Source: a virus. Taken from it: a stretch of 64,000 nucleotides of DNA. Each line of letters begins with the position of its first letter. Positions within the stretch are counted from its first letter, which is position 1. Positions 1 through 64,000 of this stretch are shown one piece after another. Below the pieces are notes generated by a model that saw only the letters and a program-made list of their open reading frames with translations, did not search any database and had not been told where the DNA came from. The stretch lies in IMG/VR virus record IMGVR_UViG_3300032288_005424, one strand, 5' to 3'. The translations under genes were made by a program, and so were the position numbers.

Positions 1-624
1 GTGAGCGTCATCTTCCGAAGGAGATCCGTCTGGGTTAGCTTTGTAATCTAGCATTGATCCCCAAGCTTTATCCTTTTCTCTTGTGCCAGAGGTATTCGAA
101 GATATGTAACCTGCGTATTTTAATAAAGTTCGATAAAGTTTGTAACCTAGGCCGGTTCCTCTAAGGCCGACTGGAATTCCTCCATTAGGAAAGTGGCTTC
201 GCTGGCTGTCAGATGGAGCCTCAGTTCTAAAGTGAATTGCATCGCTGTTATTTGGATAAACATCTCTCCAGTAACCAAAATTGCTAGTAAATCGACTTTC
301 GTCGATTCCCTTTAATTCATTCATTAAGTTGACTATTTCTTGTGGAAATTTGGGATAATAACTTCTAGTGTTCGAAGGTTTTTCCATAGTTATTTGAGTT
401 CTAGGAATTCTCTTTAGAGCCTGTTCCAATTCTGCTGCAACTTGAGTGAACGATCTAGTTGGCGGGCGATTTGCCATTTGTTCTCTTCGTCTAATTGTTT
501 CTTGACGAATTGTTCCCATTTGACTGCCTGAGAGTCTTTCAGGTCGTTTAACACCCATTTCGTCAACTAGCCCGTCTCTGTTTAGATTAGATTCGTTGAC
601 CATGTCAATAAATGAATTTATCAT
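1..624 (-). CDS. hypothetical protein, C-terminal part beyond the left window edge
   Basis: Open frame on the minus strand starting at the ATG whose complement is 622-624 and running off the edge without a stop; LRGTGLGYKLY resembles a GNAT R-G-x-G-x-G motif (weak). Confidence 0.45.
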   Translation of the reverse strand, partial: MINSFIDMVNESNLNRDGLVDEMGVKRPERLSGSQMGTIRQETIRRREQMANRPPTRSFTQVAAELEQALKRIPRTQITMEKPSNTRSYYPKFPQEIVNLMNELKGIDESRFTSNFGYWRDVYPNNSDAIHFRTEAPSDSQRSHFPNGGIPVGLRGTGLGYKLYRTLLKYAGYISSNTSGTREKDKAWGSMLDYKANPDGSPSEDDAH

Positions 625-693
625 GAATATAAAAAATTACTTTGAGTTATTTATTTCCGGAACCGCTGACGGTTCCATAGTAAAAGATCTAGT

Positions 694-1413
694 ATGCAAA
701 AGATAACATTCAATAAGAAATCAATTCTAATCTCATTTTGGGACGAATCTAGTGAAAAATGGATTGATCGAAACATTACTGAATCGGATTTACCAATTTC
801 ATGGTATTTGCCCTACGAGGTGTTTGTGGAGCCGAAAGTCACAATTAGGGATGTACTTGGGCTATTAGAACCCTATTCAGACCAACTGAATTTCATATTC
901 GTCAACTACATGAGAGGCTTGCTCTTTTCCGATCTTACTCAGCTATTGAAATCGGCAAAGTCTGAAAAGTCTAAGCTTAGCATAGACGCAATGTGTCTTA
1001 TTTGGGTGGGTGAAATAAAGTCAACATCAGGAGATGAAGAGGTTATTGACATTTATCCGACTCTAATGGCATTGGAAATTGATGAACTTGATCAGGATGG
1101 AGAAAATGACACATTTTATTCGGTGTTTGACGTTAATACTAAGCAACTTCTTGATTCGGAATTCATTGTTGATGATCTTTTGGAATTATATCGAGAGGAA
1201 GATCCTGATGAAACTGAATTCAGTGGAATAGCCGGCTGGAGCATGTTCGATTTTGTTCGTGGACTTCTTGGTGAATTGGTCATGTACGCGTTCGCAAATA
1301 GAATGATACAGTTGTCCGAACTCTCAAATCTGCCGCCTTTAACCGCTGATGAGCTTTTCAAACACATGGATAATTTAGACAAATTTTTCAAGAACGGCAA
1401 ATCTCGAGACTAA
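694..1413 (+). CDS. hypothetical acidic protein
   Basis: 239-aa ORF, AT-rich codon usage matches neighbours; no recognisable motif. Confidence 0.55.
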   Translation: MQKITFNKKSILISFWDESSEKWIDRNITESDLPISWYLPYEVFVEPKVTIRDVLGLLEPYSDQLNFIFVNYMRGLLFSDLTQLLKSAKSEKSKLSIDAMCLIWVGEIKSTSGDEEVIDIYPTLMALEIDELDQDGENDTFYSVFDVNTKQLLDSEFIVDDLLELYREEDPDETEFSGIAGWSMFDFVRGLLGELVMYAFANRMIQLSELSNLPPLTADELFKHMDNLDKFFKNGKSRD

Positions 1414-1507
1414 CTAAGTATAATATCATTAACTACTAACTACTACACTTTTGATTTCCGATTTGGAGCTATCGACACCGATGGCTCCTTTTTGGTATAA
1501 TATTAAT

Positions 1508-2527
1508 ATGAGAACCCGAAAAATAAAAACTTTTTACGATGACAGACAAGTTTTAGAGCAGGACTCTTACTCGAATTATAGTAAGTCTCCACTAAAGCCT
1601 AAACTGTTATTGGAATACTTTAAAGAAAAGGGTTTATTCAAGCATCTTTCAGTGACTAACGAGTTCAAACCGTACTCTAAAAACGACTTTAAACTGGCTC
1701 ATGAATCAAGTTACATTGAAGAGTTTTTTAATGGAACCGGGAGATGTAGTTCAAATGGCCTTGCTTGGTCAAAACAGTTCGCTGACTCAGTGCGATACAC
1801 AAATGCTTCTTTGCACGCGGCGATTCGAAATTCAATAGTAAATCCTTCAGAAGTAAGTTTCAGTCCAACTAGCGGATTTCACCATGCTAGGCCAAGCGGC
1901 GGAAGTGGATTTTGTACGTTTAGCGGTCAAGTAATTGCTTCTCTAAAGATTTACAGGGAGTTTGGAGCAAGCGGCGCATACCTTGACCTAGATGGCCACT
2001 TCGGCAATTCAATAGAGGACAGTCGATCATTTTGCAAAGAATTAAATTTAGCGATTCCTCAGGACTTTAATATCAATCCAATCGGCATTGATTCGGATTA
2101 CTTGGCAGATTTGGCCAAATGGTTAGAGAGGCTGAAGCATGCGATCATTAACGGTAAAATCCAATACGTCGTTTGGTGCCATGGAGCAGATTCACACGCA
2201 GATGATAACCTAGGAAGTCAATGCGAAACTGAATATTGGATAGCGTGTTCAACTCTTTTTTGGAGTTGGGTGAAAGAGATGGATGAATTGCTTGGAAGAC
2301 CTTTACCTGTATCTTGCGCGCTATTCGGAGGATACCGAGATGATGATTATACTTCAGTTTTAAGTTTGCATACTGCTGATTTCGTTGAGTGCTTTACCGA
2401 GTTACTTGGCTTGGACGTTAAATATACTATAGAGGTAAAGCCTCGTCTAAAAATGGGATACTACAATGACGAACTCATTACTGGAAAGAGAAAACGCGCA
2501 CGAAAGAGAATGGATCAAAAAATATAA
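1508..2527 (+). CDS. arginase/deacetylase-superfamily protein (HDAC / acetylpolyamine amidohydrolase-like)
   Basis: SGFHHARPSGGSGFCTFSGQV matches the HDAC PGHHA...GFC..N signature; DLDGHFGNS matches D-x-D-x-H-H-G-D-G; GADSHADDNLG matches G-x-D-x-x-x-D-x-L-G. Start chosen at MRTRKIKTFYDD (ORF track gives 1451). Confidence 0.55.
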   Translation: MRTRKIKTFYDDRQVLEQDSYSNYSKSPLKPKLLLEYFKEKGLFKHLSVTNEFKPYSKNDFKLAHESSYIEEFFNGTGRCSSNGLAWSKQFADSVRYTNASLHAAIRNSIVNPSEVSFSPTSGFHHARPSGGSGFCTFSGQVIASLKIYREFGASGAYLDLDGHFGNSIEDSRSFCKELNLAIPQDFNINPIGIDSDYLADLAKWLERLKHAIINGKIQYVVWCHGADSHADDNLGSQCETEYWIACSTLFWSWVKEMDELLGRPLPVSCALFGGYRDDDYTSVLSLHTADFVECFTELLGLDVKYTIEVKPRLKMGYYNDELITGKRKRARKRMDQKI

Positions 2528-2663
2528 CGACGTCAATAAAAAGGGAATCACCTCAGTTTACTGGAACGAAATCCTGGACATAATAAAATACCTAGAAAGT
2601 AAAGAGGAGTATGAAAAGTGCCAAGACCTCTGGGAATACTATCAATCAATTACCGGCCATTAA
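2466..2663 (+). CDS. small hypothetical protein (EEYEKCQDL motif)
   Basis: 65-aa ORF overlapping the end of the deacetylase gene in another frame; shares an E-E-[YF]-E-K-C-x-D-L motif with ORF 17530..17793. Confidence 0.35.
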   Translation: MTNSLLERENAHEREWIKKYNDVNKKGITSVYWNEILDIIKYLESKEEYEKCQDLWEYYQSITGH

Positions 2664-2677
2664 AAAAGTTACAAATT

Positions 2678-3118
2678 ATGAAAGTACTATTTTTAACAAT
2701 TATATTGTTCAGCTCTTTCATGGTCCTTGGCCTGAGTCAAATCAAAATCACGGATAGAAACGTCGATTCGTTAATTAAACCTTGGATAGGAAGGCCATAC
2801 CGGTATGGAGGAACGACTAAGGCTGGAATAGACTGTTCAGCATTCACTCAAAAAATTTGGATGGGGCTAGGTGTGCCGATACCAAGGACAGCTAAGTCGC
2901 AATACAAAGCCGCAGTCAAAGTTGATTCATGCGATTTGCAGATTGGAGATCTGCTGTTCTTCATGAGCAGGCAAAGTCCTTCAGGTTGGCACGTTGCATT
3001 CTATCTTGGAAATGGACAATTTGTTCATGCAGCAAATAGAAAAATGGGAGTAATTGTTCAGGAACTTTCCGAAGACGTTAAACGTCGAATTTATTCAATC
3101 GGTAGATTTACCAAATAA
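2678..3118 (+). CDS. secreted NlpC/P60-family cell-wall peptidase
   Basis: Signal peptide MKVLFLTIILFSSFMVLG; catalytic Cys context GIDCSAF, then GDLLFF...HVAFYLGNGQFVHA, typical of NlpC/P60. Confidence 0.6.
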   Translation: MKVLFLTIILFSSFMVLGLSQIKITDRNVDSLIKPWIGRPYRYGGTTKAGIDCSAFTQKIWMGLGVPIPRTAKSQYKAAVKVDSCDLQIGDLLFFMSRQSPSGWHVAFYLGNGQFVHAANRKMGVIVQELSEDVKRRIYSIGRFTK

Positions 3119-3120
3119 AA

Positions 3121-3144
3121 AAACCGCCACTTGGGCGGTTTTCT
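3121..3144. terminator. bidirectional rho-independent terminator
   Basis: AACCGCCacttgGGCGGTT hairpin with an A-run on the left and a T-run on the right, between convergent genes. Confidence 0.6.
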
Positions 3145-3162
3145 CATTCACAGGAAATTCAA

Positions 3163-3477
3163 TTAAGAATTAAGTTGTTCTTCTTCAGGTTTAGCAGCCT
3201 CAGCTTTTTCAGCCTTAGGTTGTTTGCCGTTAATCACATTCTTAACTCCAAGTAGTGCAGCACCAATCGTTGTGAACATCACAGATTGATTGATGATGTC
3301 GATTGACTTGTCTAGAAACATCTTATCGATGCAACCTAACAAGAAGCAAAGACCGCCGATGAAAATGATGTAAACTCCAGACGTTGAAGTCGCGGAGGTT
3401 TTACCATTGTCATTAGAGGTCATTTCACCAAAGGAGAATTTTTTAATGTCTCCGATTTTAGGAAGTGTCATAGCCAT
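3163..3477 (-). CDS. small membrane protein (holin-like candidate)
   Basis: Two predicted TM helices (GVYIIFIGGLCFLLGCI and MFTTIGAALLGV) with a charged C-terminal tail. Confidence 0.45.
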   Translation of the reverse strand: MAMTLPKIGDIKKFSFGEMTSNDNGKTSATSTSGVYIIFIGGLCFLLGCIDKMFLDKSIDIINQSVMFTTIGAALLGVKNVINGKQPKAEKAEAAKPEEEQLNS

Positions 3478-3486
3478 CTAGTTTTT

Positions 3487-4302
3487 TTAATTGACGTACT
3501 CTTTGAGAGATCTCTCAAGCCCGTCGGTGTTCTCAAGTTCTGACGATGATTCGTCATAGTAGTTTTTATAGCGTTCTTCTAAAAGAGCTGAGGCTTTTCC
3601 AAAGCCCAGTTGATCTAGTATTCGAATTGCGAGCCAATCCGCTTCTCTTTCTTGTCTTTCATCGTACTTAGCAAGACGATTCGATTCATGATGATTCAAT
3701 ACTGAGTGAGAAATTTCGTGAGCCTCAATCGCAAGAAGATGATCTTGTGTTAGATTCTGGTGTTCAACCTGGACTCCGTCTATGAATACTGTTTTTGAGT
3801 TTAGGTCAGCGAAGGCTGTTCCCAACCAGTCAAATATCTTGGCAACATTTCCGTAAAGTTCATCTTCTGGCCAGAGTACCAAAATTGTCCAACTTGGGTC
3901 AATCTCACTTTTCCAAACGGCACTAGGTTCTTGAGAAGTTTCATCTGAGCTCTCAGTTAAATTGTACTTCTTCATTTTTGAAGCCCGTCGACCTGTTAGG
4001 TCTCTCCAAAGTTCTCGAACGTCCGGTTGGGCCAAGGTATCGGCTTGTACCATTGAGTAGAACTGATTATCTGAATTTTGCAACATCGCAAAAAATTCAT
4101 CAAGAGTCGGTTTCTTCGGCAAGGCCTCAATCCTAGGTTTTAGTCTTCTGAACATTGGAAATAGCTCAGTTTCGTACTTGTCTCCAGTATGTGGGTTTCT
4201 TCCGAATTTACGATTAATTCCCAGATCACTAACTTTCTTTAGCGGCCTAGATTGAGCGGCATTTTCAAGTAACCAGTCATTAAATTTAAGTAAAGTCTTC
4301 AT
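3487..4302 (-). CDS. CTS-like N-terminus plus HExxH metallopeptidase-like protein
   Basis: N-terminus MKTLLKFNDWLLENA (family motif); HEISH zinc-binding motif (LAIEAHEISHSVLNHH). Confidence 0.5.
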   Translation of the reverse strand: MKTLLKFNDWLLENAAQSRPLKKVSDLGINRKFGRNPHTGDKYETELFPMFRRLKPRIEALPKKPTLDEFFAMLQNSDNQFYSMVQADTLAQPDVRELWRDLTGRRASKMKKYNLTESSDETSQEPSAVWKSEIDPSWTILVLWPEDELYGNVAKIFDWLGTAFADLNSKTVFIDGVQVEHQNLTQDHLLAIEAHEISHSVLNHHESNRLAKYDERQEREADWLAIRILDQLGFGKASALLEERYKNYYDESSSELENTDGLERSLKEYVN

Positions 4303-4352
4303 CTAGTTTATTTATTCGGGAGTCAGATAAATAACAAAAAAACAAAAAGATA

Positions 4353-4799
4353 ATGATCCATAAGTATCAACAATGGCTTGAAGAATCTGAAAAGGTTGAA
4401 GCGGGAGCAGATGTTCCATCAGAAACTCCTGAAACCTCAACTTCGGATTTGCCAACTGAAGAAACTCCGGCAGCAGACGCGCCAGTAGATGCAAACGCTG
4501 ACGCTCCTGAAATGACAGTCGATTCAGCTGAATCCGAAATCGAACAGTATCGTACGCTAGACACTACGCGCAGAGATGCAATCAAAGCTTTCAAAGCAAA
4601 ACAAGAGGAATTCTTGGAAATCCCAGATGAAACTCGTAAGAATCCAACTGAGGAAGCTGACAAAACTAAGGTTGAAACTCTAAAAACTGAATTGATTGAG
4701 CTCAATAAGACAATGAAAGACGCGATCAAAGCATGGGATTCTTTCAATGCAAAAGCGTTAGGAATTAGTGATGACGCTGATTTAGACGAAGAACCTTAA
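4353..4799 (+). CDS. acidic hypothetical protein, divergent CTS-like N-terminus
   Basis: MIHKYQQWLEESE start; highly acidic, Pro/Ala/Glu-rich. Confidence 0.5.
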   Translation: MIHKYQQWLEESEKVEAGADVPSETPETSTSDLPTEETPAADAPVDANADAPEMTVDSAESEIEQYRTLDTTRRDAIKAFKAKQEEFLEIPDETRKNPTEEADKTKVETLKTELIELNKTMKDAIKAWDSFNAKALGISDDADLDEEP

Positions 4800-4800
4800 T

Positions 4801-5082
4801 ATGGCAGAAAATCAAATCTCTGGATTCGCAGACACATTCTTATCTAAACTTAAAGAACAGTCATTCACAGTTCTTCTCATGGTAGGCGTGATTTGGTATC
4901 AAGGTAGAATGATGGAAGAGCGAGTAGCCTATTGGCAAAAGCTGTATGAGGACAGGGAAGCTTACATTCAACAAACAGCAAAGGAAGACAAACAGATTCT
5001 ATTAGACCGAATAAAGTATCTTCAGGACCAGAGAGACAAATACGTTGATGATGCAATCAACGAATTAAAAGAAACCAAGTAA
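4801..5082 (+). CDS. small membrane/coiled-coil protein
   Basis: One TM helix (FTVLLMVGVIWY) then a charged helical region; start overlaps the upstream stop (TAATATG). Confidence 0.45.
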   Translation: MAENQISGFADTFLSKLKEQSFTVLLMVGVIWYQGRMMEERVAYWQKLYEDREAYIQQTAKEDKQILLDRIKYLQDQRDKYVDDAINELKETK

Positions 5083-5088
5083 AATAGT

Positions 5089-5877
5089 GTGCAGTACTTA
5101 TTAGAATATAGTGACTGGGTCTCACAACGCGAACAGGAAATCAATGAAGATTGGGATCTTGGTGATTGGGCACATTTAACGGCTGATGTGGTTAGTGCGG
5201 TCGCCGATTCAGTTGTGCCAGGTTCAGGAGCAGCACTTGATCTAATTCATGCAGTGAGTTATTGGATTCAATCCGATTTGACCCAAAATCCAATTGAGAA
5301 ACTTTCCCTTAACCTACAGGGTGTTGTTACGTTAGGGTCGGTCGTTGCGATAGGCGCTTTTCAAGCAGCAGCAACCTCTTTTAAATTAGAAATTAAGGCA
5401 ATAACCGATGCATTCAAAAAGGGAGCTAATCCAGCAATGATTAGCCTTGCAAAGAAGTCAGCGTCTGGCGCAGCAAGCCATGCTCAAAAAATTTTAACCT
5501 TAATCACCGAAGTTGCGAAGTGGGTAGGAAGTCAACTTGCAAAGCTTAAGGATTCTACGTTAGGCAGTTGGTTAATTGAGAACTTTGGCTCTTTCAAAGC
5601 CGGTGTTGATAAAATTCTTAATTTCCTAACGGTGAAGGTCCCAAGTTCAATCAAGCAATTCTTGTCTTTATTGGCTAAATTGAATCCAGCGGCAGTCGGT
5701 GCTAATGCAGCAAGCGGTGAAGCTGGAGAACTTGCAATAAAACAAGTTGCCAAAACATACGCTGCGAATCAGAGCGCAAACACGTCAGTCAAATTGATTT
5801 CTCAAACAACTCAGACAACTAACCAGAAAATAGCTCAATTGCAGCAGAAAAAACCTGCAACTCCTAAAACTACTTAG
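5089..5877 (+). CDS. hypothetical protein (Ala-rich)
   Basis: 262-aa ORF; N-terminus MQYLLEYSDWVSQREQE is a divergent form of the family motif. Confidence 0.5.
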   Translation: MQYLLEYSDWVSQREQEINEDWDLGDWAHLTADVVSAVADSVVPGSGAALDLIHAVSYWIQSDLTQNPIEKLSLNLQGVVTLGSVVAIGAFQAAATSFKLEIKAITDAFKKGANPAMISLAKKSASGAASHAQKILTLITEVAKWVGSQLAKLKDSTLGSWLIENFGSFKAGVDKILNFLTVKVPSSIKQFLSLLAKLNPAAVGANAASGEAGELAIKQVAKTYAANQSANTSVKLISQTTQTTNQKIAQLQQKKPATPKTT

Positions 5878-5898
5878 TTGTTTTAATAGACATAATAG

Positions 5899-5925
5899 AA
5901 AAGCCGGAATTCTCCGGCTTTTTTA
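5899..5925. terminator. bidirectional terminator
   Basis: AAGCCGGAgaattcTCCGGCTT hairpin flanked by A- and T-runs between convergent genes. Confidence 0.6.
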
Positions 5926-5936
5926 ATGTGATCATG

Positions 5937-6533
5937 TTAGTATTGGTATACGGCATTGGGCCATAGGCAGGACGGCCGCTCAATCAATTTTAATTTATGA
6001 AGGTGATTTGTCATTCCATGAATAGCTCCCTCAATGTCATCAACCACCAAATAGGTACCCTCTTTGCTTAATGAATCGCAAATTTCCATTTCAATATTGA
6101 TATGATCTTGGTGATGACATCCGTCAATGTGAATCAGATCGTATTGTTTTTGCAGAGTCGGCATGACTTCGATTGAATTTCCTGCATGGTAAGTGATACG
6201 ATTGTTAAAAACAGAATTTAGATACTCAATGCAAGGTTGAGTAAATGCGAATTCATTAATATCATTCGCATCAATTAATAAATCGTCTGATGCCAATAGC
6301 ATTATGAACAGCGAGTGGCCTGCATAGTTACCGACTTCAAGGGCAGTCTTACAGTCTTTAGCTGTTTCGTACAAGAGTTGTTGTTTATCAAACGTTGCCT
6401 CATGGTAATCAAGAGTTTGACCATCCATCATGTAAGAGCCACCGCCGATTGGAAAACCGAAACTTTCAACGATTTTTTGTAGTTCTGTGAAGTGATGAAA
6501 GTTGTCTTTTAGTTTTTGAGAATAATCGCTCAT
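5937..6533 (-). CDS. class I SAM-dependent methyltransferase (O-methyltransferase-like)
   Basis: ALEVGNYAGHS (motif I-like), DLIHIDGCHH and YLVVDD resemble Methyltransf_24 / CmcI-type O-methyltransferases. Confidence 0.55.
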   Translation of the reverse strand: MSDYSQKLKDNFHHFTELQKIVESFGFPIGGGSYMMDGQTLDYHEATFDKQQLLYETAKDCKTALEVGNYAGHSLFIMLLASDDLLIDANDINEFAFTQPCIEYLNSVFNNRITYHAGNSIEVMPTLQKQYDLIHIDGCHHQDHINIEMEICDSLSKEGTYLVVDDIEGAIHGMTNHLHKLKLIERPSCLWPNAVYQY

Positions 6534-6643
6534 TTTAATTTAGGTCATTTTTTATGTGATCTGATTAGATCTAATTTTCAGGTTAGGTTACTATTAACTC
6601 TATAGTTATGGTGTGGCCAGTGTCATCTAGTGTGTGACCTAAA

Positions 6644-7306
6644 CTAGTTAAGTTTGAACTTATAGCCTGTTAATTTTTCAACCTCTTCCTTTTTAACTGC
6701 CCATTTTTCAAGACCAATTGGTTTGGCTGGGGTATTATTAAATATGTAGGCTTCCCAAAGCCCGGTCTTTTTAACGAAGATCACCTTCCAACACTTGGTC
6801 GGAACTGAGGTTGTACCAATTTTTCTTTCGACTCCAACTGAACCGCACCATACCATTACCGAATCGTATTGAGCGGCAAGTTCGCGAGTTCGTACCTCTA
6901 GCTTTTTCCAGTCACCAGCATTTAGTGAATGATATTGTGGAGCCATATTTGAAAAGTAGAAGCACTCCCTTTGCCAGTCAGCATTGCACTGGTTGTCCGC
7001 AGCTGGGCACATGTGTCCCCTGTCCGTGCCTGATCCAACGTAGTCCTTTGCCAAATTCGTTTCAGCCGGCAATAGAGGATCCGGTGCAAACTCGTCCTTG
7101 CGTGGAACCTTTGAGTCCGGGCAAATAAGCCTAGCCTTTGTGTCCCACCATTCAACCTTTAGCGAGTAATGAAGTTCTGGGCTGTAATAGGCAACATAGC
7201 CTTGGTGTTGGAGCTTAACAGTCTTTTCGGTTTTGGGTGGAGCCACAAAGCTCGTGATGAACAGTAACAGGATCGTTGCTACTATTGAGAGTTTAAAAGT
7301 TTTCAT
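6644..7306 (-). CDS. secreted DNA/RNA non-specific endonuclease (Serratia NucA family)
   Basis: Signal peptide; DRGHMCPAADN...FYFSNMAPQ...N matches the Endonuclease_NS active-site DRGH motif. Confidence 0.7.
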   Translation of the reverse strand: MKTFKLSIVATILLLFITSFVAPPKTEKTVKLQHQGYVAYYSPELHYSLKVEWWDTKARLICPDSKVPRKDEFAPDPLLPAETNLAKDYVGSGTDRGHMCPAADNQCNADWQRECFYFSNMAPQYHSLNAGDWKKLEVRTRELAAQYDSVMVWCGSVGVERKIGTTSVPTKCWKVIFVKKTGLWEAYIFNNTPAKPIGLEKWAVKKEEVEKLTGYKFKLN

Positions 7307-7381
7307 ATTTTTTATTTATTTTTGGCCTTTTTTCCTGGGCTTGAGTATATTATATTCATAACCAAATTTAAAAAAGAAGTC

Positions 7382-7753
7382 ATGAAAAAATTAATCATCG
7401 CAATCATCGCAGCAGTAAGCTTCCAAGTTGCAAACGCTCAAGTTAACCCGATCGAACAAAATCGTCAAGCGATTGAATTTCTTAAGGATCGTTGTTTAAC
7501 TTTTAATAAAGGTCAAGTTCCGGTACGAGTTGATAACTTGACTAAGGTGACCGATTCTTTGGACATCAAGAACATCAACTACAGTCGTACCACTTACGTT
7601 TTCTACGGCAGTCAAATCAATGATGAAACTTGCGGAGGCGGATCTAGCGAAGCCGCTACTGGCAGAACAGCAGTACCTTTCATTAAGTACAGAATCTACA
7701 CTCAAGGCGGATTGACCTACTTGGAAGTGGTTGACGGTAACTCTTACTTTTAA
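7382..7753 (+). CDS. small secreted protein
   Basis: Signal peptide MKKLIIAIIAAVSFQVANAQ; class-2 TATATT box at 7346-7351. Confidence 0.5.
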   Translation: MKKLIIAIIAAVSFQVANAQVNPIEQNRQAIEFLKDRCLTFNKGQVPVRVDNLTKVTDSLDIKNINYSRTTYVFYGSQINDETCGGGSSEAATGRTAVPFIKYRIYTQGGLTYLEVVDGNSYF

Positions 7754-7775
7754 TATCGAACCTTGCTAAAATACA

Positions 7776-7803
7776 AAAGGGACTCTATTGAGTCCCTTTT
7801 TTT
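7776..7803. terminator. bidirectional terminator
   Basis: AAAGGGACTCtattGAGTCCCTTTTTTT between convergent genes. Confidence 0.6.
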
Positions 7804-7819
7804 ATGTGTGTTAACCGGA

Positions 7820-9046
7820 TTATCTTCCAACTTGGCCTTCGCCTTGCTTTGCACCGCCGGTACCAGCTCCGCCTGGGCTAGAACTGCCGCTCGTCCAGTT
7901 ATGAACCAGCTGAACGCTATCGAACCAGGTTGAAACGCCGGATTCAGTTGCTTTAGCGATCAATCCGTTCTTGATGATGTCGCCGTATCCAGCAAATACA
8001 TCGGTCGATTCAGCGAATTCTGCCGGTGGTTTAACCGGTGCGATCGCTGTCGCTATTTGGGTGATCGCCTCGATTAGGCGTTTTGTGCCTTCTGGTTTTA
8101 ATTTATACTTCTTATTACGTTCATCGTATTGAACCAGAGCATTCATATCAGCCTTTGTGATTTTCGAAAGAGCTGAGCTTGTGTCCGGCATCTGATCGTT
8201 AACCAGCATTCTGTTACCTTTTACGAAACCTGCAATCTTCGTAGCTGCGGTGGTTGATGCAGCCGCTGAGTCCTTACCTGCAATCCAATCGTAATAACCT
8301 TTGAACACGCCATCCGTTGTTGCAATGTGGTCCTTTAGGCCAAGCAACTCAAGAGCAGCAATTGAAACGGTTGAGATCAGACCGTTTGAGATTGAACCTA
8401 GCGTACCTGGTTTTGCCCAATAGTAAGTGAAACCGCGTGCATCCGCTTCAGCAACAGCTTTACCCAACGTGAATTTAACCGCATAGTTCTTACACATACC
8501 AATGCCGAACTTGAACCTGGTCGTCATGTCAGCAAGGGCATTACCGAATCTGATCAGTGCAAGCATTCCGTTATTGGATGCCTTGATCGTGATTGGGCCG
8601 GTTATTTCTGACTTCTTGATTAGGATCGTGCCGGTTTCATAGATCTTTTTGCCGTTGATCTCTAGCATATCATCACCGGGCTTTGCAACCTTTTCGGTTG
8701 AGTCCAGGTTGATTTTGATCTTACCTGCTGCAGGTTGAACGTTTGGATCTGCCGAGTTTTGATTGCTTTGGCCTCCGAACTTGCTACCGTCAGTGTCGAG
8801 GTACTTTAGTTGGCCCAAATAGGAAAGGGTTATCGTGTAGATAGTATCCTTTTTAAATCCAAATTTGGTTGCATCTCCGAGGTTGCTGGCACTGCACGAG
8901 GCAGAGATGAAAGCAACTCCGTCTGCGGCTTGCTGGCCTTGTGCGGCTGGCTGTTGTTCAACAGCCTCGTTAAGCCAGTTCGAATAGGTCTTGATTATTC
9001 TTGACTTCATTGTAAACTTTTTTTTATTTTTTACGTGTTTGTCCAT
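7820..9046 (-). CDS. large hypothetical protein with CTS-like N-terminus
   Basis: 408-aa ORF; internal start MKSRIIKTYSNWLNEA (would begin at 9010) matches the family motif; Gly-rich C-terminus. Confidence 0.5.
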   Translation of the reverse strand: MDKHVKNKKKFTMKSRIIKTYSNWLNEAVEQQPAAQGQQAADGVAFISASCSASNLGDATKFGFKKDTIYTITLSYLGQLKYLDTDGSKFGGQSNQNSADPNVQPAAGKIKINLDSTEKVAKPGDDMLEINGKKIYETGTILIKKSEITGPITIKASNNGMLALIRFGNALADMTTRFKFGIGMCKNYAVKFTLGKAVAEADARGFTYYWAKPGTLGSISNGLISTVSIAALELLGLKDHIATTDGVFKGYYDWIAGKDSAAASTTAATKIAGFVKGNRMLVNDQMPDTSSALSKITKADMNALVQYDERNKKYKLKPEGTKRLIEAITQIATAIAPVKPPAEFAESTDVFAGYGDIIKNGLIAKATESGVSTWFDSVQLVHNWTSGSSSPGGAGTGGAKQGEGQVGR

Positions 9047-9151
9047 TTAGGATTTGGTCAATCAGGTAGAGTTATTTATTTTAGTCAAGGTCGACCAATT
9101 CGATTTGGGCTGTGGTACAATAACCTTATCTTAAACAAAATTCATTATAAC

Positions 9152-9436
9152 ATGAGCAAATCAAGCAAAAAGGCCGCTACGACAGTTAAAGCAACTGCTG
9201 CGGTAACAAAAACGTCAAGCCGTAAGGGTATGAGCTATGCAAAATTGAGCCAAGATCAAAAACGTGCGATCATCGCTAGCCGTAAAAAGCGTGGTGATGG
9301 TGCAGTGATCGCCGCTAAAATGGGCGTAACAACAACCTATGTGTCTAACGTAATCACTGGTCGTACTGAGAACACCCGAGTGGTTAATCAAATGTACGAC
9401 ATGGTTAGAGGTCGTAAGGTAAGAGCAACAGCTTAA
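9152..9436 (+). CDS. small basic putative DNA-binding protein
   Basis: Lys/Arg-rich; HTH-like segment AVIAAKMGVTTTYVSNVITG. Confidence 0.45.
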   Translation: MSKSSKKAATTVKATAAVTKTSSRKGMSYAKLSQDQKRAIIASRKKRGDGAVIAAKMGVTTTYVSNVITGRTENTRVVNQMYDMVRGRKVRATA

Positions 9437-9461
9437 GCCCCACAACCCCACCGAAACCCCA

Positions 9462-9488
9462 AAGGGAGCCCCGTAAGGCTCCCTTTTT
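9462..9488. terminator. bidirectional terminator
   Basis: AAAGGGAGCCccgtaaGGCTCCCTTTTTT. Confidence 0.6.
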
Positions 9489-9510
9489 TATGTGATTTGG
9501 CCAGAGACCT

Positions 9511-9795
9511 TTATTTCAAGAAGGATAGGGTCAGCAGCGAGTTCAATAGGGTTCTGTCCGCATCGCTTGCGATCGAGTACTTAGAGTCAACCGAACACGC
9601 AACTCCCATGTCGAATGGGCCGCCTTTGGTAATGGACTTGCTGTACTCCTTGAATTGGGCCTTTGCTGCATCGCTTAAGTAGCCCCAATTTTTACAGGCC
9701 TTTTTTAAGAGCTCAGCATCCGCTGGATTTGGAGCAGCCACTGCATCAGCTTCGTGCAGTTCTTTCCATTCATTAAATTTGCCGATAGTTGTCAT
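9511..9795 (-). CDS. hypothetical protein (CTS-like variant N-terminus)
   Basis: MTTIGKFNEWKELHEA. Confidence 0.45.
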   Translation of the reverse strand: MTTIGKFNEWKELHEADAVAAPNPADAELLKKACKNWGYLSDAAKAQFKEYSKSITKGGPFDMGVACSVDSKYSIASDADRTLLNSLLTLSFLK

Positions 9796-9821
9796 TGTTG
9801 TAAACTATTTTTTGTTATTTA

Positions 9822-10214
9822 TTATATCTGGATTTCCGGATTTGGAGTTTCAAATCGGCGCTTGCGCATGATGGTCTTGAAGACCAGATCCTTTTCTGAA
9901 CCGTCCGGGTCCGCAACGACCTTGATCGGCACGTTGAGCCAGGTGGCCAGCTGCTTTAGCACTGCTTCGCTTTCGTCGGGCAGTTTCGCCAGTTTATGAC
10001 CGGCCTTGTCGAATGCTTTGAGTAGCAGGGTCTCAAGCTCATCATAGCTTACCTGGGCCCCATTACGGGCATCATTGACCCGGTCCTTGAAGTGAGAGGT
10101 GAAGACGACATCAAGTCCAATCTCATTGAAGTGATCGTCGGCGAATCGCTCAAGGTCCCTAAAGTCCTGAGCATCAAGCTCCTCATTGAGCCATTGGGTA
10201 AATGTCTTTATCAT
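9822..10214 (-). CDS. hypothetical protein with CTS-like N-terminus (GC-richer)
   Basis: MIKTFTQWLNEE; GC content well above the genome average. Confidence 0.5.
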   Translation of the reverse strand: MIKTFTQWLNEELDAQDFRDLERFADDHFNEIGLDVVFTSHFKDRVNDARNGAQVSYDELETLLLKAFDKAGHKLAKLPDESEAVLKQLATWLNVPIKVVADPDGSEKDLVFKTIMRKRRFETPNPEIQI

Positions 10215-10226
10215 AGAGGTTATCTT

Positions 10227-10565
10227 TTAAACCATGCCCCATGCAGCAACCATCTCAACCGTTGCATGGATGTTGGGCTCTTCACCATGAGAGTATTCCA
10301 TCAGTTGCTCGGCAGCGGCCTGCATCTCGTCCGAGTCATAGAGGTATTTTTGGTCGAACTCCTCGGACAGGGCTCTGAGACGTTGCTCAAGCTTTGTGAT
10401 CAGGTCCTGGACCTCCGGGTCTTGGCTGAAGTGTTCGCTGATCGCATCGAGGATCTCGTCACGGTCGGTCAGTTCAACCTGGTCGGTAAAGCCCATTGAG
10501 GCAAGTTCATCACTTTCCTCGGATTCCTTAATGTACTGGCCAATGCCCTTCACTAGTTGTTTCAT
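10227..10565 (-). CDS. acidic protein; higher-GC paralog of ORF 28764..29096
   Basis: MKQLVKGIGQYIKESEE; ELASMGFTDQVEL / DPEVQDLITKLEQRLRALSEEF align with ELRSMGFSDYSAP / DPEVNAAIDTLKSRFRELFAKH of the AT-rich paralog. Confidence 0.5.
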   Translation of the reverse strand: MKQLVKGIGQYIKESEESDELASMGFTDQVELTDRDEILDAISEHFSQDPEVQDLITKLEQRLRALSEEFDQKYLYDSDEMQAAAEQLMEYSHGEEPNIHATVEMVAAWGMV

Positions 10566-10658
10566 TTGTTATCGTGGTTATTTCAGGGTTTATTTATCAT
10601 CGCGCGCCCGGCCCCGCCTAGGGGGTTTTGTAGGCGGTGCAGGCACGCCCGTTTTTTG

Positions 10659-10672
10659 GGTACATTAAACTT
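10659..10672 (+). promoter_or_regulatory. class-2 -10-like box (TGgTACATT) ending 6 nt before the ATG
   Basis: TTTTTTGGGTACATTAAACTT then ATG; the same architecture recurs at 13709 and 29146. Confidence 0.4.
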
Positions 10673-10846
10673 ATGAAAGGACAGTTTATAATTATAGACC
10701 TCAGAACCATGGACTTCATGAAGAACGAGGAGGGCCGCATGAACTTCTATGATACGCTAGACGATGCTCTGCTTGTATGTGGAATGTATGAATTTGAAAA
10801 TGCATGGGTTGTCCAACTCGTCCATAACCATCAAGAAAGAGATTAG
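10673..10846 (+). CDS. small hypothetical protein
   Basis: 58-aa ORF starting at MKGQFIIIDL, directly after the TACATTAAAC box. Confidence 0.4.
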   Translation: MKGQFIIIDLRTMDFMKNEEGRMNFYDTLDDALLVCGMYEFENAWVVQLVHNHQERD

Positions 10847-10863
10847 AGAGATAAACCTAGAAG

Positions 10864-11283
10864 ATGACATTAGCAGAGCTACACGAACTTTGGCGGATGG
10901 GAATCATTGGAGACCAGGAACTCATCCGTATCCAGATAGACCGCATCATGGGCAAGAGCCAACACGCGGGGACCTGGACCGGCCATGGGCTTGAACTTGT
11001 CGGACTCCGAATAACCGATTCAACCGGCTTAGACTCCGGACTCCGGGTTGAAATGGAAGCCAAGGGACCGACCGCAACCCTGAAGGCCGGGGCATTTGGG
11101 CTCAAGAACAATCGGGTCCGGTGCGATTGTGTGGTTCCAACCTGGATGATGGAGAGTCCGGATACCCTAAAGAGCCTGCTTGAAAACCGGCTCATTGTTC
11201 TTTTTGGGCACTTTACCTCCGGGGGAGAATCTGGCCCCGGTAGAGGGACCGGCAAATACGACCCAATTACTGGCTACGTGTAG
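10864..11283 (+). CDS. hypothetical protein (GC-rich island)
   Basis: 139-aa ORF at ~60% GC; its 3' end overlaps the first copy of a ~40-bp direct repeat. Confidence 0.4.
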   Translation: MTLAELHELWRMGIIGDQELIRIQIDRIMGKSQHAGTWTGHGLELVGLRITDSTGLDSGLRVEMEAKGPTATLKAGAFGLKNNRVRCDCVVPTWMMESPDTLKSLLENRLIVLFGHFTSGGESGPGRGTGKYDPITGYV

Positions 11284-11808
11284 CCCAAGCCCGGGGGAGA
11301 ATCTCTAACCGGTAGAGAGCCGGCCCAAAATTTCAATTTTTAGGTCAATTGCGGAGACCGGGAAACCCTAGGACCCGTAGATACCGAAATTGGTCCGGGA
11401 AGCCTCCTCCTGGCCATGGGGATTTCGGAAAAAAGTAAAGTGCTGCGGCCGTCCTCCTGGAGTACTTTTATTACCTCGGCAAGGTCACTCCCGGGGCACC
11501 GCCAGGCAGCCTGGGGGCCACTACCGGGGTCACCTGGGGGCTACTACCGGAGTCAGCCAGGCACTGCCCTGGGGCTGCTCCTGGGGTCACTGCCCGGGTC
11601 ACAGTTCCCGGTTACCCAGACCGGTCCGGGGCAAGGTCCGCCGGGCCGAAACTTGCAAGCAGCCGGGCAGGCGGAACCTCGCGAGACCCGGCAGGTCTGT
11701 ACAGACCTGTCAGCAGACCTGTCAGACGTTGCGGTTGGCTGAACAGACGTTGCGGTTTGCGGGGTCAGATACCGCGGTCTAGCTCGGTCTCGAGAACCTG
11801 GAACCAGG
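11284..11808. repeat. GC-rich non-coding region with tandem imperfect direct repeats
   Basis: Direct repeat CCGGGGGAGAATCT..CCGGTAGAG.GCCGGC at 11221 and 11291; CTACCGGGGTCACCTGGGGG / CTACCGGAGTCAGCCAGG / CTCCTGGGGTCACTGCCCGGGTCAC; CAGACCTGTCAG x2; CAGACGTTGCGGTT x2. Confidence 0.5.
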
Positions 11809-12156
11809 TTGGAGTATAAGAAGTTATTACTTAAATCCAGAAAAAAGATGTTATTGGAAAGTTTAGTTGCAGAATTCTTCAGGATTCTCGAGCGGTCTGG
11901 TCGGGACTGGCACCGGATCCGTTGGGCAATCCGCGGGCTGGAATCCGAAATCCGGCGTAGTGCTCACGGCCAACCCTGGTCCGAGGAGCTTGAAGAATAC
12001 CTTATCTTCCGGATTGGGGAGGCGCTGACCATTGCCCAAAGGGCGGCTGTTGCAAGGGAGGAGTTTGAATGGGCGCATGAAATTGCGATCAGGCTCCGGG
12101 AACTTGGCCACGATTTAGAAAAAACCTTAATAGACAACAATGCAGAAACAGATTGA
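11809..12156 (+). CDS. hypothetical protein
   Basis: 115-aa ORF with intermediate GC. Confidence 0.4.
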   Translation: MEYKKLLLKSRKKMLLESLVAEFFRILERSGRDWHRIRWAIRGLESEIRRSAHGQPWSEELEEYLIFRIGEALTIAQRAAVAREEFEWAHEIAIRLRELGHDLEKTLIDNNAETD

Positions 12157-12157
12157 C

Positions 12158-12319
12158 ATGATAGACCTCATTCTCGAGCGGGCGCTGGACCGCCATGGTC
12201 TAATAGACTGGACTTGGATAGACCACGAACTCGCAAAGAAGGGAGCAACGGTTGAGAGACGGGTCTTACACAAGCGGGTCAAGGCTCTGCTCGCGACCAG
12301 GGCCAAACGGCGTTGGTAG
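12158..12319 (+). CDS. small basic hypothetical protein
   Basis: 53-aa ORF (MIDLILERALDRHGL...) whose ATG overlaps the upstream stop (TGACATG). Confidence 0.3.
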   Translation: MIDLILERALDRHGLIDWTWIDHELAKKGATVERRVLHKRVKALLATRAKRRW

Positions 12320-12360
12320 AATATAATAACCTATCTCTAAAAAAATAAAAGAAAAAGAAT

Positions 12361-12585
12361 ATGCAAAAACTAACAACCCTACTCGCGGCCCTGCTTCTTG
12401 CGGCTGGCCTTGCCTTTCTTGCCTCGGTAATAATTGCCTTTCCGGTCAAGTGGCTCTGGAACTGGTTGATTCCGGAAATTTTTACCGGCGTCAAACCGAT
12501 CTCGGCTCTACAGGCCTGGGGTCTCGTGTTCCTGCTTAACCTCATGATTCCGAACCGTAATCGGACCGAGAAGAAATCGGATTAA
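12361..12585 (+). CDS. small two-TM membrane protein
   Basis: TATAAT box at 12322-12327; two hydrophobic helices. Confidence 0.5.
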   Translation: MQKLTTLLAALLLAAGLAFLASVIIAFPVKWLWNWLIPEIFTGVKPISALQAWGLVFLLNLMIPNRNRTEKKSD

Positions 12586-12669
12586 CCCTAAAAAATTTAG
12601 GAAAAAAGACCCGGGATTTTTATTTCTCGGGTTTTTTTGTTATATTTGTATCATAAATCCAGTAAAGAT

Positions 12670-12831
12670 ATGTACACGTTAGATTGCAACTATTACCAAA
12701 AGGAATTCCGCACGGTCGCCGAACTCTTAACCGACGTTCTCGAGAGCGGTACCGATCCGAACTACGAAATTCTGCGCAACGGCCAACCGACCGGCGAAAC
12801 CGCATGGGACCTCATCGGCCCCGTTGCCTAG
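12670..12831 (+). CDS. small hypothetical protein
   Basis: Preceded by a hairpin plus T-run (12608-12640) and a TTATATTTG -7 box; start MYTLDCNYYQ. Confidence 0.4.
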   Translation: MYTLDCNYYQKEFRTVAELLTDVLESGTDPNYEILRNGQPTGETAWDLIGPVA

Positions 12832-12846
12832 CAAATTTTTCCTTAG

Positions 12847-12940
12847 CGATCCCAGCCCAAAAAGGTTGGGATTTTTTTTTTAAAAAAAGTGAAAATAAAT
12901 TTTTTTGTTTGAGAAATTTTGGTTATATTTGCTTTATCAA
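12847..12940 (+). promoter_or_regulatory. terminator-promoter cassette A (host sigma-A type)
   Basis: ATCCCAgcccaaaaaggTTGGGAT hairpin plus T-run, then AAAAAGTGAAAATAAATTTTTTTGTTTGAGAAATTTTGGTTATATTTGCTTTATCA (TTTG then TAnnTTTG). Confidence 0.6.
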
Positions 12941-12953
12941 ACTTCAACAAACC

Positions 12954-13427
12954 ATGCTTAATCACACCACATTTCCAGCCGCTCTCCTTGCCGGCAACTC
13001 CCGTCTCACCATCACCAATCCAGCGACCGGTCAATGGATCAAGGTCAAGATGAAGCGTCGCAAGGACCGCGAAACCGGCAAGCCGGGTAATTGCTACTTC
13101 CTGTCGCTTGCGCTCTTGCAGGACGGGGACCTTGGCCACCGCTACGTCGGAGCCTACTTCGCGGATTCGGGCCGATTCAAGCCGGGTCGCGATGCCTCGG
13201 CCAGAGAAGTTCAGATCGCCGAATTCCTGATCCGTGCCGTTCGTAATCCGCAACTGTTGCAGGCTGCAGAGATCGAGCACTGCGGTAAATGTTTTGCCTG
13301 CGGCCGGACCCTAACCGTGCCGGAAAGTATCCGCTCGGGCTGGGGACCTGAATGTTTTACCCGCCAGTTCGGAGACCTCAGCCTCCGACCGCTTGCCGAG
13401 TTCGGATTACTTGACCCAATCGGGTAA
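12954..13427 (+). CDS. hypothetical protein (GC-rich)
   Basis: 157 aa starting MLNHTTFPAALLAG, 14 nt after the -7 box; CxxC pair (HCGKCFACG). Confidence 0.5.
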   Translation: MLNHTTFPAALLAGNSRLTITNPATGQWIKVKMKRRKDRETGKPGNCYFLSLALLQDGDLGHRYVGAYFADSGRFKPGRDASAREVQIAEFLIRAVRNPQLLQAAEIEHCGKCFACGRTLTVPESIRSGWGPECFTRQFGDLSLRPLAEFGLLDPIG

Positions 13428-13708
13428 TCCGGCCCGGCCGGGGCCGGACTCCCTAGTAAAGAGTACAATAATTTCATTAATTAAAACCATAAAATCATGA
13501 AGAAGTTAATTCAAAGATTCCTATTCGGAACCCCAATCCAGGGCGAGACGGTTGACCTAAGCGTTGGCAAGCCCAGAATTCAGAGCACTTGCGAACCTGC
13601 GGAGAAGGCAAGCTTCAATGAGGTATTCCAAAACGTGCACCGCGAATTACAGGCCGCAGCCGCAGAACGACTTGGGGTCAGGGGATAATCCAATCCCTTC
13701 GAGGATTG

Positions 13709-13722
13709 GGTATATTAAACCT
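13709..13722 (+). promoter_or_regulatory. class-2 -10-like box (GGGTATATTAAAC) ending 6 nt before the ATG
   Basis: Same architecture as 10659 and 29146; preceded by hairpin CCAATCCcttcgaGGATTGG. Confidence 0.4.
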
Positions 13723-13980
13723 ATGAATACGCCCAATCAACCCGAAAAAGAAAAGATACTCTATGACCTAACCGGCTTAGCCGCCAGCCTGGTCGCCGGA
13801 GGAATCTCTAGAAATCAGCCCGATATTCTGCTCATAGGTAAGATCTTAACCGTAAGCATCGGAGCCCTGGACTCAGAAGCCGGCAAGGAGAAATTAGAAG
13901 AATTCCTTGTTCAGATTCACAATGCGAGAGAGGAAGAAGAAGAAGTGAGAAAGATGTTAAAAGACCTGGGTATTGGGTAA
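13723..13980 (+). CDS. hypothetical protein
   Basis: 85-aa ORF beginning MNTPNQPEKEK. Confidence 0.45.
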   Translation: MNTPNQPEKEKILYDLTGLAASLVAGGISRNQPDILLIGKILTVSIGALDSEAGKEKLEEFLVQIHNAREEEEEVRKMLKDLGIG

Positions 13981-14230
13981 GATAACAATAATAAAAGATT
14001 ACAACTGGTGGAGGAAGTAACAAGAGTTACCAACTGACTGGAGTAAAGGATTCTACGGGTAAAAAGTCAGAGCCCGCTTGAGAGAATCGTCGGAGCAACA
14101 CCGAACTCCACCGCAAAATGATAAATTGGTTTGGTTGATTGATTCAGCAATGGGAGACTCGCAAGGTCTCCTTTGTTGGTTATTGAGTATATTAGTAATT
14201 ATCATTAACTCCTAAATAAAAAGAACCCTT

Positions 14231-14383
14231 TATGAATCCATTAATTCAAACATTTAAAGTACTATACAACTACGCCAAAGAAGAACCTCGTGATTTCGTA
14301 TTATCAATCGCCTTCATGATATTAATGATATTCATTGTTTGGGCGAGCCTATGGGGTCATGCAATAATTAGCGGCACCGTTTA
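14231..14383 (+). CDS. small membrane protein
   Basis: 50-aa ORF with one TM helix (LSIAFMILMIFIVWASLW); TATATT box at 14187-14192. Confidence 0.3.
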
Positions 14384-14461
14384 AAATTTAGGACATGAAT
14401 AATAAAGACATAGTAATAGATGACGTCTTGATTGGATAGACATTAAATCAATAGATATACC

Positions 14462-14707
14462 ATGGAAAAAATAAGTTGGGAACCGGTAAAGGACAGACAC
14501 TGCCACGGCCGTTGCGAGCTAGGCGAGCTATGGATCCGTTTGGACCGTGAGGGTAAAGTAAGCGGAATATACACGATGTTCGGCGAGACCAAGAAATGGT
14601 GTCCGGAATCCGAGGAAGAAGAAACCCTTGTTGGAGCAAAGGTAATCTGCGAATTACTCTTAGCTGGCGAGATCGCGGCCAGAAAAATAGAGAAAATTAT
14701 TCAATAA
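14462..14707 (+). CDS. small hypothetical protein
   Basis: 81-aa ORF. Confidence 0.4.
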   Translation: MEKISWEPVKDRHCHGRCELGELWIRLDREGKVSGIYTMFGETKKWCPESEEEETLVGAKVICELLLAGEIAARKIEKIIQ

Positions 14708-14746
14708 AAATTGTCAGGTGTCAAGTTTCTGTATTATATTTACAAT

Positions 14747-14887
14747 ATGGAAAATAACAAAGACCTAAAACCAGAACCCAAACAGGAAAAGCCAGAACCT
14801 TGCAAGCACGAACGCTATTACATTGCGGTCCGCCACGTGAGCGGACTTGTTGTAAGAAGGTGTTCAATTTGCGGAGTGAGAGTTTAA
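14747..14887 (+). CDS. small zinc-ribbon-like protein
   Basis: 46-aa ORF (CKHERYY...CSICG) preceded by GTGTCAAGTTTCTGTATTATATTTACAAT promoter; shorter than the ORF-track cutoff. Confidence 0.35.
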   Translation: MENNKDLKPEPKQEKPEPCKHERYYIAVRHVSGLVVRRCSICGVRV

Positions 14888-14908
14888 TTAAGACATTATC
14901 CAAAGAGA

Positions 14909-15020
14909 GCCCGGCCAATGGTCGGGCTTTTTGTTAATAACTATGTTAATAACTTTTTTTAAAAAAAGTGAAAATAAATTTTTTGGTTTGAGAAATTTGT
15001 TTTATATTTGCTCTATCAAT
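14909..15020 (+). promoter_or_regulatory. terminator-promoter cassette B
   Basis: AGCCCGgccaatggtCGGGCT plus T-run, then AAAAAAAGTGAAAATAAATTTTTTGGTTTGAGAAATTTGTTTTATATTTGCTCTATCA. Confidence 0.6.
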
Positions 15021-15049
15021 TATCAATTAACCCTTAAAAAACCAAACTT

Positions 15050-15427
15050 ATGCAAATCCAATTAACCCACCAAGAATCAGAACAGATGTTCCACAACGCT
15101 CTTTGCAACGGCTTAGGCTACATGAGCGGCTACGGTCTAGAATTCGAGTACAGCGACGAGCAGTACAGCGCAGCAAAGACAAAACTTCAGAGCCCATGCT
15201 TCGAGGACGTGCTCATGCAAATCCTACGCGACGGCGGTAGTCTAACTTTCGTAGACGTTGAATGCGACGGCGAATACACTCGCTCGGTCTCGTTAGCTGA
15301 TGTCCACGACAGAGTTCAAAAAACTCCAGCTCGCTTCTTGTTAGACATGATCAATGAGAACGACGATGCTGAGACAGCGGATGTAATTCTACAGACGGTG
15401 TTCTTCGAAGAGATCATCTTCGGATAA
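15050..15427 (+). CDS. hypothetical acidic protein
   Basis: 125-aa ORF followed by a long GC-rich hairpin containing ACTCCCTAGT. Confidence 0.5.
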   Translation: MQIQLTHQESEQMFHNALCNGLGYMSGYGLEFEYSDEQYSAAKTKLQSPCFEDVLMQILRDGGSLTFVDVECDGEYTRSVSLADVHDRVQKTPARFLLDMINENDDAETADVILQTVFFEEIIFG

Positions 15428-15562
15428 TCCACGGCCAGCCGGCCGGGCCAGTAGGCCACTCCCTAGTACGGGTGGTCCGCTGGCCCGGACCTTTAGAGCC
15501 AAAACGGGGTCGGACTCCCTAGTAAAGAATTTAAAATCAATAACCAATTAAATCAAAAGATC

Positions 15563-15769
15563 ATGCAACAAGAAATAATTAAAACCTTAACTGAATTAAA
15601 AAGAAACAAGAAGTACATCGCGCTCTCGCTCCACCCAGCAATCGGTAACTCAACGATTTCCAAGGAGGATAACAGACTCTTCATCAACGAAGGTCGAGGC
15701 GGTAAGTGGGAAGGAGTATCGGAAAGTTTCTACGACGAGATGGTCGCTAAGTTCGATTCACGTAGCTAG
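15563..15769 (+). CDS. small hypothetical protein
   Basis: 68-aa ORF. Confidence 0.4.
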   Translation: MQQEIIKTLTELKRNKKYIALSLHPAIGNSTISKEDNRLFINEGRGGKWEGVSESFYDEMVAKFDSRS

Positions 15770-15780
15770 AAAATATTTTT

Positions 15781-15835
15781 CACAAAAGTGAAAATAAATT
15801 TTTTTGTTTAAGAAAAAAGTGTTATATTTACAATC
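15781..15835 (+). promoter_or_regulatory. promoter C (sigma-A type) for the sigma-factor gene
   Basis: CACAAAAGTGAAAATAAATTTTTTTGTTTAAGAAAAAAGTGTTATATTTACAATC. Confidence 0.55.
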
Positions 15836-15867
15836 TCAATTATTAATCAATCAAAAACCCAACAATT

Positions 15868-16587
15868 ATGTCAAAAAGATTTGAAACAGCGGATGGCCTA
15901 CCGCAATACTTCAAGAGTATTGAATCAGTTGCCAAACCACTAAGCAAGACGGAGGAGCTTGCGCTAGCGGATAGAATCCAAGCGGGAGACGAGCGCGCGC
16001 TCAATGCTCTGGTAACCGCGAATCTAAAGTTCGTCGTAACCCTTGCGAATAAGTTTATCGGTATGGGATTACCGATCGATGACTTGATTCAAGAAGGAAA
16101 CGCTGGTCTAATTGAAGCGGCTCGTAAGTTTACATCAGATAAGGATGTTAAGTTTATTACCTATGCCCAGTTCTGGATTCGCAAGCGCTTGAATCTTGCT
16201 CTTTGCGATTACGGCAGAATCGTTAGGCTTCCGGTAAATCAAGAGTACGACATTTACAAGCGCAAGATGAAGGGAGAAGAAATCAATCTCTCAACCGTAC
16301 AGATCGATAAGCCTGTTGGCGAGGACGGTGACAATACAATCGGCGATATAATGCTTCGTACAGACTTTGCCGATCCGTTCGAGAAGGAAGAAACCAATCG
16401 TGTCTTGACCAGATTACTTTCAAAGTTAAGACCGACCGAAAGGGAGATTGTTGAATTGTTTTACGGTCTCGTGGGAGATGGCCTTTCTACGAAAGAAATC
16501 GCAGAGCAAGTTGGAAAGACCCCAGCTGAAGTTAACCGCGCGTTGAAGGTCGCACGTGCACAAATGAGAAAGGAGGTAAGCAAATGA
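15868..16587 (+). CDS. sigma-70 family RNA polymerase sigma factor (regions 2, 3, 4)
   Basis: Region 2 (NLKFVVTLANKF...DDLIQEGNAGLIEAARKFTSDKDVKFITYAQFWIRKRL) and region 4 (TEREIVELFYGL...LSTKEIAEQVGKTPAEVNRALKVARAQMRK). Confidence 0.7.
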   Translation: MSKRFETADGLPQYFKSIESVAKPLSKTEELALADRIQAGDERALNALVTANLKFVVTLANKFIGMGLPIDDLIQEGNAGLIEAARKFTSDKDVKFITYAQFWIRKRLNLALCDYGRIVRLPVNQEYDIYKRKMKGEEINLSTVQIDKPVGEDGDNTIGDIMLRTDFADPFEKEETNRVLTRLLSKLRPTEREIVELFYGLVGDGLSTKEIAEQVGKTPAEVNRALKVARAQMRKEVSK

Positions 16588-16799
16588 ATACGATAGAACA
16601 CGCAAACACGATGGCTGCCATGGCAGTCGATATCCTCTACTCTGAGGGTGATCCATTCAAGGAGCCAATAGATAAATCAAGACTCCAGTGGGAGATTCGT
16701 CAGGCCACCCTGAAGAAACTTGTGACTGAAGATTCAGACCTATTGGACGAAGACGAATTCCAAGCCTGCGTTAATAACTCTAAAATTCAAAAGGCATGA
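16584..16799 (+). CDS. small hypothetical protein
   Basis: 71-aa ORF whose start overlaps the sigma-gene stop (ATGA). Confidence 0.4.
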   Translation: MNTIEHANTMAAMAVDILYSEGDPFKEPIDKSRLQWEIRQATLKKLVTEDSDLLDEDEFQACVNNSKIQKA

Positions 16800-17092
16800 G
16801 CGTAGTAAGAATAATAAACGATACGGTCCACCTGTTCGAGAATTCGGGTAACCTGATAAGAACCATAACAAGCGGCGCGGTCTCAGCACAGATCTCTCCT
16901 GACGAGAGTCGTATTGTGCTAGTCACGGAGTCAGGGACCGCCCAGCTTTGGGACGTAAGAGGTAATTACCTACAGGATATTACGAGCGGAGCGGTCGATG
17001 CCCGATTCTCAGGAGACCTAATCATCGTTACCAAAGAGTACGGGCCGGATGAAGTTAGGGATGGGCGAGGAAATCTGCTCAGAACAATTTAA
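16796..17092 (+). CDS. repeat-containing small protein
   Basis: Internal repeats GNLIRTITSGAVSAQ / GNYLQDITSGAVDAR / GNLLRTI. Confidence 0.4.
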   Translation: MSVVRIINDTVHLFENSGNLIRTITSGAVSAQISPDESRIVLVTESGTAQLWDVRGNYLQDITSGAVDARFSGDLIIVTKEYGPDEVRDGRGNLLRTI

Positions 17093-17094
17093 CC

Positions 17095-17145
17095 GGTCTA
17101 AAAATAAATTTTTCCGTTTAAGAAAAAAGTATTATATTTACAATC
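17095..17145 (+). promoter_or_regulatory. promoter D (sigma-A type)
   Basis: AAAAATAAATTTTTCCGTTTAAGAAAAAAGTATTATATTTACAATC. Confidence 0.55.
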
Positions 17146-17167
17146 TCAACCCTAAAAATTTAAAATC

Positions 17168-17425
17168 ATGCGCTACAAATTAGGAAACAAATGGTCAGAC
17201 AACTTTGATTACGATGGAATGCTCGAGACCGGAGCACAGGTTACGGAAGAAACCCCGCTTGCAGACCTGCAGAAATTGTTTGACTCTTTCGAAGATGTCA
17301 ATTACCACACGGAATCCGAGCCGCTATGGGAAGCCATACAGGGCAAGAAGGCCGGGCAAGAAGAATACTTCAAGAAGAATCTAGCAGAGTTCAAGGCTCG
17401 CTGCTCAGCCTGCCTAGCAGAGTAA
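17168..17425 (+). CDS. small hypothetical protein
   Basis: 85-aa ORF. Confidence 0.45.
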   Translation: MRYKLGNKWSDNFDYDGMLETGAQVTEETPLADLQKLFDSFEDVNYHTESEPLWEAIQGKKAGQEEYFKKNLAEFKARCSACLAE

Positions 17426-17450
17426 AAGAATCTATCAAGAAAAAACAAAA

Positions 17451-17482
17451 GGGACCGAGGGTTAATCTTTCGGTCCCTTTTT
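17451..17482 (+). terminator. rho-independent terminator
   Basis: GGGACCGAgggttaatctTTCGGTCCC plus T-run, followed by a double TATAAT box (17485-17495). Confidence 0.6.
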
Positions 17483-17529
17483 AGTATAATATAATAGAGC
17501 CTAATTGGGTAAAAATAAATAATCAAACC

Positions 17530-17793
17530 ATGTCAGACCTAAATAAGTATTCCAAAATCCTGCTAGACCTCGTCTATCTTAGACAGACGGACTACGACGC
17601 TTTCATGAATCGCCTGTACGAAGCCTTGACCGGCGAGTTCAAGGATGTAATCAATGATTCAACCCCGGTCGAGGAGAAGTCTCAAGCAATATGGACCATG
17701 ATCAAGCATTTTGAAAAGAACGAAGAATTCGAGAAGTGCGCCGACCTGAAGAAATTAGCGGATCAATTACCTAAATCAAAAGATCATGTGTAA
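17530..17793 (+). CDS. small hypothetical protein (EEFEKCADL motif)
   Basis: 87-aa ORF sharing a motif with 2466..2663. Confidence 0.45.
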   Translation: MSDLNKYSKILLDLVYLRQTDYDAFMNRLYEALTGEFKDVINDSTPVEEKSQAIWTMIKHFEKNEEFEKCADLKKLADQLPKSKDHV

Positions 17794-17864
17794 GGTAATC
17801 CTAATAGTCGCAGCTTTCGTGTTGATTGAAGAATGGATCGTTCGCAAGAAAGCCTAAAACTTTT

Positions 17865-17925
17865 TTTGAAAAAAGTTTAAAATAAATTTTTTGGTTTCGC
17901 GGATTTTTGTTATATTTGCTCTATC
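17865..17925 (+). promoter_or_regulatory. promoter E (sigma-A type)
   Basis: TTTTTTTGAAAAAAGTTTAAAATAAATTTTTTGGTTTCGCGGATTTTTGTTATATTTGCTCTATCA. Confidence 0.55.
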
Positions 17926-17949
17926 ATTAACCAACTAAAATTTTAAATC

Positions 17950-18336
17950 ATGCAGAAATTAATTCTAGTCCGCTTCGGAAATCAACCGAACCCAATCGTC
18001 TCAATGGCTTTAAAACCCCATCTCGTTGGCAACGCGTTCGCCGGTCCAATCCCGGGCGCGATCATGTCGGTCTTTAACACCGAGTCCACGAAAGAGGAGA
18101 TCGCTGAAGACCTCAAAGAAACAGGTGCCTACTTCATGCTAATGCGAGCTGATGAAGCCACAATCAATCTTCCGGAAGAGTTGATGGAAGTAATTGCGCA
18201 AATCGTCGGTGAGGAACCTGGACGCGCGACAGACTCCAGTGAATTGACTATTGATGATATATTGGACCTCATCAACAAGAACGGTATTGAGTCCCTAACG
18301 CCCGAACAGAGACGTATCCTGGATAATCGCCATTAG
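17950..18336 (+). CDS. hypothetical acidic protein
   Basis: 128-aa ORF. Confidence 0.45.
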   Translation: MQKLILVRFGNQPNPIVSMALKPHLVGNAFAGPIPGAIMSVFNTESTKEEIAEDLKETGAYFMLMRADEATINLPEELMEVIAQIVGEEPGRATDSSELTIDDILDLINKNGIESLTPEQRRILDNRH

Positions 18337-18377
18337 GCGATTATCCCACTGTTAAATATAATCTAAACCCCATTTAT

Positions 18378-18593
18378 ATGAAGGAGATTGTAAGACTATA
18401 CTTATACACGGACGGCAAGGAAACTTGTATTAAAGACCCGCAAGAGATGATAAGACTTCTTTCAGACCCGCAGGAAGAAATAGACCTGGATTACCATGAT
18501 GCGAGAGGTTTCGCAAAGGTTGCAACCAGCAAAGACCTGATTGGAGAGACCGTCCAGGTTGGAGAAGTAGAGATTACTATTATTAACCATTAA
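18378..18593 (+). CDS. small protein, tandem paralog 1
   Basis: IRLLSDPQEEIDL...DLIGETVQVGEVEITII. Confidence 0.45.
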   Translation: MKEIVRLYLYTDGKETCIKDPQEMIRLLSDPQEEIDLDYHDARGFAKVATSKDLIGETVQVGEVEITIINH

Positions 18594-18605
18594 TCGAATT
18601 AGACC

Positions 18606-18830
18606 ATGCAAACACCAATAAACATTATAGATTGTATCGAGACCGTGGACAATTGGGGAGGTCAAGAAAAGTATTCAACTCAAGAAACGTTCAGACTCTT
18701 AAGTAATCCGGACGAATGGACAGACGACCAAATCTTTCGCGGCCCTGCTGGCGAGAGGTATTTTATAGACGACCTCATCGGAAAGAAAGTCACAGTCGGT
18801 CCAATGACATTTACCGTTCAAGAAGACTAA
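18606..18830 (+). CDS. small protein, tandem paralog 2
   Basis: FRLLSNPDEWTDD...DLIGKKVTVGPMTFTV, similar to 18378..18593. Confidence 0.45.
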   Translation: MQTPINIIDCIETVDNWGGQEKYSTQETFRLLSNPDEWTDDQIFRGPAGERYFIDDLIGKKVTVGPMTFTVQED

Positions 18831-18867
18831 AGATATTTCGAGAAATCGAGATTGGCGACAGGCTAAG

Positions 18868-18955
18868 GCTGCTCAGAAACGGGCAGCTTTTTTTTTGAAA
18901 AAAGTTTAAAATAAATTTTTTAGTGTCAAGTTTTTGTTGTATATTTGCTCTATCA
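18868..18955 (+). promoter_or_regulatory. terminator-promoter cassette F
   Basis: GCTGCtcagaaacggGCAGC plus T9, then GAAAAAAGTTTAAAATAAATTTTTTAGTGTCAAGTTTTTGTTGTATATTTGCTCTATCA. Confidence 0.6.
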
Positions 18956-18980
18956 TTAACCACCTAAATTATTAATCAAC

Positions 18981-19499
18981 ATGGCAAAGAAAATCCAAAC
19001 CACCGAACGCGCTAGCGGAACCTCATTCCACGGAACAGAATTCAGAGCGAGCGCAAACGAAATTATTGCAATCCTTGGCGAACCAACATACAATGACAAC
19101 AACGGCAGAGATAAGGTAAATCTTGAATGGGTATGCGAGACGGACGAAGGAGACGTCTTTACGATCTACGATTGGAAAGAGTATCGTCAAATCGGAATGG
19201 ACGAAAAGATTGATTGGCATATCGGAGGACACAGCGGCCGAGTAACTAAGAAGGCTGTGATGGAGCTTGAGAAGTTTGGAGTGAAGCCTTTGGAAGATAT
19301 GCTATCATTTAACGAATTTTTAAAAGAATCCAAAAAGCACAAACTAAGTATAGGCGATTTGATTGAATTTGATAACGCCGAAGCTAGAATTTATAATGTT
19401 TATACGACTAGAGGCGGTAAAGCCATGTACACAGTCGGCAGCTCAAAACATGGAACCATTGAGATTGAAGCCGAAGACATAGAAAAACAGATAAGGTAG
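18981..19499 (+). CDS. hypothetical protein
   Basis: 172-aa ORF. Confidence 0.5.
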   Translation: MAKKIQTTERASGTSFHGTEFRASANEIIAILGEPTYNDNNGRDKVNLEWVCETDEGDVFTIYDWKEYRQIGMDEKIDWHIGGHSGRVTKKAVMELEKFGVKPLEDMLSFNEFLKESKKHKLSIGDLIEFDNAEARIYNVYTTRGGKAMYTVGSSKHGTIEIEAEDIEKQIR

Positions 19500-19517
19500 A
19501 TTGATTGGATTACAGAA

Positions 19518-19605
19518 GCTGCTCAGAAATGGGCAGCTTTTTTTTTGAAAAAAGTTTAAAATAAATTTTTTTATTTGAGAAATTTGTTGTATATTTACAC
19601 TGTCA
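19518..19605 (+). promoter_or_regulatory. terminator-promoter cassette G (no ORF directly downstream)
   Basis: GCTGCtcagaaatggGCAGC plus T9, then GAAAAAAGTTTAAAATAAATTTTTTTATTTGAGAAATTTGTTGTATATTTACACTGTCA; about 100 nt follow without an ORF before the next cassette. Confidence 0.5.
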
Positions 19606-19708
19606 ATCAAACACTGACGGGACGGTTCGGAACAAGGAAGCGGGAGGTATACTCCGACCTGCACCAGACCTAGCGAGTTGTTAACAACCGAATGTTAATA
19701 ACTTTTTT

Positions 19709-19765
19709 TAAAAAAAGTGAAAATAAATTTTTTGGTTTGAGAAATTTGTTTTATATTTACAATCT
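19709..19765 (+). promoter_or_regulatory. promoter H (sigma-A type)
   Basis: AAAAAAAGTGAAAATAAATTTTTTGGTTTGAGAAATTTGTTTTATATTTACAATC. Confidence 0.55.
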
Positions 19766-19777
19766 AAATTAATCAAT

Positions 19778-20035
19778 ATGCCAACATCATTTCAACCAAT
19801 CGAAGCCCAAACATTACGGGCACAACTACAGACAGGAATTGTAAAATTCTTTTTTGTAAAAAAGGACGGCTCACTTCGTGAAGTCCAAGGAACCACCAAC
19901 TTACGCCACGTGCCGGCCGACAAACATCCTCAAGGCGTACGTCAAACCCCACCAAGCGTTATCACCTTCTGGGATCTCCTAGCGGGCGATTGGCGCAGTG
20001 CGAAAGTAGAAACTCAATTCTTTATTAACCCCTAA
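19778..20035 (+). CDS. small hypothetical protein
   Basis: 85-aa ORF. Confidence 0.45.
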   Translation: MPTSFQPIEAQTLRAQLQTGIVKFFFVKKDGSLREVQGTTNLRHVPADKHPQGVRQTPPSVITFWDLLAGDWRSAKVETQFFINP

Positions 20036-20047
20036 ACCCCACACATC

Positions 20048-20233
20048 ATGGTAACACAAGAAGCAATAGATGAAGCAATCAAAATATTCGGCGAGGACGT
20101 CGTTTATCAAGCAATGGAAGTCGTAGCAATGTCGGATCCCGATGGAGCCTACGCAATGTTCGAGGACATGGGCCAATTCGAAATGGCTGAAGCTGTAGAG
20201 TTTCTTTATTTCGACGGCTCTGCTGACGACTAA
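20048..20233 (+). CDS. small acidic protein
   Basis: 61-aa ORF. Confidence 0.4.
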   Translation: MVTQEAIDEAIKIFGEDVVYQAMEVVAMSDPDGAYAMFEDMGQFEMAEAVEFLYFDGSADD

Positions 20234-20283
20234 AATAGATAAAACTGTAGTACATTAGTCTTAACAATCAAATCAAAAGTAAT

Positions 20284-21414
20284 ATGCAAGAACGTATCGG
20301 TAAAAAAGAATTAGTAGTAAGAGACTTCTTTGAAGCTCAACACGGTGGTCGCGTGCCGCAACTAACCGTTCAACAATTGTACACCCAATTCATGACGCAG
20401 TCGACGGACGCCTCGGGCATCTCGTACGGTCTCTTCAATGGGGTAATCAAGAAGCTGCGCTTCGAAACGGGAGACTCCCTAGTCCCAGGCCCAGGCCAAA
20501 GCACGATAGCTAGAGCCACGGCTGGAGCACAGGCTGACTCCGTAGTAGAAATCAGCGATGAACCCGAGATCTTCGAGATTGGCTCAATGGAGTTTCCTAA
20601 CTTCCGCAAGTTCAAGACCGGCTCGGTGTTCGATCAATTAATGTCGGATCATGACGAGGCCGGCGGTATTTTCTCGGGCACGGCTAATATTGTAATCGGC
20701 GAGTCAGGTGTAGGTAAGTCAACCGTAACCTTGGACATGCTTGCCAAGATCAAGCAGCAGGACCCAACCGCCAAGATCTTGTACATCTCAAGCGAAATGA
20801 CTCGTAACGATCTATTCTTCTATTACAGAAAGATGCCGATCATCGAGACCATTCCTACTCTCTTGGTAATGGATTACCTAATGGGTCGTTTCGATAAGAC
20901 CTTAGAGAAGGCGATCAACGGCGACTATGACGTTATCCTAATTGACTCTCACCAAGACATTATTGTCAAGCTGAAAGACGTGCTTGGCTGGAAGTCTACC
21001 AAGGCCGAGACATGGTTAACCAACCTGATTATCGAAGCCGCTGACAAGAAAGGTAAAGCAATCTTCGCGATCCAACACATGACTAAGGGCGGTGAGTATG
21101 TCGGTTCAACCTACCTCAAGCACGCCACGACCTCAATGATGGAGATCAAGTTCGACGACGCGGGTCGCAGGTTCGTAGAGTTCTCGAAGAACCGCCGAGG
21201 CGGTAGCCTAGTCGGCAAGCGCTTGTACTACTCCCTAGTCCAAGGTGAGGTACGTTGGGACGAGGCCGCATGGAGACAGGAGACCGTGGTTAGCGAGTTG
21301 GCCGAGCAAGAGTCAGAACGCCGCCAACACTTGGAGGGCCAGTTCAACTCTCTGTTCCTAAGCGTTAAGAGACCCCAAACTGATGCAGAGAACGCTGAAA
21401 CTGCAGCAGAATAG
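20284..21414 (+). CDS. RecA-superfamily ATPase, RadA/Sms-like
   Basis: Walker A VIGESGVGKSTVTL; KNRRGG resembles the RadA KNRFG motif; hydrophobic strand plus D (ILIDSHQD) as Walker B; two GC-rich patches with ACTCCCTAGT. Confidence 0.5.
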   Translation: MQERIGKKELVVRDFFEAQHGGRVPQLTVQQLYTQFMTQSTDASGISYGLFNGVIKKLRFETGDSLVPGPGQSTIARATAGAQADSVVEISDEPEIFEIGSMEFPNFRKFKTGSVFDQLMSDHDEAGGIFSGTANIVIGESGVGKSTVTLDMLAKIKQQDPTAKILYISSEMTRNDLFFYYRKMPIIETIPTLLVMDYLMGRFDKTLEKAINGDYDVILIDSHQDIIVKLKDVLGWKSTKAETWLTNLIIEAADKKGKAIFAIQHMTKGGEYVGSTYLKHATTSMMEIKFDDAGRRFVEFSKNRRGGSLVGKRLYYSLVQGEVRWDEAAWRQETVVSELAEQESERRQHLEGQFNSLFLSVKRPQTDAENAETAAE

Positions 21415-21470
21415 TCGGAAACTTCAGCACATAATTTAGTATATTAACCCAATAAAATAAATCAATAGAC

Positions 21471-22589
21471 ATGATAAGCCAATCAGAATTCAATCAGATC
21501 AAATCAGACCTAAGCGGCAACGACCCCTTGGTAAAGCGAGTGAAGTTGTCAGACATCCAGTTGGACGACAACTCAATCAAACATAACCACATCGAGATCG
21601 AGGGATCACGAGTTCCGGTGTCGGATAAGTTCTTCAATCGTCTGGGCCAGATGGTAAACATCAACACCGGCCTAATCACGAAGATGAATAAGAACTCGGA
21701 CAAGGAGATCGAGACCAAGCTCTTACAGGCGGTTAAGTCCTATTCAGAAACCCGTGATGGTAATAAAGAGTTTCTCTTAATCGGCGACTCTACGAGCCAT
21801 CAGGTAACCAACATCGTGAAGGGAGACAAGTATAACAGATTATCTAATGATACGCTGTTCGCTACCGCAGAGACCATCCTAAACGAGATCCCGGACATGC
21901 ACGTTGAGTCAATCGACCGTGGCGGTCCAGGCGGATTATCCATTAACATGATCCATGGCAGCCAGATAGGTTACGAGAAGATCGGTAAGGACGAGGTATT
22001 CCGTTTCGGTATCTCTCTTGTAAACGGCCAGACAGTAAGCCGAGTTGACGACTTCTTCTATCGCTTGGCCTGTGCCAACGGAGCGGTAGCTCGCAACATG
22101 GACACCGCGTTCCAATTCGGTCAGGGTCAGGACGCCTTCCGCAAGTTGCTCGAGCAGATGCAAGGTTGGGCAAAGAACGGCTTCGTACCTAAGACCTTCC
22201 AAGACAGGTTGGAAAGAGCCATGACCACCAAGGCAAGCTACTCAGAATTGGAGAGAGCCTTGTACTCAGTAACCGGTGCAATCCAAGAGAACGACCCTAA
22301 CTTCAAGGCCCACTTGATCAAGAACGCAGAGTCTCAATTCTTTCCAGAGTTCGATGCAACCACGAAGCGTATCTTCCGTAAGGGTTACAATCCGCTACAG
22401 TTGACAGACGCTCAAAAGAAGTTCATCAAGACAGATGCTACAATCTGGGACGTTGTTAACGAGTTGACATGGATCGGTTCTCACGATACTGTCTTCAACT
22501 TAAAGAACCATAAAGGTTTCAAGGTAGAGGGTGGTAATCTATTCGCTAAGAGCTGGGATCTAGAACACGCAGGTCTAGCTACAATCTAA
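21471..22589 (+). CDS. hypothetical protein
   Basis: 372-aa ORF; TATATT box at 21440-21445. Confidence 0.5.
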   Translation: MISQSEFNQIKSDLSGNDPLVKRVKLSDIQLDDNSIKHNHIEIEGSRVPVSDKFFNRLGQMVNINTGLITKMNKNSDKEIETKLLQAVKSYSETRDGNKEFLLIGDSTSHQVTNIVKGDKYNRLSNDTLFATAETILNEIPDMHVESIDRGGPGGLSINMIHGSQIGYEKIGKDEVFRFGISLVNGQTVSRVDDFFYRLACANGAVARNMDTAFQFGQGQDAFRKLLEQMQGWAKNGFVPKTFQDRLERAMTTKASYSELERALYSVTGAIQENDPNFKAHLIKNAESQFFPEFDATTKRIFRKGYNPLQLTDAQKKFIKTDATIWDVVNELTWIGSHDTVFNLKNHKGFKVEGGNLFAKSWDLEHAGLATI

Positions 22590-22618
22590 GCCTTAAACAA
22601 ACTATCTATAACCGGAAA

Positions 22619-22648
22619 GGGGTCCTCACAAGGGACCCCTTTTTTTTG
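22619..22648 (+). terminator. rho-independent terminator
   Basis: GGGGTCCtcacaaGGGACCCC plus T9. Confidence 0.65.
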
Positions 22649-22761
22649 TGTTTAGTAAAACCTTAAACTCAATCCAAGTATAAGACTACTGTAGCTGATT
22701 AAACAGCTTTTCATTTTTACGACTGATGGATGGGCTTCCTAATAAGGAGCCCATTCGTCGT

Positions 22762-22905
22762 TTAGCCCTGGCCGACATTGCGCTTCACGTAGTTCTTGGA
22801 GCTCTTGTTGTTAGAGGTCTTAGACTTCGCGTGCACGCCGGGCCTGCTCACTTTAGTCTTTAGTCTAAAGGTCGAGGCAGCCGAGGTTTTAGTTGATTTA
22901 GCCAT
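22762..22905 (-). CDS. small Lys-rich basic protein (47 aa)
   Basis: MAKSTKTSAASTFRLKTKVSRPGVHAKSKTSNNKSSKNYVKRNVGQG read from the minus strand inside the GC-rich island; possibly a DNA-binding protein. Confidence 0.3.
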   Translation of the reverse strand: MAKSTKTSAASTFRLKTKVSRPGVHAKSKTSNNKSSKNYVKRNVGQG

Positions 22906-23035
22906 TGAGAGATTATGATTTATTGTTATTTAACCCAAAAACCGTGCCTCCCCCGGTGAGCTCTGGAGTTGAGCCCCCAGGCCATGGGGATTCGGGTCAC
23001 AAGTACCTTCATCGCCCCCAAATAAATAAACCAGT

Positions 23036-23485
23036 ATGACAAAGACACTAGCGCAAAAGGATTTAGACTTCATCAGATTCTGCATAGCAGAATTAGGGAT
23101 AACCACCGCTCCCAACATCAGGGTCGGGGATGACCACTCAAAGGCCCAAGACCGGAGAGCAATGGGTTACTACAGTCCCAAGGATAATTACATTTGGGTG
23201 CTAAGGGGCCAGCGAATCCCGGCTGACTGGTACCGAACCCTAGCCCATGAGCTTGTGCATTGGCGCCAACGCGAAGAGGGTAAGCCATTGGACGGGGCGG
23301 ACGGTAGCGAGATCGAGAATGAAGCTAACTCCAAGGCAGCGGTGCTCCTACGCGAATGGGGCCGCCGTTACGAACACATTTACGTGCTGGACGAGGACGA
23401 GCCCCAGATTCCAGTAGGCACTGACCTGCCTTTCGATGGCGGTGGTAGCCTGGCCGGCGAGCCAATGGTTCCATTCTCTCTCTAA
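23036..23485 (+). CDS. HExxH motif protein (putative Zn peptidase, ImmA/IrrE-like?)
   Basis: LAHELVHW motif; ~58% GC; converges on and overlaps the recombinase gene by 4 nt. Confidence 0.4.
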   Translation: MTKTLAQKDLDFIRFCIAELGITTAPNIRVGDDHSKAQDRRAMGYYSPKDNYIWVLRGQRIPADWYRTLAHELVHWRQREEGKPLDGADGSEIENEANSKAAVLLREWGRRYEHIYVLDEDEPQIPVGTDLPFDGGGSLAGEPMVPFSL

Positions 23486-24105
23486 TCCCCAATCAAGCGG
23501 CGGGACTCCAGGATGAGATCCGCTAGATCCGACTTTAACTCTTCCCGCATCTCTTCAGTTGTTAGGTGCTTGCTAACTACATGCAGCTCGACACCGTGCC
23601 AGGTCAGGAATCTCTCTATGATCTCTTGGCCAGCAAAGCGCGCGATCCTGTCAGGGGTCTCGACGACAATCATTGAGACCTGCTTGCGCAGTACCCCGTC
23701 CATGATCTTGTCCAGGCCGGACCTGCCAGCTAGGGTACCCGCGCGCCCAACATCTTCAATGACCCGGTCGACCCGGACCCCGGCCGCCGCACAGTACTTC
23801 AGGACCCGCTCGGTCTGGGCCGCGAGTCTGGCCTTGGCCCCTTTACCCAACGTGTGGTTTCCCTCGATCGGAGCGGATCGCGTGTAAACCCATACCTCTC
23901 GGGACTGGGGCAGCCTACTCCCTAGTAACTTAAGTAGGTCCTGCTTGTCGTAGTAGGTCCGGCCATTGACCTGATTCTTCCAGTTCTGCAGCCTGCCGTC
24001 GGCGACATAGCGGTCCAGGGTCTTGAGCGAGACCCCCAAGAACTGGGCGGCCTCCTTCTTGTACACGAGCTCCCCGGTCGGGAAGGTTCTAGTTTCTTGT
24101 TCCAT
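23482..24105 (-). CDS. IS607-family-like serine recombinase (N-terminal MerR-like HTH plus resolvase catalytic domain)
   Basis: N-terminal HTH (AAQFLGVSLKTLDRYVADGRL) followed by resolvase motifs VWVYTRSAP...DRVIEDVGRAGTLAGRSGLDKI...VSMIVVETPDRIARF...GVELHVV; HTH-first order as in IS607 TnpA; ~65% GC; start set at MEQETRT (track gives 24270). Confidence 0.55.
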   Translation of the reverse strand: MEQETRTFPTGELVYKKEAAQFLGVSLKTLDRYVADGRLQNWKNQVNGRTYYDKQDLLKLLGSRLPQSREVWVYTRSAPIEGNHTLGKGAKARLAAQTERVLKYCAAAGVRVDRVIEDVGRAGTLAGRSGLDKIMDGVLRKQVSMIVVETPDRIARFAGQEIIERFLTWHGVELHVVSKHLTTEEMREELKSDLADLILESRRLIGD

Positions 24106-24400
24106 GAGATTATTTATCAGGCCGGGTCCGTGGACTCTCGAGACATTCCCGGGCCCGGTGTCCCGCGGTGTCCGTATATGTCCCGAGTCGTGGGGCCCTC
24201 GCGACCCAGGGCAGCAGGTCCCAGGGCCCGGGGCCGGGCTCGCCGTACTCCGTAGTCCCCAGGTCCGCACAGTAGGTACCCCTTGGGCGTGGCTGGCCGG
24301 TTTACTCCCTAGTCCCGGGTAGGACCGCAGAGGGCCGTGGCAGCCCCCGGACCGGTGGTCGGCTGGGGCCCGGCTATCGGGCCCGGCTTGAGCGAGATTG

Positions 24401-24415
24401 GGTATACTAGCCTAT
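24401..24415 (+). promoter_or_regulatory. class-2 box GGTATACTAG 7 nt before a 29-aa membrane peptide ORF
   Basis: GGTATACTAGCCTAT then ATG (24416) MKRAGIRFDWAWPIVLVVVLASIIIFFIA. Confidence 0.35.
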
Positions 24416-24632
24416 ATGAAAAGAGCAGGGATAAGATTTGATTGGGCATGGCCTATAGTGCTGGTGGTAGTGTTGGCTTCTATAATAATCTTTTTTATAG
24501 CATAGGTAGACTGGGTAGGTTTACTAGACTAGGTAGGTTTAGTAGCTAGAGTAATCTCTTTACTTTTGGGTGTAGGGCGCGCCTCGGTGTTTTTGAGCGA
24601 GAAAAGGTCCACGGCCCGGCGAGCTCGGGTCT

Positions 24633-24647
24633 GGGTATAATAGACTC
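24633..24647 (+). promoter_or_regulatory. class-2 box GGGTATAATAG just upstream of the tRNA-like element
   Basis: TATAAT at 24635-24640; a TSS ~7 nt downstream would precede the element at 24651. Confidence 0.4.
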
Positions 24648-24650
24648 TAT

Positions 24651-24772
24651 AGTCAGGTGGCGGAACGGTAGACGCAACAAGTAAGCTAATGGAAAGTGTA
24701 CAATTCCATGAGGCCATTAATTCCGAGATGTAAGAGAAGTACATCGTGCCCGTTCGAATCGGGTCCTGACCA
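24651..24772 (+). ncRNA. tRNA-like element with a ~35-50 nt insertion in the anticodon region (pseudo-tRNA or unusual RNA)
   Basis: 5' AGTCAGG-TG-GCG-GAACGGTAGA-CGC (acceptor, U8, D-arm with GG) and 3' GCCCG-TTCGAAT-CGGGT-CCTGACC-A (T-arm plus acceptor pairing 6/7); the middle is 72 nt instead of 22-39. Confidence 0.3.
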
Positions 24773-24791
24773 CTAATACAAATAGATCAAC

Positions 24792-24977
24792 ATGAAAGAA
24801 CAAAAAGTACTCGTGACCGGCGATCAGGGCTCGCATGAGGTGCAGGCCAAGGTCGATGCCCTACTCGTGGAGGGTTGGCAGGTGGTGTCGGTCACCGCAC
24901 AGCACGTTTCCACAGGTTCAAGCCAGTTCTTTAGGGGCGGTTACTTCATCGTCTTTGAACGGGCGGCCGCCGAATAA
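24792..24977 (+). CDS. small hypothetical protein
   Basis: 61-aa ORF, GC-rich. Confidence 0.4.
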   Translation: MKEQKVLVTGDQGSHEVQAKVDALLVEGWQVVSVTAQHVSTGSSQFFRGGYFIVFERAAAE

Positions 24978-24985
24978 ATAACTCT

Positions 24986-25477
24986 ATGAAGTATATCAAA
25001 CTATTCGAGGAACTTGCCTCTGACCTGCCTACTCTAAGGGACGTGATCGACAATAACCCCGACGATTTCGAAGATTTTAGGTCCGCTGCGGTAGAGACCG
25101 CCTCGGCGCTTGGCCTCAAGCTCTCCGGCGAGGACAGCGAACTACAGGACATGGGGCTCATTGATGACGAGGCCCTGTTCGACCGGCTCGAGTTTGATCG
25201 TGTTAAGCTCGTCTTTAACATTACCGAACTTACCCATGCTGATGCTCCAAGGCTCAGGGCCCTGGTGCAAAAGTTTCCTGGCCTCTTCACGCTTGATTAC
25301 GATGAGATTAGGCCCGCCCGCAAAGCTGTTCCAAACAAGACTATAGACCCTGAGGTTGACCTCGAGCCCGGCGAGCCGGTGGACGTCATCGTGTGGAAGG
25401 ACCAGGCTGGCAATACCGCGGTCCAGTGGGAGAGCTACTACAATAACATGTGGTTCATGCTGGACTCAGCACTTTAA
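24986..25477 (+). CDS. CTS-like N-terminus protein, tandem paralog 1
   Basis: MKYIKLFEELASD; ~52% GC; similar throughout to 25499..26017. Confidence 0.55.
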   Translation: MKYIKLFEELASDLPTLRDVIDNNPDDFEDFRSAAVETASALGLKLSGEDSELQDMGLIDDEALFDRLEFDRVKLVFNITELTHADAPRLRALVQKFPGLFTLDYDEIRPARKAVPNKTIDPEVDLEPGEPVDVIVWKDQAGNTAVQWESYYNNMWFMLDSAL

Positions 25478-25498
25478 AAAAAAGAATAATAAACCCAA

Positions 25499-26017
25499 AT
25501 GAAATACCTTAAGATATTCGAAGAATTCAATAATTCAGAACTTGCAACTCTACAGGACGTGCTCAATCCGGACCATTATAACGGGGATGACGGTCGCCTT
25601 GAGATGTACTCAGAGGCTGCGCTTGAGACCTGTAAGATGCTTGGCGTTGCACTACCTCCGGAGTTCGCAGAGATCAATGATCTTGGTCTCATTGACCAGC
25701 ATGACCTCATGGACAGCTTACCGCTGGACTCTGTGGTTGAGGTCTTTAACATACTGGCTCTCACCCACCAGAACGAGCCGAGAGTTCGTGAATTCTGCCG
25801 CCGCTTTCCTGGTATACTAGCATACGATCCGGACACCGACGAGTATCGTCGACCTGAGAGTTCACGACAGCTTGAAGAGATCTTTATTGACTCGCCGGAA
25901 TACTGGGACGAGGTTAGGGTGGTGCTCTTTGAGGACAAGAACGGGCTGAGAGCGGTTGAATGGGAGGACCAAGACTATCTAGGCTACTTCATGCTTAGAC
26001 GGGACCTTGAAAAATAA
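25499..26017 (+). CDS. CTS-like N-terminus protein, tandem paralog 2
   Basis: MKYLKIFEEFNNSE; shares LGLID...ALTH...FPG with 24986..25477. Confidence 0.55.
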   Translation: MKYLKIFEEFNNSELATLQDVLNPDHYNGDDGRLEMYSEAALETCKMLGVALPPEFAEINDLGLIDQHDLMDSLPLDSVVEVFNILALTHQNEPRVREFCRRFPGILAYDPDTDEYRRPESSRQLEEIFIDSPEYWDEVRVVLFEDKNGLRAVEWEDQDYLGYFMLRRDLEK

Positions 26018-26043
26018 ATAATCTTGTAAAAAAAGAAACTCAC

Positions 26044-26334
26044 ATGAAGAAATTAATTAAAGGATTTCAACAATTCGTCAATGAAGCATCAGTTAATGAG
26101 ACCAAGTTAAAAAAGGACGTTGAAGAGCATTTTCACTATCCGGATGAAGACGCCGCTGATCAAGAGGCTTCTAGCAAAAGACGCAAAATTATGGATGAGC
26201 CGTATTCTGACGACGAAGACTACTCAGGAATGCGTAGTGTTATGAGAAAAAGATACAATAAAGATATGGGCATTTCTGATGATGAAGGCTCTGCTAAATC
26301 ACAAAAGATGACTAACCTCAGAAACCGTCGTTAA
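26044..26334 (+). CDS. CTS-like N-terminus small acidic protein
   Basis: MKKLIKGFQQFVNEASVNE. Confidence 0.5.
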   Translation: MKKLIKGFQQFVNEASVNETKLKKDVEEHFHYPDEDAADQEASSKRRKIMDEPYSDDEDYSGMRSVMRKRYNKDMGISDDEGSAKSQKMTNLRNRR

Positions 26335-26372
26335 TTACACGTATAATTAAAAACACTTTCATTTAATACTTG

Positions 26373-26402
26373 GGACCCGTACTTCACGGGTCTTTTTTTT
26401 TT
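26373..26402 (+). terminator. rho-independent terminator
   Basis: GGGACCCGTacttcACGGGTC plus T11. Confidence 0.65.
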
Positions 26403-26445
26403 GCCCGAACGGCTGGACGATAAATAACAATAAACTGGAATTCCA

Positions 26446-26952
26446 ATGTTCAATAACATTTCAGATATTCTTAAGAGCTTCACGCCCGCCCAGCGAATCA
26501 CGGCGCTGCTCATACTCGTGTTCACCATTGTGCTTATTAGTCTAGGCCCAAGCCTGATCGATCGCCACACGACTGACTGTTCCGAACTTGAGGTCAGGGT
26601 CAAGAGCCAACAGGTGCAGATCATGGAGCTCTCGGCTCAGGTCGAGAAACTCAATCGTGATCTCATCAGCGGCCAGAGCGAGTGCACTGCTAACCTAATT
26701 CAAAAACAGCAAGAGATCATGGGCATTGTCAATGGTATGATCGAGGAGACCCAGCGCAAGGCCGCCCTTGCAGGTCGTCGAGAGCAAATGATGAGGACCA
26801 GACCCGATCGAAGAGACGGTAGCGGAGACGGCAACGGTGAGCTCGCCTATTCAAGAGCTCCAGAGCCCGAACCTGTGCAGGTGATCGATGAGACCCTGCC
26901 CAAGCTTAAGCAGCTCAAGGCTCAAATTCAAAAAACCATGAAATCCAAGTAA
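26446..26952 (+). CDS. membrane-anchored coiled-coil protein
   Basis: N-terminal TM (ITALLILVFTIVLISLG) followed by a heptad-rich region. Confidence 0.45.
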   Translation: MFNNISDILKSFTPAQRITALLILVFTIVLISLGPSLIDRHTTDCSELEVRVKSQQVQIMELSAQVEKLNRDLISGQSECTANLIQKQQEIMGIVNGMIEETQRKAALAGRREQMMRTRPDRRDGSGDGNGELAYSRAPEPEPVQVIDETLPKLKQLKAQIQKTMKSK

Positions 26953-27917
26953 TGCCGAATGTAATAAAGTACAGCGCGAGCACCCAGACCAATGCGCTAA
27001 AAAGCGGTAACTTTTGGGTCGGGATCGGCGATGCTGACAAGGGCCCAACCGGCACCACCGGTTACTGGAACGGAATTAATCCTCCGGTCGGTGGCTACAC
27101 GTTCTATCTCAATAAAGCAGCCAACGGCCCGTCCGTTTATACTGCAGCAAATAGCTCTCAACTCATAAACCTGGTCAAGATTTTTTCTGGCACGACATTC
27201 GGTAGTGCTGCTGCCTGCATTAACTGGGCAAATGATAACCCGGACTACATGATTGTCAATCAAGAGTTTCCAATGACCATAACCGATGGCTTGCAGTTTG
27301 CATTCGATACTGACTACTCAATAAGTCACTCATCCGACGGTACCGATAAGTGGTACGACATGATAGGCGGAGCCTCATACACCAATGGGTCTGGGGCTGA
27401 CCCAGTCTGGATGAATGGAGTTGATGAAATAACCGTCTGCTGCCTGCTGGAAAAGACCGCAAGCACCGTCGGCCAATACGCGTATCATCCAATCAGCAAA
27501 TGGAACTCTGCCTATAATCTGAATGCGTCATTCGTTCTGTACCAGTTCGATGACTATCAGGGAAACGGAAACGATGGCATTCTTGGCTGGTACGGCTACA
27601 CCCAAAATTCAGGCTGGACCAACCTCACCGACCTGTTCATTAGGATGTTTCCCAACCAAACTCTAATGGTCAGCATGACTTACAGCTCCGCTGCCGGAGG
27701 TCAGATGTGGATCAATGACACAAAGGTCGGCAACCTGACCTCAGCCGGTGCCGGAGCGTTGGGCAATACTAATCATCCGACCTCGGTGTTTGGCATGTAC
27801 GGACCCATGCAGGTCGGCCCACTAAGAGTTCGCCAAGCCCTGTTCTACGATCGAGTGCTTAGCGACATGGAAATGTACTACAACTACGCAGCCGTCCAGT
27901 CAAGGCTGGTGTTTTAA
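26952..27917 (+). CDS. LamG / concanavalin-A-like lectin domain protein (tail fibre or receptor-binding candidate)
   Basis: C-terminal ...LRVRQALFYDRVLSDMEMYYNY resembles the LamG_3 ending (vaiYnRALsaaEi); start codon overlaps the upstream stop (TAATG). Confidence 0.45.
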   Translation: MPNVIKYSASTQTNALKSGNFWVGIGDADKGPTGTTGYWNGINPPVGGYTFYLNKAANGPSVYTAANSSQLINLVKIFSGTTFGSAAACINWANDNPDYMIVNQEFPMTITDGLQFAFDTDYSISHSSDGTDKWYDMIGGASYTNGSGADPVWMNGVDEITVCCLLEKTASTVGQYAYHPISKWNSAYNLNASFVLYQFDDYQGNGNDGILGWYGYTQNSGWTNLTDLFIRMFPNQTLMVSMTYSSAAGGQMWINDTKVGNLTSAGAGALGNTNHPTSVFGMYGPMQVGPLRVRQALFYDRVLSDMEMYYNYAAVQSRLVF

Positions 27918-28111
27918 CATAATCAACTAATGATGTACACAATAGAAGAACCCTATGCCAATTCAAGCACCCCACCAAAAGGAACTGTTCCCTTCTTTTT
28001 AGTAAAAGACGAGAACAACACAACCGTTTACACTGGAGTTACCAGAGCGGAGTGCCAGAAGTGGATCGATACTAATACGGCTCCATAATAAATAGAAATA
28101 AATCAAACGAT

Positions 28112-28753
28112 TTGAACGCTAATAATTTGAAATACGTTAAACTATACGAGAACTTCTTTGAGGACATGGAACGTGCAGCGGACCAAGCTCACAAGCCCGT
28201 GCCCTTTAAGAAGCAGGAGAAGAAGCCTAAGCCCGAACCGCAAGCCGAACCTCAAGAGGAGCCAGTTAAGGTTCAAGAACCCGCTGAAACCAGACCAGAA
28301 GAGGACACTACTGAAACGACGACTGAAGCACCAGCGCCTGAGGAACCCAAAACATTCAAGGACTGGCTCACAGGTAAAGTAAAAAAGCTTGTTGAGTTCG
28401 AAGAGACCGATCAGAGCGTGAGGTGCTGGGCAGAGCTTGAGAATGAAACCTCATGCCAATGGTCCATTTCAATGGAGGATTACCCAACGGTCGAGGCAAG
28501 TTTCAAGCTTGGAGCTGACACCGTCTATTTGGACGATGATACCTCTGGCGAGATTGCTCGTGAATACTACACTAAAAAGCGAGAGTACGATCCAAAACCT
28601 TGGACCGAATGCGTGCTACAGGTTGGAGCCCAATTTCCGGAATTCATGAGAAGAATGGAGAAGGAGGCAATCAATCGAGCGACCGATCAAGACATTGAAC
28701 TCTCAAAGATAATTGCAGCCCAATTCGGCACCCAAAAAACAGGCAAAAAATAA
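28112..28753 (+). CDS. CTS-like N-terminus protein with a Pro/Glu-rich linker
   Basis: MNANNLKYVKLYENFFEDME. Confidence 0.5.
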   Translation: MNANNLKYVKLYENFFEDMERAADQAHKPVPFKKQEKKPKPEPQAEPQEEPVKVQEPAETRPEEDTTETTTEAPAPEEPKTFKDWLTGKVKKLVEFEETDQSVRCWAELENETSCQWSISMEDYPTVEASFKLGADTVYLDDDTSGEIAREYYTKKREYDPKPWTECVLQVGAQFPEFMRRMEKEAINRATDQDIELSKIIAAQFGTQKTGKK

Positions 28754-28763
28754 AAGATCATTC

Positions 28764-29096
28764 ATGAAAAATTTAAAAGCATTCAATCAATTCATACATG
28801 AAGAACTCGATAAGGACGAAACTGGCGAGCTTAGAAGCATGGGTTTCTCTGATTACTCAGCTCCTTTCAGAGAACGTTATCAGGCATTAGTCGAAGAATG
28901 GGGTTCTGATCCTGAAGTAAATGCAGCAATCGATACTTTAAAATCCAGGTTCCGCGAACTGTTCGCAAAGCACATAGATTCCGATTCAGATGATGATGCT
29001 GAGGAGATTGAACAACTGAGAACATGGATGTACGATGCCAACGGTATTGACGATATCGGATGGTTCGAGTACATTTTTATCAATGACCTTTACTAA
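28764..29096 (+). CDS. CTS-like N-terminus acidic protein, AT-rich paralog of 10227..10565
   Basis: MKNLKAFNQFIHEE; ELRSMGFSDYSAP...DPEVNAAIDTLKSRFRELFAKH. Confidence 0.5.
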   Translation: MKNLKAFNQFIHEELDKDETGELRSMGFSDYSAPFRERYQALVEEWGSDPEVNAAIDTLKSRFRELFAKHIDSDSDDDAEEIEQLRTWMYDANGIDDIGWFEYIFINDLY

Positions 29097-29120
29097 TAAT
29101 TGATACTTATTTTTATAATT

Positions 29121-29146
29121 GACCGGTCCATGTGACCGGTTTTTTT
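29121..29146 (+). terminator. terminator
   Basis: GACCGGTCcatgtGACCGGT plus T7; followed by TGTACATTAAC box and a 35-aa membrane peptide ORF (29160..29267, MKRLNKWTFWDWAIIFIFSAWIVGMTWILMNAPLN). Confidence 0.55.
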
Positions 29147-29271
29147 GTACATTAACTTCATGAAAAGACTTAATAAATGGACGTTCTGGGATTGGGCAAT
29201 CATATTCATCTTTAGTGCATGGATAGTTGGCATGACCTGGATTCTAATGAACGCTCCGTTAAACTAACGCA

Positions 29272-29877
29272 ATGAAAATAACAGATGACGTAATCGTTAA
29301 ATTTTTTGGGCACGGCCGTGGATTCACAATGACCTCAATTAAAAGATGGGGCGGATTCATAAAGGACGAAGACGATCTTGAGCATGCCCAGTTTCATGCA
29401 ATCCGTAGTGCGGTTTCAGCCAAGGACCGTGAGATTGAATTTGAGAATGAGGTTCACATGGTGAATTACCTAATGAAGAATTGTTATTGGGGTTGGTGTG
29501 AGGCCGTTAAACGTAGGCTTAGATTACCAGTCGTATTGGAAAGTCAGCTGATTCCAGCTGGGGCAGAAGAAGATCGAGCACCTGTCAACAAGCTTGAAGA
29601 GTCGGTTGAGCCCAAGGAAATGGTGCTCGATCCTCACAGGCTACACGGAATCGCAAAACACCTTGTGCTTCAAGAACTCGGTCCAGTATCGGCCAGCATT
29701 TTTGAACTACACTACGTCAATGAATTAATTGTCAAGGATGTTGCAAAAGAGCTTGAACTCAAACCTGAGATCGTTCGAAATAGACTTACCACAATCAAGA
29801 GATTGCTCAATAGAAGGCTCAAGCATTTCGCGAATAATAATTATCAAATAGGCCGAGGCCGGCTTCACGCTTATTAA
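29272..29877 (+). CDS. ECF-like sigma factor / sigma-70 region-4 transcription factor
   Basis: Region-2-like FHAIRSAVSA...NYLMKNCYWGWCEAVKRR and region-4 HTH IFELHYVNELIVKDVAKELELKPEIVRNRLTTIKRLLNRRL. Confidence 0.5.
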   Translation: MKITDDVIVKFFGHGRGFTMTSIKRWGGFIKDEDDLEHAQFHAIRSAVSAKDREIEFENEVHMVNYLMKNCYWGWCEAVKRRLRLPVVLESQLIPAGAEEDRAPVNKLEESVEPKEMVLDPHRLHGIAKHLVLQELGPVSASIFELHYVNELIVKDVAKELELKPEIVRNRLTTIKRLLNRRLKHFANNNYQIGRGRLHAY

Positions 29878-29979
29878 TCCAGGCATACTTATTTTAAAAA
29901 CGGGATCCTTTAGACCCCGTTTTTTTATTTTACGGGAGTCCGGCAAATAAATAACTAGGTAAATAATTAGTAACTCCAA

Positions 29980-30204
29980 ATGAAGCACATCAAACTATTT
30001 GAGCAATTCATAACCGAATTCTACGCGGCTGAGCCGGCTACCAGACCGGCACCTACCATTGCTCCGACCAAGCCTGCTACAAGACCAAAACCGGGCCCAA
30101 TTCCTACAAAGAAACCGTTCAAACAACCTGAGCCAGCAAAAGCTCAAGCTGAAGACGTGTTGGCTCGTCTAAAAGAACTAGAGAATGAGAATGAAATCGT
30201 TTAA
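29980..30204 (+). CDS. CTS-like N-terminus small Pro-rich protein
   Basis: MKHIKLFEQFITEF. Confidence 0.45.
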   Translation: MKHIKLFEQFITEFYAAEPATRPAPTIAPTKPATRPKPGPIPTKKPFKQPEPAKAQAEDVLARLKELENENEIV

Positions 30205-31642
30205 ACAATTCATGAATGAGGCCGATATCAAGGGAAATCCAGCTATTTCGCCAGAGTACTTAGCCTCCCTAAACAAGAGAGCTGAGGCTAGTGCCAGAGA
30301 GATTGAAGAACGATATGGCCGTGAAGTGATGAATCTAATGAAGTTTGCGAAAGAAGTACAGGAAATTCAAAATAAGAAAGACGACACTGATAAATCAGCA
30401 AATGGGCCAACCGATAATGCTTCAAAGATCACTAAACTTGAGGCTTTAACCAAAAGTGTAATAGAACAGTTTTACGGTCCTATCCTTAGAGATACAGAAC
30501 TAGACATTAGAATTCCTACTGACCCACGTGAAATGAAGCAAAAAATGGATCAGGAAAAGTCGGAGGCTGATGAGATGCCGGCCTTCAAAGAAATTGAGGA
30601 CGATGCCACTCGAACAGCGATTCACAAGCGTAAGATCCTAAACATGATTACTCAGGGCGAGGCCATCAATTCAAAGAAAATGCTTTTGAGCGATGTTAAT
30701 AGGGACGGATTAGCCGAAATATTTGGAAAAGCTGATTCTGAAAAAATGATAGAGCTCTTAATTAAGATAACCGATATCTGTAATGCCAGAGACTGGCGTA
30801 TACCCGAGGAAGTTGCAGAATTAATGATCGAACAGGGGCAATCTCTGAGCGGCGTTTCTAAGATTGAATGGAAACCTAACAGGTCAAAACAAGATGACTC
30901 AGCCGATGAACCTGAAAATGATGAAGATTCACCAGCAGATGATCATTCAACCGATACTGCAAAGCTAATCATTTTGGGAATGGATCAAGCAATGCTTTTC
31001 CATGAAGCAGTCAAAGCAATTTACGGCTTAATTAATCAGGGTGGGCTTGCTCATCTTGATGATGAGACCATTGCAAAGGTCTTTATGAACGCTGACACTC
31101 CAAGGGATGAGGTTCAAGATCTTAAGAGAGCTAAGCTAACTGCTGCGGATCTTAGAGATTTCATCAATGATTTCCCAGAGGTTGCGACTATTGAAAACGG
31201 TCGAGAATACGTTTGGGGTAAGATGATTGATGCAAGCATTCTACCCGATGCAAAGTTCCTTGAACTAATGCGATTGATCTTCACAGCAGCTCCTCTTTAC
31301 AGACAGGTTAGTGAGAACGAACCGCCTTACTCAGAAGAGGAAATCTCTGCTGCTCGCGAAGCAATGCCTAAAGCCCAAGCGGTCGTTAACAAGTTGATTC
31401 AGCTAATACAAGACGAGCTCGCTGACTGGGAAGATTCAGTTTCGGGTTCAGAATACGATGATGAAGATTACGGAGACTCTAGCTTCGATAACGCGTTCGA
31501 TAATGGTTTTTTACCAAGAGCAGCCAGAGGCGAAATGAGCCAGTCTGAAATTCAGAGTTTGATTGACCAAGCACTAGATCGCCGAGACTTTGCTGAAGTC
31601 CAAAGACTTTCTAAACTATTGAAAGAGAGTAATTTAAGTTAA
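30191..31642 (+). CDS. CTS-like N-terminus large acidic protein
   Basis: MKSFKQFMNEADIK, near-identical to the T4 internal-protein CTS MKTYQEFIAEA; ~484 aa. Confidence 0.55.
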   Translation: MKSFKQFMNEADIKGNPAISPEYLASLNKRAEASAREIEERYGREVMNLMKFAKEVQEIQNKKDDTDKSANGPTDNASKITKLEALTKSVIEQFYGPILRDTELDIRIPTDPREMKQKMDQEKSEADEMPAFKEIEDDATRTAIHKRKILNMITQGEAINSKKMLLSDVNRDGLAEIFGKADSEKMIELLIKITDICNARDWRIPEEVAELMIEQGQSLSGVSKIEWKPNRSKQDDSADEPENDEDSPADDHSTDTAKLIILGMDQAMLFHEAVKAIYGLINQGGLAHLDDETIAKVFMNADTPRDEVQDLKRAKLTAADLRDFINDFPEVATIENGREYVWGKMIDASILPDAKFLELMRLIFTAAPLYRQVSENEPPYSEEEISAAREAMPKAQAVVNKLIQLIQDELADWEDSVSGSEYDDEDYGDSSFDNAFDNGFLPRAARGEMSQSEIQSLIDQALDRRDFAEVQRLSKLLKESNLS

Positions 31643-32466
31643 TGAAGCATTTAAAACTATTTGAAAGTTGGGTCAATGAGGCTCTAACCGCAGATCAAAT
31701 TGCTGCACAGATTCAAGCAGCAGTCGCCGGCATTGGCACGGACGAGACTGCTCTAACCTCAGCAATCCGATCAATTCCTGACGCAGCTTCTTTAGTTAAA
31801 ATCAACAAGACTTTAAAAGCAGGTCATGAGGATCAGCAGAAAGCATGGGCATATCCAAGCGTTGGTGATGCAATTAATGGAGAGCTTGGATTGTTTGACT
31901 CTGATTACAAGACTCAGATAATGACCCACATCAAGAACATTAGAGCAGAACAGTACCTTAATTCGTTCAAAGCCCCGCCTCCTCCAACCGACCCGGTCAT
32001 TGCATCAATCAAGGATCGCGTAATAAAACATGAAGGCTCAAAGCCTTTCAAATACCTGGATTCCAGAAAGATCCCAACTATTGGAGTAGGTTTTAATCTT
32101 ACTCGAGGGGACGCTTCTCTCCAATTAAAAAAGGTTGGAGCTAATCCTGAAAAGATCAAGTCGGGTAAATCTCCATTGACTCAGGACCAGATAAATGCTC
32201 TGCTTTTTACTGATCTTAAACAGGCAAAGTTAAATGCCCAAGATCTAGTTCCAAACATGGAAACTCTACCCACCCAAGTTCAAGGAGTCTTAACTGAAAT
32301 GGTTTTCAACCTGGGCAAGACTGGGCTTTCTGAGTTCAAGAATTTTCTAGCCCACATAAAACAGAAAAACTTTGATGCTGCCTCAGACGAAATGCTAAAG
32401 TCTACATGGGCAAAACAGGTCGGCGAAAGAGCCATAACCTTAGCAGGTCTCATCAAAGCAGCCTAA
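31642..32466 (+). CDS. CTS-like N-terminus plus GH24 (T4-type) lysozyme domain
   Basis: MKHLKLFESWVNEA; HEGSKPFKYLDSRKIPTIGVGFNL matches the GH24 E-G-x(n)-Y-x-D-x-x-G-x-x-T-I-G-x-G core. Confidence 0.65.
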   Translation: MKHLKLFESWVNEALTADQIAAQIQAAVAGIGTDETALTSAIRSIPDAASLVKINKTLKAGHEDQQKAWAYPSVGDAINGELGLFDSDYKTQIMTHIKNIRAEQYLNSFKAPPPPTDPVIASIKDRVIKHEGSKPFKYLDSRKIPTIGVGFNLTRGDASLQLKKVGANPEKIKSGKSPLTQDQINALLFTDLKQAKLNAQDLVPNMETLPTQVQGVLTEMVFNLGKTGLSEFKNFLAHIKQKNFDAASDEMLKSTWAKQVGERAITLAGLIKAA

Positions 32467-32473
32467 CTTTTTT

Positions 32474-32491
32474 GGTATAATAGGTCTATCT
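32474..32491 (+). promoter_or_regulatory. class-2 box TTTTGGTATAATAGG 10 nt before the sigma-gene ATG
   Basis: TATAAT at 32476-32481. Confidence 0.4.
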
Positions 32492-33037
32492 ATGGACTTA
32501 AATTTACGCTACGTCGATCCAATGGTCGACATGGCCAAAACCGGTGATGATCGTGCTCTTGCAGATTTGTGGAATCAATGGAAGCCTTTAGCCTATAAGA
32601 CGGCTGCTAAATACTTAACCGATCGGGGCGAACTTGATCAAGCTGTAGCTCAGGGACTTGCTAAAGCTCTCATGAATCTAGACAAGTGGAGCGGAACTGG
32701 CCCTTTCGCTGCCTGGTTAGCAAGGGTCGTTTGTAACGAAACTGTTAATTGGATTAGGCAATTCAAGACAAAGGCAAAGGTATTTTCTGACATTGATGGA
32801 ATTGATGTTAAAATCGAAGACGTTCATGCGGACAGGCCGGCTCTAAATTTAATTAGGGGAATCGTTGATAATCTTCCGACTAGACAACAATTTGCATTCA
32901 AGCTTGTTGTCTATGAGGATTTATCGTATGAGGAGGCTGCTGTGCACATGGGCACAACAGCCGGTGCAGTCAAGTCAAACGTGCATGATGCAAAGACTAA
33001 ACTAAGAAAATTGTTGTCTGGGACTGGGCTTCGATAA
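32492..33037 (+). CDS. ECF-type RNA polymerase sigma factor
   Basis: Region 2 (DLWNQWKPLAYKTAAKYL...FAAWLARVVCNETVNWIRQ) and region 4 (LPTRQQFAFKLVVYEDLSYEEAAVHMGTTAGAVKSNVHDAKTKLRKLL). Confidence 0.65.
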   Translation: MDLNLRYVDPMVDMAKTGDDRALADLWNQWKPLAYKTAAKYLTDRGELDQAVAQGLAKALMNLDKWSGTGPFAAWLARVVCNETVNWIRQFKTKAKVFSDIDGIDVKIEDVHADRPALNLIRGIVDNLPTRQQFAFKLVVYEDLSYEEAAVHMGTTAGAVKSNVHDAKTKLRKLLSGTGLR

Positions 33038-33089
33038 TTCTTATGAAGCTCACCTAAAATAAATAAACCTGAAATAAATTACGCAATAA

Positions 33090-33962
33090 ATGCCAAAGTA
33101 CATAAAGCTATTTGAATCTTTCATTGGTGAAGCCGCTGATGACCTGATGACGGTCTTCAACGATACAAGCAAGGTCAAATGGACCGTTTACGCTTCAATA
33201 TTTAAACTTTCCAGCAAGAAACTGGGTAAGATGATGGCGGTTACCGATGCCAATAAGGTTAAGGAATTGGGTTACAACGTGTTAGCCATGTTAACTGTAG
33301 CAGACAATGCAGTCATTACTAAATTAAAGGATGCGGGTGGACTTGCTCTTACTACTCAATCCGGAACTCTAGAACAATTGCCTGGAGGAGAACCTAACTA
33401 CGCATATTCGGCTAGGTTCGGATTCAAAGTAACTGAAAAATTAGGTAGCGCAAAGATAGATTCAATCTCTGATATACTAGATGGACTTGGAACAACCGGT
33501 TCCGCCGGAACAGCCGGTACTTCAGGTTCAGCAGGCAGTGCTGCTGATAAAATGTTCGGAGCAGCTTCAGCCAATTTCGATAAAGCGATGCAAGAGGCTG
33601 GCGTAAAACAGATTGCCGCCTACTTACGAATGATTAACAATCCAGCTCTACAATCAGCAGCCGGTCAAGACCCGTCAATCAAGACTCTTCTTGATGCTCA
33701 AGCAGCGGCGGTTACGCAAGCTGATAAAGATGCAAAGGAGAGAGAAATTGAGCCCAAGGTCAAAGCCGCATTGACTTCAAGGTTGGCTCAAGTTCAAGCC
33801 GACTTCAGCACTACGCAAGATCCTAACCTAAAGAAACAGGCTCAAGATAAAGCTCAACAGCTAGACTCTCTAATAAAAAATTACAAGCCTGAATTTGGAC
33901 CTGCACTTAATGTGGGTTCAGCTGGAACATCAGGTTCAGCTGGAATTTCTGCACAAAAATAA
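33090..33962 (+). CDS. CTS-like N-terminus protein with duplicated GSAGTSGSAG segments
   Basis: MPKYIKLFESFIGEA; internal and C-terminal S/G/A/T repeats. Confidence 0.5.
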   Translation: MPKYIKLFESFIGEAADDLMTVFNDTSKVKWTVYASIFKLSSKKLGKMMAVTDANKVKELGYNVLAMLTVADNAVITKLKDAGGLALTTQSGTLEQLPGGEPNYAYSARFGFKVTEKLGSAKIDSISDILDGLGTTGSAGTAGTSGSAGSAADKMFGAASANFDKAMQEAGVKQIAAYLRMINNPALQSAAGQDPSIKTLLDAQAAAVTQADKDAKEREIEPKVKAALTSRLAQVQADFSTTQDPNLKKQAQDKAQQLDSLIKNYKPEFGPALNVGSAGTSGSAGISAQK

Positions 33963-33971
33963 TGATAGAGT

Positions 33972-34838
33972 TTGAAATACATTAAATTATTTGAAGAGCA
34001 TTCGCTAAATTCACTAAATGCACAAAAGGCCGATTTAGATGGGCTAAAGGACATAGGGATCATTTCTCCAACAGAGTACACAGATAAGATAAAGGACATC
34101 AATCGTCAAATAAAGTCTATGTTAACAACCGGCTCAATGAATACAATGTATTCAAAGAAATGGTTCGATGATATTAGAACTGTACCTGAGTTCAAATGGC
34201 TAGTTGATGTAGTTGATTCTCCTGAATACTCAAACTTGGTTTCAAAGGGAGTTGCTTTATCTTCAAGTTTTACTCAATTAATGAATCATACACTGGTCTT
34301 TTCGAAAAATCAGGAAAGGCGAGTAGAGTCTGATTATGCAATTGGATTCTTTGGAGCTACTAAAACGGTTAGACGAATCGTACCTAAAACTGGGAATCGG
34401 GACATGGACATGATAATAAAGATTTTCAAGTCTCCAACCGAAGATGACTTCTTCAAATCAGCCATGTCGTACATCGCTGACACAATTGACTTTACGACCA
34501 ACTATTTTAGTTCAAAGCGAGCAGTCAAAGCTGAGCTTTTAAAACAAGAAACCGTTGCCGAATTCAAAAAGGTTATGGTCGAATTCATTAAGAAAAAAAT
34601 GCCAGGAGCAGATGATTCGCAAATCCGAAAATTGTCAGACCATCTTCATGCTTTAATTGGATGGAACCTAGCAGAGATCAAACCTGCAACAAAAGCATTG
34701 AAGACTTGGCTAACAACAGATAAGACGGTAAATCTGTCCATATACTCGTATGCTCCACTTGATGGAGAACTTCAACAGCTCCTATTAAACGATCCAAGAT
34801 TAATTGTTCACAATCGAGCTCAACGAAGTTTAACATAA
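33972..34838 (+). CDS. CTS-like N-terminus protein
   Basis: MKYIKLFEEHSLNS. Confidence 0.5.
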   Translation: MKYIKLFEEHSLNSLNAQKADLDGLKDIGIISPTEYTDKIKDINRQIKSMLTTGSMNTMYSKKWFDDIRTVPEFKWLVDVVDSPEYSNLVSKGVALSSSFTQLMNHTLVFSKNQERRVESDYAIGFFGATKTVRRIVPKTGNRDMDMIIKIFKSPTEDDFFKSAMSYIADTIDFTTNYFSSKRAVKAELLKQETVAEFKKVMVEFIKKKMPGADDSQIRKLSDHLHALIGWNLAEIKPATKALKTWLTTDKTVNLSIYSYAPLDGELQQLLLNDPRLIVHNRAQRSLT

Positions 34839-34856
34839 AATGTAAAATTTAATAAA

Positions 34857-36329
34857 ATGAAGTACCTAAGGATATTTGAAAGTTGGATGACCAACGAAGA
34901 TCAGATGATCGATGAAAACATGCAGGCCGCAAAGTCCTTCATGCTAAAAAGACTTGCTGATCGTTTGCGTAAGCCGGTTCAAGAGCTTTCGCCTGAAGAA
35001 CAGACTCAGGCCCTAAGCGATCCAAAGTACAAGGAGATCCTTGCTCTACTTGGAGAAAAGTACAGAGGATACGCTGGATCCTTCGTTAATTTCGTATTCC
35101 TTCAAAGAATAGCAATTCAACAATTACAACTTCTATTGGCTGAGATTGAAGCGAATCGTGAATTCATCAGCTCACTACCTCATACGATTGAGGCCTATTC
35201 AAAAGGTAATCCAGACCAAACCTCTAGAATTTCAGGATTTGAGGCATTAATGGACCAATTCGCGCAAATTAAGTTTCGTAGAAAAGGTAAATGGATCATT
35301 GACAAATTACCTGGAGTTATAAGAGCCAAAGCAAGAGAGGCGAGTCCTGAAGAACAACAGGCACTATTAAGAATTGGAGCTACTCTTGCGGATCAGGATC
35401 CGGAAATTCAAAAGCGATTAATGAAAAAGGTTAATCGTTTCTTGAGCAAGCCAATTGCAGATTTTATTGCCTATGCTCGTAACTTCGCTGATGCTCAAAA
35501 CACAGAAGGCGCGCCCAAATTGGCTGCACAGGCTGAAGATCTTGCACCGGCGGTTAATGTGTTATACGATGATGAGCGTTACGTAGTAATGTCAATCAGA
35601 ACTGAAGCTGCACAAAAGGCCCTATGTTCCGCTGCTAACTGGTGTATTAACACATGGGCATGGAAGCAGTACGCAACCGGTGCAGTACAGATAAACATCT
35701 TTGATTTTGGAGTTCCTAGCACAGATCCTTTACATATAGTGGGCACAACGATTTACTACAACGGTAAGGTTAGAACCTCACATGACATCAACGACATTGC
35801 TATCAAGAAATCTGACGATCCAGCAGAACACTTTACCAAATTGGGATATCCGACCGATGTTGTTGATTCAATCGTTAAACCGCTTGCAGCCGAATGCGCG
35901 GTCAAGCAAGTGCTAGATGAAGGAGCATCGGCTAAAACCGGCAGAGCGATCATAGACAAGATCATGACGGCAGGTCACAGCTTGCAAATAGCTGATCAAA
36001 CAATGTCGGCCTATGCTGAGCAGGAAATAGCTAATGTGATTGATCAGGAAATGGGTCAACTAATTAAAATGCAGGACGTGATTGACTCATTCAAACAGTA
36101 CGGTGTTGTATCAACGTTTGCCGCAAAGCTATATAATAAATTGATAGTCGGCTCGGCGATTTCACAAAACGACAACGAAGCGATCTTGGCAAAGACCGCA
36201 CGAGGTTTCAAGTTGATGGAGGCTGCAATCGCTGCAGGTACTTTTGAAAAACAGGCGAATACTAAACGTAAGATTGAAGCAATCCTTGCGGTCAAGGACC
36301 AGATTCTGGCCATGATCTCTAACCAGTAA
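34857..36329 (+). CDS. CTS-like N-terminus large protein
   Basis: MKYLRIFESWMTNED; 490 aa. Confidence 0.5.
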   Translation: MKYLRIFESWMTNEDQMIDENMQAAKSFMLKRLADRLRKPVQELSPEEQTQALSDPKYKEILALLGEKYRGYAGSFVNFVFLQRIAIQQLQLLLAEIEANREFISSLPHTIEAYSKGNPDQTSRISGFEALMDQFAQIKFRRKGKWIIDKLPGVIRAKAREASPEEQQALLRIGATLADQDPEIQKRLMKKVNRFLSKPIADFIAYARNFADAQNTEGAPKLAAQAEDLAPAVNVLYDDERYVVMSIRTEAAQKALCSAANWCINTWAWKQYATGAVQINIFDFGVPSTDPLHIVGTTIYYNGKVRTSHDINDIAIKKSDDPAEHFTKLGYPTDVVDSIVKPLAAECAVKQVLDEGASAKTGRAIIDKIMTAGHSLQIADQTMSAYAEQEIANVIDQEMGQLIKMQDVIDSFKQYGVVSTFAAKLYNKLIVGSAISQNDNEAILAKTARGFKLMEAAIAAGTFEKQANTKRKIEAILAVKDQILAMISNQ

Positions 36330-36362
36330 CCTTTTGCCCAATATTTAGTATAATAAGCCAGT

Positions 36363-36965
36363 ATGGTCAACAATACTGAGCAGATCAGATCGATGTTAAG
36401 ATTCGATTCTGAAGATACTTTTTACTTTTTACAAATCTTCAAGAGACGTAAGGACAATCCTGACATGGACAAGGACATGATAGTTCTTGCGAATTACTGT
36501 GTCAAGTCATTAGCTCATTTCGATAAGCTTGTGCCTGATGTAATTAAACAGTGTCAAGACAATAATGCTCGAGCCTATTTCAGGTTTAATCGTAGAAGTT
36601 ATAAAAAGGCCGCTTTAAAAGCTATGAGGTTAACCGCTGAATACATTGAGGCCGGTCAATATAGGTCAGTCCGAAAAGCATTTGATTCTGCGGCCGGCAT
36701 GTATCATGCAGATCCCGACAAGACCTGGATAATCGATATCGATTACAAAGATCTTGAAGGAGACCGCGATCAATCGATCAATGAAATAATCAGCGCCGTT
36801 CAAAATCTAATTTCTGAAACTGATAGAGACGATACGGTTTGGACAATCAACAGCAAGAACGGGATTCACCTGATCTGTCGACCTTTCAATCTCCAGAAAT
36901 TCAAAATCTCTTATCCAAAAATAGACGTTCACAAAGATAATCCAACAATTTTATATGCAAACTAA
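36363..36965 (+). CDS. hypothetical protein
   Basis: TATAAT box at 36349-36354; 200 aa. Confidence 0.5.
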   Translation: MVNNTEQIRSMLRFDSEDTFYFLQIFKRRKDNPDMDKDMIVLANYCVKSLAHFDKLVPDVIKQCQDNNARAYFRFNRRSYKKAALKAMRLTAEYIEAGQYRSVRKAFDSAAGMYHADPDKTWIIDIDYKDLEGDRDQSINEIISAVQNLISETDRDDTVWTINSKNGIHLICRPFNLQKFKISYPKIDVHKDNPTILYAN

Positions 36966-37161
36966 TTTATTACAAGACCTAGCAACATACTTAATCGTGG
37001 GCCTTATTTGGGGAGCCATCATTGAGCACATTGAATCAAAGCAAAAGGATCGCCAGCCTCCAAAAACTATGAAGGCTAGAGTAGTCATCATTCTAACTTG
37101 GCCAATAACGGTCTTTCTCATGCTACTTGGAATGATCCGAAATTTATTAACTGGAAAATAA
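36955..37161 (+). CDS. small membrane protein
   Basis: Two TM helices; overlaps neighbours. Confidence 0.35.
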   Translation: MQTNLLQDLATYLIVGLIWGAIIEHIESKQKDRQPPKTMKARVVIILTWPITVFLMLLGMIRNLLTGK

Positions 37162-37166
37162 GAAAT

Positions 37167-37376
37167 ATGTCAAAAACAATAATCGTACACGAGAGATTTA
37201 GGACCAATGAACTAAGTCTTAAACCCGGCGGATACTCAGTGACCGTCGTTTATTCAAATGGGACTCAAAGAATCTACAATAACGTGAAGAATCCAAAAGC
37301 CTACATCAATTCTATTGCAAAGGACGAGACAATCGTTAAGACTCTAGTAGACGGTGAAGTTTACTGGACTCGATAA
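37167..37376 (+). CDS. small hypothetical protein
   Basis: Start set at MSKTIIVHERF to avoid the frame overlap; the track ORF starts at 37098. Confidence 0.4.
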   Translation: MSKTIIVHERFRTNELSLKPGGYSVTVVYSNGTQRIYNNVKNPKAYINSIAKDETIVKTLVDGEVYWTR

Positions 37377-37397
37377 ATAAAATAAAGATTTTAATTA

Positions 37398-38090
37398 ATG
37401 AAAATTGCTGGAATGCAAAGGCTTTCTCAAGTCGATGAACACAAGATCGGACTTGATCTGATAAAATATTCAATAAATCACATCTCTCAATTCTGTTCTC
37501 ATCTGTATTTTTTACAGATAGGAGATATTAATGAAGAGACTCTATCTCATATTGAATCATTGGGAAAGCCCTATAAGATCGTAAGAACTCAAGTTGATTA
37601 CGGAAGGGGCTGGAACTTCAAGAACAATGAAAGCCTAGACGAGATGTACAGATTAATAGACGATGAGCAATTCGATTGGGTCGTGTATCCTGATATGGAC
37701 AATCTACTTCCTGCAAACATGATTGAGCTACTAGAACAAGCGGATGAAATTGCAGCAGAGACCGTTAGGCTACATATAATTGAATGTTTTGGAGGAGTTG
37801 ACGAAATAATCGAGGTAAAACCGGGATTTCCAATAGGACCTCACTTCATTGCAGTCAAGCACGCTAAAGATATTACGTTCGTAGGGTCTGACGGTTTTTG
37901 TGAGGCTCGTAAACTCGATCGTAAGCTTGTTAGACATGAAACTCCTTACTGTGCTCGTCACATGAGATACGTTGGAGCTTCTCAAATTGAGAATCGTAAA
38001 AGCATGAACTACTTTCAAGAATACTTTTTACAGGATCATGCAACAATTAAATATTTGGAAAATCAAAAAATAGACTACTACAAAAGATGA
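37398..38090 (+). CDS. hypothetical protein (possible glycosyltransferase partner)
   Basis: 230 aa; DxD-like YPDMDNLLP; translationally coupled to the GT2 gene downstream (ATGA overlap). Confidence 0.4.
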   Translation: MKIAGMQRLSQVDEHKIGLDLIKYSINHISQFCSHLYFLQIGDINEETLSHIESLGKPYKIVRTQVDYGRGWNFKNNESLDEMYRLIDDEQFDWVVYPDMDNLLPANMIELLEQADEIAAETVRLHIIECFGGVDEIIEVKPGFPIGPHFIAVKHAKDITFVGSDGFCEARKLDRKLVRHETPYCARHMRYVGASQIENRKSMNYFQEYFLQDHATIKYLENQKIDYYKR

Positions 38091-38905
38091 CAGTAAGTTT
38101 CGTTTGCACGACGTACCGTAGATACAGATGCGTTGAGAGAATTATAGAACAGTTCATTCAACAGGATTACCTTCATAAAGAATTAATTATCTTCAATACT
38201 GATGTTGAGAATCCAATGAGCCTTGATCCTGATCTGGCTGATCTGAACATAAAGCTCGTCAACAATGATACTGATTACGTAACTGGCAACTCATACACCA
38301 ATCGTGGAGCGATTTGCAGAGACGCGGTTACTCATGCAACTGGAGAGTACTTCATGCTTGCGGATGATGACGATGCCTATTTGCCATGGCATATTCGCCA
38401 AGCTGTGGATGGAATCTCAGCAAACGGTAAGGACGCTTGGAAACCGGAGAGAAGTATCTTTGCAACCCCTCATAAGGTTGAACTTACTCGAAATACTCTG
38501 GAAGCATCAGTAATAGTAAGGATGAATCGAATCCGAGAAATTGGATTTAGAGATGATATGACTGGATACGAGGGCTTAAGCTGGTACACCAAGCTTAGGG
38601 ACGAAAAGAATCTGGACGAGCACTTTACTCATTACGTTCCGTCTTACTGTTTTAACTGGTCCGATCCTTCTGATATGGCAGGTCACAAGCAGTCAGGCGA
38701 TATTAACAATCCAGCCAATTTCGATAATCATAAGATTGCCTCTACTGATGTTTCAGCAAAACCTTTAAATCGCTGCGGCCAGTCTGTAATAGATCCTTTC
38801 TACAACAGGTTCTATGAATTTTTATCTAATACTAAAAACAATTACGATCCGGAACTATGGGAAAAATACGTAAGCCCTTACGTCCAGGAGAGATTGGAGG
38901 CTTAG
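38087..38905 (+). CDS. family-2 glycosyltransferase
   Basis: VSFVCTTYRRY resembles the GT2 N-terminal signature; acidic DxD-type motif FMLADDDDAY. Confidence 0.5.
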   Translation: MTVSFVCTTYRRYRCVERIIEQFIQQDYLHKELIIFNTDVENPMSLDPDLADLNIKLVNNDTDYVTGNSYTNRGAICRDAVTHATGEYFMLADDDDAYLPWHIRQAVDGISANGKDAWKPERSIFATPHKVELTRNTLEASVIVRMNRIREIGFRDDMTGYEGLSWYTKLRDEKNLDEHFTHYVPSYCFNWSDPSDMAGHKQSGDINNPANFDNHKIASTDVSAKPLNRCGQSVIDPFYNRFYEFLSNTKNNYDPELWEKYVSPYVQERLEA

Positions 38906-38918
38906 ATAAATAATTCTG

Positions 38919-40076
38919 ATGAAACTTTTTAAATTCACCGAATTCATAAATGAGGGCCAATTCTACCAAGATCAATTGAATCCAATGGTCTGGGACGGAG
39001 AAGAGCTTAACCCGGAGATCAGAACCAAGCTTCTACAGATCGCTCATGACTTCTACGAGGACTTAAAAGTTAGTGCTCCAATTGAGGACATTCAACTTAC
39101 AGGTTCCCTAGCTAACTATAACTGGACCGAGTACTCTGACTTTGACGTACACGTCATCATGGATCTTTCTAAGATAAACGACGACGTTGAACTTGTAAAG
39201 ATAGCAATGGAAGGTTTAAAAACTGTATGGAATCAACGCCATCCTGTAAATATTGGAGGATACGATGTTGAGTTGTACGCTCAGGACATGAATCAATTAC
39301 ACCTGGCATCAGGTCTGTACTCTTTACTAAAGGGCGAATGGCTTAGAAAGCCAGATTACAATCCGCCAAGCGTAGATCCAAAGGACGTTCAGATAAAATC
39401 CGACCACTACATTTATGCTATAAAGCAACTCATGAAAGAGATTCAAGGTGCTGGACCTGAAGAGGCTCGTGATATTATGGAAAGAGCTTCTGTTCTAAAG
39501 AAAAAGATCTCAAGGTCAAGGGACGAGCAGCTCGCTCATAAGGGCGGAGAGTTCTCGGTCGAGAATCTAGTATTTAAAAGATTACGTAATGAAGGTTGGA
39601 TCGGTAAATTGATTGACCTAAAATCTCAAGCATATTCACACATCTATTCAGAACCATCGGATGCAGTTGATTCTAAATTCTCAACTGAATCGGATGTAGT
39701 AGACGAATCTGTTTCTTTCGGTAAGGGTAACACAGTCGTTGTAATGGGTCCCGATGTCGAGGGAGGTCGTAGGCTTTTTGTGTTCTACGTCGATTGGGTC
39801 AGAGAAGTTGAAAGAGCTGGCCGTTGGGTAAACATGGTTGGACTCTCTTCTCCGATGATGATTCGTCAGGAGAACGGAAATCTAATCGCAAAGCCAGTAA
39901 TGTTTAATTCTCAAACTCTACAGAAGTACGCGGGTCTTAGCGATTACCAAGTCGTTCTAAATTCAAAAACGAAAACTCCGTTTTGGTTCGAGACAGTTAA
40001 ATTCTCAAACCATATTCCAATGCTTAGAGCATTAAGAAACCAATTAATGGGAATTCCTGGAGTTAAGATACCTTAA
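38919..40076 (+). CDS. CTS-like N-terminus plus pol-beta-superfamily nucleotidyltransferase-like protein
   Basis: MKLFKFTEFINEG; LTGSLANYNWTEYSDFDVHVIMD fits the minimal NTase motif hG[GS]x(9-13)Dh[DE]h. Confidence 0.45.
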   Translation: MKLFKFTEFINEGQFYQDQLNPMVWDGEELNPEIRTKLLQIAHDFYEDLKVSAPIEDIQLTGSLANYNWTEYSDFDVHVIMDLSKINDDVELVKIAMEGLKTVWNQRHPVNIGGYDVELYAQDMNQLHLASGLYSLLKGEWLRKPDYNPPSVDPKDVQIKSDHYIYAIKQLMKEIQGAGPEEARDIMERASVLKKKISRSRDEQLAHKGGEFSVENLVFKRLRNEGWIGKLIDLKSQAYSHIYSEPSDAVDSKFSTESDVVDESVSFGKGNTVVVMGPDVEGGRRLFVFYVDWVREVERAGRWVNMVGLSSPMMIRQENGNLIAKPVMFNSQTLQKYAGLSDYQVVLNSKTKTPFWFETVKFSNHIPMLRALRNQLMGIPGVKIP

Positions 40077-40080
40077 TTTT

Positions 40081-40094
40081 GGTATAATAGCATT
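40081..40094 (+). promoter_or_regulatory. class-2 box GGTATAATAG 6 nt before the ATG
   Basis: TATAAT at 40083-40088, AGCATT, ATG at 40095; a leaderless transcript is predicted. Confidence 0.4.
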
Positions 40095-40553
40095 ATGCGA
40101 AAACTATTTTTAACGCTAATTTTATTGGCAGTAACCGGTGTATCACATGCGCAGATCGTGATTGATCAAGCCGGAGATGACTGGCGTTCCAAAGTAGATT
40201 CAGCAATATCGCTGATCAAAACTTCACCAAGCTTTTATTACGGAGGATTGCTGACCGTGTGCGACACAATATCGTTCTTCAATGCAAGCTTTTCAAGCTG
40301 CGATGGTTCCTTTCAAAAAAAGGGAACCATTTTCGTTTCGGCAAACGACGTTAGGCTCGGCATTCAAAACATTGCAGCAGTCATTGTGCATGAAAGCCTG
40401 CACCTAAACCTGAGAATGCAAGGAATCACAATTCCACCAAGGCAAGAAGAGCACTTGGCATACACTTACGAATGGCAGTTCCTAAAGAATTTACCTGGAG
40501 CAGACCGATCTTTAATCAAATACGCTGAGGAACGCATGAAACAATTTAGGTAA
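40095..40553 (+). CDS. secreted HExxH motif protein
   Basis: Signal peptide MRKLFLTLILLAVTGVSHAQ; HESLH motif. Confidence 0.45.
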   Translation: MRKLFLTLILLAVTGVSHAQIVIDQAGDDWRSKVDSAISLIKTSPSFYYGGLLTVCDTISFFNASFSSCDGSFQKKGTIFVSANDVRLGIQNIAAVIVHESLHLNLRMQGITIPPRQEEHLAYTYEWQFLKNLPGADRSLIKYAEERMKQFR

Positions 40554-40589
40554 AACCTTTTATAAAAAATCGAATACAATACAAACTAT

Positions 40590-42425
40590 ATGGCATCTAC
40601 TAAAGAAATAGGAAAGAAGTACCAACTGCTTGATGAGATTGAGCACGTTCTTAAAAGACCTGGAATGTACATTGGTTCTACTAAACCTCACACGGCAAAT
40701 GAATGGATTCTCGGAGACGGCCTCTATTCAAAAGAGGAATTGACCTACAATCCAGGATTCTTGAAGCTGTTTGATGAAATCATTTCAAATTCGGTCGACG
40801 AACACAAGAGGGCAGGTAAAATCAATACAATAAAGGTATCTGTGACTGCTGACACAATCACAGTATGGGATAACGGAGGAATTCCAGTCGTTCAACATCC
40901 TCAACATAAAGTTTGGATTCCAGAATTAATTTTCTCTAACTTAAGAGCAGGCTCAAATTTCAACGATGAAGAAGGCAGAACCGTTGCAGGAACTAATGGA
41001 GTTGGAGCTTCATTAGTTAATATTTTCTCAAAGCGTTTCGTGATTGACACGGCTGACGGAAAGAATCGTTTCTTACAGACGTTTACTGATAACATGTCAA
41101 AGAGAACGACTCCAAAAACAAGTCGAACGTCTCAAGGCTTTACCGAAATAACTTACGTTCCGGATCTTTTAAGATTTGAAATGAAGAAGATAGATGACGC
41201 TCATTGCAAGATGATGCGTAAACGTGTAATTGATATTGCTGCCGCGAATCCGGGTCTCAAGCTTGAATTTAACGGCGAGAAATATCGATTCAAAACATTC
41301 AAGGAATACGTTGATCTGTATGTAAACGATTCAATTTGGGAAAGATCAAAGGACTGGGAAATATCCTTTGGGGTTTCAAAGGACGGTTTCCAATCAGTAT
41401 CGTTCGTCAATTCAATCCACACAAAGGATGGCGGAACCCATGAGAACTATATCTTAAATCAGGTAATTGAGTATCTCAGAGCCATGATCAAGAAGAAGCA
41501 CAAGGTCGATGTTAAACCATCAGAAATAAAAAACCATGTATTTCTTTTCATAAACTGCACGGTAATAAATCCGGCATTCTCATCTCAGACCAAAGAAAAG
41601 TTAATCACTGAGCCCAAGGATTTCGGTACGAAACACGACGTGACTGAGAAATTCGCAAAGGCCGTATTTGGGTCAGAGGTAATTCAGTCTTTGCTTGATT
41701 GGATCGAGCAGAAAAAGAATGCAGAAGAGAGAGCAGAACTACGTAAGCTTAATAAATCGTTAGCTAGCACTAAAGTGCTTAAGTTAATTGATGCAAAAGG
41801 TAAGGACCGTAATAAATGCGTGCTTGGAATATTTGAAGGTATGTCAGCTCTTTCAGCCGTACGTAAGTTCAGAGATCCGCAAACTTTCGGAGCCTTTCCT
41901 CTGAAGGGTAAATTCCTGAACGTTAGTGAGATGACAAACTCTGGGGTCATCCAGAATGATGAGGTCGTCCAGCTAATGGCTTCATTAGGAATCAAATTAG
42001 GAGAGGAACCGGGTGATCTGAGATATGGCAAGGTGTATATCTATACTGATGCTGATCCGGACGGAGACTCTATTGCAGGTCTGCTAATTAACTTTTTTAA
42101 CAAGTACTGGCCAGAACTATTCGATCAAGGTCGAGTATTCAAAGTCATGACTCCGTTAGTCGTTGCTAAAAAGGGCAAGGAGGTAAAACCGTTCTACTCA
42201 AACGAAGAGTATTCCGAATGGGAAAAGAAGACTGGCGCAAAGGGTTGGGATGTTGAATACAAGAAAGGTCTTGCTGCATTGGAAGACGTTGAGTACCGAG
42301 ACATTATCCACAGCCCAGTTCTCGTTAAGCTGCAGAACGACAAGAATTTCAAGGACAGCTTGAACGATTGGTTTGGATCAGACTCTGAACCTCGCAAGGA
42401 GAAACTACTTAAACTTTCAATATAA
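40590..42425 (+). CDS. type II DNA topoisomerase large subunit (GyrB/ParE-like ATPase plus Toprim; T4 gp39-type)
   Basis: LEHVLKRPGMYIGS (GyrB N-terminal hallmark), GHKL ATPase motifs, Toprim FEGMSA and YTDADPDGDSIAGL. Confidence 0.85.
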   Translation: MASTKEIGKKYQLLDEIEHVLKRPGMYIGSTKPHTANEWILGDGLYSKEELTYNPGFLKLFDEIISNSVDEHKRAGKINTIKVSVTADTITVWDNGGIPVVQHPQHKVWIPELIFSNLRAGSNFNDEEGRTVAGTNGVGASLVNIFSKRFVIDTADGKNRFLQTFTDNMSKRTTPKTSRTSQGFTEITYVPDLLRFEMKKIDDAHCKMMRKRVIDIAAANPGLKLEFNGEKYRFKTFKEYVDLYVNDSIWERSKDWEISFGVSKDGFQSVSFVNSIHTKDGGTHENYILNQVIEYLRAMIKKKHKVDVKPSEIKNHVFLFINCTVINPAFSSQTKEKLITEPKDFGTKHDVTEKFAKAVFGSEVIQSLLDWIEQKKNAEERAELRKLNKSLASTKVLKLIDAKGKDRNKCVLGIFEGMSALSAVRKFRDPQTFGAFPLKGKFLNVSEMTNSGVIQNDEVVQLMASLGIKLGEEPGDLRYGKVYIYTDADPDGDSIAGLLINFFNKYWPELFDQGRVFKVMTPLVVAKKGKEVKPFYSNEEYSEWEKKTGAKGWDVEYKKGLAALEDVEYRDIIHSPVLVKLQNDKNFKDSLNDWFGSDSEPRKEKLLKLSI

Positions 42426-42508
42426 TGAAACGATTTATAAGATTTATAACAAAAATACAGATGTCAATTGATTGGACTCGCGAACGCTCAACATTTCAAA
42501 AATTCTAA

Positions 42509-42889
42509 ATGACAGATAACAAAACCCTAATTCTTGCAGAGTTTGAGAAACTCAAAGGCCAGTTCGTAATCAATGCGTGTTGGGATATCGAAAGACTGAT
42601 TGCGGTCGGCGAAGATGAGATGGATTACTATTGGATAACTTACAACGGCCGTAAACTTAAGTGGAATACTTGCGTCGGCAGACTCATGCCTCTCAAGGGT
42701 CATTTAAGAGATAAGGATTATGCTGAGCTGATTAGACTAGCTAAGCTAAATCATTACGATCAGGTAACTCTTTGGAGTAACAGCGAGCCAGAGAAATTTC
42801 AAGCGGCTCGTGAAGAACATGTCAAAGAGCTTTTGACTCTACCGGAAGATCATCGATTTTTAACACCAGTCTGTTTAGACCTAAATTAG
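42509..42889 (+). CDS. hypothetical protein between the topoisomerase subunit genes
   Basis: 126-aa ORF. Confidence 0.45.
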   Translation: MTDNKTLILAEFEKLKGQFVINACWDIERLIAVGEDEMDYYWITYNGRKLKWNTCVGRLMPLKGHLRDKDYAELIRLAKLNHYDQVTLWSNSEPEKFQAAREEHVKELLTLPEDHRFLTPVCLDLN

Positions 42890-42903
42890 TATATTAATAA
42901 CCC

Positions 42904-44265
42904 ATGATTCAATTAAAGAATAAAACTGTAACAGAATATCTTGATCAGGATTACGCGATGTACGGTATGTACACGCTTGAGAACAGGGCGATTCCATCAG
43001 TCATTGACGGATTCAAACCAACTCAACGCAAGATCATCTTCATTGCTGATAAAGTTTGGCGTTCAGGTAATGAGAAGCCTTTAAAGATATTTCAATTAGG
43101 CGGTAAGATCGCATCTGATGCACACTATCATCACGGTGATGGTTCACTAAATGGTGCAATCATTGGTATGGCTCAATCATTCAAGAACTCATTACCGTTA
43201 CTTGACGAGATTGGCCAATTCGGTTCGTTACGATCTCCTGAGGCAGGCGCTGCTCGTTACATCTCAACCAAGCTCACTGGTAATTTCAGACTCTTATACA
43301 AAGACTTTGAACTATTGGAGAATCAGGTAGAAGAAGGTAATGTGATTGAGCCTAAGTTCTTTTTACCTATCATCCCAACCGTTTTGTTGAATGGTAGTTC
43401 AGGAATTGCTGTGGGATTCGCTACTAATATTTTAAACCGAAATCCTCTTGACCTTGTTGATTCTTGCCTAAGGGTGCTAGATGGAAAGAAGGTCGGTAAG
43501 CTTTTACCTTGGTGGAAGGAATACTCAGGCCCAGTCGAGAATGTTACGGGAACCAACCAGTACATAATGCGCGGAGTCTATGAGATTCAGAATACGACAA
43601 CGGTTAATATCACTGAGCTTCCGCCATCAATGACATTTCAAAAGTACGAGACTCATCTTAACTCCTTACAAGACAGAGGTATCATTTACTCGTATGAGGA
43701 TAACTCAACTGATGGAATCAATTACACCATTAAATTCGCAAGAGCAACTTTAGCTGACTTAATCGCAAAGGGCAAACTGGATCAGACTCTAAAGATGGTT
43801 GAGACTGAGACTGAGAACTTGACATGTTTGAATGAAAAGGGCAAGCTAATCATATTCGAAGACGTTCCGCAAGTGGTGGAATACTTCGTTAACTTTAGAT
43901 TAGGATTCTATTCAAAACGCAAAGCCTTCTTGATTAAGAAGTACGGCGAAGAATTGGTGTACTTATCAAATAGAGCAAAGTTCGTAAAGTTAATCATTGA
44001 CGGTAAACTAAAGATCAATAACGTTCCTCGCAAAGAAATAGTCCTCTACTTACAGACTGCTGGCTTCGATGAGGTTAATGGATCTTACAATTACTTGCTA
44101 AACATGCCAATTCATTCCTTGACTAAGGAAACTTATGAGCAGCTCTTAAAAGAGGTTGCTGAAAAGAAAGCCGAATTGGCTGAGATCAAAAAGAAAGAGC
44201 CGATTGAAATGTACAAGGAGGATCTTGTTGAGCTGAAGAAAAACCTTAAAGCGACACTAAAGTAG
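42904..44265 (+). CDS. type II DNA topoisomerase DNA-cleavage subunit (GyrA N-terminal-like; T4 gp52-type)
   Basis: AMYGMYTLENRAIPSVIDGFKPTQRKIIF matches the GyrA N-terminus; active-site Tyr in GAARYISTKL; TATATT box at 42890-42895. Confidence 0.8.
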   Translation: MIQLKNKTVTEYLDQDYAMYGMYTLENRAIPSVIDGFKPTQRKIIFIADKVWRSGNEKPLKIFQLGGKIASDAHYHHGDGSLNGAIIGMAQSFKNSLPLLDEIGQFGSLRSPEAGAARYISTKLTGNFRLLYKDFELLENQVEEGNVIEPKFFLPIIPTVLLNGSSGIAVGFATNILNRNPLDLVDSCLRVLDGKKVGKLLPWWKEYSGPVENVTGTNQYIMRGVYEIQNTTTVNITELPPSMTFQKYETHLNSLQDRGIIYSYEDNSTDGINYTIKFARATLADLIAKGKLDQTLKMVETETENLTCLNEKGKLIIFEDVPQVVEYFVNFRLGFYSKRKAFLIKKYGEELVYLSNRAKFVKLIIDGKLKINNVPRKEIVLYLQTAGFDEVNGSYNYLLNMPIHSLTKETYEQLLKEVAEKKAELAEIKKKEPIEMYKEDLVELKKNLKATLK

Positions 44266-44295
44266 AATATTTAAGTTAGACTAAATTTTAATACA

Positions 44296-44673
44296 ATGAC
44301 ACTATTTAAAGAAACTGCCAGTAAAATATTAGGCATGAACGGAAGAATGATCTCTGGATCAAAGAGCGGATATTGCAATAAGTATCCAAAAAACATTGCA
44401 GTATTTAATGCAAACGTATGTACCAAGAAAGAAGGAAAGATCTGGTACGGTGATATTGACGTGACATTAAGTCGCGAAGGACTATCTGAACTATCGAGAT
44501 CATTGGAGACTGACGTTTACGTTCTTTTTGAAATGGATGCTAGATTCGAGAACGAAGCCTCTCCTAAATTAGAAAATGCACTAGTCGTATTTAGCCAAGA
44601 CGGCTCATGTAAAGTAGGCGAACGTTACAAAGGCTACCTAGACTCCGAAAGTTTAACCAATAAAAATCGTTAA
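44296..44673 (+). CDS. hypothetical protein
   Basis: 125-aa ORF. Confidence 0.45.
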   Translation: MTLFKETASKILGMNGRMISGSKSGYCNKYPKNIAVFNANVCTKKEGKIWYGDIDVTLSREGLSELSRSLETDVYVLFEMDARFENEASPKLENALVVFSQDGSCKVGERYKGYLDSESLTNKNR

Positions 44674-44676
44674 TCT

Positions 44677-45228
44677 ATGATTAAATCATTCACTCAATTT
44701 ATCGCAGGTCTTTTTGAAAAGAAGGGCGATTCCCATTCCTATGGCTGTGCCATGGTGTATTTCGATTTTCCACAAATGCAAGAATTCCATGCTGAAATAG
44801 AGCCGGAAGACGTTTATACCGAAGATGGTGATCGATCTTTTGGATTAGAGGACGAACCTCATACCACTCTGCTCTACGGTCTTCACTCAAACGAGATTGA
44901 TGATGATACTGTAATCGACATTTGTAAGTCTAGACAAATAGGCCCACTAATGTTAGTTAATGCTTCTCTATTTGAAAATGAGAATTACGATGTACTGAAG
45001 TTCGATGTTCAGAACTCTACTCTATACGATATTAATGCCAAGCTTAGCGAATTACCTCACACAACTAATTTTCCAGACTATCATCCACACGCGACGATCG
45101 GTTACTTAAAACCCGGAATGGGCAAGAAATACGTTGAGAAATTCAAGAACAAAACGTATGAGGTGAATCCAAACAAGATAGTTTACTCAAAACCAGATGG
45201 TGATCGTATAGAAGAATCATGGAACTAA
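44677..45228 (+). CDS. CTS-like N-terminus plus 2H phosphoesterase (LigT / Acb1-like)
   Basis: MIKSFTQFIAGL; two H-x-[TS]-x motifs (HTTLLYGL and HATIGYL) diagnostic of the 2H phosphoesterase superfamily. Confidence 0.55.
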   Translation: MIKSFTQFIAGLFEKKGDSHSYGCAMVYFDFPQMQEFHAEIEPEDVYTEDGDRSFGLEDEPHTTLLYGLHSNEIDDDTVIDICKSRQIGPLMLVNASLFENENYDVLKFDVQNSTLYDINAKLSELPHTTNFPDYHPHATIGYLKPGMGKKYVEKFKNKTYEVNPNKIVYSKPDGDRIEESWN

Positions 45229-45683
45229 TTAGCACCTACATTTGTAAGAAAGGAGATATTGGAGTTCACGATAACATGTTCGGCGGAACAATCCTTTCAA
45301 TAATAGACGATGCCTCAGCCAGTTATGCATCTCAGACCTGCGATACGCAGAGAGTCGTGACCTTGAAAATAGATGAGCTCATCTTTGAAAAACCAGTAAA
45401 GGTCGGTAATATTCTGAAAGTTTACGGCGAAGTTAAGGAATTTGGAACAACATCAGTTACTCTCTACATTGAGGTTCGTAAGCACAATGTTTACACAGGC
45501 CTTCAGACAGTAGTCACTCACACGAATATCAAGTTCGTAAGAATCGACGATGAAGGTACTCCGCTTGCGATTAGCGAAAGAGTCAAGGAGAGATACGCTG
45601 AGCGTATGAAGGAATACGGCAGAGCACTGCTCACGCCAGAGGAAATGATTACAAAGAAAACAAATTCCAAAAAGCAACAATGA
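45219..45683 (+). CDS. hotdog-fold acyl-CoA thioesterase
   Basis: VHDNMFGGTILSIIDDASA resembles the thioesterase HGG...D active-site region. Confidence 0.6.
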   Translation: MELISTYICKKGDIGVHDNMFGGTILSIIDDASASYASQTCDTQRVVTLKIDELIFEKPVKVGNILKVYGEVKEFGTTSVTLYIEVRKHNVYTGLQTVVTHTNIKFVRIDDEGTPLAISERVKERYAERMKEYGRALLTPEEMITKKTNSKKQQ

Positions 45684-46633
45684 ACTATAAAATTTTCTCA
45701 ATCGACGGCTCTAAACTAGCCAAAGACATCGCGATCCAATTGGACGCTGACGATTACGATCAAATCTTAGGCAAATTCAAGGTGGACACCTTTTCGGACG
45801 GAGAGATTAGCCCACAATTCATGGAATCAGTTAGGGACAAGAAAGTTTTCTTGGTCTCAAGCACAACAACTCCTGAAAAAATGCTGACCCTATTGCTCTC
45901 GATTGATGCTGCAAAAAGAGCTTCCGCTTCTGAAGTGATTGTTGTATTGCCGTATTTCGGTTATTCAAGACAGGATCGTAAGGAAGGCATGCGTGGAGCG
46001 ATCGGTGCAAAGTTAATGGCAGATCTTTTACAAACGGCTGGTGCAAGCAGAATCATTTCAATAGATCTACATGCTGAACAGATTCAAGGATTCTTTGATA
46101 TTCCGGTGAACATGATCCCAGGTCATGTAGCATTCGCTCCATTCATTAGGACTCTAACCTCTGCTGAATATTGTATTTGTTCGCCAGATGCAGGTGGAGT
46201 AAAAAGAGCAAGCCGCTTTTATCAAAAATTTCTGTATAAATTTCCGGACACTCACTTTGCAATGTTGTCAAAGTTGAGAGACAAGCCCAATTCAATTGAG
46301 AGAATGGATCTAATTGGAGACGTCAAGGATCGTCACGTGATCTTAGTCGATGATATGATAGACACCGGCGGAACTCTAGTAAATGCTGCTAGACTCCTAA
46401 AGGAGGGCGGCGCAAAGAAGGTAACCGCTGTAATCTCACACGGTGTGTTGTCGGGCCTAGGCCATGAAAGAATTGCTGGATCTACCGATCTTGACAAGTT
46501 GATCATTACCGATTCTATTGAGCAAATCAATAACCCCAAGATCCAGGTGGTAAGCTGTGCTCCAGCGATCGCTGCCGCAATCGAAGCAATCGTTAATTCA
46601 ATATCAATGGACAATCACTTAGAAAAAATATAA
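45680..46633 (+). CDS. prs: ribose-phosphate pyrophosphokinase (PRPP synthetase)
   Basis: FSDGEISPQF, VVLPYFGYSRQDRK, DLHAEQIQGFFDIPV, VDDMIDTGGTL; all canonical Prs motifs. Confidence 0.85.
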   Translation: MNYKIFSIDGSKLAKDIAIQLDADDYDQILGKFKVDTFSDGEISPQFMESVRDKKVFLVSSTTTPEKMLTLLLSIDAAKRASASEVIVVLPYFGYSRQDRKEGMRGAIGAKLMADLLQTAGASRIISIDLHAEQIQGFFDIPVNMIPGHVAFAPFIRTLTSAEYCICSPDAGGVKRASRFYQKFLYKFPDTHFAMLSKLRDKPNSIERMDLIGDVKDRHVILVDDMIDTGGTLVNAARLLKEGGAKKVTAVISHGVLSGLGHERIAGSTDLDKLIITDSIEQINNPKIQVVSCAPAIAAAIEAIVNSISMDNHLEKI

Positions 46634-46814
46634 TCACATGATAACTCAAGAAATCCTAGACTCTTTCGTTTACGAAACTCTTAATGGCGAATTCGAAGTC
46701 ACCGACCCGACCGAATTTGATCAAGTGCTAGTTGGTGGTCCGTTTGAAACAAAAAAAGCAGCCGAAGCTGCTTTCATTGAATTCGTTGAGAAAAACTCAA
46801 TTGAGTTCGAGTAG

Positions 46815-47564
46815 TTAAAACGTCATCTTTAAAATTAATGAAGCGGTTTCCTGAGAAGGACTAACCGCTTTATTTATGTAGTAAGGATAGCCTTGATAAC
46901 TGTAAATGTAGAGAACTCCAACTTCGTAACCCCTTTTGATTTTATAGGTTAAAGTATTCGTACTTCGCATGTTCAAGTTACTTGAGTAATCAACGTTACG
47001 ATCGCTAAAAACCGCAGGTTGATAAAGAGTGGTTGACGACAGTTTAAACAGGCCCGACTCGTATTCTAACTTAAATCTAGTGGAGAGTCTAATCGTGAAG
47101 TTATTCTTTGTCTGATCAATGCTTGACCAATAGTATTCAGGTAAAATGATTTCAGAAATGGATATGTCCCAGCCACCTCCTTCTAAAATATCATGAGCTG
47201 CTCCAAGGCCTAATGAACCTCTGAGCTTAATATTTCGCATGTACGATTTCTCGTCCTCAGTGAATGCGAGTATTTTCCAGGCTCCAAACTTACGAGCGAC
47301 ATTGCCTGTAAGATAAAGTTCATTCTCGTACAGATTCATCTTGGTCTGACCGTACGGTGACTGCTCGCTCCAACGGTATGTTGGAGTCAGGGCCCAAGTA
47401 AATTTACCAGTGTCCTTTTTGATATCAGCCTTGACCGTAACTCCGATTGAACTAAAATTTCCCCTGGAACCGTCGGCTCCAAGGGAAATTGATTTAGAGA
47501 TCGGTTGAGCGTTGCTAATACTAGTGGCCAATATAGCCAATGTAAAAAATAGTAATCCTTTCAT
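46815..47564 (-). CDS. outer-membrane beta-barrel-like protein
   Basis: Signal peptide MKGLLFFTLAILATSISNAQ; alternating amphipathic strands; C-terminal ...LKMTF with terminal Phe. Confidence 0.45.
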   Translation of the reverse strand: MKGLLFFTLAILATSISNAQPISKSISLGADGSRGNFSSIGVTVKADIKKDTGKFTWALTPTYRWSEQSPYGQTKMNLYENELYLTGNVARKFGAWKILAFTEDEKSYMRNIKLRGSLGLGAAHDILEGGGWDISISEIILPEYYWSSIDQTKNNFTIRLSTRFKLEYESGLFKLSSTTLYQPAVFSDRNVDYSSNLNMRSTNTLTYKIKRGYEVGVLYIYSYQGYPYYINKAVSPSQETASLILKMTF

Positions 47565-47570
47565 ACTTTG

Positions 47571-47879
47571 TTAGTCAGCTACAATTCTGCCTACTTGAGA
47601 TGCGACGATGTAGGTAGGCATGTAAGTGCCGTAACCGGCAACGAACGAACCCGGAGAAGTGTCGATCACCTCATCCCTGTATCTAGGTCGACAGTCCGGT
47701 AGAAGTCCAGGCTCGAGTCCATAAATAGAAAGAATTTGCGCGAGCTCAGGGTACTGTTCAACTGAGTAGTATGATCCGTCGCATAGTAGCCAATTAGACT
47801 GCCTCTTGCCCAGCGATTGAAATATATCTCCAACTGCTTTTTTTGGAATCACTCGCCTTGGCGGTATTGGTGCTGGCAT
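47571..47879 (-). CDS. phage tail collar domain protein (MdpB-like)
   Basis: WLLCDGSYYSVEQYPELAQILSIYG matches the Collar domain (W.CDG....Y..L....G). Confidence 0.5.
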   Translation of the reverse strand: MPAPIPPRRVIPKKAVGDIFQSLGKRQSNWLLCDGSYYSVEQYPELAQILSIYGLEPGLLPDCRPRYRDEVIDTSPGSFVAGYGTYMPTYIVASQVGRIVAD

Positions 47880-47889
47880 TAGTTAATGA

Positions 47890-48717
47890 TTATTTTAATA
47901 GAGCGTAGTACTCTTTGAAGTGTTTCAAGCGGTCAGGTAATCCGATTGTTCCACCGTTAACTCTTTTAGTAACTGCGGTCACAGTAGCGTCGTCTGCTCC
48001 CTTATCGCAAATTGCCCAAAGACCATTTGACTGAAAAAAGAATGCAGCAGAAGCCAAAGGATACTTTGTTGCAACTAGATCAGGATTTGAGATAACATCT
48101 TCATCAACAGTTTTGTCGAATCTAGCGTAGTTGTCCTTTCCTGTCAATTGGATGTAACCTCGACCGCGGAATTTGTAACCTTCGCCAGTTGCCTCAGCTC
48201 CATTACCCATACGGTTACCGTAAACTAGGTTAGCAATTTTTTCTGGCTTGCGCTCGTATTCTAGAGCCTTTGCGTCGGTTGGGAAGTACTTAGCGAAAAT
48301 ACCTCTTAGACCTTTCGCTCCGTAATTTAGGTTTTCTTGAACTGCCTTAAACCCGCCAGACTCATGGCCGCATTGTGCCAAGAAGTGAGCAAGTCTCAGT
48401 GGAGTTGTAATACCGAATTTTGCAGCAGTATCGGGGATCTGAGCGATCACTGAATCGGGAACGTGTCCTTTTAGATTAGCTAGTTTAAATTCGCTAGCCG
48501 GGATTGCAACTTGTGCAGCTGCTTGAGCTGGGGCTGCTCCCATTAATTTTGACCAAGAGGCCGGGCCAACAATACCGTCAGCCGTTAAGCCATTCGCGGC
48601 TTGCCATTCTTTTACCTTGGCTTCAGTACCGGGTCCAAATTGACCGTCTGCTGCAAGACCAAGTTTTTCCTGAAGTTGTTTGACTTCAGGGCCGGAAGAT
48701 CCATTCTTTAGTAACAT
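47890..48717 (-). CDS. endolysin: peptidoglycan-binding domain plus GH19 (chitinase-like) lysozyme
   Basis: PG_binding_1 repeats (GSSGPEVKQLQEKLG...DGQFGPGTEAKVKEWQ); GH19 core RLAHFLAQCGHESGGF...GRGYIQLTGKDNY. Confidence 0.7.
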   Translation of the reverse strand: MLLKNGSSGPEVKQLQEKLGLAADGQFGPGTEAKVKEWQAANGLTADGIVGPASWSKLMGAAPAQAAAQVAIPASEFKLANLKGHVPDSVIAQIPDTAAKFGITTPLRLAHFLAQCGHESGGFKAVQENLNYGAKGLRGIFAKYFPTDAKALEYERKPEKIANLVYGNRMGNGAEATGEGYKFRGRGYIQLTGKDNYARFDKTVDEDVISNPDLVATKYPLASAAFFFQSNGLWAICDKGADDATVTAVTKRVNGGTIGLPDRLKHFKEYYALLK

Positions 48718-48783
48718 ACGTGTGATTTTCTTGTTATTTATTCAAATGCAACAGGCTTAAAGAGTCTAATAAATAATACCAGT

Positions 48784-49155
48784 ATGAGTCATCATGTCAA
48801 TCTGAAAAGTGCAAAGTTAATTCTTGGTTGGTGTATTGAAAAATACGGTCCCAGCGAATACGCTAATTTAAAAACTCTAAAGATCAAACTTGATTCTAAT
48901 TTAGAGTACATTGGCCAGTACATGCAATACAACAATACAATTACTCTGAACCCAAGGTATCACAGGTCCTTATTGGGTTGGTGTTCAACCGTCATTCATG
49001 AGTACACGCATTTTCAACAGGACATGAATAAGTACCATGAATATCGGACGAGTTATGAAAATCATCCCTATGAGCTAAGTTCAAATAATCGAAGTAACCG
49101 CGACAAACTTGAGGCCAAACGATTCGTTCTAGGGAAACTTCGATCTAAAAAGTAG
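48784..49155 (+). CDS. HExxH motif small protein
   Basis: VIHEYTHF. Confidence 0.4.
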   Translation: MSHHVNLKSAKLILGWCIEKYGPSEYANLKTLKIKLDSNLEYIGQYMQYNNTITLNPRYHRSLLGWCSTVIHEYTHFQQDMNKYHEYRTSYENHPYELSSNNRSNRDKLEAKRFVLGKLRSKK

Positions 49156-49197
49156 TATAATAATAACTCAATCTTTAACTTAAAAAAACAAACAGAC

Positions 49198-49368
49198 ATG
49201 AAAAATCTATTTTTCGCGATCGCAATGATCTTCGCTGTAGCTTTGACAAGCTGTCAAAATACTGCAACTGAGGCAACATCAACTTGCCAAGACACTACCT
49301 GCGTTGACTCTACTGCAACCGCAGTTGACACGACAAGTGTTAAAGTTGATAGCGTAAACACTAAGTAA
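49198..49368 (+). CDS. small lipoprotein
   Basis: Lipobox LTSC (MKNLFFAIAMIFAVALTSCQN); TATAAT box at 49156-49161. Confidence 0.4.
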   Translation: MKNLFFAIAMIFAVALTSCQNTATEATSTCQDTTCVDSTATAVDTTSVKVDSVNTK

Positions 49369-49394
49369 TCAATTACATATTTTTACGATCTTTT

Positions 49395-49430
49395 CTGCCC
49401 GAGCCTAGGTTCGGGCAGCTTTGTTTTGGA
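49395..49430 (+). terminator. terminator
   Basis: CTGCCCGAgcctaggtTCGGGCAG plus T-rich tail. Confidence 0.55.
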
Positions 49431-49454
49431 TAAATAATAAGAAAGTCGTAAAAA

Positions 49455-51380
49455 ATGAAACAAATCCAAGCTTTATTTCTTGGGGTGTGTCTCTTTCTAA
49501 TAGGAGGCATTTCCAATCAGGTTGCTGCACAAACTTGCCCAGTTGCACCAACCTCAGCAACACCTTACGTCCTGATCGATTCGTCGTACCAGGTAGGAAC
49601 GGTCGCTTCGGGCAAAACCTATGCTAGCTTCTGCTACGCCAATCCAACTTCCACAAAAATTACAGGTCTTCAGTTTAGAGTATGGTATGATAAGACTGCA
49701 TTTGCCGGCGCAAATCCAGTTGTCACCTCAGCCAATACCAGCTGGTCGCAAAGCCTGAATTACGTGGTTAATGCAACTGAAGGTAATATCACAATTACCA
49801 TCGCGTACACAGGTTCTAGTTCAACATTCACCATTCCAGACGGAAGACAATTTACTGTTGAATTTACTCACTCAACTAACTTCCAGACGTACACTTCAAT
49901 TTCAAATCTCGCAATCACTGGAACTACAACCTTTCCAACAAGTTCTGCGAACATTAACGGTTTAGATGACACTTTGGCTCTTTATAGTTATGGTGGAGTC
50001 ATGAAGAACGTTAAGCTTAATTTTCATGGTGAATTCACAAACGTGACTGGTTCTCCAGCAAAGAATCTAACTTTGGCTTTAGAGAAAAAACCTAAGACTG
50101 GTTCTACTTGGACTCAGGTTGCCTCTTACACAACTAACACTCTAGGAAAATTCTCGTTCTCAGAAGATGTTGATACCACTTACTATGATGCACGCATTTA
50201 TGTTAAAGGGGATACTCTTGGTGTGGGTAACATCGTCTCAACTGCGGACGCTCAAAAAATCAATGACTGGATCCTAGGACTAGCTACTCCTACCGGTTTT
50301 GATTACTACACTGGAGACGTTAACGGATCAAACGGAATTACTATCGCTGACGTTTATGGCGCATTCGGAAGAATTGCTGGGCGTTTCAGTGCATGGCCTA
50401 ATTCAGTAATGGACATTCTATTCTTCTCTGCATCAGAATACGCAACGATTAACGGATCATCGACTAACTATCGCTCAACAATTCCAGGTACAACTAATCT
50501 GTACTACACAATTAGCGGAGGAGTTGTAGATTCAGTTAAATTCTATGTTGCTTCTCCTGGTGATGCTAACGGTACAGGTTACAACATGGCACGTTTGACC
50601 CCAATTCCAATCATTAATCCAGCAAATGCTAATAAATACATAATTGATGAAACTGTTGAATACGATAATTTGAATTTATCAGTAATGGAAGTCAATGTTC
50701 CTAAATTATCAGTAGAAGAAGGTAACCTAGTTAATATTCCAGTAAAGGTTTTGACTAACGGTTCAGATCGAGTAGGAGCTCTTCAATTGGCTCTAATGTA
50801 CGATCAAGCCCTATTGGAGTTTAGAGGAATTAACGGAACTGAGAAATCTCAAAAGTGGATGGCCTTCGTTAATCCATCAAACGGTGTAGTTGAATGGGGA
50901 GGATTTGATCCAACTGGCAAAGATAACTTAATGAACAGCGGCGAAGAAGTAGTTACTATTCAATTCGCAGCGCTTAAGCCTCAAGACGAATGGGGTAAAA
51001 GCCCTCTGTATACTACTCGTAAATTCGCAGGAGACGCTTCAGCTAGAGATATGGTAATCACTCCAACCAACGGAATGGTCTCAGTTTTGAGAGTCATGGG
51101 CGGAGGATTTAACATCGGCGATGAAGATTTTGAAATTTATCCTAATCCAACACAGGGAGAAATTCAGGTAGTTTTCAGCGTTAAAGAAGATACTAAAGCC
51201 ACAGTATCAGTTTATACTCTAGACGGTAAAAATGTAATAGAGATAATCAACGAACAAGTGCCCGAAGGAAAATATCGGTACTCAGCAGATCTGGGATTTT
51301 TAACACCTGGAACTTACACAGCAATTTTACAAACAGCTAGTGATAATCGAATCACTGCAAAAAGAATAATCAAAAACTAA
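49455..51380 (+). CDS. secreted protein with a type IX secretion system C-terminal sorting domain
   Basis: Signal peptide MKQIQALFLGVCLFLIGGISNQVAAQ; C-terminal ~80 aa (IYPNPTQGEIQVVF...VYTLDGKNV...GKYRYSADLGFLTPGTYTAILQT...KRIIKN) fits the T9SS CTD (TIGR04183-like); dockerin-like GDVNGSNGITIADV. Confidence 0.6.
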   Translation: MKQIQALFLGVCLFLIGGISNQVAAQTCPVAPTSATPYVLIDSSYQVGTVASGKTYASFCYANPTSTKITGLQFRVWYDKTAFAGANPVVTSANTSWSQSLNYVVNATEGNITITIAYTGSSSTFTIPDGRQFTVEFTHSTNFQTYTSISNLAITGTTTFPTSSANINGLDDTLALYSYGGVMKNVKLNFHGEFTNVTGSPAKNLTLALEKKPKTGSTWTQVASYTTNTLGKFSFSEDVDTTYYDARIYVKGDTLGVGNIVSTADAQKINDWILGLATPTGFDYYTGDVNGSNGITIADVYGAFGRIAGRFSAWPNSVMDILFFSASEYATINGSSTNYRSTIPGTTNLYYTISGGVVDSVKFYVASPGDANGTGYNMARLTPIPIINPANANKYIIDETVEYDNLNLSVMEVNVPKLSVEEGNLVNIPVKVLTNGSDRVGALQLALMYDQALLEFRGINGTEKSQKWMAFVNPSNGVVEWGGFDPTGKDNLMNSGEEVVTIQFAALKPQDEWGKSPLYTTRKFAGDASARDMVITPTNGMVSVLRVMGGGFNIGDEDFEIYPNPTQGEIQVVFSVKEDTKATVSVYTLDGKNVIEIINEQVPEGKYRYSADLGFLTPGTYTAILQTASDNRITAKRIIKN

Positions 51381-51397
51381 AAAAAACGGAAATCTGT

Positions 51398-51736
51398 ATG
51401 TCAGACGAACAAAACGTAGAGACCAATGACGGAACTTGGTCAGGATTAAAGAAAACAATAATTGGCGTTGCAACTACGGCAATTATGGCAGGTGGAACTT
51501 ACTTCACAACCACTCTATTCGGAGGCCACGATAAGGAAGAAACTAAAACTGAGCAAGCTGCACCAGCTGCTGCGCCGGTTATCAATCTAAACGTTGATAA
51601 TTCTTCTAAGAACGTTGCAAACGGTGGAGGAACAACCACCGTGATCAAAGAAAAAACAATCGTTGAAAAACCAGCGGCCGCTAAAGAAGAAAAGAAAGTG
51701 GAAAAGAAGAGCGAAACTGAGGATTCACCTTGGTAA
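51398..51736 (+). CDS. small membrane protein
   Basis: One TM helix (IIGVATTAIMAGGTYFTTTLFGG). Confidence 0.4.
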   Translation: MSDEQNVETNDGTWSGLKKTIIGVATTAIMAGGTYFTTTLFGGHDKEETKTEQAAPAAAPVINLNVDNSSKNVANGGGTTTVIKEKTIVEKPAAAKEEKKVEKKSETEDSPW

Positions 51737-51886
51737 TATGAAATACGTTCTTTTGACGCTTGGCATCGAGGCTGTCCTGTTTTTGACATGGGTTTTCTTT
51801 GAAGCTAAAAGACAAATAAAGGAAGAAGAGTCTGGGCGGTTTTGGCCGCCCGACTTTTTCGACCGTTAAAAAAACAAATCGTAAAA

Positions 51887-52291
51887 ATGAAAAAATGGTT
51901 TTCAGGTAGTAATGAATATGTAAAGGTTGAAGACAAGAACCGATTCTATTATATGCTACAACAAATGCAAGCTAATCGTTGGAGAATTACTGCCATCGTA
52001 TTAGGTTTATTCACATTGATTATTGTTGGCATTAATGCCGGAGTATTCATGGGAGCTACAATCAATGAAGATTGGAAAGAGATGTTGCTAATTCTATTAG
52101 GAGCTTTCGTTGGTAACCTAAATAAAGTGGTTGACTACTGGTTCAACTCTGAAGACAGAGATAAAATGCTGATTCAAAAGGTTGACGAAGAGGATGGTTT
52201 CTCATTATCAAATATTGCAGATCCAAACGCTAACCAAGTAAGTTCTATCAAGGTTGAGTCTGAATTATCGGACGAAGAGCCTCTAGCTTGA
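51887..52291 (+). CDS. membrane protein
   Basis: Start set at MKKWFSG, after the hairpin at 51834-51859; TM RITAIVLGLFTLIIVGINAGVFM. Confidence 0.4.
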   Translation: MKKWFSGSNEYVKVEDKNRFYYMLQQMQANRWRITAIVLGLFTLIIVGINAGVFMGATINEDWKEMLLILLGAFVGNLNKVVDYWFNSEDRDKMLIQKVDEEDGFSLSNIADPNANQVSSIKVESELSDEEPLA

Positions 52292-52344
52292 TTTTTAAAA
52301 AAATAAGGGCGGTCTTTGATCGCCCTTTTTACTATTCACAAATT

Positions 52345-53061
52345 ATGAAAAATATTATATGCTTATTGCTAGGCTTGGCTTTGGCCTTCTCAGCTAAATC
52401 CCAAACGATCGGCAGCATTAAAACCGACAAATACAAGGCAAGTTTTGAAAAAGAAGCCTCGCTTGACTCTATGCCAGAGTACACTGACACTCTTAAAATT
52501 CCAATTCAATTACTAAAGATCGGAATCAATGAAGAGCTTTATGAAATGTATCCGGAATTAAAGGACAAGCGAGTAGGACTTGGCGTTACGAACATTGTGC
52601 TTGAGTATCTTGAAATGACCAACCGTTTTGAATTCACAGAAGACAAAAAGGAAATTAAAGAAAGAATGGTTAATCAATTCAAGGCAAGCGACAAAGGCTT
52701 TACCGAGAATAAAATTGACGGCCGCGGAAAGGTTAAGTTGGCCAAGTACTTTGTCTATATCGAAGTTTACGATTTTTCAGTGTCAGAAGACGAGGTTGTA
52801 AAAGCAAAAGGGCAGGCAAAAGCAACTCAAACGACTAGGCTAGGATTACAGATCAAATTCGTTGATGCTGAATCTGGAGCAATCGTCATGGGTTCTGGAT
52901 TGGGAGAAGCTTCTACTGTCAAGATGTCAACCATATTAGATGACGTTGACGAAATTAAGTTCAACCAGTCGACAATAGGAATTACGACTAAGAAATCTCT
53001 TGAATACGCAACTTATCATGTGGTTCAAAAGCTAATAAAGAAAGGTGTTTTTAAACAATAA
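52345..53061 (+). CDS. CsgG-like lipoprotein (curli secretion-channel family) - tentative
   Basis: Lipoprotein-type signal MKNIICLLLGLALAFSAKSQ; GLGVTNIVLEYLEMTNRFEFTE and LQIKFVDAESGAIVMGSG resemble CsgG core segments (eye alignment only). Confidence 0.35.
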   Translation: MKNIICLLLGLALAFSAKSQTIGSIKTDKYKASFEKEASLDSMPEYTDTLKIPIQLLKIGINEELYEMYPELKDKRVGLGVTNIVLEYLEMTNRFEFTEDKKEIKERMVNQFKASDKGFTENKIDGRGKVKLAKYFVYIEVYDFSVSEDEVVKAKGQAKATQTTRLGLQIKFVDAESGAIVMGSGLGEASTVKMSTILDDVDEIKFNQSTIGITTKKSLEYATYHVVQKLIKKGVFKQ

Positions 53062-54695
53062 TGAAAAGGATACTTGTAACATTAACTGTATTATGCATGG
53101 CTTTGTCAGCAATGGCTCAAAGCTTTACCTACAGCTATGTGAATCCCTGTAATGGAAACATTGAAAAGATAGTGATTCCTTCCGGATCAAATTCGGTTGC
53201 CGTGACTTACTATAATCAAATACGAGTTTTCAGCGAAGCTGATTTCTCAAATGGAACGTTTGACGCATGGGCAAGTTCAGTGTTTAATTCATACAGCCAA
53301 GTTTCTCCATGTGCAGGTATCGGAACAACTACGGTCGTTTCACTGACTCAAAACACAGCAATGACGATGATCTCAATAATGGGATCGTTAACCACAATTA
53401 GCGATGCGTTAGGCAGTGTTAATTCGTTGGGAGGATTAACTGCGTCCGTTACTAGCGGGAGCGGTGGGTCAGATGGATCTAAAGGAAGTAACAACTCTAA
53501 AAAGACTAAATCAAATGACGCAGGTGGACAAGGAACATCGCAATCAACAGGTTCCTCTAATTCTTCCGGTGGAAGTTCTCAATCTACTGGTTCTACTTCG
53601 ACAAGCGGGCAGGGCTCAAGCGGATCAAGTTCAACTACTGGATCAACTGGAAGCTCAACTCAATCTTCTACAGGAACACCACAATCTCAGAGTGGTTCAA
53701 CTCAAGGAGGAAGTTCGTCGTCTCAGCCGACTCTAAGCGGAGGATCGACTAGCGGTTCTAGTTCAAGCGGTTCAAATTCAGGAAGCTCGACTACTGGTTC
53801 CGGATCTTCAAGTTCAACCAGCGGATCGAGCTCAGGAGGATCAACAAATGGCTCAAGCTCAGGATCCTCAAGTTCAACTGACGGATCAACCAGCGGATCG
53901 GGCTCAGGAGGATCAAGCACTGGCTCAGGATCTTCTAGTGGAGGTTCAACTAAAACAGAAGCAGCGGCTGAAGACAAAAAAACCGATGCACTAAGCGGTT
54001 CAAATAATGCAGTTAGATCAACACCCACTAACGGAACTGGAAATTCAAAGAATGGATTAAGGCCGATGGTTGTCGCAGGTAGCGATTTAGCCGGATTTAA
54101 TTTTAAAGACGGGGATGTTGCGTTCGGTGGAAAGATTAACGGCAACTACACGTCAGTTAGATACGATCAACGCCGATCTCATGGATTGTTATTTGACTAC
54201 ACAACCGCGATCAAAGGACCTAACATTACCGGTTTTTACGCATGGATGAAACCGAAAAGAATCACATTACTTTCAAATACATTGACTATCGGATTTGAAG
54301 GCAAGGGCTCAATTTATAATAGCGTTGCATTCGGACAGATGAGAGATATTGGAAAATCTAAAAGACTAAAGCTTGTTTACATGGCATCCGCTTCCGTTGG
54401 CGAAGTGTATGACGAAGCTTTTTTAGGAACCGCTCTAATTGCTGGAGGAATGTACGACTGGAGAGTCAGCAAAAAGCTAGATCTTAAACTTATGGCTCTT
54501 GGAGTTTACGCTCCATACGTGAGCTACTACAACGATATTTTACTACAGTCTCCTTATGTTATTTTGCCAAGCATTGGAACTAATATTAAGGTGACAAAGA
54601 ATTTTAGATTCAACATAAACTGGGGAGGAGCGTGGGCCATAAATCAAAATGTGTTGAACTACACGATAACAATTGGAACAAGACTTGTGCTTTAA
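53061..54695 (+). CDS. secreted protein with a long S/G/T-rich low-complexity linker and a C-terminal beta-rich domain
   Basis: Signal peptide MKRILVTLTVLCMALSAMAQ; ~180 aa of SGS/TGS repeats; C-terminal ~200 aa with alternating hydrophobic strands. Confidence 0.5.
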   Translation: MKRILVTLTVLCMALSAMAQSFTYSYVNPCNGNIEKIVIPSGSNSVAVTYYNQIRVFSEADFSNGTFDAWASSVFNSYSQVSPCAGIGTTTVVSLTQNTAMTMISIMGSLTTISDALGSVNSLGGLTASVTSGSGGSDGSKGSNNSKKTKSNDAGGQGTSQSTGSSNSSGGSSQSTGSTSTSGQGSSGSSSTTGSTGSSTQSSTGTPQSQSGSTQGGSSSSQPTLSGGSTSGSSSSGSNSGSSTTGSGSSSSTSGSSSGGSTNGSSSGSSSSTDGSTSGSGSGGSSTGSGSSSGGSTKTEAAAEDKKTDALSGSNNAVRSTPTNGTGNSKNGLRPMVVAGSDLAGFNFKDGDVAFGGKINGNYTSVRYDQRRSHGLLFDYTTAIKGPNITGFYAWMKPKRITLLSNTLTIGFEGKGSIYNSVAFGQMRDIGKSKRLKLVYMASASVGEVYDEAFLGTALIAGGMYDWRVSKKLDLKLMALGVYAPYVSYYNDILLQSPYVILPSIGTNIKVTKNFRFNINWGGAWAINQNVLNYTITIGTRLVL

Positions 54696-54697
54696 AT

Positions 54698-56998
54698 ATG
54701 AAAAATATTATTCTAATAATACTTGCATTCGCTCTACTATTCCCTAAATTAGCGGAGGCTCAAGCGACCTCAGTTAATTTAGGGACTTCGAGTACCTCAG
54801 CCCTGTCCGCTACTTATAATACTTGGACAAAGGTTGACCCTAATATTACAATAACTGCAAATGGAACCATCTCTGGATTCAGGGTTCAAATTTCGCAAAC
54901 CTATACAAGCGGAGATCAATTACGATCTACTGGGACTCTACCTTCTGGAGTTAGCTCTTCTTTTAATACGACCACCGGTATACTTGCATTTAGCGGAACA
55001 GCATCCGCTTCTGACTGGCAAACGGTATTGAGAGGAGTCGAGTTTAGATCGACCACTACTACGTGCTATGCACTACAGAGGAGAGTAACGTTCGTAGCTG
55101 GAGCAGTTTTCTATAATCCTCTTACTGAACATTTTTATGAATATGTATCTGGCTCAATAACCTTTACAAACTCAGTAACCTCTGCTCAAGCTCGATCTTA
55201 TTTTGGTAGAGCAGGATATTTAGCAACAATGTCATCAGAGGCTGAAAATAATTTTGTTTGGAGACTAATGGCCAGCGATTGCTGGTTCGGTGCATCTGAC
55301 GAAGTTGGCTTGGTAAATTCAGCAAAGGGAACCACTGCATTCGCTAGTCAAGCTGCGGTTGAGGGTAAATGGCACTGGATCTCAGGTCCCGAAAAAGGGA
55401 TCAATTTTTCAAATGGTAATGCAGGAGCTGGCCCAACTACCGTATCTGGACAATACGCTAAATGGGCGCCTGGCGAACCCAACAACTCAGGTGGCGAGCA
55501 TTACGGTCAATTCTATTCAGCCAATCTAGGCCAGTGGAATGACTTACCTAATACGAATCTCGGAGGATACCTTTGCGAGTATGGGGACATGCCCGGAGAT
55601 ATTACGAGCAGCGTTACCATACTGACTAGGGATATTGAAATTAGTAATTCTTCAAGTGGCTATATCACTGGTGGAAACATCAATGTGTGTTCTGGCTCAA
55701 ACAGTACAACTCTAACTCTAACCAATTTAACAGGGTCAGTTGTACGTTGGGAATCTTCGCTTGATAATTTCTTTACGGCTGGAACAACGATTTCAAGTAC
55801 CTCATCGACCTTAACTATTACTAACTTAACTAGGACCACTTACTATAGAGCAATCGTAAATTCAACGAGTCCAGTCTCGTGCACAGGATTAGCGACGTCA
55901 AGCGTATTTCTATCAGTCAAACCGACCAGAGCCGGCACAGTATTCGCTGCGAACAATTCAATATGTTCAGGCGGCCTAGCTGAATTGACCCTGTCCGGAC
56001 AACAGGGTAACGTGAATAAGTGGCAACGTTCGATCAACAACATAAATTGGACGGATATTACAAACACTAGCACGAGCTTGACTGAAACCATTAATACAGC
56101 TGGAACTTATTACTATCGAGTTGAGGTGCAGACTCCAAGCTGCGGAAGTGCAGTATTTTCAGATTCAAAAATAATTACTGTGACTTCTGGAACTCCACCG
56201 ACCGGTGGATCAGTTTCGTCGGCAGTTCATCCAACCTCGACAAACTCAGGAACGTTGACGTTAAGCGGCCATACTGGAACAATTGTTAAATGGCAAAGAT
56301 CAACAAATTCCGGCGTAACATGGACAGACATCGCAAATACTGGAACGACTAACTCATACTCAAATCAGACTGACGGTACCATGTTCAGAGCTCAATTGAC
56401 TAGCGGTACCTGCGGAAACGCATTCTCTTCTGCTGGCACAATCACAGTTGCTCCATTCACTCACTCCGGTTCTGTGTACAACGCTGAGAATACTGGAATT
56501 CAAAACGTCGTTGTCAATCTACTTCATAAATTAAAAACTGATTTAGTTTACAGTGCATTGAGCTCTTCAACCACCGCTGCAAACGGCAGTTACTCGTTCT
56601 CCACATCATTGAGCGTTAACAAATACGATTTCATAATCAGCATTAACTCAGCAGCTGTTGATTCGCCGACGTCGGCTGACGCTGAGTCTTTTAATCAAAA
56701 GGTACTTTACCAATCGTTCGTCTCGAAAGACTATTATCGAATGGACGCTAATTCAAATGGAAAGTTATCAATCACTGATGTATTCTTAGTGTATGCTAAA
56801 AAGAGTGGATTAATTTCCACGTGGCCTTACTCTACCCCAAATTACAGGATATTTACAGCATCGCAATGGTCGGCGATAAACTCAAGCGCGAGTAATTTAG
56901 TTGCAACATATCCTGGGACTCAGGCGCTAACCACACCAACCTTGACTTCCGGTGGAACTACTAATTTCTATATCGTTAAAACCGGCTTAATAAAATAA
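54698..56998 (+). CDS. large secreted protein with a C-type lectin domain and repeated beta-rich (Ig-like) modules
   Basis: Signal peptide MKNIILIILAFALLFPKLAEAQ; WHWISGPEKG...YAKWAPGEPNNSGGEHYGQFYSANLGQWNDLPN...YLCEY matches the CTLD WIGL/EPN/WND motifs. Confidence 0.55.
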   Translation: MKNIILIILAFALLFPKLAEAQATSVNLGTSSTSALSATYNTWTKVDPNITITANGTISGFRVQISQTYTSGDQLRSTGTLPSGVSSSFNTTTGILAFSGTASASDWQTVLRGVEFRSTTTTCYALQRRVTFVAGAVFYNPLTEHFYEYVSGSITFTNSVTSAQARSYFGRAGYLATMSSEAENNFVWRLMASDCWFGASDEVGLVNSAKGTTAFASQAAVEGKWHWISGPEKGINFSNGNAGAGPTTVSGQYAKWAPGEPNNSGGEHYGQFYSANLGQWNDLPNTNLGGYLCEYGDMPGDITSSVTILTRDIEISNSSSGYITGGNINVCSGSNSTTLTLTNLTGSVVRWESSLDNFFTAGTTISSTSSTLTITNLTRTTYYRAIVNSTSPVSCTGLATSSVFLSVKPTRAGTVFAANNSICSGGLAELTLSGQQGNVNKWQRSINNINWTDITNTSTSLTETINTAGTYYYRVEVQTPSCGSAVFSDSKIITVTSGTPPTGGSVSSAVHPTSTNSGTLTLSGHTGTIVKWQRSTNSGVTWTDIANTGTTNSYSNQTDGTMFRAQLTSGTCGNAFSSAGTITVAPFTHSGSVYNAENTGIQNVVVNLLHKLKTDLVYSALSSSTTAANGSYSFSTSLSVNKYDFIISINSAAVDSPTSADAESFNQKVLYQSFVSKDYYRMDANSNGKLSITDVFLVYAKKSGLISTWPYSTPNYRIFTASQWSAINSSASNLVATYPGTQALTTPTLTSGGTTNFYIVKTGLIK

Positions 56999-57010
56999 AA
57001 ACAATAACAC

Positions 57011-57493
57011 ATGAAACAGCTTATTTTCTTTTTAGTTCTCATACTTGGAGTGCAGCTTCAAGCATTCAGTCAAAACTGCGTCAAGGTCGATACAGTCTAC
57101 ACAACCGCTAAGATAAAGGAATTAAAGAATCGCAGGATCACATTCGGGATTCGCCAGATCGCAGAAGAAGAACTTTCCAATAAGTACCAAATCTGCCAGG
57201 AAGGTGAGCCCATAGGGATCGAGGTTGCCTATGTTGGAACTCCAAAAAAGAGCTTCACGTTTGGCGGAGTAGGCGGAGCTGTTCAAACTACTGAGGTTCT
57301 TGTTAAGCTTCACATGGCCGGTCTTGTGTATGACGGTAATGGAGCAGAAGAAACTTCCGCACAAATGATGTTCATTCAATTGAATGACGATCAGATTCCA
57401 TTCGACAAGACGACTCTATCTACTGCTCTAAAGAGAGCGATCGCCGATGCAGTAAAAAAGATGACCACGGTTAAACCAATTGAGGGAAATTGA
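57011..57493 (+). CDS. secreted hypothetical protein
   Basis: Signal peptide MKQLIFFLVLILGVQLQAFSQ. Confidence 0.45.
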   Translation: MKQLIFFLVLILGVQLQAFSQNCVKVDTVYTTAKIKELKNRRITFGIRQIAEEELSNKYQICQEGEPIGIEVAYVGTPKKSFTFGGVGGAVQTTEVLVKLHMAGLVYDGNGAEETSAQMMFIQLNDDQIPFDKTTLSTALKRAIADAVKKMTTVKPIEGN

Positions 57494-57517
57494 GTAGAAT
57501 AGTCTAAAATTCTATTC

Positions 57518-57736
57518 ATGGATCAATCTAACATTAAGGTTGGCTTGGAAAACTCAACAGCAATTGTATGTGACGAGTGCGGCAGCCAAACATTCAAGGA
57601 GGTTACTTACCTTAGACGTATTTCTCGATTATTGACCGGTGCTCCGGAAGACATGATCGTGCCAATTCCTGCGTTTGCATGCTCGAGCTGCAATCACGTA
57701 AACGAACAATTCCAATTAAAGGATCAAAAAAAGTAA
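57518..57736 (+). CDS. zinc-ribbon small protein
   Basis: CDECG...CSSCNH. Confidence 0.4.
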   Translation: MDQSNIKVGLENSTAIVCDECGSQTFKEVTYLRRISRLLTGAPEDMIVPIPAFACSSCNHVNEQFQLKDQKK

Positions 57737-57742
57737 ATTAAG

Positions 57743-58018
57743 ATGATAACAGTAACTGACTACTGGGCTCCATGGTGCGGCCCTTGTAAAATGATGATGC
57801 CTACTATTGAAAAACTGGCAGAGGAATACAACGTTCCGGATAGCAAAGTTCAAATAAAAAAGGTAAACGTTGATGAAGACTCCGAAACTGCAGCTAAACT
57901 TGGAATCCGTTCCATTCCTACTCTAGTATTTGAAAAGAACGGAGATGAGGTTGATCGTAAAAGCGGATCTTTACCCTATGAGAAAATTAAAGAAATAATT
58001 GAAAATCTGAAAGGCTAA
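57743..58018 (+). CDS. thioredoxin
   Basis: WAPWCGPCK active-site motif. Confidence 0.75.
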   Translation: MITVTDYWAPWCGPCKMMMPTIEKLAEEYNVPDSKVQIKKVNVDEDSETAAKLGIRSIPTLVFEKNGDEVDRKSGSLPYEKIKEIIENLKG

Positions 58019-58701
58019 TGGAAATAACTTTCATATCTGATACTCACTGGTTGGTGAGAGATGCACAAGACTGCAGAGACATGAATGATCTTTTACCGGG
58101 TGGTCCAATTTTGGTGCATGCTGGCGACGTGAGTGGCCGAGGCACTGAGTCAGAAATTCGAAAGTTTCTTGACTGGTTTAGTAAGTTGCCTTACACGCAT
58201 AAGATACTAATCTCAGGAAATCATGATTTCTTTTTTGAAGTGGCCAAGCCTGATGAGGTTGAGGCCTTGATCGCAGAGTATCCTGGAATTACTTATTTGA
58301 ACGATAATGGAGTAACGATTGAGGGCATAAAGTTTTGGGGTAGTCCAGTCACGCCGTTCTTTCATAATTGGGCATTCAATAGATGGCCGAACGAAATTAA
58401 ACCTCATTGGGACCTGATTCCCGAAGGAATTGATGTTTTGATAACTCACGGCCCTCCAAGGGGAATATTGGACTTCACAGAATACGATCGTGACCATGTC
58501 GGCTGTCCGACCCTACTTGATAAGGTTAAGCAGATAAAACCAAAGGTTCACGTGTTCGGCCACATTCATGAGGCTAGGGGAAAGAAGGAAATTGACGGAA
58601 CCGTTTTTATCAATGCGTCAATGGTTACCTTAAGATACGAACTCCGATACGAAACTCCATACACTGTGGACGTTGAACCAAATTCTCAAACTTTAGTATA
58701 A
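58018..58701 (+). CDS. calcineurin-like metallophosphoesterase
   Basis: Metal-ligand motifs ISDTH, GD (VHAGDVSGRG), GNHD (ILISGNHDF), THGP and GH (VFGHIHEARG) in the canonical order. Confidence 0.65.
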   Translation: MEITFISDTHWLVRDAQDCRDMNDLLPGGPILVHAGDVSGRGTESEIRKFLDWFSKLPYTHKILISGNHDFFFEVAKPDEVEALIAEYPGITYLNDNGVTIEGIKFWGSPVTPFFHNWAFNRWPNEIKPHWDLIPEGIDVLITHGPPRGILDFTEYDRDHVGCPTLLDKVKQIKPKVHVFGHIHEARGKKEIDGTVFINASMVTLRYELRYETPYTVDVEPNSQTLV

Positions 58702-58708
58702 TAACCGT

Positions 58709-58939
58709 ATGAAAAATAAATTAAAACAAATCGCAATATTCGTCCTGTGCTTAGCGATAGGTTTCGAATCAATACATTTGGCTTTCTGGCTAATGAACAT
58801 GCCTAGCACTCCGCTATTTTGGCTTGGAATCCTGGTCCTTACGGCAATTGCCTTTATCTCAGGAACCTATGTTTGGCAAAAGGTTGGAGCTTGGATCGAA
58901 AAAAAGTTCGAAGAAACTGAGAATTCTAATCATCATTAA
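58709..58939 (+). CDS. small two-TM membrane protein
   Basis: Two hydrophobic helices. Confidence 0.4.
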   Translation: MKNKLKQIAIFVLCLAIGFESIHLAFWLMNMPSTPLFWLGILVLTAIAFISGTYVWQKVGAWIEKKFEETENSNHH

Positions 58940-58967
58940 TCATTTCAACAATTTAAAACAACTATAA

Positions 58968-59804
58968 ATGAACAAAGGAAAATTGACACTAGCCGTACTC
59001 GGCTTTTTAATCGCATTGACGTTAATGATTAACTCTTGCGAACGCATTGACGCTGGCCATGTTGGAGTTAAGGTAAATCTCTACGGAACCGGTAAGGGAG
59101 TTGACGATGTTACTGAATGTACTGGACTTGTTTTTTACAATCCGCTTTCAACTAAGATCTATGAGTTTCCAACCTACATCCAACACAAGGAATACACCGA
59201 GGACCAATCATTTGTGATTAACTCAAAGGACGGTTCCGAATTCCATGTAAGTCCAATCGTTAACTATTCAGTACAGCGCGATAAAGTTCCGGCTATATTC
59301 GCAAAGTATCGAAGAAGTTTAGAATCGATTGAGGAAGGTTTCTTAAAGACAACAATATACGATGCCTTTCGTATGACTGCTAATTCCTACACAGCTGAGG
59401 AATTAATTTCGAATCGTCAAACTTTTGAAACCAAGGTACGCGCTAAATTAGACACCGACCTCTTAAGAGAAGGTTTCTTGATTAGCCAATTGACCTCTAA
59501 CTTGGGTTATCCTGAAACATTCAAGAAGGCTATTGAAGCCAAGAATAATGCAGTACAGACCGCATTGACTGCCGAGAATCAAGTCAAAACCGCTGAGGCC
59601 CAGGCTAAAATCAAGGTTGCAACTGCCGAGGGTAATGCTCAAGCAATGCTGACCCAAGCAAAGGCTGAGGCTGAAGCAAACCGTGTAAAACAGTCTACCT
59701 TGACTCCGATGCTACTACAACAAATGTGGATTGAGAAATGGAACGGTGCTTTACCGACGACTCAATTAGGAGCAGGTACAAACATGCTATACAATGTCAA
59801 GTAA
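58968..59804 (+). CDS. SPFH / band-7 (prohibitin/HflKC-like) membrane protein
   Basis: N-terminal TM anchor, then an SPFH-like domain and a long Ala/Glu/Lys/Gln coiled-coil (AEAQAKIKVATAEGNAQAMLTQAKAEAEANR). Confidence 0.6.
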   Translation: MNKGKLTLAVLGFLIALTLMINSCERIDAGHVGVKVNLYGTGKGVDDVTECTGLVFYNPLSTKIYEFPTYIQHKEYTEDQSFVINSKDGSEFHVSPIVNYSVQRDKVPAIFAKYRRSLESIEEGFLKTTIYDAFRMTANSYTAEELISNRQTFETKVRAKLDTDLLREGFLISQLTSNLGYPETFKKAIEAKNNAVQTALTAENQVKTAEAQAKIKVATAEGNAQAMLTQAKAEAEANRVKQSTLTPMLLQQMWIEKWNGALPTTQLGAGTNMLYNVK

Positions 59805-59978
59805 TAACTCAGCAGAAAAAATTGAAATAACTGTATCAATAACTAAGGACGGTCAAACAGTAAAAGCTGTCCTTGGTTATGATCAGATAAAAGAGGTCAA
59901 AGAGTTCCATAATCAGGATCTCATTGAAACAACGATTAACCTTCTTCAACACGAAATCGAAAGAGGAATTTAATCAAA

Positions 59979-60063
59979 GGAGAGGTGGCAGAGCGGTTGA
60001 ACGCGGCGGTCTTGAAAACCGTTTTAGGTAACACTAACGGGGGTTCGAATCCCTCCCTCTCCG
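59979..60063 (+). tRNA. tRNA-Ser (anticodon UGA), type II with long variable arm
   Basis: GGAGAGG acceptor, D-arm GCAGAGCGGTTGAACGC, anticodon loop CTTGAAA, long variable arm, T-arm GGGGGTTCGAATCCCTC, 3' CCTCTCC-G. Confidence 0.8.
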
Positions 60064-60079
60064 CAAAATAACAATACGA

Positions 60080-60352
60080 ATGATTAGAAAAGTATTTGGA
60101 CCTGCTTTATCTATTGTCGCAATAGCAATAGTTGCCTACTTAATCGTGCTTGGTATCAAATGGGAAAGTTCAAGACCTAGAGAAGTGGTTAAGATTGAAA
60201 CTCGAATGCCTAAGCATGTTTCAAGATTACAGGTCGAAAAAATTTCTGAATTGATTCAAGAGTCTGGGCTCTATACTTTAAAGATAGATGACACGGTTAG
60301 CGTGCTGCTCTATAAAGAATCTAATCATTCAACTTTAATTCAAATAAAATAA
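60080..60352 (+). CDS. small membrane protein
   Basis: One TM helix (ALSIVAIAIVAYLIVLGI). Confidence 0.4.
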   Translation: MIRKVFGPALSIVAIAIVAYLIVLGIKWESSRPREVVKIETRMPKHVSRLQVEKISELIQESGLYTLKIDDTVSVLLYKESNHSTLIQIK

Positions 60353-60357
60353 TAGAA

Positions 60358-61047
60358 ATGATTAAAAACACTACGCCCTATTTGGGAAAGATCAGACTTA
60401 AGTTTGAAAAGTTTCCTCACTATTCAGGAAAAGATAAGCTGAATAAAATTCACCTAAACCTTGGATTCACCAAGTTGGTCAGTCGCATAACTCCTTTCAG
60501 AGATGAGAGCGGTTGGGTTGTAAATCCTGAATGCATTGAGTTGATTAAAAAGAATACTGGCCTTAAGGTTGAGACTCACAAGTTTGGACCAAATGACGAG
60601 TACACATTACCGAATTCGTGCATGAATCTTGACGGGCAGTACGTTGGCTCAATCGAAGAAGGTTGGTGGTACTACAATAACGGATTGCGAGCAACTAAGG
60701 GCTCTCATCCGCACACAGCTTGGAGCAAAGAGGCCAAGCAATGGATAGGTTACTCACATAGAGCTGCATGCGCGTTCGGTAAGGGAGACAAACTTTTCGA
60801 TGCAAATTGGGTTCCAAACGATGACGAACTTCTTGCTCTTGAAAAGCACTACGTAAAGCATTTAGGAGAATTTCAAAAGGAATATTCTGAGTGGGTACAA
60901 AGCGGATCTGATCACAAGGAAGAGGAATTCACTCTAAATAAATGGGCAGTAGGCCACATTCCTTTCAAGTTACGTGGAAGTAAAACGATTCATTCTTACG
61001 AAGATGCTTACAAAGCAGCCGTTAACTTTGCTAAATACATAGGTTAA
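60358..61047 (+). CDS. hypothetical protein
   Basis: 229-aa ORF. Confidence 0.5.
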   Translation: MIKNTTPYLGKIRLKFEKFPHYSGKDKLNKIHLNLGFTKLVSRITPFRDESGWVVNPECIELIKKNTGLKVETHKFGPNDEYTLPNSCMNLDGQYVGSIEEGWWYYNNGLRATKGSHPHTAWSKEAKQWIGYSHRAACAFGKGDKLFDANWVPNDDELLALEKHYVKHLGEFQKEYSEWVQSGSDHKEEEFTLNKWAVGHIPFKLRGSKTIHSYEDAYKAAVNFAKYIG

Positions 61048-61385
61048 TGAATTTATTTCTAGGTTTTCTGTATGGTTTCGTAGCTCAAACATTAACATTC
61101 ATTCAGCTACAAGGACCCATGAAGTGGGACTTGTTAAAAAATAACAAGAATTGGCTGGTCCTATTAGGACTGCCAATTTCTTGGCTTTTCATGAATTCTG
61201 TAAAAAATTTCGTGCTAGCATTTGAAGGACTAATTTGGCCAAGCAGATTGATCGGCTTCTCAATTGGGATAACAGTATTCACGATAATGTCCCAATGGAT
61301 GTTCTCTGAGGGTCTTAATCTAAAAACTGTGATTTGTCTTTTGCTAGGACTCACGATACTTGCAATACAATTATTTTGGAAATGA
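61047..61385 (+). CDS. membrane protein (3-4 TM)
   Basis: Hydrophobic throughout. Confidence 0.4.
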   Translation: MNLFLGFLYGFVAQTLTFIQLQGPMKWDLLKNNKNWLVLLGLPISWLFMNSVKNFVLAFEGLIWPSRLIGFSIGITVFTIMSQWMFSEGLNLKTVICLLLGLTILAIQLFWK

Positions 61386-61681
61386 TTAAAGGTTCTGAAC
61401 AAAATCGAAAACAAAGGGACGTTGAACTTGCGCGACTCGTTCAAGAGTTCACTGAGAAGCTAGAACATGATCCTTACCAGCCTGGTGTAGTACACCCTGA
61501 AGTCTATCCTGATGATTTACAGGAGGTAATTGAGGATCTTTTCTTCGTTAGAGGATTTTCCGAGGCAACCATCAAGGTCAGTAAGAATCTGGACGGAATG
61601 TCAATTCAGGTTCAAGTTTTAAACCGGGGCGGAATAAATAATAAAAATTCCTCAACACTGGATGAAACTAAAGAGATTTAA
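61382..61681 (+). CDS. small hypothetical protein
   Basis: Start MIKGSEQNRK overlapping the upstream stop (ATGA). Confidence 0.4.
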   Translation: MIKGSEQNRKQRDVELARLVQEFTEKLEHDPYQPGVVHPEVYPDDLQEVIEDLFFVRGFSEATIKVSKNLDGMSIQVQVLNRGGINNKNSSTLDETKEI

Positions 61682-62234
61682 CGAATTCATAGCGATAAAT
61701 GAATCAATTCACGAATTTACAGTAGACGAGCTACTTGTCTTGATAGATGGTGAAATTTATCAACCTTACGAGTTTGACGTAGACCTGGCCTGGGAGCATG
61801 AACCTGCTGACCCGGAAGTTGGCATACCTAACTCATACTATTATGTTGAAAATTATGAACTATATCAAGTAACCAAAGTTTCTAAATTAGTAGATCCGGA
61901 AATCAAGAATGAACTTATGGATTTACTGTCTCCTCCAAGCGATGAAATCTCAACAGAGCTTGCTGGTTTCGGATTCAGAGAAGAGGCTAGAGAAGACCGT
62001 ATCACTGACATAGCTTTCTCCGGCGATTGGCAACAAAACTGGAAAGACTTGGCCGGTGATGAGCTAAAGGCTTTTTCGAAACAGTTTATTCAACTTTACG
62101 AGACTAACCAGCTTAAGACGATCGTCGGTAACCTTACGGATGCTCTACAAACAGAAGTAAATAATGTTGAATCTGATTACGAGGATCATTCTGACGACGG
62201 TTATGATTACGACGATTATCACGATAGATATTAA
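61662..62234 (+). CDS. CTS-like N-terminus acidic protein
   Basis: MKLKRFNEFIAINES. Confidence 0.5.
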   Translation: MKLKRFNEFIAINESIHEFTVDELLVLIDGEIYQPYEFDVDLAWEHEPADPEVGIPNSYYYVENYELYQVTKVSKLVDPEIKNELMDLLSPPSDEISTELAGFGFREEAREDRITDIAFSGDWQQNWKDLAGDELKAFSKQFIQLYETNQLKTIVGNLTDALQTEVNNVESDYEDHSDDGYDYDDYHDRY

Positions 62235-62273
62235 ATCTGCCCAAATAAATAACCTAAAATTACACGAATCTAC

Positions 62274-62837
62274 ATGAAACTTTTAAAGTTCACAGAATTT
62301 GTTAACGAATCACAAGTTAACGAAGCACAACTAAAGGACAAAGCAATAATTGCTAAGTTGGAAAGAATTCACGAAATCAAAGAAAGATTGAAAGAGCTAA
62401 CTACTGAAACTAAAGCTATTGAAGGAGAGCTAAAGGAGTTCGATGCATCAGTTAAACCCATCTTTGATGCAATGAAAGTTCTTAACGATAAATTGGCAAC
62501 TACTGAGAAGTACGTAATGAAAATTACAAGATACGGTGGAGAAGGAACTGCTGTTGCTTACGGAAAGGCCGTTGAGCAAGCTCTTACTCAAGTTGACGAA
62601 GCTGCTCAAGCAATCATCAATGAATGTGTTAGACAGCATACTAGCATTACTCAAGTTAAACACTCTTTTGAAATTAACAAATTGGACGAGGGCAAATTAA
62701 CTGACAAGGCTAAAGCTGTAATCGCTAAAATTTCAGATAAGATTAAAGCGATAGTTACTAAATTCAAGAGTTTCTTTGACTCTAAGATCTCTAAGATCGA
62801 TGCAGCTAACGAAAAGCTTGCAGCTATCAAAAAATAA
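62274..62837 (+). CDS. CTS-like N-terminus coiled-coil protein
   Basis: MKLLKFTEFVNESQVNEA. Confidence 0.5.
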   Translation: MKLLKFTEFVNESQVNEAQLKDKAIIAKLERIHEIKERLKELTTETKAIEGELKEFDASVKPIFDAMKVLNDKLATTEKYVMKITRYGGEGTAVAYGKAVEQALTQVDEAAQAIINECVRQHTSITQVKHSFEINKLDEGKLTDKAKAVIAKISDKIKAIVTKFKSFFDSKISKIDAANEKLAAIKK

Positions 62838-62845
62838 TTGAACCT

Positions 62846-63325
62846 ATGCTCAAGCCACTAGTTCAGAGCTTCAATGAGTACACTATCAACGAGGCCAAAT
62901 CAAATCATCCAGCTAAATATAAAGCGCCTGAGGGCAGTTCCCGAGACTCTAAGTTAGACAAGGCACAGGCTCTACTGAAGGCCGGTAAAAAGGAGGAGGC
63001 TTATAAGTTGCGTGATGAAATGGAAAAGGCCGAAAGATCTAAACTGGATTGGAAGAACACTCCGCGTAAGGATTCACAAGTTGATGAAGCTAAAAAGGCT
63101 GGTAGAAACTTAAGCAAAGAAACTCTTGCAAAGATCAGAGCGGTTGCAACCAAAAAAGGTTACTCATTCGCCGATCTCAAAAGAGAATACGTCAAGGGCC
63201 TAGGTGCTTTCTACTCTTCCGGTTCAAGACCTGGAATGACGGCTCATCAATGGGCAATGGCAAGAGTAAATTCAGCTTCTCCAAGTAAATCTTGGGCAAA
63301 CGTAAAAAAGGTTGGAAAAAAATAA
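62846..63325 (+). CDS. CTS-like N-terminus basic protein
   Basis: MLKPLVQSFNEYTINEA. Confidence 0.5.
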   Translation: MLKPLVQSFNEYTINEAKSNHPAKYKAPEGSSRDSKLDKAQALLKAGKKEEAYKLRDEMEKAERSKLDWKNTPRKDSQVDEAKKAGRNLSKETLAKIRAVATKKGYSFADLKREYVKGLGAFYSSGSRPGMTAHQWAMARVNSASPSKSWANVKKVGKK

Positions 63326-63340
63326 AACCCTTTTTCAAAA

Positions 63341-63355
63341 AGTAGGTATAATAGC
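63341..63355 (+). promoter_or_regulatory. class-2 box AGTAGGTATAATAGC with no ORF downstream (leader of the tRNA cluster or a small RNA)
   Basis: TATAAT at 63347-63352; ~190 nt without a convincing ORF, then hairpin 63547-63576, then tRNA-Phe. Confidence 0.35.
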
Positions 63356-63546
63356 TTTATAAATAACTAGACAAAAATTCAAAAACTCGTGCAAACACTA
63401 ACGAACATATCAAAAAACACTCAAAACTGGAATCAGTATCCGGCAGGCACATCAATTGTGATGACAGCTGAGATTAAAGATTTTGGGGTTATTCGAGGTT
63501 CAAGTGGACGAAGTTAAAGAAAAATATTAACTATGAAAACAACGAA

Positions 63547-63576
63547 CCTCGAACCTAAAAAATTCGAGGTTTTTTG
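63547..63576 (+). terminator. hairpin plus T-run immediately upstream of tRNA-Phe
   Basis: CCTCGAAcctaaaaaaTTCGAGG plus TTTTTTG. Confidence 0.5.
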
Positions 63577-63583
63577 TTTTATA

Positions 63584-63660
63584 TGGTGCGGTAGCTCAGA
63601 TGGTAGAGCACAGGACTGAAAATCCTGGTGTCGGCAGTTCGATCCTGCCCCGCACCACCA
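63584..63660 (+). tRNA. tRNA-Phe (anticodon GAA), CCA encoded
   Basis: GGTGCGG-TA-GCTCAGATGGTAGAGC-ACAGGACTGAAAATCCTG-GTGTC-GGCAGTTCGATCCTGCC-CCGCACC-A-CCA. Confidence 0.85.
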
Positions 63661-63745
63661 AAAAAAGATTATGAAAATGAAACGATTAGTAATGAAACGA
63701 AAACGATAAGGTCCCGATGACTCTCATTGAGCTGCGGGACAATAA

Positions 63746-63822
63746 GACTTCGTAACTCAGTTGGTTAGAGTACCATACTTTTAATATGGGAGTCACAGGT
63801 TCGAGTCCTGTCGGGGTCACCA
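63746..63822 (+). tRNA. tRNA-Lys (anticodon UUU), CCA encoded
   Basis: Acceptor GACTTCG/CGGGGTC (two G-U pairs), D-arm ACTCAGTTGGTTAGAGT, anticodon arm CCATA-CTTTTAA-TATGG, T-arm ACAGGTTCGAGTCCTGT. Confidence 0.7.
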
Positions 63823-63830
63823 ATAAAAAT

Positions 63831-63904
63831 TGCGGGATGCGTAGAAAAGGCTATCTCGTCAGTCTCATAAGCTGAAGTTCCCGGTTCGAGTCCGGGTCCC
63901 GCAA
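63831..63904 (+). tRNA. putative tRNA-Met or tRNA-Ile2 (anticodon CAU), irregular D-arm
   Basis: Acceptor TGCGGGA/TCCCGCA, anticodon arm TCAGT-CTCATAA-GCTGA, T-arm CCCGGTTCGAGTCCGGG; D-arm spacing is non-canonical. Confidence 0.5.
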
Positions 63905-63915
63905 CTAAAAAATAC

Positions 63916-63989
63916 ACGGGTGTGGTGCAATGGTAGCATTCCGGTCTCCAAAACCGTCGATGGGAGTTCGAATCTCTCCACCCGTGCCA
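63916..63989 (+). tRNA. tRNA-Trp (anticodon CCA), CCA encoded
   Basis: Acceptor ACGGGTG/CACCCGT, D-arm GTGCAATGGTAGCAT, anticodon loop CTCCAAA, T-arm GGGAGTTCGAATCTCTC, discriminator G plus CCA. Confidence 0.75.
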
Positions 63990-64000
63990 AATATTAAGAA

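Follow-up and report, generated by a model that had tools for sequence, protein, structure and literature searches.

A packaged enzyme that modifies the host has a precedent in T4 Alt. [quoted passage not shown] The T4 targeting sequence is MKTYQEFIAE (PMC8442874); its residues 4 and 7 are determinants of targeting and residues 8 and 10 of processing, gp21 cutting after L/I-x-E (PMC9026906). Phage polyvalent proteins form an assortment of effectors proposed to be injected together with DNA (Iyer et al., 2017, PMC5512222). The same work also deals with a Pol-beta nucleotidyltransferase, but of another, minimal family that comes from firmicute conjugative elements. Finally, a predicted nucleotidyltransferase domain is present in Gad2, a phage anti-Gabija protein (Yirmiya et al., bioRxiv 10.1101/2023.05.01.538930).

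Here we analyze a nucleotidyltransferase gene located at positions 38919–40076 of a 64,000-nucleotide viral sequence (IMG/VR record IMGVR_UViG_3300032288_005424), the whole of which is called the window below. Its product resembles T4 cargo in having an N-terminal peptide of 10–12 residues with two aromatics three positions apart followed by I/L-x-E, and this peptide is likewise borne by otherwise unrelated proteins. In addition, the huge relative LR745206 contains genes for a portal and a major capsid protein of the T4 type and for a putative protease of this type. Unlike in T4, the putative cargo is a nucleotidyltransferase rather than an ADP-ribosyltransferase or a small basic protein, the 64 kb include about 20 tagged genes, far above the T4 count, and many tagged proteins are acidic. 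Packaging and cleavage are putative, and no protease was seen in the lineage's own sequence.

Similarly to polyvalent proteins, relatives hold the nucleotidyltransferase module in large multidomain proteins, fused to ART-PolyVal, M23 peptidase, Zeta toxin, GNAT, 2H, SET and CCA-head domains, whereas the window protein has one catalytic domain. PolyA_pol was encountered in one relative only, where it forms a distinct domain of the fusion protein. With Gad2, which counters host immunity, the protein shares phage origin, a length of about 400 aa and a nucleotidyltransferase fold, but packaging is not reported for Gad2. Similarity to Gad2 was not detected and membership was rejected; no Bacillus phage is named among the tblastn matches listed from the phage collection, their organism and host summaries included.

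Results

The ORF and its family

The ORF reported by the initial annotation (385 aa, + strand) was found exactly as described; its features are collected in Table 1. A protein identical to its product is present in a public collection (P0001), with 2,850 homologues. The family, which corresponds to PHROG 36119, comprises 3,688 clusters at 50% identity, and a scan of a genome collection with family alignment A1 revealed it in just three loci among 185,579 genomes, all of them on MAG contigs, one of 254 kb. This is a very large, essentially virus-only and uncharacterised family. The lineage is also represented by contigs of roughly 254–270 kb that carry P0015, P0025 and P0028, and by CAIWBA010000291.1. 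None of the characterised families claims the protein: a search of NCBIfam returned nothing, and a PADLOC search gave just weak matches to the candidate families PDC-S09, whose profiles are short (108–114 positions), and PDC-M70A.

Table 1. Features of the nucleotidyltransferase locus (positions in the window)
Feature	Position	Strand	Details
Gene-start (promoter-like) motif ATAAATAA	38906..38913	+	ends 5 nt before ATG
Whole ORF	38919..40076	+	385 aa plus stop codon, ATG start
N-terminal tag MKLFKFTEFINE (aa 1-12)	38919..38954	+	outside fold, residues 1-13 pLDDT below 50; predicted cleavage after E12
Pol-beta-type nucleotidyltransferase core (aa 14-150)	38958..39368	+	conserved LNPxxW hairpin, helix 32-49, strands 55-61, 74-81, 115-123, 133-135, 140-143
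Catalytic motif TGSLANYNWTEYSDFDVHV (aa 61-79)	39099..39155	+	G62-S63, D74-x-D76, H78; invariant in alignments A1, A2, A3; aligns with DrrA G-x11-D-x-D
E118, third catalytic carboxylate	39270..39272	+	strand 115-123 (VELYAQD); invariant in A1, A2, A3
Four-helix bundle domain (aa 151-245)	39369..39653	+	conserved K160, R201, N216, K220, R223 (GEFSxENLxFKxLR); mildly basic, pI 8.9
Acidic disordered linker (aa 246-265)	39654..39713	+	pLDDT below 50; poorly conserved
Beta-rich C-terminal domain (aa 266-385), clade-specific	39714..40073	+	basic, pI 10.2; contains conserved VVLNSKTKTPFW

The nucleotidyltransferase fold and its closest analogues

The following features of the Pol-beta superfamily were revealed in the protein. 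Its core has the alpha-beta-alpha-beta-alpha-beta fold, the superfamily motif hG[GS] followed 9–13 residues on by [DE]h[DE]h is represented by G62-S63 and D74-F-D76-V, and E118 provides the third carboxylate on the next beta strand. G62, S63, D74, D76 and E118 are invariant among the sampled family members (alignments A1, A2 and A3). The AlphaFold model (pLDDT 95.2, pTM 0.82) consists of a minimal Pol-beta nucleotidyltransferase core and a helical bundle. Thus, the pol-beta-type fold proposed by the initial annotation was borne out by the fold prediction and by the conserved catalytic carboxylates: both checks suggested there, fold assignment and conservation of the catalytic Asp residues in homologues, gave results that agree with it. 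Its motif, given as G-S-x11-D-F-D-V, is real, but the spacing has to be corrected: ten residues separate S63 from D74, and the arrangement is G62-S63-x10-D74-F-D76, equivalent to G-x11-D-x-D. Sequence and model together make it well supported that the gene encodes an active Pol-beta-superfamily nucleotidyltransferase.

The more specific options offered by the same annotation (AMPylase, CD-NTase-like or polyA-polymerase-like) are conjectural. Foldseek matches to PDB were weak and mixed, including ANT, CdnC, CCA-adding enzymes, CutA and MNT. The N-terminal AMPylation domain of the Legionella effector DrrA/SidM has an identical G-x11-D-x-D spacing and a strong local match (GSLA....TEYSD.D..VI), and as a delivered enzyme modifying host proteins DrrA shares a theme with the proposed injected nucleotidyltransferase. 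The similarity spans only about 70 residues (PDB E-values 0.012–0.05) and is confined to the surroundings of the catalytic motif. The Pfam SidM_N score is 16.6 bits against a cut-off of 27, so that membership in this family was rejected.

Marginal E-values (0.004) were obtained for the MNT type (PDB 2rff and 1ylq; MntA antitoxins of HEPN-MNT modules), from which the protein differs by an additional conserved N-terminal LNPxxW hairpin, a 95-residue helical bundle and a C-terminal domain; a HEPN partner gene is also lacking. Like ANT(4'), AAD(9)/AadA and LinB, the top Foldseek matches, the protein has a nucleotidyltransferase domain on the N-terminal side of a helical one, but the scores are weak, no sequence family is matched and the biological context is different. 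Membership was also rejected for CD-NTase/cGAS-OAS (no Pfam or PADLOC match, the sole trace being Foldseek CdnC with an E-value of 0.02) and for class II CCA-adding/PolyA_pol and RlaP, neither of which is among the Pfam matches listed up to E=1.

The conserved residues of the four-helix bundle may participate in the binding of the triphosphate or substrate. The beta-rich C-terminal domain is missing from homologues of ~255 aa and had no match in NCBIfam; a Foldseek search against PDB gave weak matches to small beta-barrel folds. Used alone as a homologue query, this domain revealed three near-identical fragments and nothing else.

The N-terminal tag

The targeting-like N-terminus noticed in the initial annotation is real. 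The alignment of most of the distant homologues begins only at about aa 15. Its residues F6, F9, I10 and E12 match Y4, F7, I8 and E10 of the T4 capsid targeting sequence with identical spacing, i.e., the resemblance covers, at the sequence level, all four experimentally mapped positions. The tag is carried by about 20 ORFs of the window, mostly unrelated to one another. To count it, we used the strict core [FYW]xx[FYW][ILVM]xE within the first 20 residues, with internal 20-residue windows as a control. The strict motif was found in 12 of 100 ORF N-termini of the window and in 3 of 791 internal windows; among the family representatives the corresponding numbers were 23/141 and 7/2,411. It should be noted that the tag keeps its place at the extreme N-terminus even in family members with a C-terminal nucleotidyltransferase module.

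Among the tagged proteins are a lysozyme, a 2H/Acb1-like phosphoesterase and a metalloprotease-like protein, while a topoisomerase, PRPP synthase, sigma factor, endolysin and glycosyltransferase are untagged. An origin of the tag as a by-product of paralogy was rejected, because the mature parts of tagged proteins are unrelated, with the exception of one small family. A general A/T-rich bias of translation starts was rejected as well, since the housekeeping genes of the window are untagged and the aromatic, aliphatic and Glu residues always stand at the same distances from one another. From this pattern we infer that the tag may act like the T4 capsid targeting sequence.

Several observations count against capsid loading. 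About 84% of the family representatives do not have the strict tag, many tagged proteins are strongly acidic in contrast to the basic T4 internal proteins, and in some loci (e.g., L009) tag-like N-termini occur on a third or more of all genes, which would make a large capsid cargo. The gene itself is located in a replication and nucleotide-metabolism neighbourhood. The canonical L/I-x-E N-terminus was not found on homologues in genuine T4-like cyanophages or in Maribacter phage Molly.

The order of the glycosyltransferase, nucleotidyltransferase and topoisomerase II genes is kept in close relatives only. No functional partner gene is conserved across the homologue loci compared, and therefore guilt by association fails.

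Proposed role and alternative explanations

Taken as a whole, the preferred reading, in which an active nucleotidyltransferase is loaded into the capsid via a T4-like tag and injected to modify a host macromolecule, has in our view a little less than an even chance; its loading and injection part is plausible but unproven. Transcription would be driven by the phage-specific ATAAATAA element, with a very short or absent leader. Residues F6 and F9 of the tag would dock the protein onto the scaffolding core of the prohead, where a Glu-specific prohead protease of the T4 gp21 type would cut after I10-N11-E12. The mature enzyme, beginning at G13 (GQFYQDQLNPMVWDGEELNPEIR), would stay inside the head and enter the host cell together with phage DNA. 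There, two-metal catalysis could transfer a nucleoside monophosphate, probably AMP, from NTP to a hydroxyl of a host macromolecule, ahead of all phage gene expression.

If the enzyme is active, RNA 3' ends (tailing or end repair) rank first among its possible acceptors, though with clearly less than an even chance. A protein side chain, with AMPylation of a defence or housekeeping protein, follows closely; both MntA and DrrA AMPylate proteins. A small molecule would be a rather improbable acceptor, and other acceptors share the remainder.

RNA ends may also be the target of a quite different enzyme, an unpackaged cytoplasmic nucleotidyltransferase that acts during infection, for example by rebuilding tRNA or mRNA 3' ends that host nucleases have damaged, or by adding tails to them; the tag would then have some other function, e.g., in docking to a phage chaperone or compartment, in stability or in translation initiation. 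This is unlikely but deserves serious attention, as it agrees with the family fusions to 2H phosphoesterase, PolyA_pol/CCA head and P-loop kinase domains, with recurrent but weak matches to MTPAP-like palm domains and with the location, in relatives, of a gene for RNA ligase or SmpB no more than a few kb away. The basic C-terminal domain, the replication and metabolism neighbourhood and the very high frequency of tag-like N-termini in some loci point in the same direction. However, the clearly cytoplasmic housekeeping enzymes of the window are untagged, which argues against the tag as a general translation feature, and the agreement with the mapped T4 determinants is complete. Furthermore, gene partners vary across homologues, and neither RlaP nor the CCA-adding families are among the Pfam matches listed for the protein.

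The other alternatives concern the substrate or the catalytic activity itself. An ANT-like enzyme adenylylating an antibiotic or a metabolite, e.g., a chemical anti-phage defence compound, appears improbable: AAD(9), ANT(4''), AadA and LinB are indeed the best Foldseek PDB matches across both domains (E-values 0.006–0.03), and one cyanophage homologue (H32) is annotated as aminoglycoside nucleotidyltransferase, but the probabilities of these matches are 0.35–0.69 with a TM of about 0.2, Pfam revealed no ANT C-terminal or substrate-binding domain, and the family is virus-restricted and often found inside multidomain effector-like proteins. We consider it still harder to believe that the protein, like a CD-NTase or OAS, synthesizes a signalling oligonucleotide, either cyclic or linear, that disturbs host immune signalling. 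SMODS/CD-NTase, Mab21, OAS and CBASS cyclase profiles gave no match in Pfam and PADLOC, against which stand the weak similarity to CdnC, the architecture of a nucleotidyltransferase core with a helical bundle and the tagged 2H/Acb1-like gene within the same window. A structural or scaffolding protein that retains a nucleotidyltransferase-like fold with irrelevant catalysis is hardly credible, given the strict conservation of the whole catalytic triad and of several helical-domain residues among the representatives sampled from a family of thousands of clusters.

Returning to the capsid-loaded enzyme, it can be speculated that the tag marks a greatly expanded set of capsid-delivered effectors in T4-headed jumbo/huge phages (about 20 genes in 64 kb and at least 27 in the 634-kb relative), and that the nucleotidyltransferase is a pre-made counter-defence enzyme whose target, an immune effector of the host or RNA, is nucleotidylylated in the first seconds after injection. 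This broader proposal is doubtful; under it, no packaged nucleotidyltransferase effector would precede this protein, and a viral family of about 3,700 clusters would have it as its founding member. If loading and injection are true, a very large virus-only family without known function would gain a testable role at the first moments of infection. T4 capsid targeting, known from a handful of T4 proteins, would then be general and heavily used in environmental jumbo phages. A simple sequence rule would predict injected proteins straight from metagenomes, and with the 12-residue tag there would be a portable means of bringing foreign proteins into the heads of large phages. Should the tag serve some other purpose, it still has to be explained why dozens of unrelated phage proteins have a conserved N-terminal signal.

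Gene-start motifs and the relative LR745206

The ATAAATAA motif, a putative promoter which we presume to be comparable to the T4 late promoter, occurs in 24 copies in the window, compared to 4.7 expected. Of the 20 tagged ORFs, 12 have it no more than 60 nt upstream, compared with 10 of the 80 untagged ones (P=3e-5); it is common to other tagged genes and to the endolysin gene. In homologues of 48–100% identity the bases around the motif differ, but the motif itself is kept 4–6 nt ahead of the ATG.

When T4 head proteins were compared with the window and with the loci of close relatives that were covered, neither head genes nor a protease were found. The 634-kb LR745206 is a distant relative, its nucleotidyltransferase homologue having 43% identity. 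Its portal matches Portal_T4 (E-value 3e-57) and its major capsid protein matches Gp23 (E-value 2e-26). Between these two genes lies a Peptidase_S77-like ORF (198486–200666), a weak match with a Pfam E-value of 0.002, below the cut-off, in which the GEFDHP and VSSR motifs (His, Ser) are kept. In total, 27 of the 891 ORFs of LR745206 are strictly tagged. A gene-start motif of this genome, TAATATATA, is located ahead of the portal gene, the protease-like ORF and the gene for the nucleotidyltransferase homologue. It was found upstream of 14 of the 27 tagged genes compared with 125 of the 864 untagged ones (P=9e-6).

The nucleotidyltransferase and its catalytic site

The open reading frame at 38919–40076 (+ strand, ATG start, 385 aa) was found in the window as described in the initial annotation. 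The identical protein, together with relatives of 92–95% identity, is encoded on environmental contigs of up to ~270 kb. The peptide previously taken as the nucleotidyltransferase motif, TGSLANYNWTEYSDFDVHV, corresponds to residues 61–79. The motif is present, but the proposed spacing G-S-x11 is one residue too long, since only ten residues lie between S63 and D74; the actual arrangement is G62-S63-x10-D74-F-D76 (= G-x11-D-x-D). The proposed Pol-beta-type fold is supported by AlphaFold models, which show an alpha/beta nucleotidyltransferase core (pLDDT 81 for the whole protein; pLDDT 95.2 and pTM 0.82 for the module alone, i.e., the core with the adjacent helical bundle). The core is acidic (pI 4.4), and the helical and C-terminal domains are basic (pI 8.9 and 10.2, respectively). 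According to the alignment, the beta-rich C-terminal domain is confined to the closest clade and is missing from homologues of ~255 aa.

Conservation of the catalytic aspartates was also upheld: D74 and D76 are invariant both in 39 diverse modules and in 67 multidomain relatives. In the alignment of the 39 modules G62, S63, S73, W104, E118, W141, P145, R201, L205, N216 and K220 are invariant as well, while H78, K160 and R223 are nearly so; the invariant set of the multidomain relatives, which includes G62, S63 and E118, overlaps closely with this one. As read from the alignments, these residues make up the classical Pol-beta signature including the third carboxylate, and the window protein is apparently an active Pol-beta-type nucleotidyltransferase.

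It falls in no characterised subfamily. Pfam matches were below threshold (NTP_transf_2, E 0.0017, 19.1 bits with a cut-off of 21; SidM_N, E 0.005, 16.6 bits with a cut-off of 27; Polbeta, E 0.15), a search of NCBIfam returned nothing, and residues 16–231 matched PHROG 36119, a family of "unknown function" (E 2e-39).

Distribution and fusions of the module

The 90%-clustered protein collection contained 2,850 family matches; at 50% identity the family comprised 3,688 representatives, 1,113 of them at E ≤ 1e-30. Its carriers in the phage collection are Lak megaphages, Maribacter phages, T4-like cyanophages and huge uncultured phages. Among 185,579 bacterial and archaeal species genomes the family occurred at three loci, all on MAG contigs, and at none in an isolate genome. 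The order glycosyltransferase, nucleotidyltransferase, topoisomerase II is kept among close relatives only.

The conserved unit, a module of ~232 residues, is mobile: it occurs alone or in an N-terminal, C-terminal or central position in proteins of up to 1,820 aa. In relatives it is fused to five ART-PolyVal repeats, M23 peptidase, Zeta toxin, GNAT, SET, adenylate kinase, 2H/LigT/Acb1-like phosphoesterase and the PolyA_pol head domain. Seven relatives open with a HIGH-type GGFKPPTKGHF motif, where CTP_transf_like matches are weak.

Features of the window, of the nucleotidyltransferase and of the related phage LR745206
Feature	Location	Strand	Remark
Disordered N-terminus	residues 1-13		AlphaFold model
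Conserved hairpin LNPxxW			AlphaFold model
Nucleotidyltransferase core, alpha/beta	to ~residue 150		AlphaFold model
Four-helix bundle	residues 151-245		AlphaFold model
Acidic disordered linker	residues 246-265		AlphaFold model
C-terminal domain, beta-rich	residues 266-385		AlphaFold model
Tagged ORF	3487-4302	-	metalloprotease-like protein
Tagged ORF	31642-32466		T4-lysozyme-like / lysozyme-domain protein
Tagged ORF	44677-45228		2H/Acb1-like phosphoesterase
Tagged ORFs	7820-9010, 9511-9795, 9822-10214, 10227-10565	-	
Tagged ORFs	4353-4799, 24986-25477, 25499-26017, 26044-26334, 28764-29096, 29980-30204, 30185-31642, 33090-33962, 34857-36329, 61662-62234, 62274-62837, 62846-63325		
ATAAATAA sites, examples	24974-24981, 29947-29954, 33059-33066, 38906-38913, 62245-62252		
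ATAAATAA sites, examples	4308-4315, 48734-48741	-	
Histone-deacetylase-like protein	1481-2527		
Full sigma-70-type factor	15868-16587		
Second sigma-like protein	29272-29877		sigma region 4 only
PRPP synthase	45680-46633		
Calcineurin-like phosphoesterase	58018-58701		
tRNA cluster (n=5)	59979-60064 and 63585-63989		Ser(TGA), Phe(GAA), Lys(TTT), Met(CAT), Trp(CCA)
T4-type portal	LR745206.1, 193109-194857		Pfam E 3e-57
727-aa ORF	LR745206.1, 198486-200666		between portal and capsid genes, directly upstream of capsid gene
Gp23-type major capsid protein	LR745206.1, 200731-202431		E 2e-26

The N-terminal tag

The nucleotidyltransferase begins with MKLFKFTEFINE. In the capsid targeting sequence (CTS) of T4, MKTYQEFIAE (PMC8442874), mutational work assigned residues 4 and 7 to targeting and residues 8 and 10 to processing, the gp21 prohead protease cleaving after L/I-x-E (PMC9026906). 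All four determinants are matched in exact arrangement by F6, F9, I10 and E12, and in close homologues these positions are constant while adjacent residues vary. About 20 ORFs of the window start with a variant of this tag (M-K-..-aromatic-x-x-aromatic-[ILVM]-x-E). The strict pattern [FYW]xx[FYW][ILVM]xE was found within the first 20 residues in 12 of 100 window ORFs vs 3 of 791 internal windows. Of the nucleotidyltransferase family, 23 of 141 representatives have the strict tag vs 7 of 2,411 internal windows; the tag stays at the extreme N-terminus even where the module is C-terminal. With this match of determinants and N-terminal enrichment the targeting-like N-terminus of the initial annotation is borne out, and at the level of sequence the resemblance to the T4 CTS is real and statistically robust.

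In their mature parts the tagged proteins are not related to one another, one small acidic family excepted, so that the tag as a by-product of paralogy was rejected; its codons vary at synonymous positions between tagged ORFs, which led us to reject conservation at the DNA level. The tag is therefore a peptide-level module. Many tagged proteins are strongly acidic (pI 4.1–4.7). Topoisomerase II, PRPP synthase, the sigma factor, glycosyltransferase, the canonical endolysin, and replication and metabolic enzymes of the window are without the tag.

The gene-start motif

The octamer ATAAATAA occurs 24 times in the window (4.7 expected), and nearly all copies lie 4–25 nt upstream of an ORF start in the orientation of the ORF. 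It precedes 12 of 20 tagged vs 10 of 80 untagged ORFs (P=3e-5), and likewise the endolysin gene. At the nucleotidyltransferase gene it ends 5 nt upstream of the ATG; in homologues down to 48% identity it stands 4–6 nt before the start, while the surrounding bases differ. Its core agrees with the late promoter of T4, TATAAATA. ATAAATAA is probably a phage promoter, and several genes would then have almost no leader.

In the homologue P0098 (L005, 8001–8015) the first few codons from the called start (MINNF-MKSY...) include ATAAATAA. Translation of P0098 probably begins at the second ATG, and MINNF-like extensions in database entries of the nucleotidyltransferase family may therefore be gene-calling artefacts.

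T4-type head genes in a relative

No T4-type head genes were found in the sequence obtained for close relatives. LR745206, an unannotated 634-kb "uncultured phage", was assembled from 13 pieces, and it encodes a T4-type portal and a Gp23-type capsid protein. The first ~160 residues of the 727-aa ORF weakly match the gp21 protease (E 3.8e-4, HMM from gp21 homologues; Pfam Peptidase_S77, E 0.002, below threshold), and the NRN.R.Y, GE..HP and VSSR motifs are kept. The strict tag is present in 27 of 891 ORFs vs 0.54% of internal windows, which puts the ORFs with a CTS-like tag at 27 or more; one example, MKLFKYIEFINE, is almost identical to the tag of the window nucleotidyltransferase. The T4 likeness of the tag is consistent with this T4-type head.

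LR745206 has a very strong gene-start motif of its own, TAATATATA, with 139 of 189 copies no more than 50 nt upstream of an ORF start. It stands before the genes for the portal, the putative protease and the homologue of the nucleotidyltransferase, and before 14 of 27 tagged vs 125 of 864 untagged genes (P=9e-6), which points to a promoter type common to tagged and head-assembly genes in this phage.

Possible function

From the initial interpretation the nucleotidyltransferase fold, the conserved catalytic residues and the CTS likeness stand, and the G-S-x11 spacing does not. An active nucleotidyltransferase would be loaded into the capsid, its tag cleaved and the enzyme injected into the host, which would place it, like T4 Alt, among the host-modifying enzymes that phages package. 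We give this combined model slightly less than an even chance. Several observations count against capsid cargo: the tag is missing from most family members, the cyanophage and Maribacter homologues have no canonical site, some loci abound in tag-like N-termini, acidity is common among the tagged proteins, and the protease evidence is drawn from a distant relative. Phage polyvalent proteins have been proposed to enter the host along with DNA (PMC5512222); the fusion partners of the module resemble their effector assortment. The nucleotidyltransferase described there belongs to a different, minimal family.

As the acceptor, nucleic acid is slightly favoured because of the basic helical and C-terminal domains and the RNA- or nucleotide-related fusion partners. 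Protein AMPylation would be nearly as likely, given the local DrrA match and the MNT-type matches. A precedent is Gad2, a phage-encoded enzyme with a predicted nucleotidyltransferase domain, which acts as an anti-defence protein (bioRxiv 10.1101/2023.05.01.538930); the homologue search of the phage collection detected no sequence similarity to it.

The source genome

No near match to the window DNA was found among deposited phages. Both topoisomerase II subunits are encoded; the nearest relatives of the large subunit are from three uncultured huge phages (634–642 kb, 47–57% identity), and those of Ralstonia and Xanthomonas jumbo phages come next. The gene set also includes a sigma-70-type factor, PRPP synthase and endolysin, and a contig of 254 kb, binned with an uncultured Bacteroidetes MAG, carries a 67%-identical homologue of the nucleotidyltransferase. 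The DNA therefore comes from a large phage of the environment, perhaps one of Bacteroidota.

Two GC-rich islands, ~10000–14000 and 22000–26000 (GC 0.49–0.535 vs ~0.40 background), may be mobile insertions. In the former all ORFs, on either strand, are short and overlapping, and no tRNA or Rfam match was obtained; the latter contains ORF 23482–24105 (-), a putative HTH/resolvase-type gene as read from its N-terminal sequence. A resolvase gene lies upstream of the nucleotidyltransferase region in close relatives. The topoisomerase II medium-subunit gene (42904–44265) is uninterrupted in the window, and in 93%-identical relatives (L003, 16124–18883; L004, 13199–15958) an intein-bearing segment and one additional ORF interrupt it. 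In several relatives a Sulfate_transp-like ORF sits between the two topoisomerase genes. Finally, in a relative, a phage-like 267-kb contig (L006, ERZ4209337 NODE_14), the nucleotidyltransferase gene lies within a few kb of a gene (12603–15089) for a complete TonB-dependent outer-membrane receptor (Plug and beta-barrel).

Follow-up and report, generated by a model that had tools for sequence, protein, structure and literature searches.

The locus analysed here lies in a viral DNA stretch of 64,000 nucleotides (hereafter the window) and raises a double question: what does the 183-aa protein encoded there act on, and does it travel to the next host inside the phage head? The original prediction took the protein for a 2H phosphoesterase with a capsid-targeting signal (CTS) at its N-terminus, possibly an injected, Acb1-like enzyme directed against cyclic nucleotides or, failing that, an enzyme of RNA repair. 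The coordinates of all features discussed below are collected in Table 1.

Table 1. Coordinates of the 2H gene and its neighbours, of tagged N-termini and promoter-like elements in the window, and of prohead protease genes in related contigs.
Feature	Position	Strand	Details
T4-type topoisomerase II subunits	40590..44265	+	gp39-like, 40590-42425; gp52-like, 42904-44265; synteny in loci L006-L019
125-aa ORF of unknown function	44296..44673	+	Stop 3 nt before 2H start; syntenic only in close relatives
2H phosphoesterase precursor ORF	44677..45228	+	ATG start; 183 aa plus stop
N-terminal leader (tag) MIKSFTQFIAGLFE	44677..44718	+	Residues 1-14; PSSM 18.0 bits; predicted prohead-protease cleavage after E14
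Basic, disordered linker	44719..44739	+	K15-S21; pLDDT below 50 through residue 19
2H phosphoesterase catalytic domain	44740..45225	+	Residues 22-183
First catalytic H-x-T motif	44860..44868	+	H62-T63-T64; H62 and T64 invariant in 35 orthologues
Acb1-like signature	45070..45105	+	F132-P-D-Y-H-P-H-A-T-I-G-Y143; aligns with T4 Acb1 F107...Y118 (hhalign; hmmsearch to Acb1 PDB chains)
Second catalytic H-x-T motif	45088..45096	+	H138-A139-T140; H138 and T140 invariant in 35 orthologues
4HBT/hotdog thioesterase	45219..45683	+	PF03061, 1.7e-13; overlaps 2H stop by 10 nt
PRPP synthetase-like gene	45680..46633	+	PF13793, 1.8e-34; PF14572, 1.6e-17; overlaps thioesterase gene
Degenerate ATAAATAA (6/8)	44660..44667	+	10 nt before 2H start codon; putative promoter
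Nearest perfect upstream ATAAATAA	38906..38913	+	Unbroken + strand gene run from here to 46814
Example ATAAATAA sites	4327, 24974, 26014, 29947, 33059, 38906, 61634, 62245	+
Example ATAAATAA sites	4308, 9072, 9815, 10590	-
Tagged N-termini	4302, ~9013, 9795, 10214, 10565	-
Tagged N-terminus	4353	+
Tagged N-termini	24986, 25499, 26044, 28764, 29980, 30185, 31642, 33090, 34857, 38919, 44677, 61662, 62274, 62846
tRNA-Ser(tga)	59979-60064
tRNA-Phe(gaa), tRNA-Lys(ttt), tRNA-Met(cat), tRNA-Trp(cca) cluster	63585-63989		Window end
gp21-type protease with scaffold repeats	L018:12744-14555	-	Related contig
gp21-type protease with scaffold repeats	L119:2435-4468; L125:4992-7115 (LR745206); L140:5181-7019		Related contigs

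The 2H fold and its nearest relatives

The two H-x-T-x motifs, predicted to lie about 80 residues apart, were recovered as HTTLLYGL (residues 62-69, from nt 44860) and HATIGYL (residues 138-144, from nt 45088), with a spacing of 76 residues between the two catalytic histidines. The window protein contains the motifs H62-T-T-L and H138-A-T-I of the 2H superfamily, and its structure model, predicted with confidence, is bilobed (alpha+beta) with both HxT motifs facing a central cleft. Sequence motifs, model and fold searches agree in showing, with hardly any room for doubt, a 2H fold with an intact active site. Through its HxT/HxT tetrad the enzyme would transesterify a ribonucleotide phosphodiester without the help of a metal ion. 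Homologues of the protein number >1,100 in metagenomes, and 361 loci in IMG/VR carry the gene. A phmmer search of the single protein against PDB sequences gave no match. Because megablast of the 40-48 kb part of the window matched no deposited phage, the phage appears to have no close cultured relative.

We compared an alignment of the 2H family (A1, 35 orthologues) with alignments of the Acb1 family (A2) and of enterobacterial ThpR (A3; the ThpR sequence used was 100% identical to annotated thpR). With hhalign, the 2H family matched Acb1 at 89% probability (E 2.4e-6) over 43 columns, all in the C-terminal lobe. The match to ThpR, the only comparator besides Acb1, was at noise level (3%, E 0.015); the control comparison of Acb1 with ThpR gave 2% (E 0.026). 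When the family profile was run against all PDB sequences, Acb1 chains were the sole matches, and weak ones (E 0.08-0.5). Among Pfam profiles, the generic PF13563 was found in all 35 orthologues (best 8e-9), the Acb1 profile in 33 of them at E<0.01 (best 2e-8) and LigT_PEase (PF02834) in two at the same threshold. The window protein itself scored 20.7 bits (E 3.6e-4) with the Acb1 profile (PF23474), which is under the Pfam gathering score of 27; some orthologues pass that score, P0072 with 31.4 bits.

The 2H family and Acb1 have the pattern D-[FY]-x-D-Y-x-P-H-x-T-[LI]-x-Y in common. The element HxT[IL]xY within it fits Acb1 and not ThpR, where an Arg stands two residues past the second HxT-Leu (H125-I-T-L-L-R130). 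In Acb1, bases are stacked by the aromatic residues Y12, W74, F107 and W147, and adenine is read by E141 (T4 numbering; Hobbs 2022). F132 of the window protein, which is F or Y across the family, occupies the position of F107 in the hhalign alignment, and the invariant F99 may correspond to W74, judged by spacing only. The alignments contain no clear counterpart of Y12 or of the E141/W147 lid in the 2H family; E179 and W182 are present at the C-terminus in the window clade and are not conserved family-wide.

Acb1 (phage T4 gp57B; PF23474; PDB 7T26/7T27, 9Q2G) thus has the 2H fold, the tetrad and the C-terminal-lobe signature, base-stacking aromatic included, in common with the window protein, and was the best profile match of the families tested. 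Both enzymes are small (about 150-170 aa), free-standing phage accessory proteins. They differ in the N-lobe, Tyr12 and the Glu141/Trp147 lid, which are not recognisably kept in the window protein, in forming separate structural clusters and in the N-terminal leader, which T4 Acb1 lacks. ThpR/LigT and the archaeal 2'-5' RNA ligases (PF02834, PF13563; PDB 1VGJ, 5LDI) are further removed by profile; unlike them, the window enzyme is phage-borne, carries a leader, has no RNA-repair neighbours and belongs to a family in which PF02834 is nearly absent. The penguinpox cGAMP phosphodiesterase, another 2H enzyme (PDB 9BKQ/9CIW), is 12-14% identical to the window protein but comes from a eukaryotic virus, targets 2'3'-cGAMP and has no leader.

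In viral structure space, the nearest proteins were uncharacterised phage '2'-5' RNA ligase-like' proteins, with Acb1 appearing from rank 23 on. Structural neighbours from Maribacter phage Colly and Tenacibaculum phage PTm1 reached TM 0.7-0.8 (predicted viral structures), and plant CPDase, which acts on Appr>p, was among the fold matches (1fsi/1jh6). The fold searches supported the 2H fold but did not discriminate between families. The label 'Acb1-like' is only partly borne out: profile-profile comparison places Acb1 closest among characterised families, whereas the sub-threshold Pfam score, the tie with PF13563 and the rank in structure space stand against membership. We conclude that the window protein belongs to a 2H clade of its own, which has Acb1 as its nearest characterised relative and lies outside the Acb1 family as now defined.

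In megaphage LR745206, the orthologue (L005:11995-13311, LR745206.1) is a 438-aa protein combining an N-terminal tag of the kind described below, the 2H domain and a DEDD/RNase T exonuclease (PF00929, 31.8 bits). This fusion to an exonuclease points to RNA or oligonucleotide substrates.

The leader and its tag family

About 20 of the ~107 window ORFs start with M-K-x-[IL]-K-x-F-x-x-[FW]-[ILVM]-x-E, for example MKHIKLFEEFVTEKK. The first ten start positions of ORFs contained its strict core, [FY]xx[FWY][ILVM]xE, 12 times, as against four occurrences at 17,051 internal positions (42-fold enrichment, p=2.5e-12). Once the tag was removed, the 20 tagged proteins included one paralogous pair only. 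They comprise a phage lysozyme (31642-32466) and a weak nucleotidyltransferase-like protein (38919-40076), and we regard them as a candidate set of head cargo.

We scored the leader of the 2H protein with a PSSM derived from the remaining 19 tagged window N-termini. It reached 18.0 bits and outscored most of the other tags (their scores being leave-one-out); the maximum among 87 untagged N-termini was 7.7 bits, and none of 15,114 internal windows reached 18. The structure model gives the leader pLDDT values under 50 and a short helix over residues 5-12. The leader is kept in orthologues, E14 being the same in all 35 sequences, down to 52% identity, and its codons differ from those of the closest relatives by synonymous changes only (0 non-synonymous). 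Window-clade 2H genes, 71% identical and bearing the leader MLKSFSQFVTGLFE, are present on four contigs of ~270 kb. The target leader falls outside the strict core: Gly11 takes the place of the canonical Glu and is followed by L12-F13-E14. As Gly stands at this position throughout the window clade, cleavage would have to use L12-F13-E14.

In the T4 CTS, targeting depends on residues 4 and 7, and processing on residues 8 and 10 (PMC9026906). These residues coincide with the core positions of the tag. T4 IPII and IPIII start MKTYQEFIAE, as read from the T4 genome, and the IPIII signal scored 15.9 bits on the window PSSM. The target leader has F5 and F8 for the targeting aromatics 4 and 7; at the processing positions I9 is present and Glu is replaced by Gly11, after which L12-x-E14 follows. 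T4 gp23 holds the tag core once, as F59-G-S-F-L-T-E65, and E65 is the gp23 maturation site. In relatives, the gp23-like capsid protein conserves [LIV]-[FN]-E around residues 51-54 (LFE, IFE, INE, LNE) as its predicted maturation site, and LFE is also the tripeptide that closes the target leader.

In relatives, the gp21-type prohead protease (phmmer 3.6e-9 to T4 gp21) has a fused scaffold-like domain whose 5-11 repeats, set at a period of exactly 14 residues, match the tag core (YQEYVAE, YSEYLAE, NLDKNIxYSEYLAE). The background of the tag core is 0.14 per protein, and no other of ~2,500 ORFs has at least three internal matches. The protease is encoded on the same four ~270 kb contigs as the window-clade 2H genes, and also in L018 and LR745206. 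Both it and a gp23-type capsid protein were found on relatives' contigs and are absent from the 64 kb window. For the window-clade contigs, the protease was reached by an alignment-based IMG/VR search, single-sequence search having missed them; tblastn with T4 gp21 yielded 2,574 records, and it was the L119 protease, used as query, that led to the megaphage protease. Directly after the capsid gene, relatives encode small Lys-rich tagged proteins that resemble internal head proteins.

The likeness to T4 IPI, IPII and IPIII, which are cut by gp21, extends to a leader of 10-14 residues with aromatics three apart and then Ile/Leu-x-Glu, to the tagging of unrelated cargo, and to the presence of a gp21-type protease and a gp23-type capsid protein in the window phage's lineage. 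There are also differences. T4 tags a handful of proteins, whereas the window phage tags ~20 ORFs per 64 kb; the cargo here is a 2H enzyme, acidic in its mature form (computed pI 4.7), unlike the T4 internal proteins; the motif doubles as the repeat unit of a protease-fused scaffold; and the target leader has Gly at the canonical Glu plus a second site, L-F-E. The giant phages phiKZ and SPN3US similarly load many head proteins that a gp21-like protease trims by removing propeptides. Their prohead cleavage motif is S/A/G-x-E. The literature searched describes no short universal N-terminal tag for their ejection proteins, and it contains no account of CTS-like tags for huge phages or Bacteroidota phages, nor of packaged Acb1. 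A 2025 preprint on an ejectosome protein inhibiting CBASS offers a precedent for an anti-CBASS function delivered by the virion. The N-terminus of T4 Acb1 itself (MMEFKDF...) was considered as CTS-like and rejected at -5.1 bits on the PSSM. In T4, acb1 (57B) adjoins the internal-protein gene ipI (L001:11592-12411).

Across orthologues, the tag goes with the genome rather than with the enzyme, the leader being gained, lost or swapped by genome lineage. The LR745206 orthologue has a canonical tag, and at least 15 of the 39 ORFs in its 24.5 kb begin MK[HY]LK[KR][FY]NE[SN]. Tagged proteins made up 14.5% of the neighbours of canonical-tag orthologues and ~2% of those beside others (p=4e-4). Leaderless forms occur in a Maribacter phage and as a 168-aa metagenomic protein. 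In another phage lineage (IMG/VR loci L050 and L072), the orthologue and its neighbours have a second, unrelated leader family in common, ...[LF][KR]RMQxLAG[IVL]I[TV]E (e.g., ...RMQKLAGLIVE), which ends I-x-E just before the folded domain.

Some orthologues have Cys-rich basic modules inserted at the position of the K15-S21 linker. In P0054, P0072, P0075, P0085 and P0119 the module PCWxGYKQxGTKKKxGKxVPNCVP comes straight after the tag Glu (alignment A1, columns 30-97), and in some orthologues it is extended by a CxxC...CxxC zinc-ribbon-like segment. P0049, P0074 and P0096 possess an additional C-terminal domain of ~85 aa. Pfam had no match for either the Cys module or this domain.

Transcription, gene neighbourhood and host

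The promoter-like element ATAAATAA is present in the window in 24 copies, compared with 4.7 expected. It lies 5-30 nt upstream of most tagged genes and precedes 12 of 20 tagged and nine of 87 untagged genes (p=7e-6). It matches the T4 late promoter TATAAATA at seven of eight bases and is dense near head genes in relatives. The T4 promoter itself was rejected as the element used in the window, as it was not enriched (one copy, 2.7 expected). Unlike most other tagged genes, the 2H gene has no perfect copy directly upstream; in the relative L010, a perfect copy stands at -19 of the 2H gene. Scans for sigma-70 promoters and intrinsic terminators around the operon remained at chance level.

The thioesterase and PRPP synthetase genes that the original prediction named as neighbours are indeed found just downstream, with clear profile matches (Table 1). 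Together with the topoisomerase genes, they make the run that contains the 2H gene look like one of replication-phase genes. The 4HBT thioesterase adjoins the 2H gene in five distinct lineages, which makes a weak functional link between the two possible. The linkage to the PRPP synthetase is limited to the closest relatives (L006-L009); this synthetase-like gene might conceivably encode an ADP-ribose-pyrophosphate synthetase of an NAD+ reconstitution pathway. In the neighbourhoods of 51 distinct loci, no conserved functional partner of the 2H gene recurs, nor does an RNA ligase or polynucleotide kinase within three genes on either side. Homing endonucleases are what most often adjoins the 2H gene in these loci, which fits a mobile accessory gene.

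Many ORFs of the window, at 46815-47564(-) and 49198-57493(+) and also at 2678, 6644(-), 7382 and 40095, have Bacteroidota-style signal-peptide or lipoprotein-like N-termini (e.g., MKKLIIAIIAAVSFQVANAQ); three of them are large (544-766 aa). These signal peptides, with the Maribacter and Tenacibaculum phage relatives, suggest a Bacteroidota host. Two GC-rich islands (~10600-13600 and ~22600-24900; 0.49-0.535 compared with ~0.40 elsewhere) hold only implausible Arg/Pro/Gly-rich ORFs. Neither had a tRNA or Rfam match, and the first (11.2-13.7 kb) had no blastn match in deposited phages.

Delivery, substrate and competing readings

As to the claim that the protein is CTS-tagged, the leader is real and not a product of chance, and the tag class is strongly supported in silico as a T4-type head-targeting and processing signal, an assignment that we hold to be likely. 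The case for this particular protein is tempered by its variant tag, by the lack of a perfect promoter motif and by its place in a topoisomerase/nucleotide-metabolism operon; that the 2H protein is itself packaged we consider somewhat probable.

Our main reading, to which we give a probability of about 0.4, is that this jumbo phage makes an Acb1-related 2H enzyme as a precursor with a T4-type capsid signal, delivers it from the head and uses it to target cyclic nucleotide signals. The first 14 residues of the 183-aa precursor would serve as capsid-targeting and propeptide signal. They would mimic the scaffold repeat [FY]xx[FWY][ILV]xE and bind the prohead core; since the leader copies the repeat of the protease-attached scaffold, we infer co-assembly with that core. 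The gp21-type protease would then cut after E14, and the remaining 169-aa enzyme would stay inside the head until ejected with the DNA into the next host. Delivery with the DNA is probable because the leader closely resembles the T4 head-loading signal. The likeliest targets would be cyclic di- or trinucleotide immune signals, destroyed as they are by Acb1. Among candidate substrates, we rank cyclic oligonucleotides first, plausible though short of even odds, then the 2',3'-cyclic phosphate ends of RNA, with ADP-ribose-derived cyclic phosphates a distant third.

The second substrate class belongs to a reading in which the enzyme is an RNA end-healing 2',3'-cyclic phosphodiesterase, ThpR/LigT- or CPDase-like, that counters anticodon nucleases or RNA-cleaving toxins, whether delivered in the virion or not. 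The ThpR profile match at noise (3%), the occurrence of PF02834 in only two of 35 members, an HxT[IL]xY signature that fits Acb1 and not ThpR, and the neighbourhoods of 51 distinct loci, in which neither an RNA ligase nor a polynucleotide kinase recurs, all argue against it, and we consider it unlikely. An enzyme acting on an ADP-ribose- or NAD-derived cyclic phosphate (e.g., ADP-ribose 1'',2''-cyclic phosphate), in a salvage cluster with the PRPP synthetase-like gene, would suit the presence of plant CPDase among the fold matches and the co-oriented, overlapping arrangement with the thioesterase and PRPP synthetase-like genes. That linkage, however, is confined to L006-L009 and not kept across lineages, the exonuclease fusion points to oligonucleotides, and the window yielded no partner from an NAD pathway, so that this substrate seems very improbable.

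Other readings accept the enzyme and dispute its delivery. The leader may be a decayed or repurposed relic that no longer leads to packaging, with the enzyme acting in the cytoplasm and expressed, like T4 Acb1, with replication and nucleotide-metabolism genes. The Gly that replaces the canonical Glu in the whole window clade would agree with this, as would the 6/8 version of ATAAATAA in place of a perfect one, the position of the gene 3 nt after the preceding ORF in the topoisomerase II/thioesterase/PRPP synthetase run, the existence of evidently functional leaderless orthologues, and the fact that T4 Acb1 is made de novo, its activity appearing ~15 min after infection. A relic sits less well with the purifying selection on the leader (0 non-synonymous changes in close relatives and an E14 invariant to 52% identity), with L-F-E being the predicted capsid-protein maturation tripeptide in relatives, with the perfect promoter-like motif retained in L010, and with a PSSM score that beats most other tags' leave-one-out scores; we regard this reading as rather doubtful. 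A further alternative detaches the shared N-terminal motif from the capsid altogether and takes it for a translation-initiation or mRNA feature, the boundary of a recombination cassette or a signal for another destination. The tag codons are A/T-rich, and the packaging account is burdened by its own numbers: with ~20% of window ORFs tagged, and at least a third in some relatives' loci, the head cargo would be unusually large and the list very long. Against this, the motif is conserved at the amino-acid level, with fixed aromatic, aliphatic and Glu positions; it is the scaffold repeat of the prohead protease and fits both the T4 CTS and the gp23 cleavage site; tagged Lys-rich small proteins lie inside the head module; and the second, unrelated leader family also ends [IV]xE. 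A motif unrelated to the capsid is on this evidence quite unlikely.

The 2H superfamily and the T4 CTS were both known before; we found no prior description of an Acb1-related variant joined to a CTS-type signal in this setting. A wider and more speculative extension of head delivery, which we put forward with considerable reserve, would be that T4-related jumbo phages and megaphages (about 120 kb to 735 kb, probably of Bacteroidota) load dozens of unrelated enzymes for co-injection by a single 14-residue scaffold-repeat tag. The Acb1-related 2H enzyme in this cargo would destroy cyclic-oligonucleotide (or other nucleotide) immune signals from the start of infection, and would have been repeatedly re-addressed, as tagged, untagged and otherwise led forms.

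The analysis marks out an abundant and unstudied 2H clade. If its leader works as proposed, an enzyme of the anti-signalling type would already be packed in the virion instead of being made after entry. Because T4 Acb1 is made only in the infected cell, such pre-loading would be a distinct mode of deployment, and it would change the timing of the contest between phage and host over nucleotide second messengers. Capsid targeting in the manner of T4, so far familiar from a few internal proteins, would then be a general means of cargo loading in the largest known phages. As the tag is at once scaffold repeat and protease site, and so a simple, readable rule, the injected proteome of these phages would be predictable from sequence alone, and the same rule could be used for engineered protein delivery.

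Follow-up and report, generated by a model that had tools for sequence, protein, structure and literature searches.

Several described systems resemble parts of the locus reported here. CsgG, the curli channel (PF03783; PDB 4uv3, 6l7a and 6lqh), shares its fold with PelC, LptE, FlgT and TraT, which are not beta-barrel pores; PelC and LptE are outer-membrane lipoproteins that work with a separate beta-barrel, PelB and LptD, respectively. In type Va autotransporters such as EstA (PDB 3kvn), a signal peptide, an N-terminal domain and a linker precede a C-terminal 12-strand barrel, and FapF is built similarly, its 12-strand barrel following an N-terminal domain and a disordered linker. The IncF surface-exclusion protein TraT and the receptor-blocking lipoprotein Llp of phage T5 are mobile-element products that act in the outer membrane to block further entry.

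The Bacteroidota phage 'Cryophage' encodes proteins with type IX secretion system (T9SS) sorting domains of type A. The authors suggested that the host system secretes them and that they perhaps take part in superinfection exclusion (Bellas et al. 2020, PMC7468147). Those cargos are variable enzymes (endoglucanase, GH39 enzyme, PA14 protein) in flexible islands. In marine viromes, csgG was listed as an abundant 'virulence gene'; the study noted CsgG-like genes on phage contigs, placed them among the most abundant and regarded them as a bacterial virulence factor (Silveira et al. 2020, PMC7003362). The virome csgG may belong to the family of the gene studied here; gene context, loss of the lipobox, a paralogue and linkage to a barrel and a T9SS cargo are not described in that paper.

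Genomic setting and gene content

The DNA analysed is a stretch of 64,000 nucleotides (the window) from a large phage of Flavobacterium-like bacteria. Across 46815-57493 the genes (Table 1) are real and the DNA is phage, not host. Topoisomerase II and PRPP synthetase genes lie on one flank, and thioredoxin, phosphoesterase and tRNA genes on the other. Synteny extends to Flavobacterium phage immuto and to viral contigs of 60-590 kb, and in both the window and immuto the block is surrounded by genes for replication and nucleotide metabolism rather than structural genes. The G+C content of the block is 0.39-0.43, and that of the window background ~0.39-0.43 apart from two G+C-rich islands. The host of the nearest cultured relative is Flavobacterium, a genus that has a T9SS.

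The ORFs named in a preliminary description of the region exist, with ends that are identical or differ by a few bases, and most of its domain calls hold in profile searches. Its count of eleven consecutive genes for proteins with a Sec signal or lipobox was wrong. The interval contains 13 ORFs, of which 7 have a cleavable-signal-like N-terminus (starting at 46815, 49198, 49455, 52345, 53061, 54698 and 57011), 3 are membrane-anchored (51398, the 43-aa ORF at 51738 and 51887) and 3 carry no export signal (collar, endolysin and the 123-aa protein at 48784).

Table 1. Features in positions 46815-57493 of the window.
Position	Strand	Feature	Remarks
46815-47564	-	DUF481-type outer-membrane beta-barrel, signal peptide, C-terminal Phe	accessory neighbour, outside conserved core
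47571-47879	-	small phage tail-collar domain protein, no export signal	accessory; Pfam Collar 28.3 bits
47890-48717	-	endolysin, PG_binding_1 and GH19 (Glyco_hydro_19) lysozyme/chitinase-like domain, no signal	recurrent neighbour of module
48784-49155	+	123-aa protein, HExxH motif (HEYTH), no signal	accessory
49198-49368	+	56-aa lipoprotein, lipobox LTSC, Thr/Ser/Asp-rich	accessory; sequence
49395-49418	+	terminator-like hairpin, 10-bp stem, 7 G-C pairs, T-run	just 5' of core block; pattern match only
49455-51380	+	core gene 1, 641 aa, signal peptide, cohesin, type-A T9SS C-terminal sorting domain	
51398-51736	+	core gene 2 (TM1), 112 aa, one transmembrane segment ~18-42	sequence
51738-51869	+	43-aa single-transmembrane micro-ORF, start one base past TM1 stop codon	sequence
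51887-52291	+	TM2, 134 aa, two transmembrane helices, acidic C-terminal tail	sequence
52305-52327	+	terminator-like hairpin between TM2 and CsgG-fold gene	pattern match only
52345-53061	+	core gene 3, 238 aa, CsgG superfamily, signal-peptidase-I type signal, no lipobox	
53061-54695	+	core gene 4, 544 aa, signal peptide, N-domain, linker, C-terminal barrel	
54698-56998	+	766-aa variable adhesin-like protein, C-type lectin and Ig_7	
57011-57493	+	core gene 5, 160 aa, second shorter CsgG-fold paralogue, signal peptide, two invariant Cys	

A conserved block of envelope genes

The conserved unit is 49455-57493, and all products of this segment are membrane-anchored or carry a Sec-type signal. We put at roughly 0.5 the probability that these products leave the cytoplasm and assemble in or on the envelope of the infected Bacteroidota cell; the block probably remodels that envelope. 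The general idea of the preliminary description, that phage proteins are exported to the envelope of the infected cell, fits the evidence best.

Co-occurrence was scored in 80 IMG/VR loci with the CsgG-like gene as anchor, the denominators being the loci scored for each gene. The anchor was accompanied by the gene for the 641-aa protein in 72/72 loci, TM1 in 78/78, the 544-aa barrel protein in 65/66 and the 160-aa paralogue in 61/61. Viral contigs with the anchor gene number at least 585 in IMG/VR, and the block is preserved in the 80 that were examined; among deposited phages, the gene was found only in Immutovirus (host Flavobacterium sp. LMO8), where the orthologues of the block are gp013-gp019. 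The block is found with its gene order unchanged in hundreds of related uncultured phages, and the order is shared by a cultured phage of 160 kb and contigs of 349 kb and 591 kb. Because the same gene order is seen in many independent contigs, the run of exported proteins is not due to chance, and the conservation in related phages that had been suggested as a check is confirmed. Treating all eleven genes as a single module is not justified, as the DUF481 barrel, collar, HExxH and small lipoprotein genes are rarely linked to the core.

Median identities are highest for TM2 (78%) and the 238-aa CsgG-fold protein (69%), 58% for TM1, and lowest for the 641-aa protein (49%), the barrel protein (48%, with a hypervariable linker) and the lectin protein (39%). 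Judged from sequence, the most conserved parts would be those in the membrane and periplasm and the least conserved those predicted to be surface-exposed, a pattern expected of a conserved machine bearing exposed, fast-evolving parts.

CsgG-fold proteins

The best structural and profile match of the 238-aa protein is CsgG, and more distant members of its family pass the Pfam CsgG model and carry LxGC lipoboxes. The fold proposed in the preliminary description is therefore upheld, but the protein of this phage is not a lipoprotein, as its N-terminus, MKNIICLLLGLALAFSAKSQ, is of the signal-peptidase-I type and lacks the lipobox cysteine. Two hairpin insertions that match the CsgG pore hairpins are present and model as long beta-hairpins; unlike those of CsgG, they are ~5 and ~10 residues shorter and contain stretches of charged residues (SEDEVVKAKGQAK). 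Of the CsgG constriction loop, the Tyr-Pro alone is kept (nearly invariant Tyr69 and invariant Pro70 in the family), whereas constriction residues Asn55 and Phe56 are lost. Profile searches of the block found no CsgA-, CsgB-, CsgE- or CsgF-like partner. These features do not support a CsgG-type pore, the channel function originally suggested.

A further difference from CsgG is that the protein is paired with a paralogue of smaller size and with a 12-strand barrel encoded separately. The 160-aa and 238-aa families are related (hhalign of alignment A3 vs A1, probability 96.8%, E 2.5e-10), and the 160-aa protein matches the product of a gene adjoining a cellular CsgG-like lipoprotein in locus L011. 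In a resemblance to PelC-PelB and LptE-LptD, the gene for a small CsgG-fold protein adjoins that for an outer-membrane barrel; the barrel is of 139 aa in locus L008 and of 326 aa in a Nitrospinota genome. From this gene adjacency, the CsgG-fold and barrel proteins may be physical partners. Unlike those systems, the phage barrel is unrelated in sequence to PelB and LptD, has 12 strands and an N-terminal stalk, and belongs to a block without polysaccharide or LPS genes.

The 544-aa barrel protein

The 544-aa protein comprises a disulfide-containing N-domain of ~100 aa with two invariant Cys (C30 and C84, alignment A2), a hypervariable, disordered linker (~116-306) and a C-terminal segment of ~210 residues (336-543) that is modelled by AF2 as a 12-strand outer-membrane beta-barrel. 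The pLDDT of the barrel is mostly ~60-83 with two low-confidence loops, and the mean for the whole model is 52. Both the S/G/T-rich linker (81% Ser+Gly+Thr over residues 120-300) and the beta-rich C-terminus noted previously are thus confirmed. Foldseek matches are 12-strand barrels, with EstA the top match (E 4e-7) and the small porins KdgM and NanC the best geometric fits (TM 0.68-0.71). The layout is that of an autotransporter, but there is no Pfam autotransporter match, no helix is modelled inside the barrel, and the 'passenger' is only ~100 residues on a ~190-residue S/G/T stalk. The N-domain may be displayed on the stalk in autotransporter fashion or may be periplasmic. As an outer-membrane barrel with an autotransporter-like layout, the protein is therefore not likely to be the channel cargo or surface (amyloid) fibril that had been envisaged.

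Cohesin and lectin proteins

In the 641-aa protein, the signal peptide is followed by a weak cohesin-like domain (~60-155, E 0.0035), a beta-sandwich and a ~120-aa module with an EF-hand-like loop (~200-385), a cohesin (411-542, 43.7 bits) and the sorting domain (561-641). The sorting domain identified earlier passes two curated thresholds, Por_Secre_tail (34.8 bits, cut-off 27) and TIGR04183 (35.1 bits, cut-off 23). In contrast to the Cryophage cargos, there is one cohesin cargo here, and it has a fixed place in a conserved block of several genes.

The lectin protein consists of a signal peptide, an N-terminal domain, a C-type lectin domain, three Ig_7 repeats (32.4 bits), an SdrD_B/CarboxypepD_reg-like sandwich and the ~120-aa module shared with the 641-aa protein. 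The Lectin_C score, 20.6 bits, falls slightly short of the cut-off (22.6); C-type lectins in the PDB are matched at E 2e-4 and an EPN...WND motif predicts a canonical Ca-type lectin site. The lectin and Ig-like assignments therefore stand, but the length of 788 aa is corrected to 766 aa, as the signal peptide is read from the ATG at 54698 and the GTG at 54632 comes only from the ORF-listing rule. Orthologues with Lectin_C are 328-769 aa and vary in domain content, and in many loci the protein is detectable only by the shared C-terminal module. No sorting domain was found in the lectin protein.

Membrane proteins

TM1 and TM2 are membrane-anchored, as described previously for the two genes between the 641-aa and CsgG-like proteins. 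TM1 is predicted to have a short acidic cytoplasmic N-terminus and a periplasmic tail that is rich in Ala, Pro, Lys and Glu and has Pro-Trp at its end. The micro-ORF was detected in 1/80 loci by tblastn, and a 42-aa homologue is called in contig L002. TM2, the most conserved product of the block, has 2518 homologue clusters, and the 120 matches listed are all at least 74% identical; it is 91% identical in the distant contig L002. It was found in 46/71 loci, either upstream or downstream of the anchor, and family and profile searches gave no family assignment.

Possible functions

If the block remodels the envelope, the cohesin protein would cross the outer membrane via the host T9SS and be surface-anchored like the usual type-A cargo, and the 544-aa protein would insert in the outer membrane as a barrel. 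The two CsgG-fold proteins would build ring-like structures on the inner side of the outer membrane and partner the barrel, as PelC does PelB and LptE does LptD, and would not form a CsgG-type pore. TM1, through its extended tail, and TM2 would tether the assembly to the inner membrane, and the lectin protein would bind glycans and join the cohesin protein via their common module. The most likely net effect would be an altered cell surface during infection, which could exclude further phage, shield progeny from re-adsorption to debris or change adhesion. Exclusion would liken the block in role to TraT and Llp, though TraT, one lipoprotein whose membrane barrel is alpha-helical, has no sequence relation to the block. 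Exclusion genes tend to be sporadic, and conservation as strong as that of TM2 and the CsgG-fold protein would be unusual for them. The lectin protein, lacking a sorting domain, has no evident route across the outer membrane, which also counts against envelope remodelling.

The main rival, clearly less probable, is a lysis-associated complex that breaches the outer membrane after the neighbouring endolysin acts, in phages without a recognisable canonical spanin. TM1, the micro-ORF and TM2 would then be a holin, antiholin or inner-membrane spanin-like protein, with the CsgG-fold and barrel proteins as the outer-membrane part. Consistent with this, 35/43 loci have the endolysin no more than 9 kb from the anchor, it adjoins the block in the window, L007 and L018, and L008 has, in this order, TM1, TM2, two small membrane proteins, the CsgG-like protein, the 139-aa barrel and the endolysin on one strand. 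TM2 is holin-like in shape (small, two helices, charged tail), TM1 is N-in and bitopic with an extended periplasmic tail like i-spanins, and profile searches detected no spanin or holin families elsewhere in the region. However, the cohesin T9SS cargo, present in every locus scored, and the large lectin/Ig protein have no obvious place in lysis. The endolysin is mostly encoded on the opposite strand or at a distance of several kb, on either side, TM2 is absent from 25/71 loci, TM1 has no coiled-coil region, and the CsgG-fold protein of this clade lacks the lipid anchor that an o-spanin needs. Somewhat less likely still is a role in adhesion or nutrient capture, in which the surface-anchored cohesin scaffold and the EPN-type lectin would attach infected cells to particles of polysaccharide, algae or neighbours, favouring phage spread or feeding the infected cell, and the remaining products only position these two. 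The cohesin domains, the C-type lectin with its mannose-type EPN motif, the Ig_7 repeats, which are typical of Bacteroidota surface adhesins, and a lectin protein that varies in size and domain content would fit; yet the lectin part is the least conserved, in many loci only the shared module being detectable, and the block has no carbohydrate-active enzyme. This reading overlaps envelope remodelling and differs only in the assumed benefit.

Curli-like secretion, with the 238-aa protein as a nonameric CsgG-type outer-membrane pore and the 544-aa or another product as cargo or fibril, is improbable. The top match to CsgG, the aligned Tyr-Pro and the two hairpins favour it, but the differences in lipobox, hairpins, constriction and partners described above do not, PelC, LptE, FlgT and TraT have the same fold but are not beta-barrel pores, and the supposed cargo is itself modelled as an integral outer-membrane barrel. 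Least credible of all is that the products are virion fibres or decoration with secretion-like N-termini, or that the region is host chromosome at a prophage end. A collar-domain gene is nearby, and some phage particles carry Ig-like and lectin domains. Cleavable Sec-type signals would, however, remove 7 products from the cytoplasm, where tailed-phage particles assemble, and the block lies among replication and nucleotide-metabolism genes. Phage genes on both flanks, the synteny with immuto and viral contigs and a G+C content matching most of the window argue against host DNA, and the recurrence of the block on viral contigs argues against both.

Accessory neighbours

The DUF481 match (24.1 bits, gathering cut-off 21.1), signal-like N-terminus and terminal Phe confirm the outer-membrane barrel recognised earlier, which is within 9 kb of the anchor in 6/43 loci. 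The collar and endolysin domains were also correctly assigned, but neither protein has the export signal attributed to it; the N-terminus of the collar protein, linked to the anchor in 1/43 loci, is not hydrophobic. The endolysin matches phrog_181 at 1.5e-70 and occurs on either side of the anchor and on either strand. The HExxH protein, linked in 7/43 loci, has a weak match to the DUF6782 metallopeptidase family (E 7e-4, under the Pfam cut-off). The small lipoprotein, correctly predicted from its lipobox, was found in 7/80 loci.

Conserved core and variable left flank

The interval 46815-57493 consists of a conserved core, 49455-57493, and a variable left flank, 46815-49368. This division follows from the co-occurrence counts of the individual genes listed below, as most core genes counted are near-universal in related loci and most left-flank genes are rare. 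The endolysin is the only recurrent member of the left flank. The conservation in related phages that the preliminary description considered for the whole module is therefore a property of the core but not of the DUF481 barrel, collar, HExxH and small lipoprotein genes.

Genes and other features of the interval and its surroundings. Loci are those with a homologue among loci with enough flank (tblastn, E 1e-4, the window's own proteins as queries), and identity is the median to the window
Feature	Position	Strand	Size (aa)	Loci	Identity	Properties
G+C-rich islands	~10000-13000 and ~22000-26000					G+C 0.52-0.56
DUF481 outer-membrane barrel		minus	249	6/43		PF04338, 24.1 bits (cut-off 21.1), residues 26-224
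Tail-collar-domain protein		minus	102	1/43		
Endolysin		minus	275	35/43 (within 9 kb)	73%	PG_binding_1 and GH19; phrog_181, 1.5e-70
HExxH protein		plus	123	7/43		
Lipoprotein	start 49198	plus	56	7/80		lipobox LTSC
Cohesin/CTD protein	49455-51380	plus	641	72/72	49%	Cohesin above threshold; second, weak cohesin-like region; T9SS tail
TM1	51398-51736	plus	112	78/78	58%	bitopic membrane protein
Micro-ORF	51738-51869	plus	43			membrane protein
Terminator-like hairpin	51833-51852					inside 3' end of micro-ORF
TM2	51887-52291	plus	134	46/71	78%	two-helix membrane protein; true start ATG at 51887
CsgG-fold protein (anchor)	52345-53061	plus	238		69%	
Barrel protein	53061-54695	plus	544	65/66	48%	
Linker-region ORF	53464-53736	plus	90			
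Linker-region ORF	53723-54145	minus	140			
Lectin protein	54698-56998	plus	766		39%	true start 54698
CsgG-fold paralogue	57011-57493	plus	160	61/61	42%	secreted
Membrane protein	58709-58939		76			
Band_7/SPFH protein	58968-59804					
tRNA genes	59979-60064 and 63585-63989					Ser, Phe, Lys, Met, Trp

Relatives of the CsgG-like gene, used as the anchor, occur on at least 585 IMG/VR viral contigs. The counts refer to the best 80 of these loci, a set of the nearest relatives (63-98% identity in the anchor) that includes several near-duplicates. Across contigs of 60 kb to 591 kb the gene order is kept, with the CTD protein followed by TM1, TM2, the CsgG-like protein, the barrel protein, the lectin/Ig protein and one or two small paralogues. 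In more distant marine contigs (anchor 31-33% identical), genes related to the barrel N-domain and to the 160-aa protein still come after the CsgG-like gene, and one of these contigs also has a cohesin/CTD gene upstream. A rearranged block, all on one strand, was seen in the Flavobacterium-binned contig L008 (2930-8966). It begins with a small paralogue, a cohesin-like protein that has no CTD, and a lipoprotein; TM1, TM2 and two additional small membrane proteins come next, and the CsgG-like gene, a 139-aa barrel with a terminal Phe and the endolysin complete it.

The block is flanked by genes for topoisomerase II subunits (phrog_543, 1e-195), PRPP synthetase, thioredoxin and a metallophosphoesterase and by five tRNAs, and its G+C content (0.39-0.43) is similar to that of most of the window. 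Among 50,697 deposited phage records, relatives were confined to the Flavobacterium phages vB_FspM_immuto (Immutovirus, 160 kb), in which the genes of the block are gp013-gp019, located between nuclease/RNR genes and thioredoxin; a megablast search of 46000-58000 against deposited phages gave no match. The bins of other related contigs are Flavobacterium, Sediminibacterium and Bacteroidetes MAGs.

Gene content and export signals

Thirteen plausible ORFs were found in the interval. By simple hydrophobicity, seven have cleavable-signal-like N-termini and three have membrane anchors, and as the remaining three carry neither, an earlier count of eleven consecutive genes with Sec signals or lipoboxes is only partly right. 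The OMP-like barrel noted at the left end is indeed of the DUF481 type, as PF04338 passes its gathering score. None of the core genes matches a PHROG, and the CTD is their sole match in NCBIfam. In PADLOC, only a weak match of TM2 to a '2TM effector' was seen. A sigma-70 promoter scan, whose coverage excludes Bacteroidota promoters, gave 25 sites compared with 24.3 expected from shuffles.

The single-transmembrane micro-ORF starts 1 base past the TM1 stop, and the distant contig L002 has a called homologue of 42 aa. The two ORFs that lie within the coding region for the S/G/T linker of the barrel protein are most likely artefacts of the biased composition rather than genes.

The 238-aa CsgG-fold protein

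At the level of sequence and predicted structure, CsgG homology and a CsgG fold are established for the 238-aa protein by Pfam matches in its family, by profile alignment to CsgG and by its closest structural match. The window protein itself has no Pfam, NCBIfam or PHROG match, and PDB sequence searches with the protein, its family profile or the profile of the 160-aa family returned nothing meaningful. It has ~5,800 homologue clusters at 90% identity (73-95% identical in the 120 matches listed), and an exhaustive search of 50%-identity representatives gave 226 relatives. In an alignment of 39 of these, 21 members match PF03783 (best 1.9e-17), with scores of 35.9 bits for P0179 and 27.2 bits for P0162 against a cut-off of 20.8, and some also match LpoB. 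The profile of this family aligns over 225 columns with E. coli CsgG, taken in a sequence identical to PDB 3x2r (hhalign probability 94%, E 1.4e-7), and CsgG is the top Foldseek match of the AF2 model (pLDDT 76; E 1.2e-7).

The protein had been described as a CsgG-like lipoprotein, of which the first part stands and the second does not, as the N-terminus, MKNIICLLLGLALAFSAKSQ, has no lipobox. In close relatives the signal likewise ends in ...A(N/K)AQ, and distant members of the alignment have an L-x-G-C lipobox. The window clade therefore has a predicted signal-peptidase-I site in place of the lipobox. In CsgG, two amphipathic beta-hairpins build the 36-strand transmembrane barrel. Both insertions are present here and form long hairpins in the AF2 model, though by hhalign they fall short of their CsgG counterparts by ~5 and ~10 residues, and SEDEVVKAKGQAK lies in the first. 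For the CsgG constriction loop (Tyr51/Asn55/Phe56), Tyr-Pro is aligned to a nearly invariant Y69 and an invariant P70, and the Asn and Phe positions are aligned to Lys and a gap inside the conserved YPELKDKRVG of the family. No Pfam or NCBIfam match to the curli partners CsgA/B, CsgE or CsgF was found among the locus neighbours.

Bacterial fusions of the CsgG-like domain are seen in P0186, P0202, P0223, P0229, P0235 and P0249, with partners that, by inspection only, are caspase-like (C-terminal) or Ser/Thr-kinase-like (N-terminal). With such partners, the fusions were uninformative as a pointer to a link with the barrel.

The 160-aa paralogue and cellular relatives

By profile comparison, the 160-aa protein is a shorter CsgG-fold paralogue of the 238-aa protein that is without the helical insert, a relationship absent from the preliminary description. 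An alignment of this protein and three orthologues matches the CsgG-like profile with an hhalign probability of 96.8% (E 2.5e-10). Two contigs, L017 and L018, have two ~150-aa genes in its position, presumed to be copies.

In an Ignavibacteriales MAG contig (L011, 6977-8280), a CsgG-like lipoprotein gene is directly followed by a 204-aa gene that matches the 160-aa family (96.2%, E 2.2e-9). The contig carries ordinary cellular genes, with neighbours read by eye as TruA-like and EamA-like. This adjacency suggests that the phage pair derives from a two-gene unit of cells. A Nitrospinota MAG contig (L015, 6121-8786) has the paralogue ahead of the CsgG-like gene, with a 326-aa outer-membrane barrel ending in Phe after it, and a protein read by eye as having a caspase-like domain adjoins these genes. 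Homology of this 326-aa barrel to the phage barrel was rejected (hhalign probability 0.04).

The 544-aa barrel protein

Forty aligned homologues of the 544-aa protein have in common an N-domain (20-120) with two invariant Cys, a hypervariable linker and a well-conserved C-terminal region of 210 residues. The linker is 81% Ser+Gly+Thr, and no tandem-repeat structure was found in it. The AF2 model of the protein has a mean pLDDT of 52; its C-terminal region (336-543), mostly at ~60-83 with two low-confidence loops, forms 12-13 antiparallel strands at low to moderate confidence. With this model, Foldseek retrieved only outer-membrane barrels, the full-length autotransporter EstA being first (E 4e-7). 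In geometry, the 12-strand barrels KdgM, NanC and PcoB fit best (TM 0.63-0.71; KdgM/NanC 0.68-0.71), and intimin, NalP, EspP and FapF were also matched. The modelled structure indicates an integral component of the outer membrane, and not the channel cargo that had been considered possible.

The layout of signal, small domain, long linker and C-terminal 12-strand barrel is that of type Va autotransporters and FapF. However, residues 295-544 have no Pfam match even at E 10, and the linker (plug) helix of type Va autotransporters is not modelled ahead of the barrel. The N-domain could either be displayed outside or serve as a periplasmic tether.

The cohesin/CTD and lectin proteins

The sorting domain reported at the end of the 641-aa protein was recovered at residues 561-641 with scores above the curated cut-offs of both PF18962 (34.8 bits, cut-off 27) and TIGR04183 (35.1 bits, cut-off 23), and it is also found in the orthologues from six contigs (L002-L005, L017 and L018). 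The Sec signal peptide, MKQIQALFLGVCLFLIGGISNQVAAQ, has a hydrophobic core score of 2.75.

From its signal peptide onward, the lectin protein has an N-terminal domain without family assignment, a C-type lectin domain, a run of three Ig_7 repeats (32.4 bits), a sandwich resembling SdrD_B/CarboxypepD_reg and, at its C-terminus, a ~120-aa module. Lectin_C (PF00059) scores 20.6 bits in the window protein, below the gathering score of 22.6. The Ca/sugar-site motifs EPN and WND (...WAPGEPNNSGGEHYGQFYSANLGQWNDLPN...) are present, and phmmer matches CEL-I and langerin in the PDB (E 2e-4). Among orthologues, which span 328 to 769 aa, those of L002 and L003 carry PF00059, and immuto gp013 has a C-type lectin annotation; EPN and WND recur in gp013 and in the L002 protein.

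The ~120-aa module (aa ~640-766) is homologous to aa ~255-385 of the cohesin protein. In the two proteins it includes EF-hand-like loops (DVNGSNGITIAD, DANSNGKLSITD and DVNYDGNISVSD), and the loop pattern D-x-N-x-[DNS]-G-x-[IL]-[ST]-x-x-D has the look of a dockerin repeat. This dockerin-like module and the cohesin domains occur in the same protein set. Though the motif is visible, the module has no Pfam match and a search of the PDB with its profile found no dockerin. Because these profile tests were negative, a cohesin-dockerin pairing of the 641-aa and lectin proteins is only a lead.

Predicted role of the block

Bacteroidota phages are abundant in lakes and seas. To our knowledge, their handling of the host envelope, whether in excluding rival phages, rupturing the outer membrane or altering host adhesion, is little understood. 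The sequences point to a block of phage genes acting on the host envelope, with known domain families in an undescribed arrangement, and a probability of about one half is given to envelope and surface remodelling of the infected cell as its purpose. The most likely benefit would be superinfection exclusion or protection of progeny, with adhesion as a variant. The products, whose functions are here inferred throughout, would come together in the envelope of the infected cell, where the host T9SS would place the cohesin protein on the surface. The CsgG-fold proteins would associate with the 544-aa barrel from the inner face of the outer membrane, in an arrangement like that of PelC-PelB and LptE-LptD, and TM1 and TM2 would connect the assembly with the inner membrane. 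Conservation is highest in the membrane and periplasmic parts and lowest in those predicted to lie on the surface, a gradient that suits a fixed machine with fast-evolving exposed parts.

A more elaborate form of this proposal is speculative and rather doubtful. A phage-borne trans-envelope apparatus would consist of a TM1/TM2 tether, one or two CsgG-fold rings and the autotransporter-like barrel, and together with the host T9SS would build a lectin/cohesin coat. If true, it would be a self-contained surface-assembly machine of a whole Bacteroidota-phage clade with genomes of 160 kb to ~590 kb.

The main rival is a lysis-linked complex, favoured by the recurrence of the endolysin and by the small membrane proteins, and in L008 TM1, TM2, the CsgG-like gene, a small barrel and the endolysin are in this order on a single strand. 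It is nevertheless unlikely, as the 641-aa T9SS cargo is obligatory in the loci and adhesin-type proteins are present. TM1 shares the type-II inner-membrane topology of a two-component spanin, but its tail is low-complexity Ala/Pro/Lys/Glu instead of a coiled-coil periplasmic domain. The spanin lipoprotein is adjacent or nested, whereas the sole lipoprotein gene of the interval is rare and lies apart from TM1, and no spanin was among the PHROG matches of the interval's genes. The channel function attached to the CsgG-like protein in the preliminary description is unsupported, even though fold and homology hold, and a true secretion pore of the CsgG type is improbable: the window clade is without the lipobox, the hairpins are shortened and one is strongly charged, only the Tyr of the constriction triad (with its Pro) is kept, and there is no curli partner. 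Very improbable, and the least likely of these readings, is that the block represents virion parts or host DNA. A host chromosome flanking a prophage end is contradicted by the phage-type flanks on both sides and by the same genes in immuto.

The block, which is constant across a large phage clade that is mostly uncultured, brings a secretion tag hijacked from the host together with outer-membrane parts of the phage's own. Its role is directly testable because a cultured representative exists, the nearest cultured relative being an Immutovirus on Flavobacterium sp. LMO8. Searches of the literature on the combination of T9SS, cohesin and lectin in phages, on CsgG and Bacteroidetes phages, and on the sorting domain and Flavobacterium phages found no description of the block. 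Phage-encoded T9SS cargo has one report, from 'Cryophage', where it was called a unique occurrence (PMC7468147), and for reef phage contigs csgG was listed, without context, as the 'virulence gene' of highest abundance (PMC7003362). A virome 'csgG' scored in this way may be part of a phage envelope module and may be unrelated to curli.

Surroundings of the block

Two further envelope-directed genes, for the 76-aa membrane protein and the Band_7/SPFH protein, lie beyond the block, and the N-terminus of the latter (…LTLMINSC) is lipobox-like in appearance. The five tRNA genes are downstream of the block, and a tRNA cluster is also present at the equivalent place in immuto; tRNAs were the only Rfam matches in the window. 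The two G+C-rich islands stand out from a background of ~0.40 and contain few long ORFs and no Rfam family.
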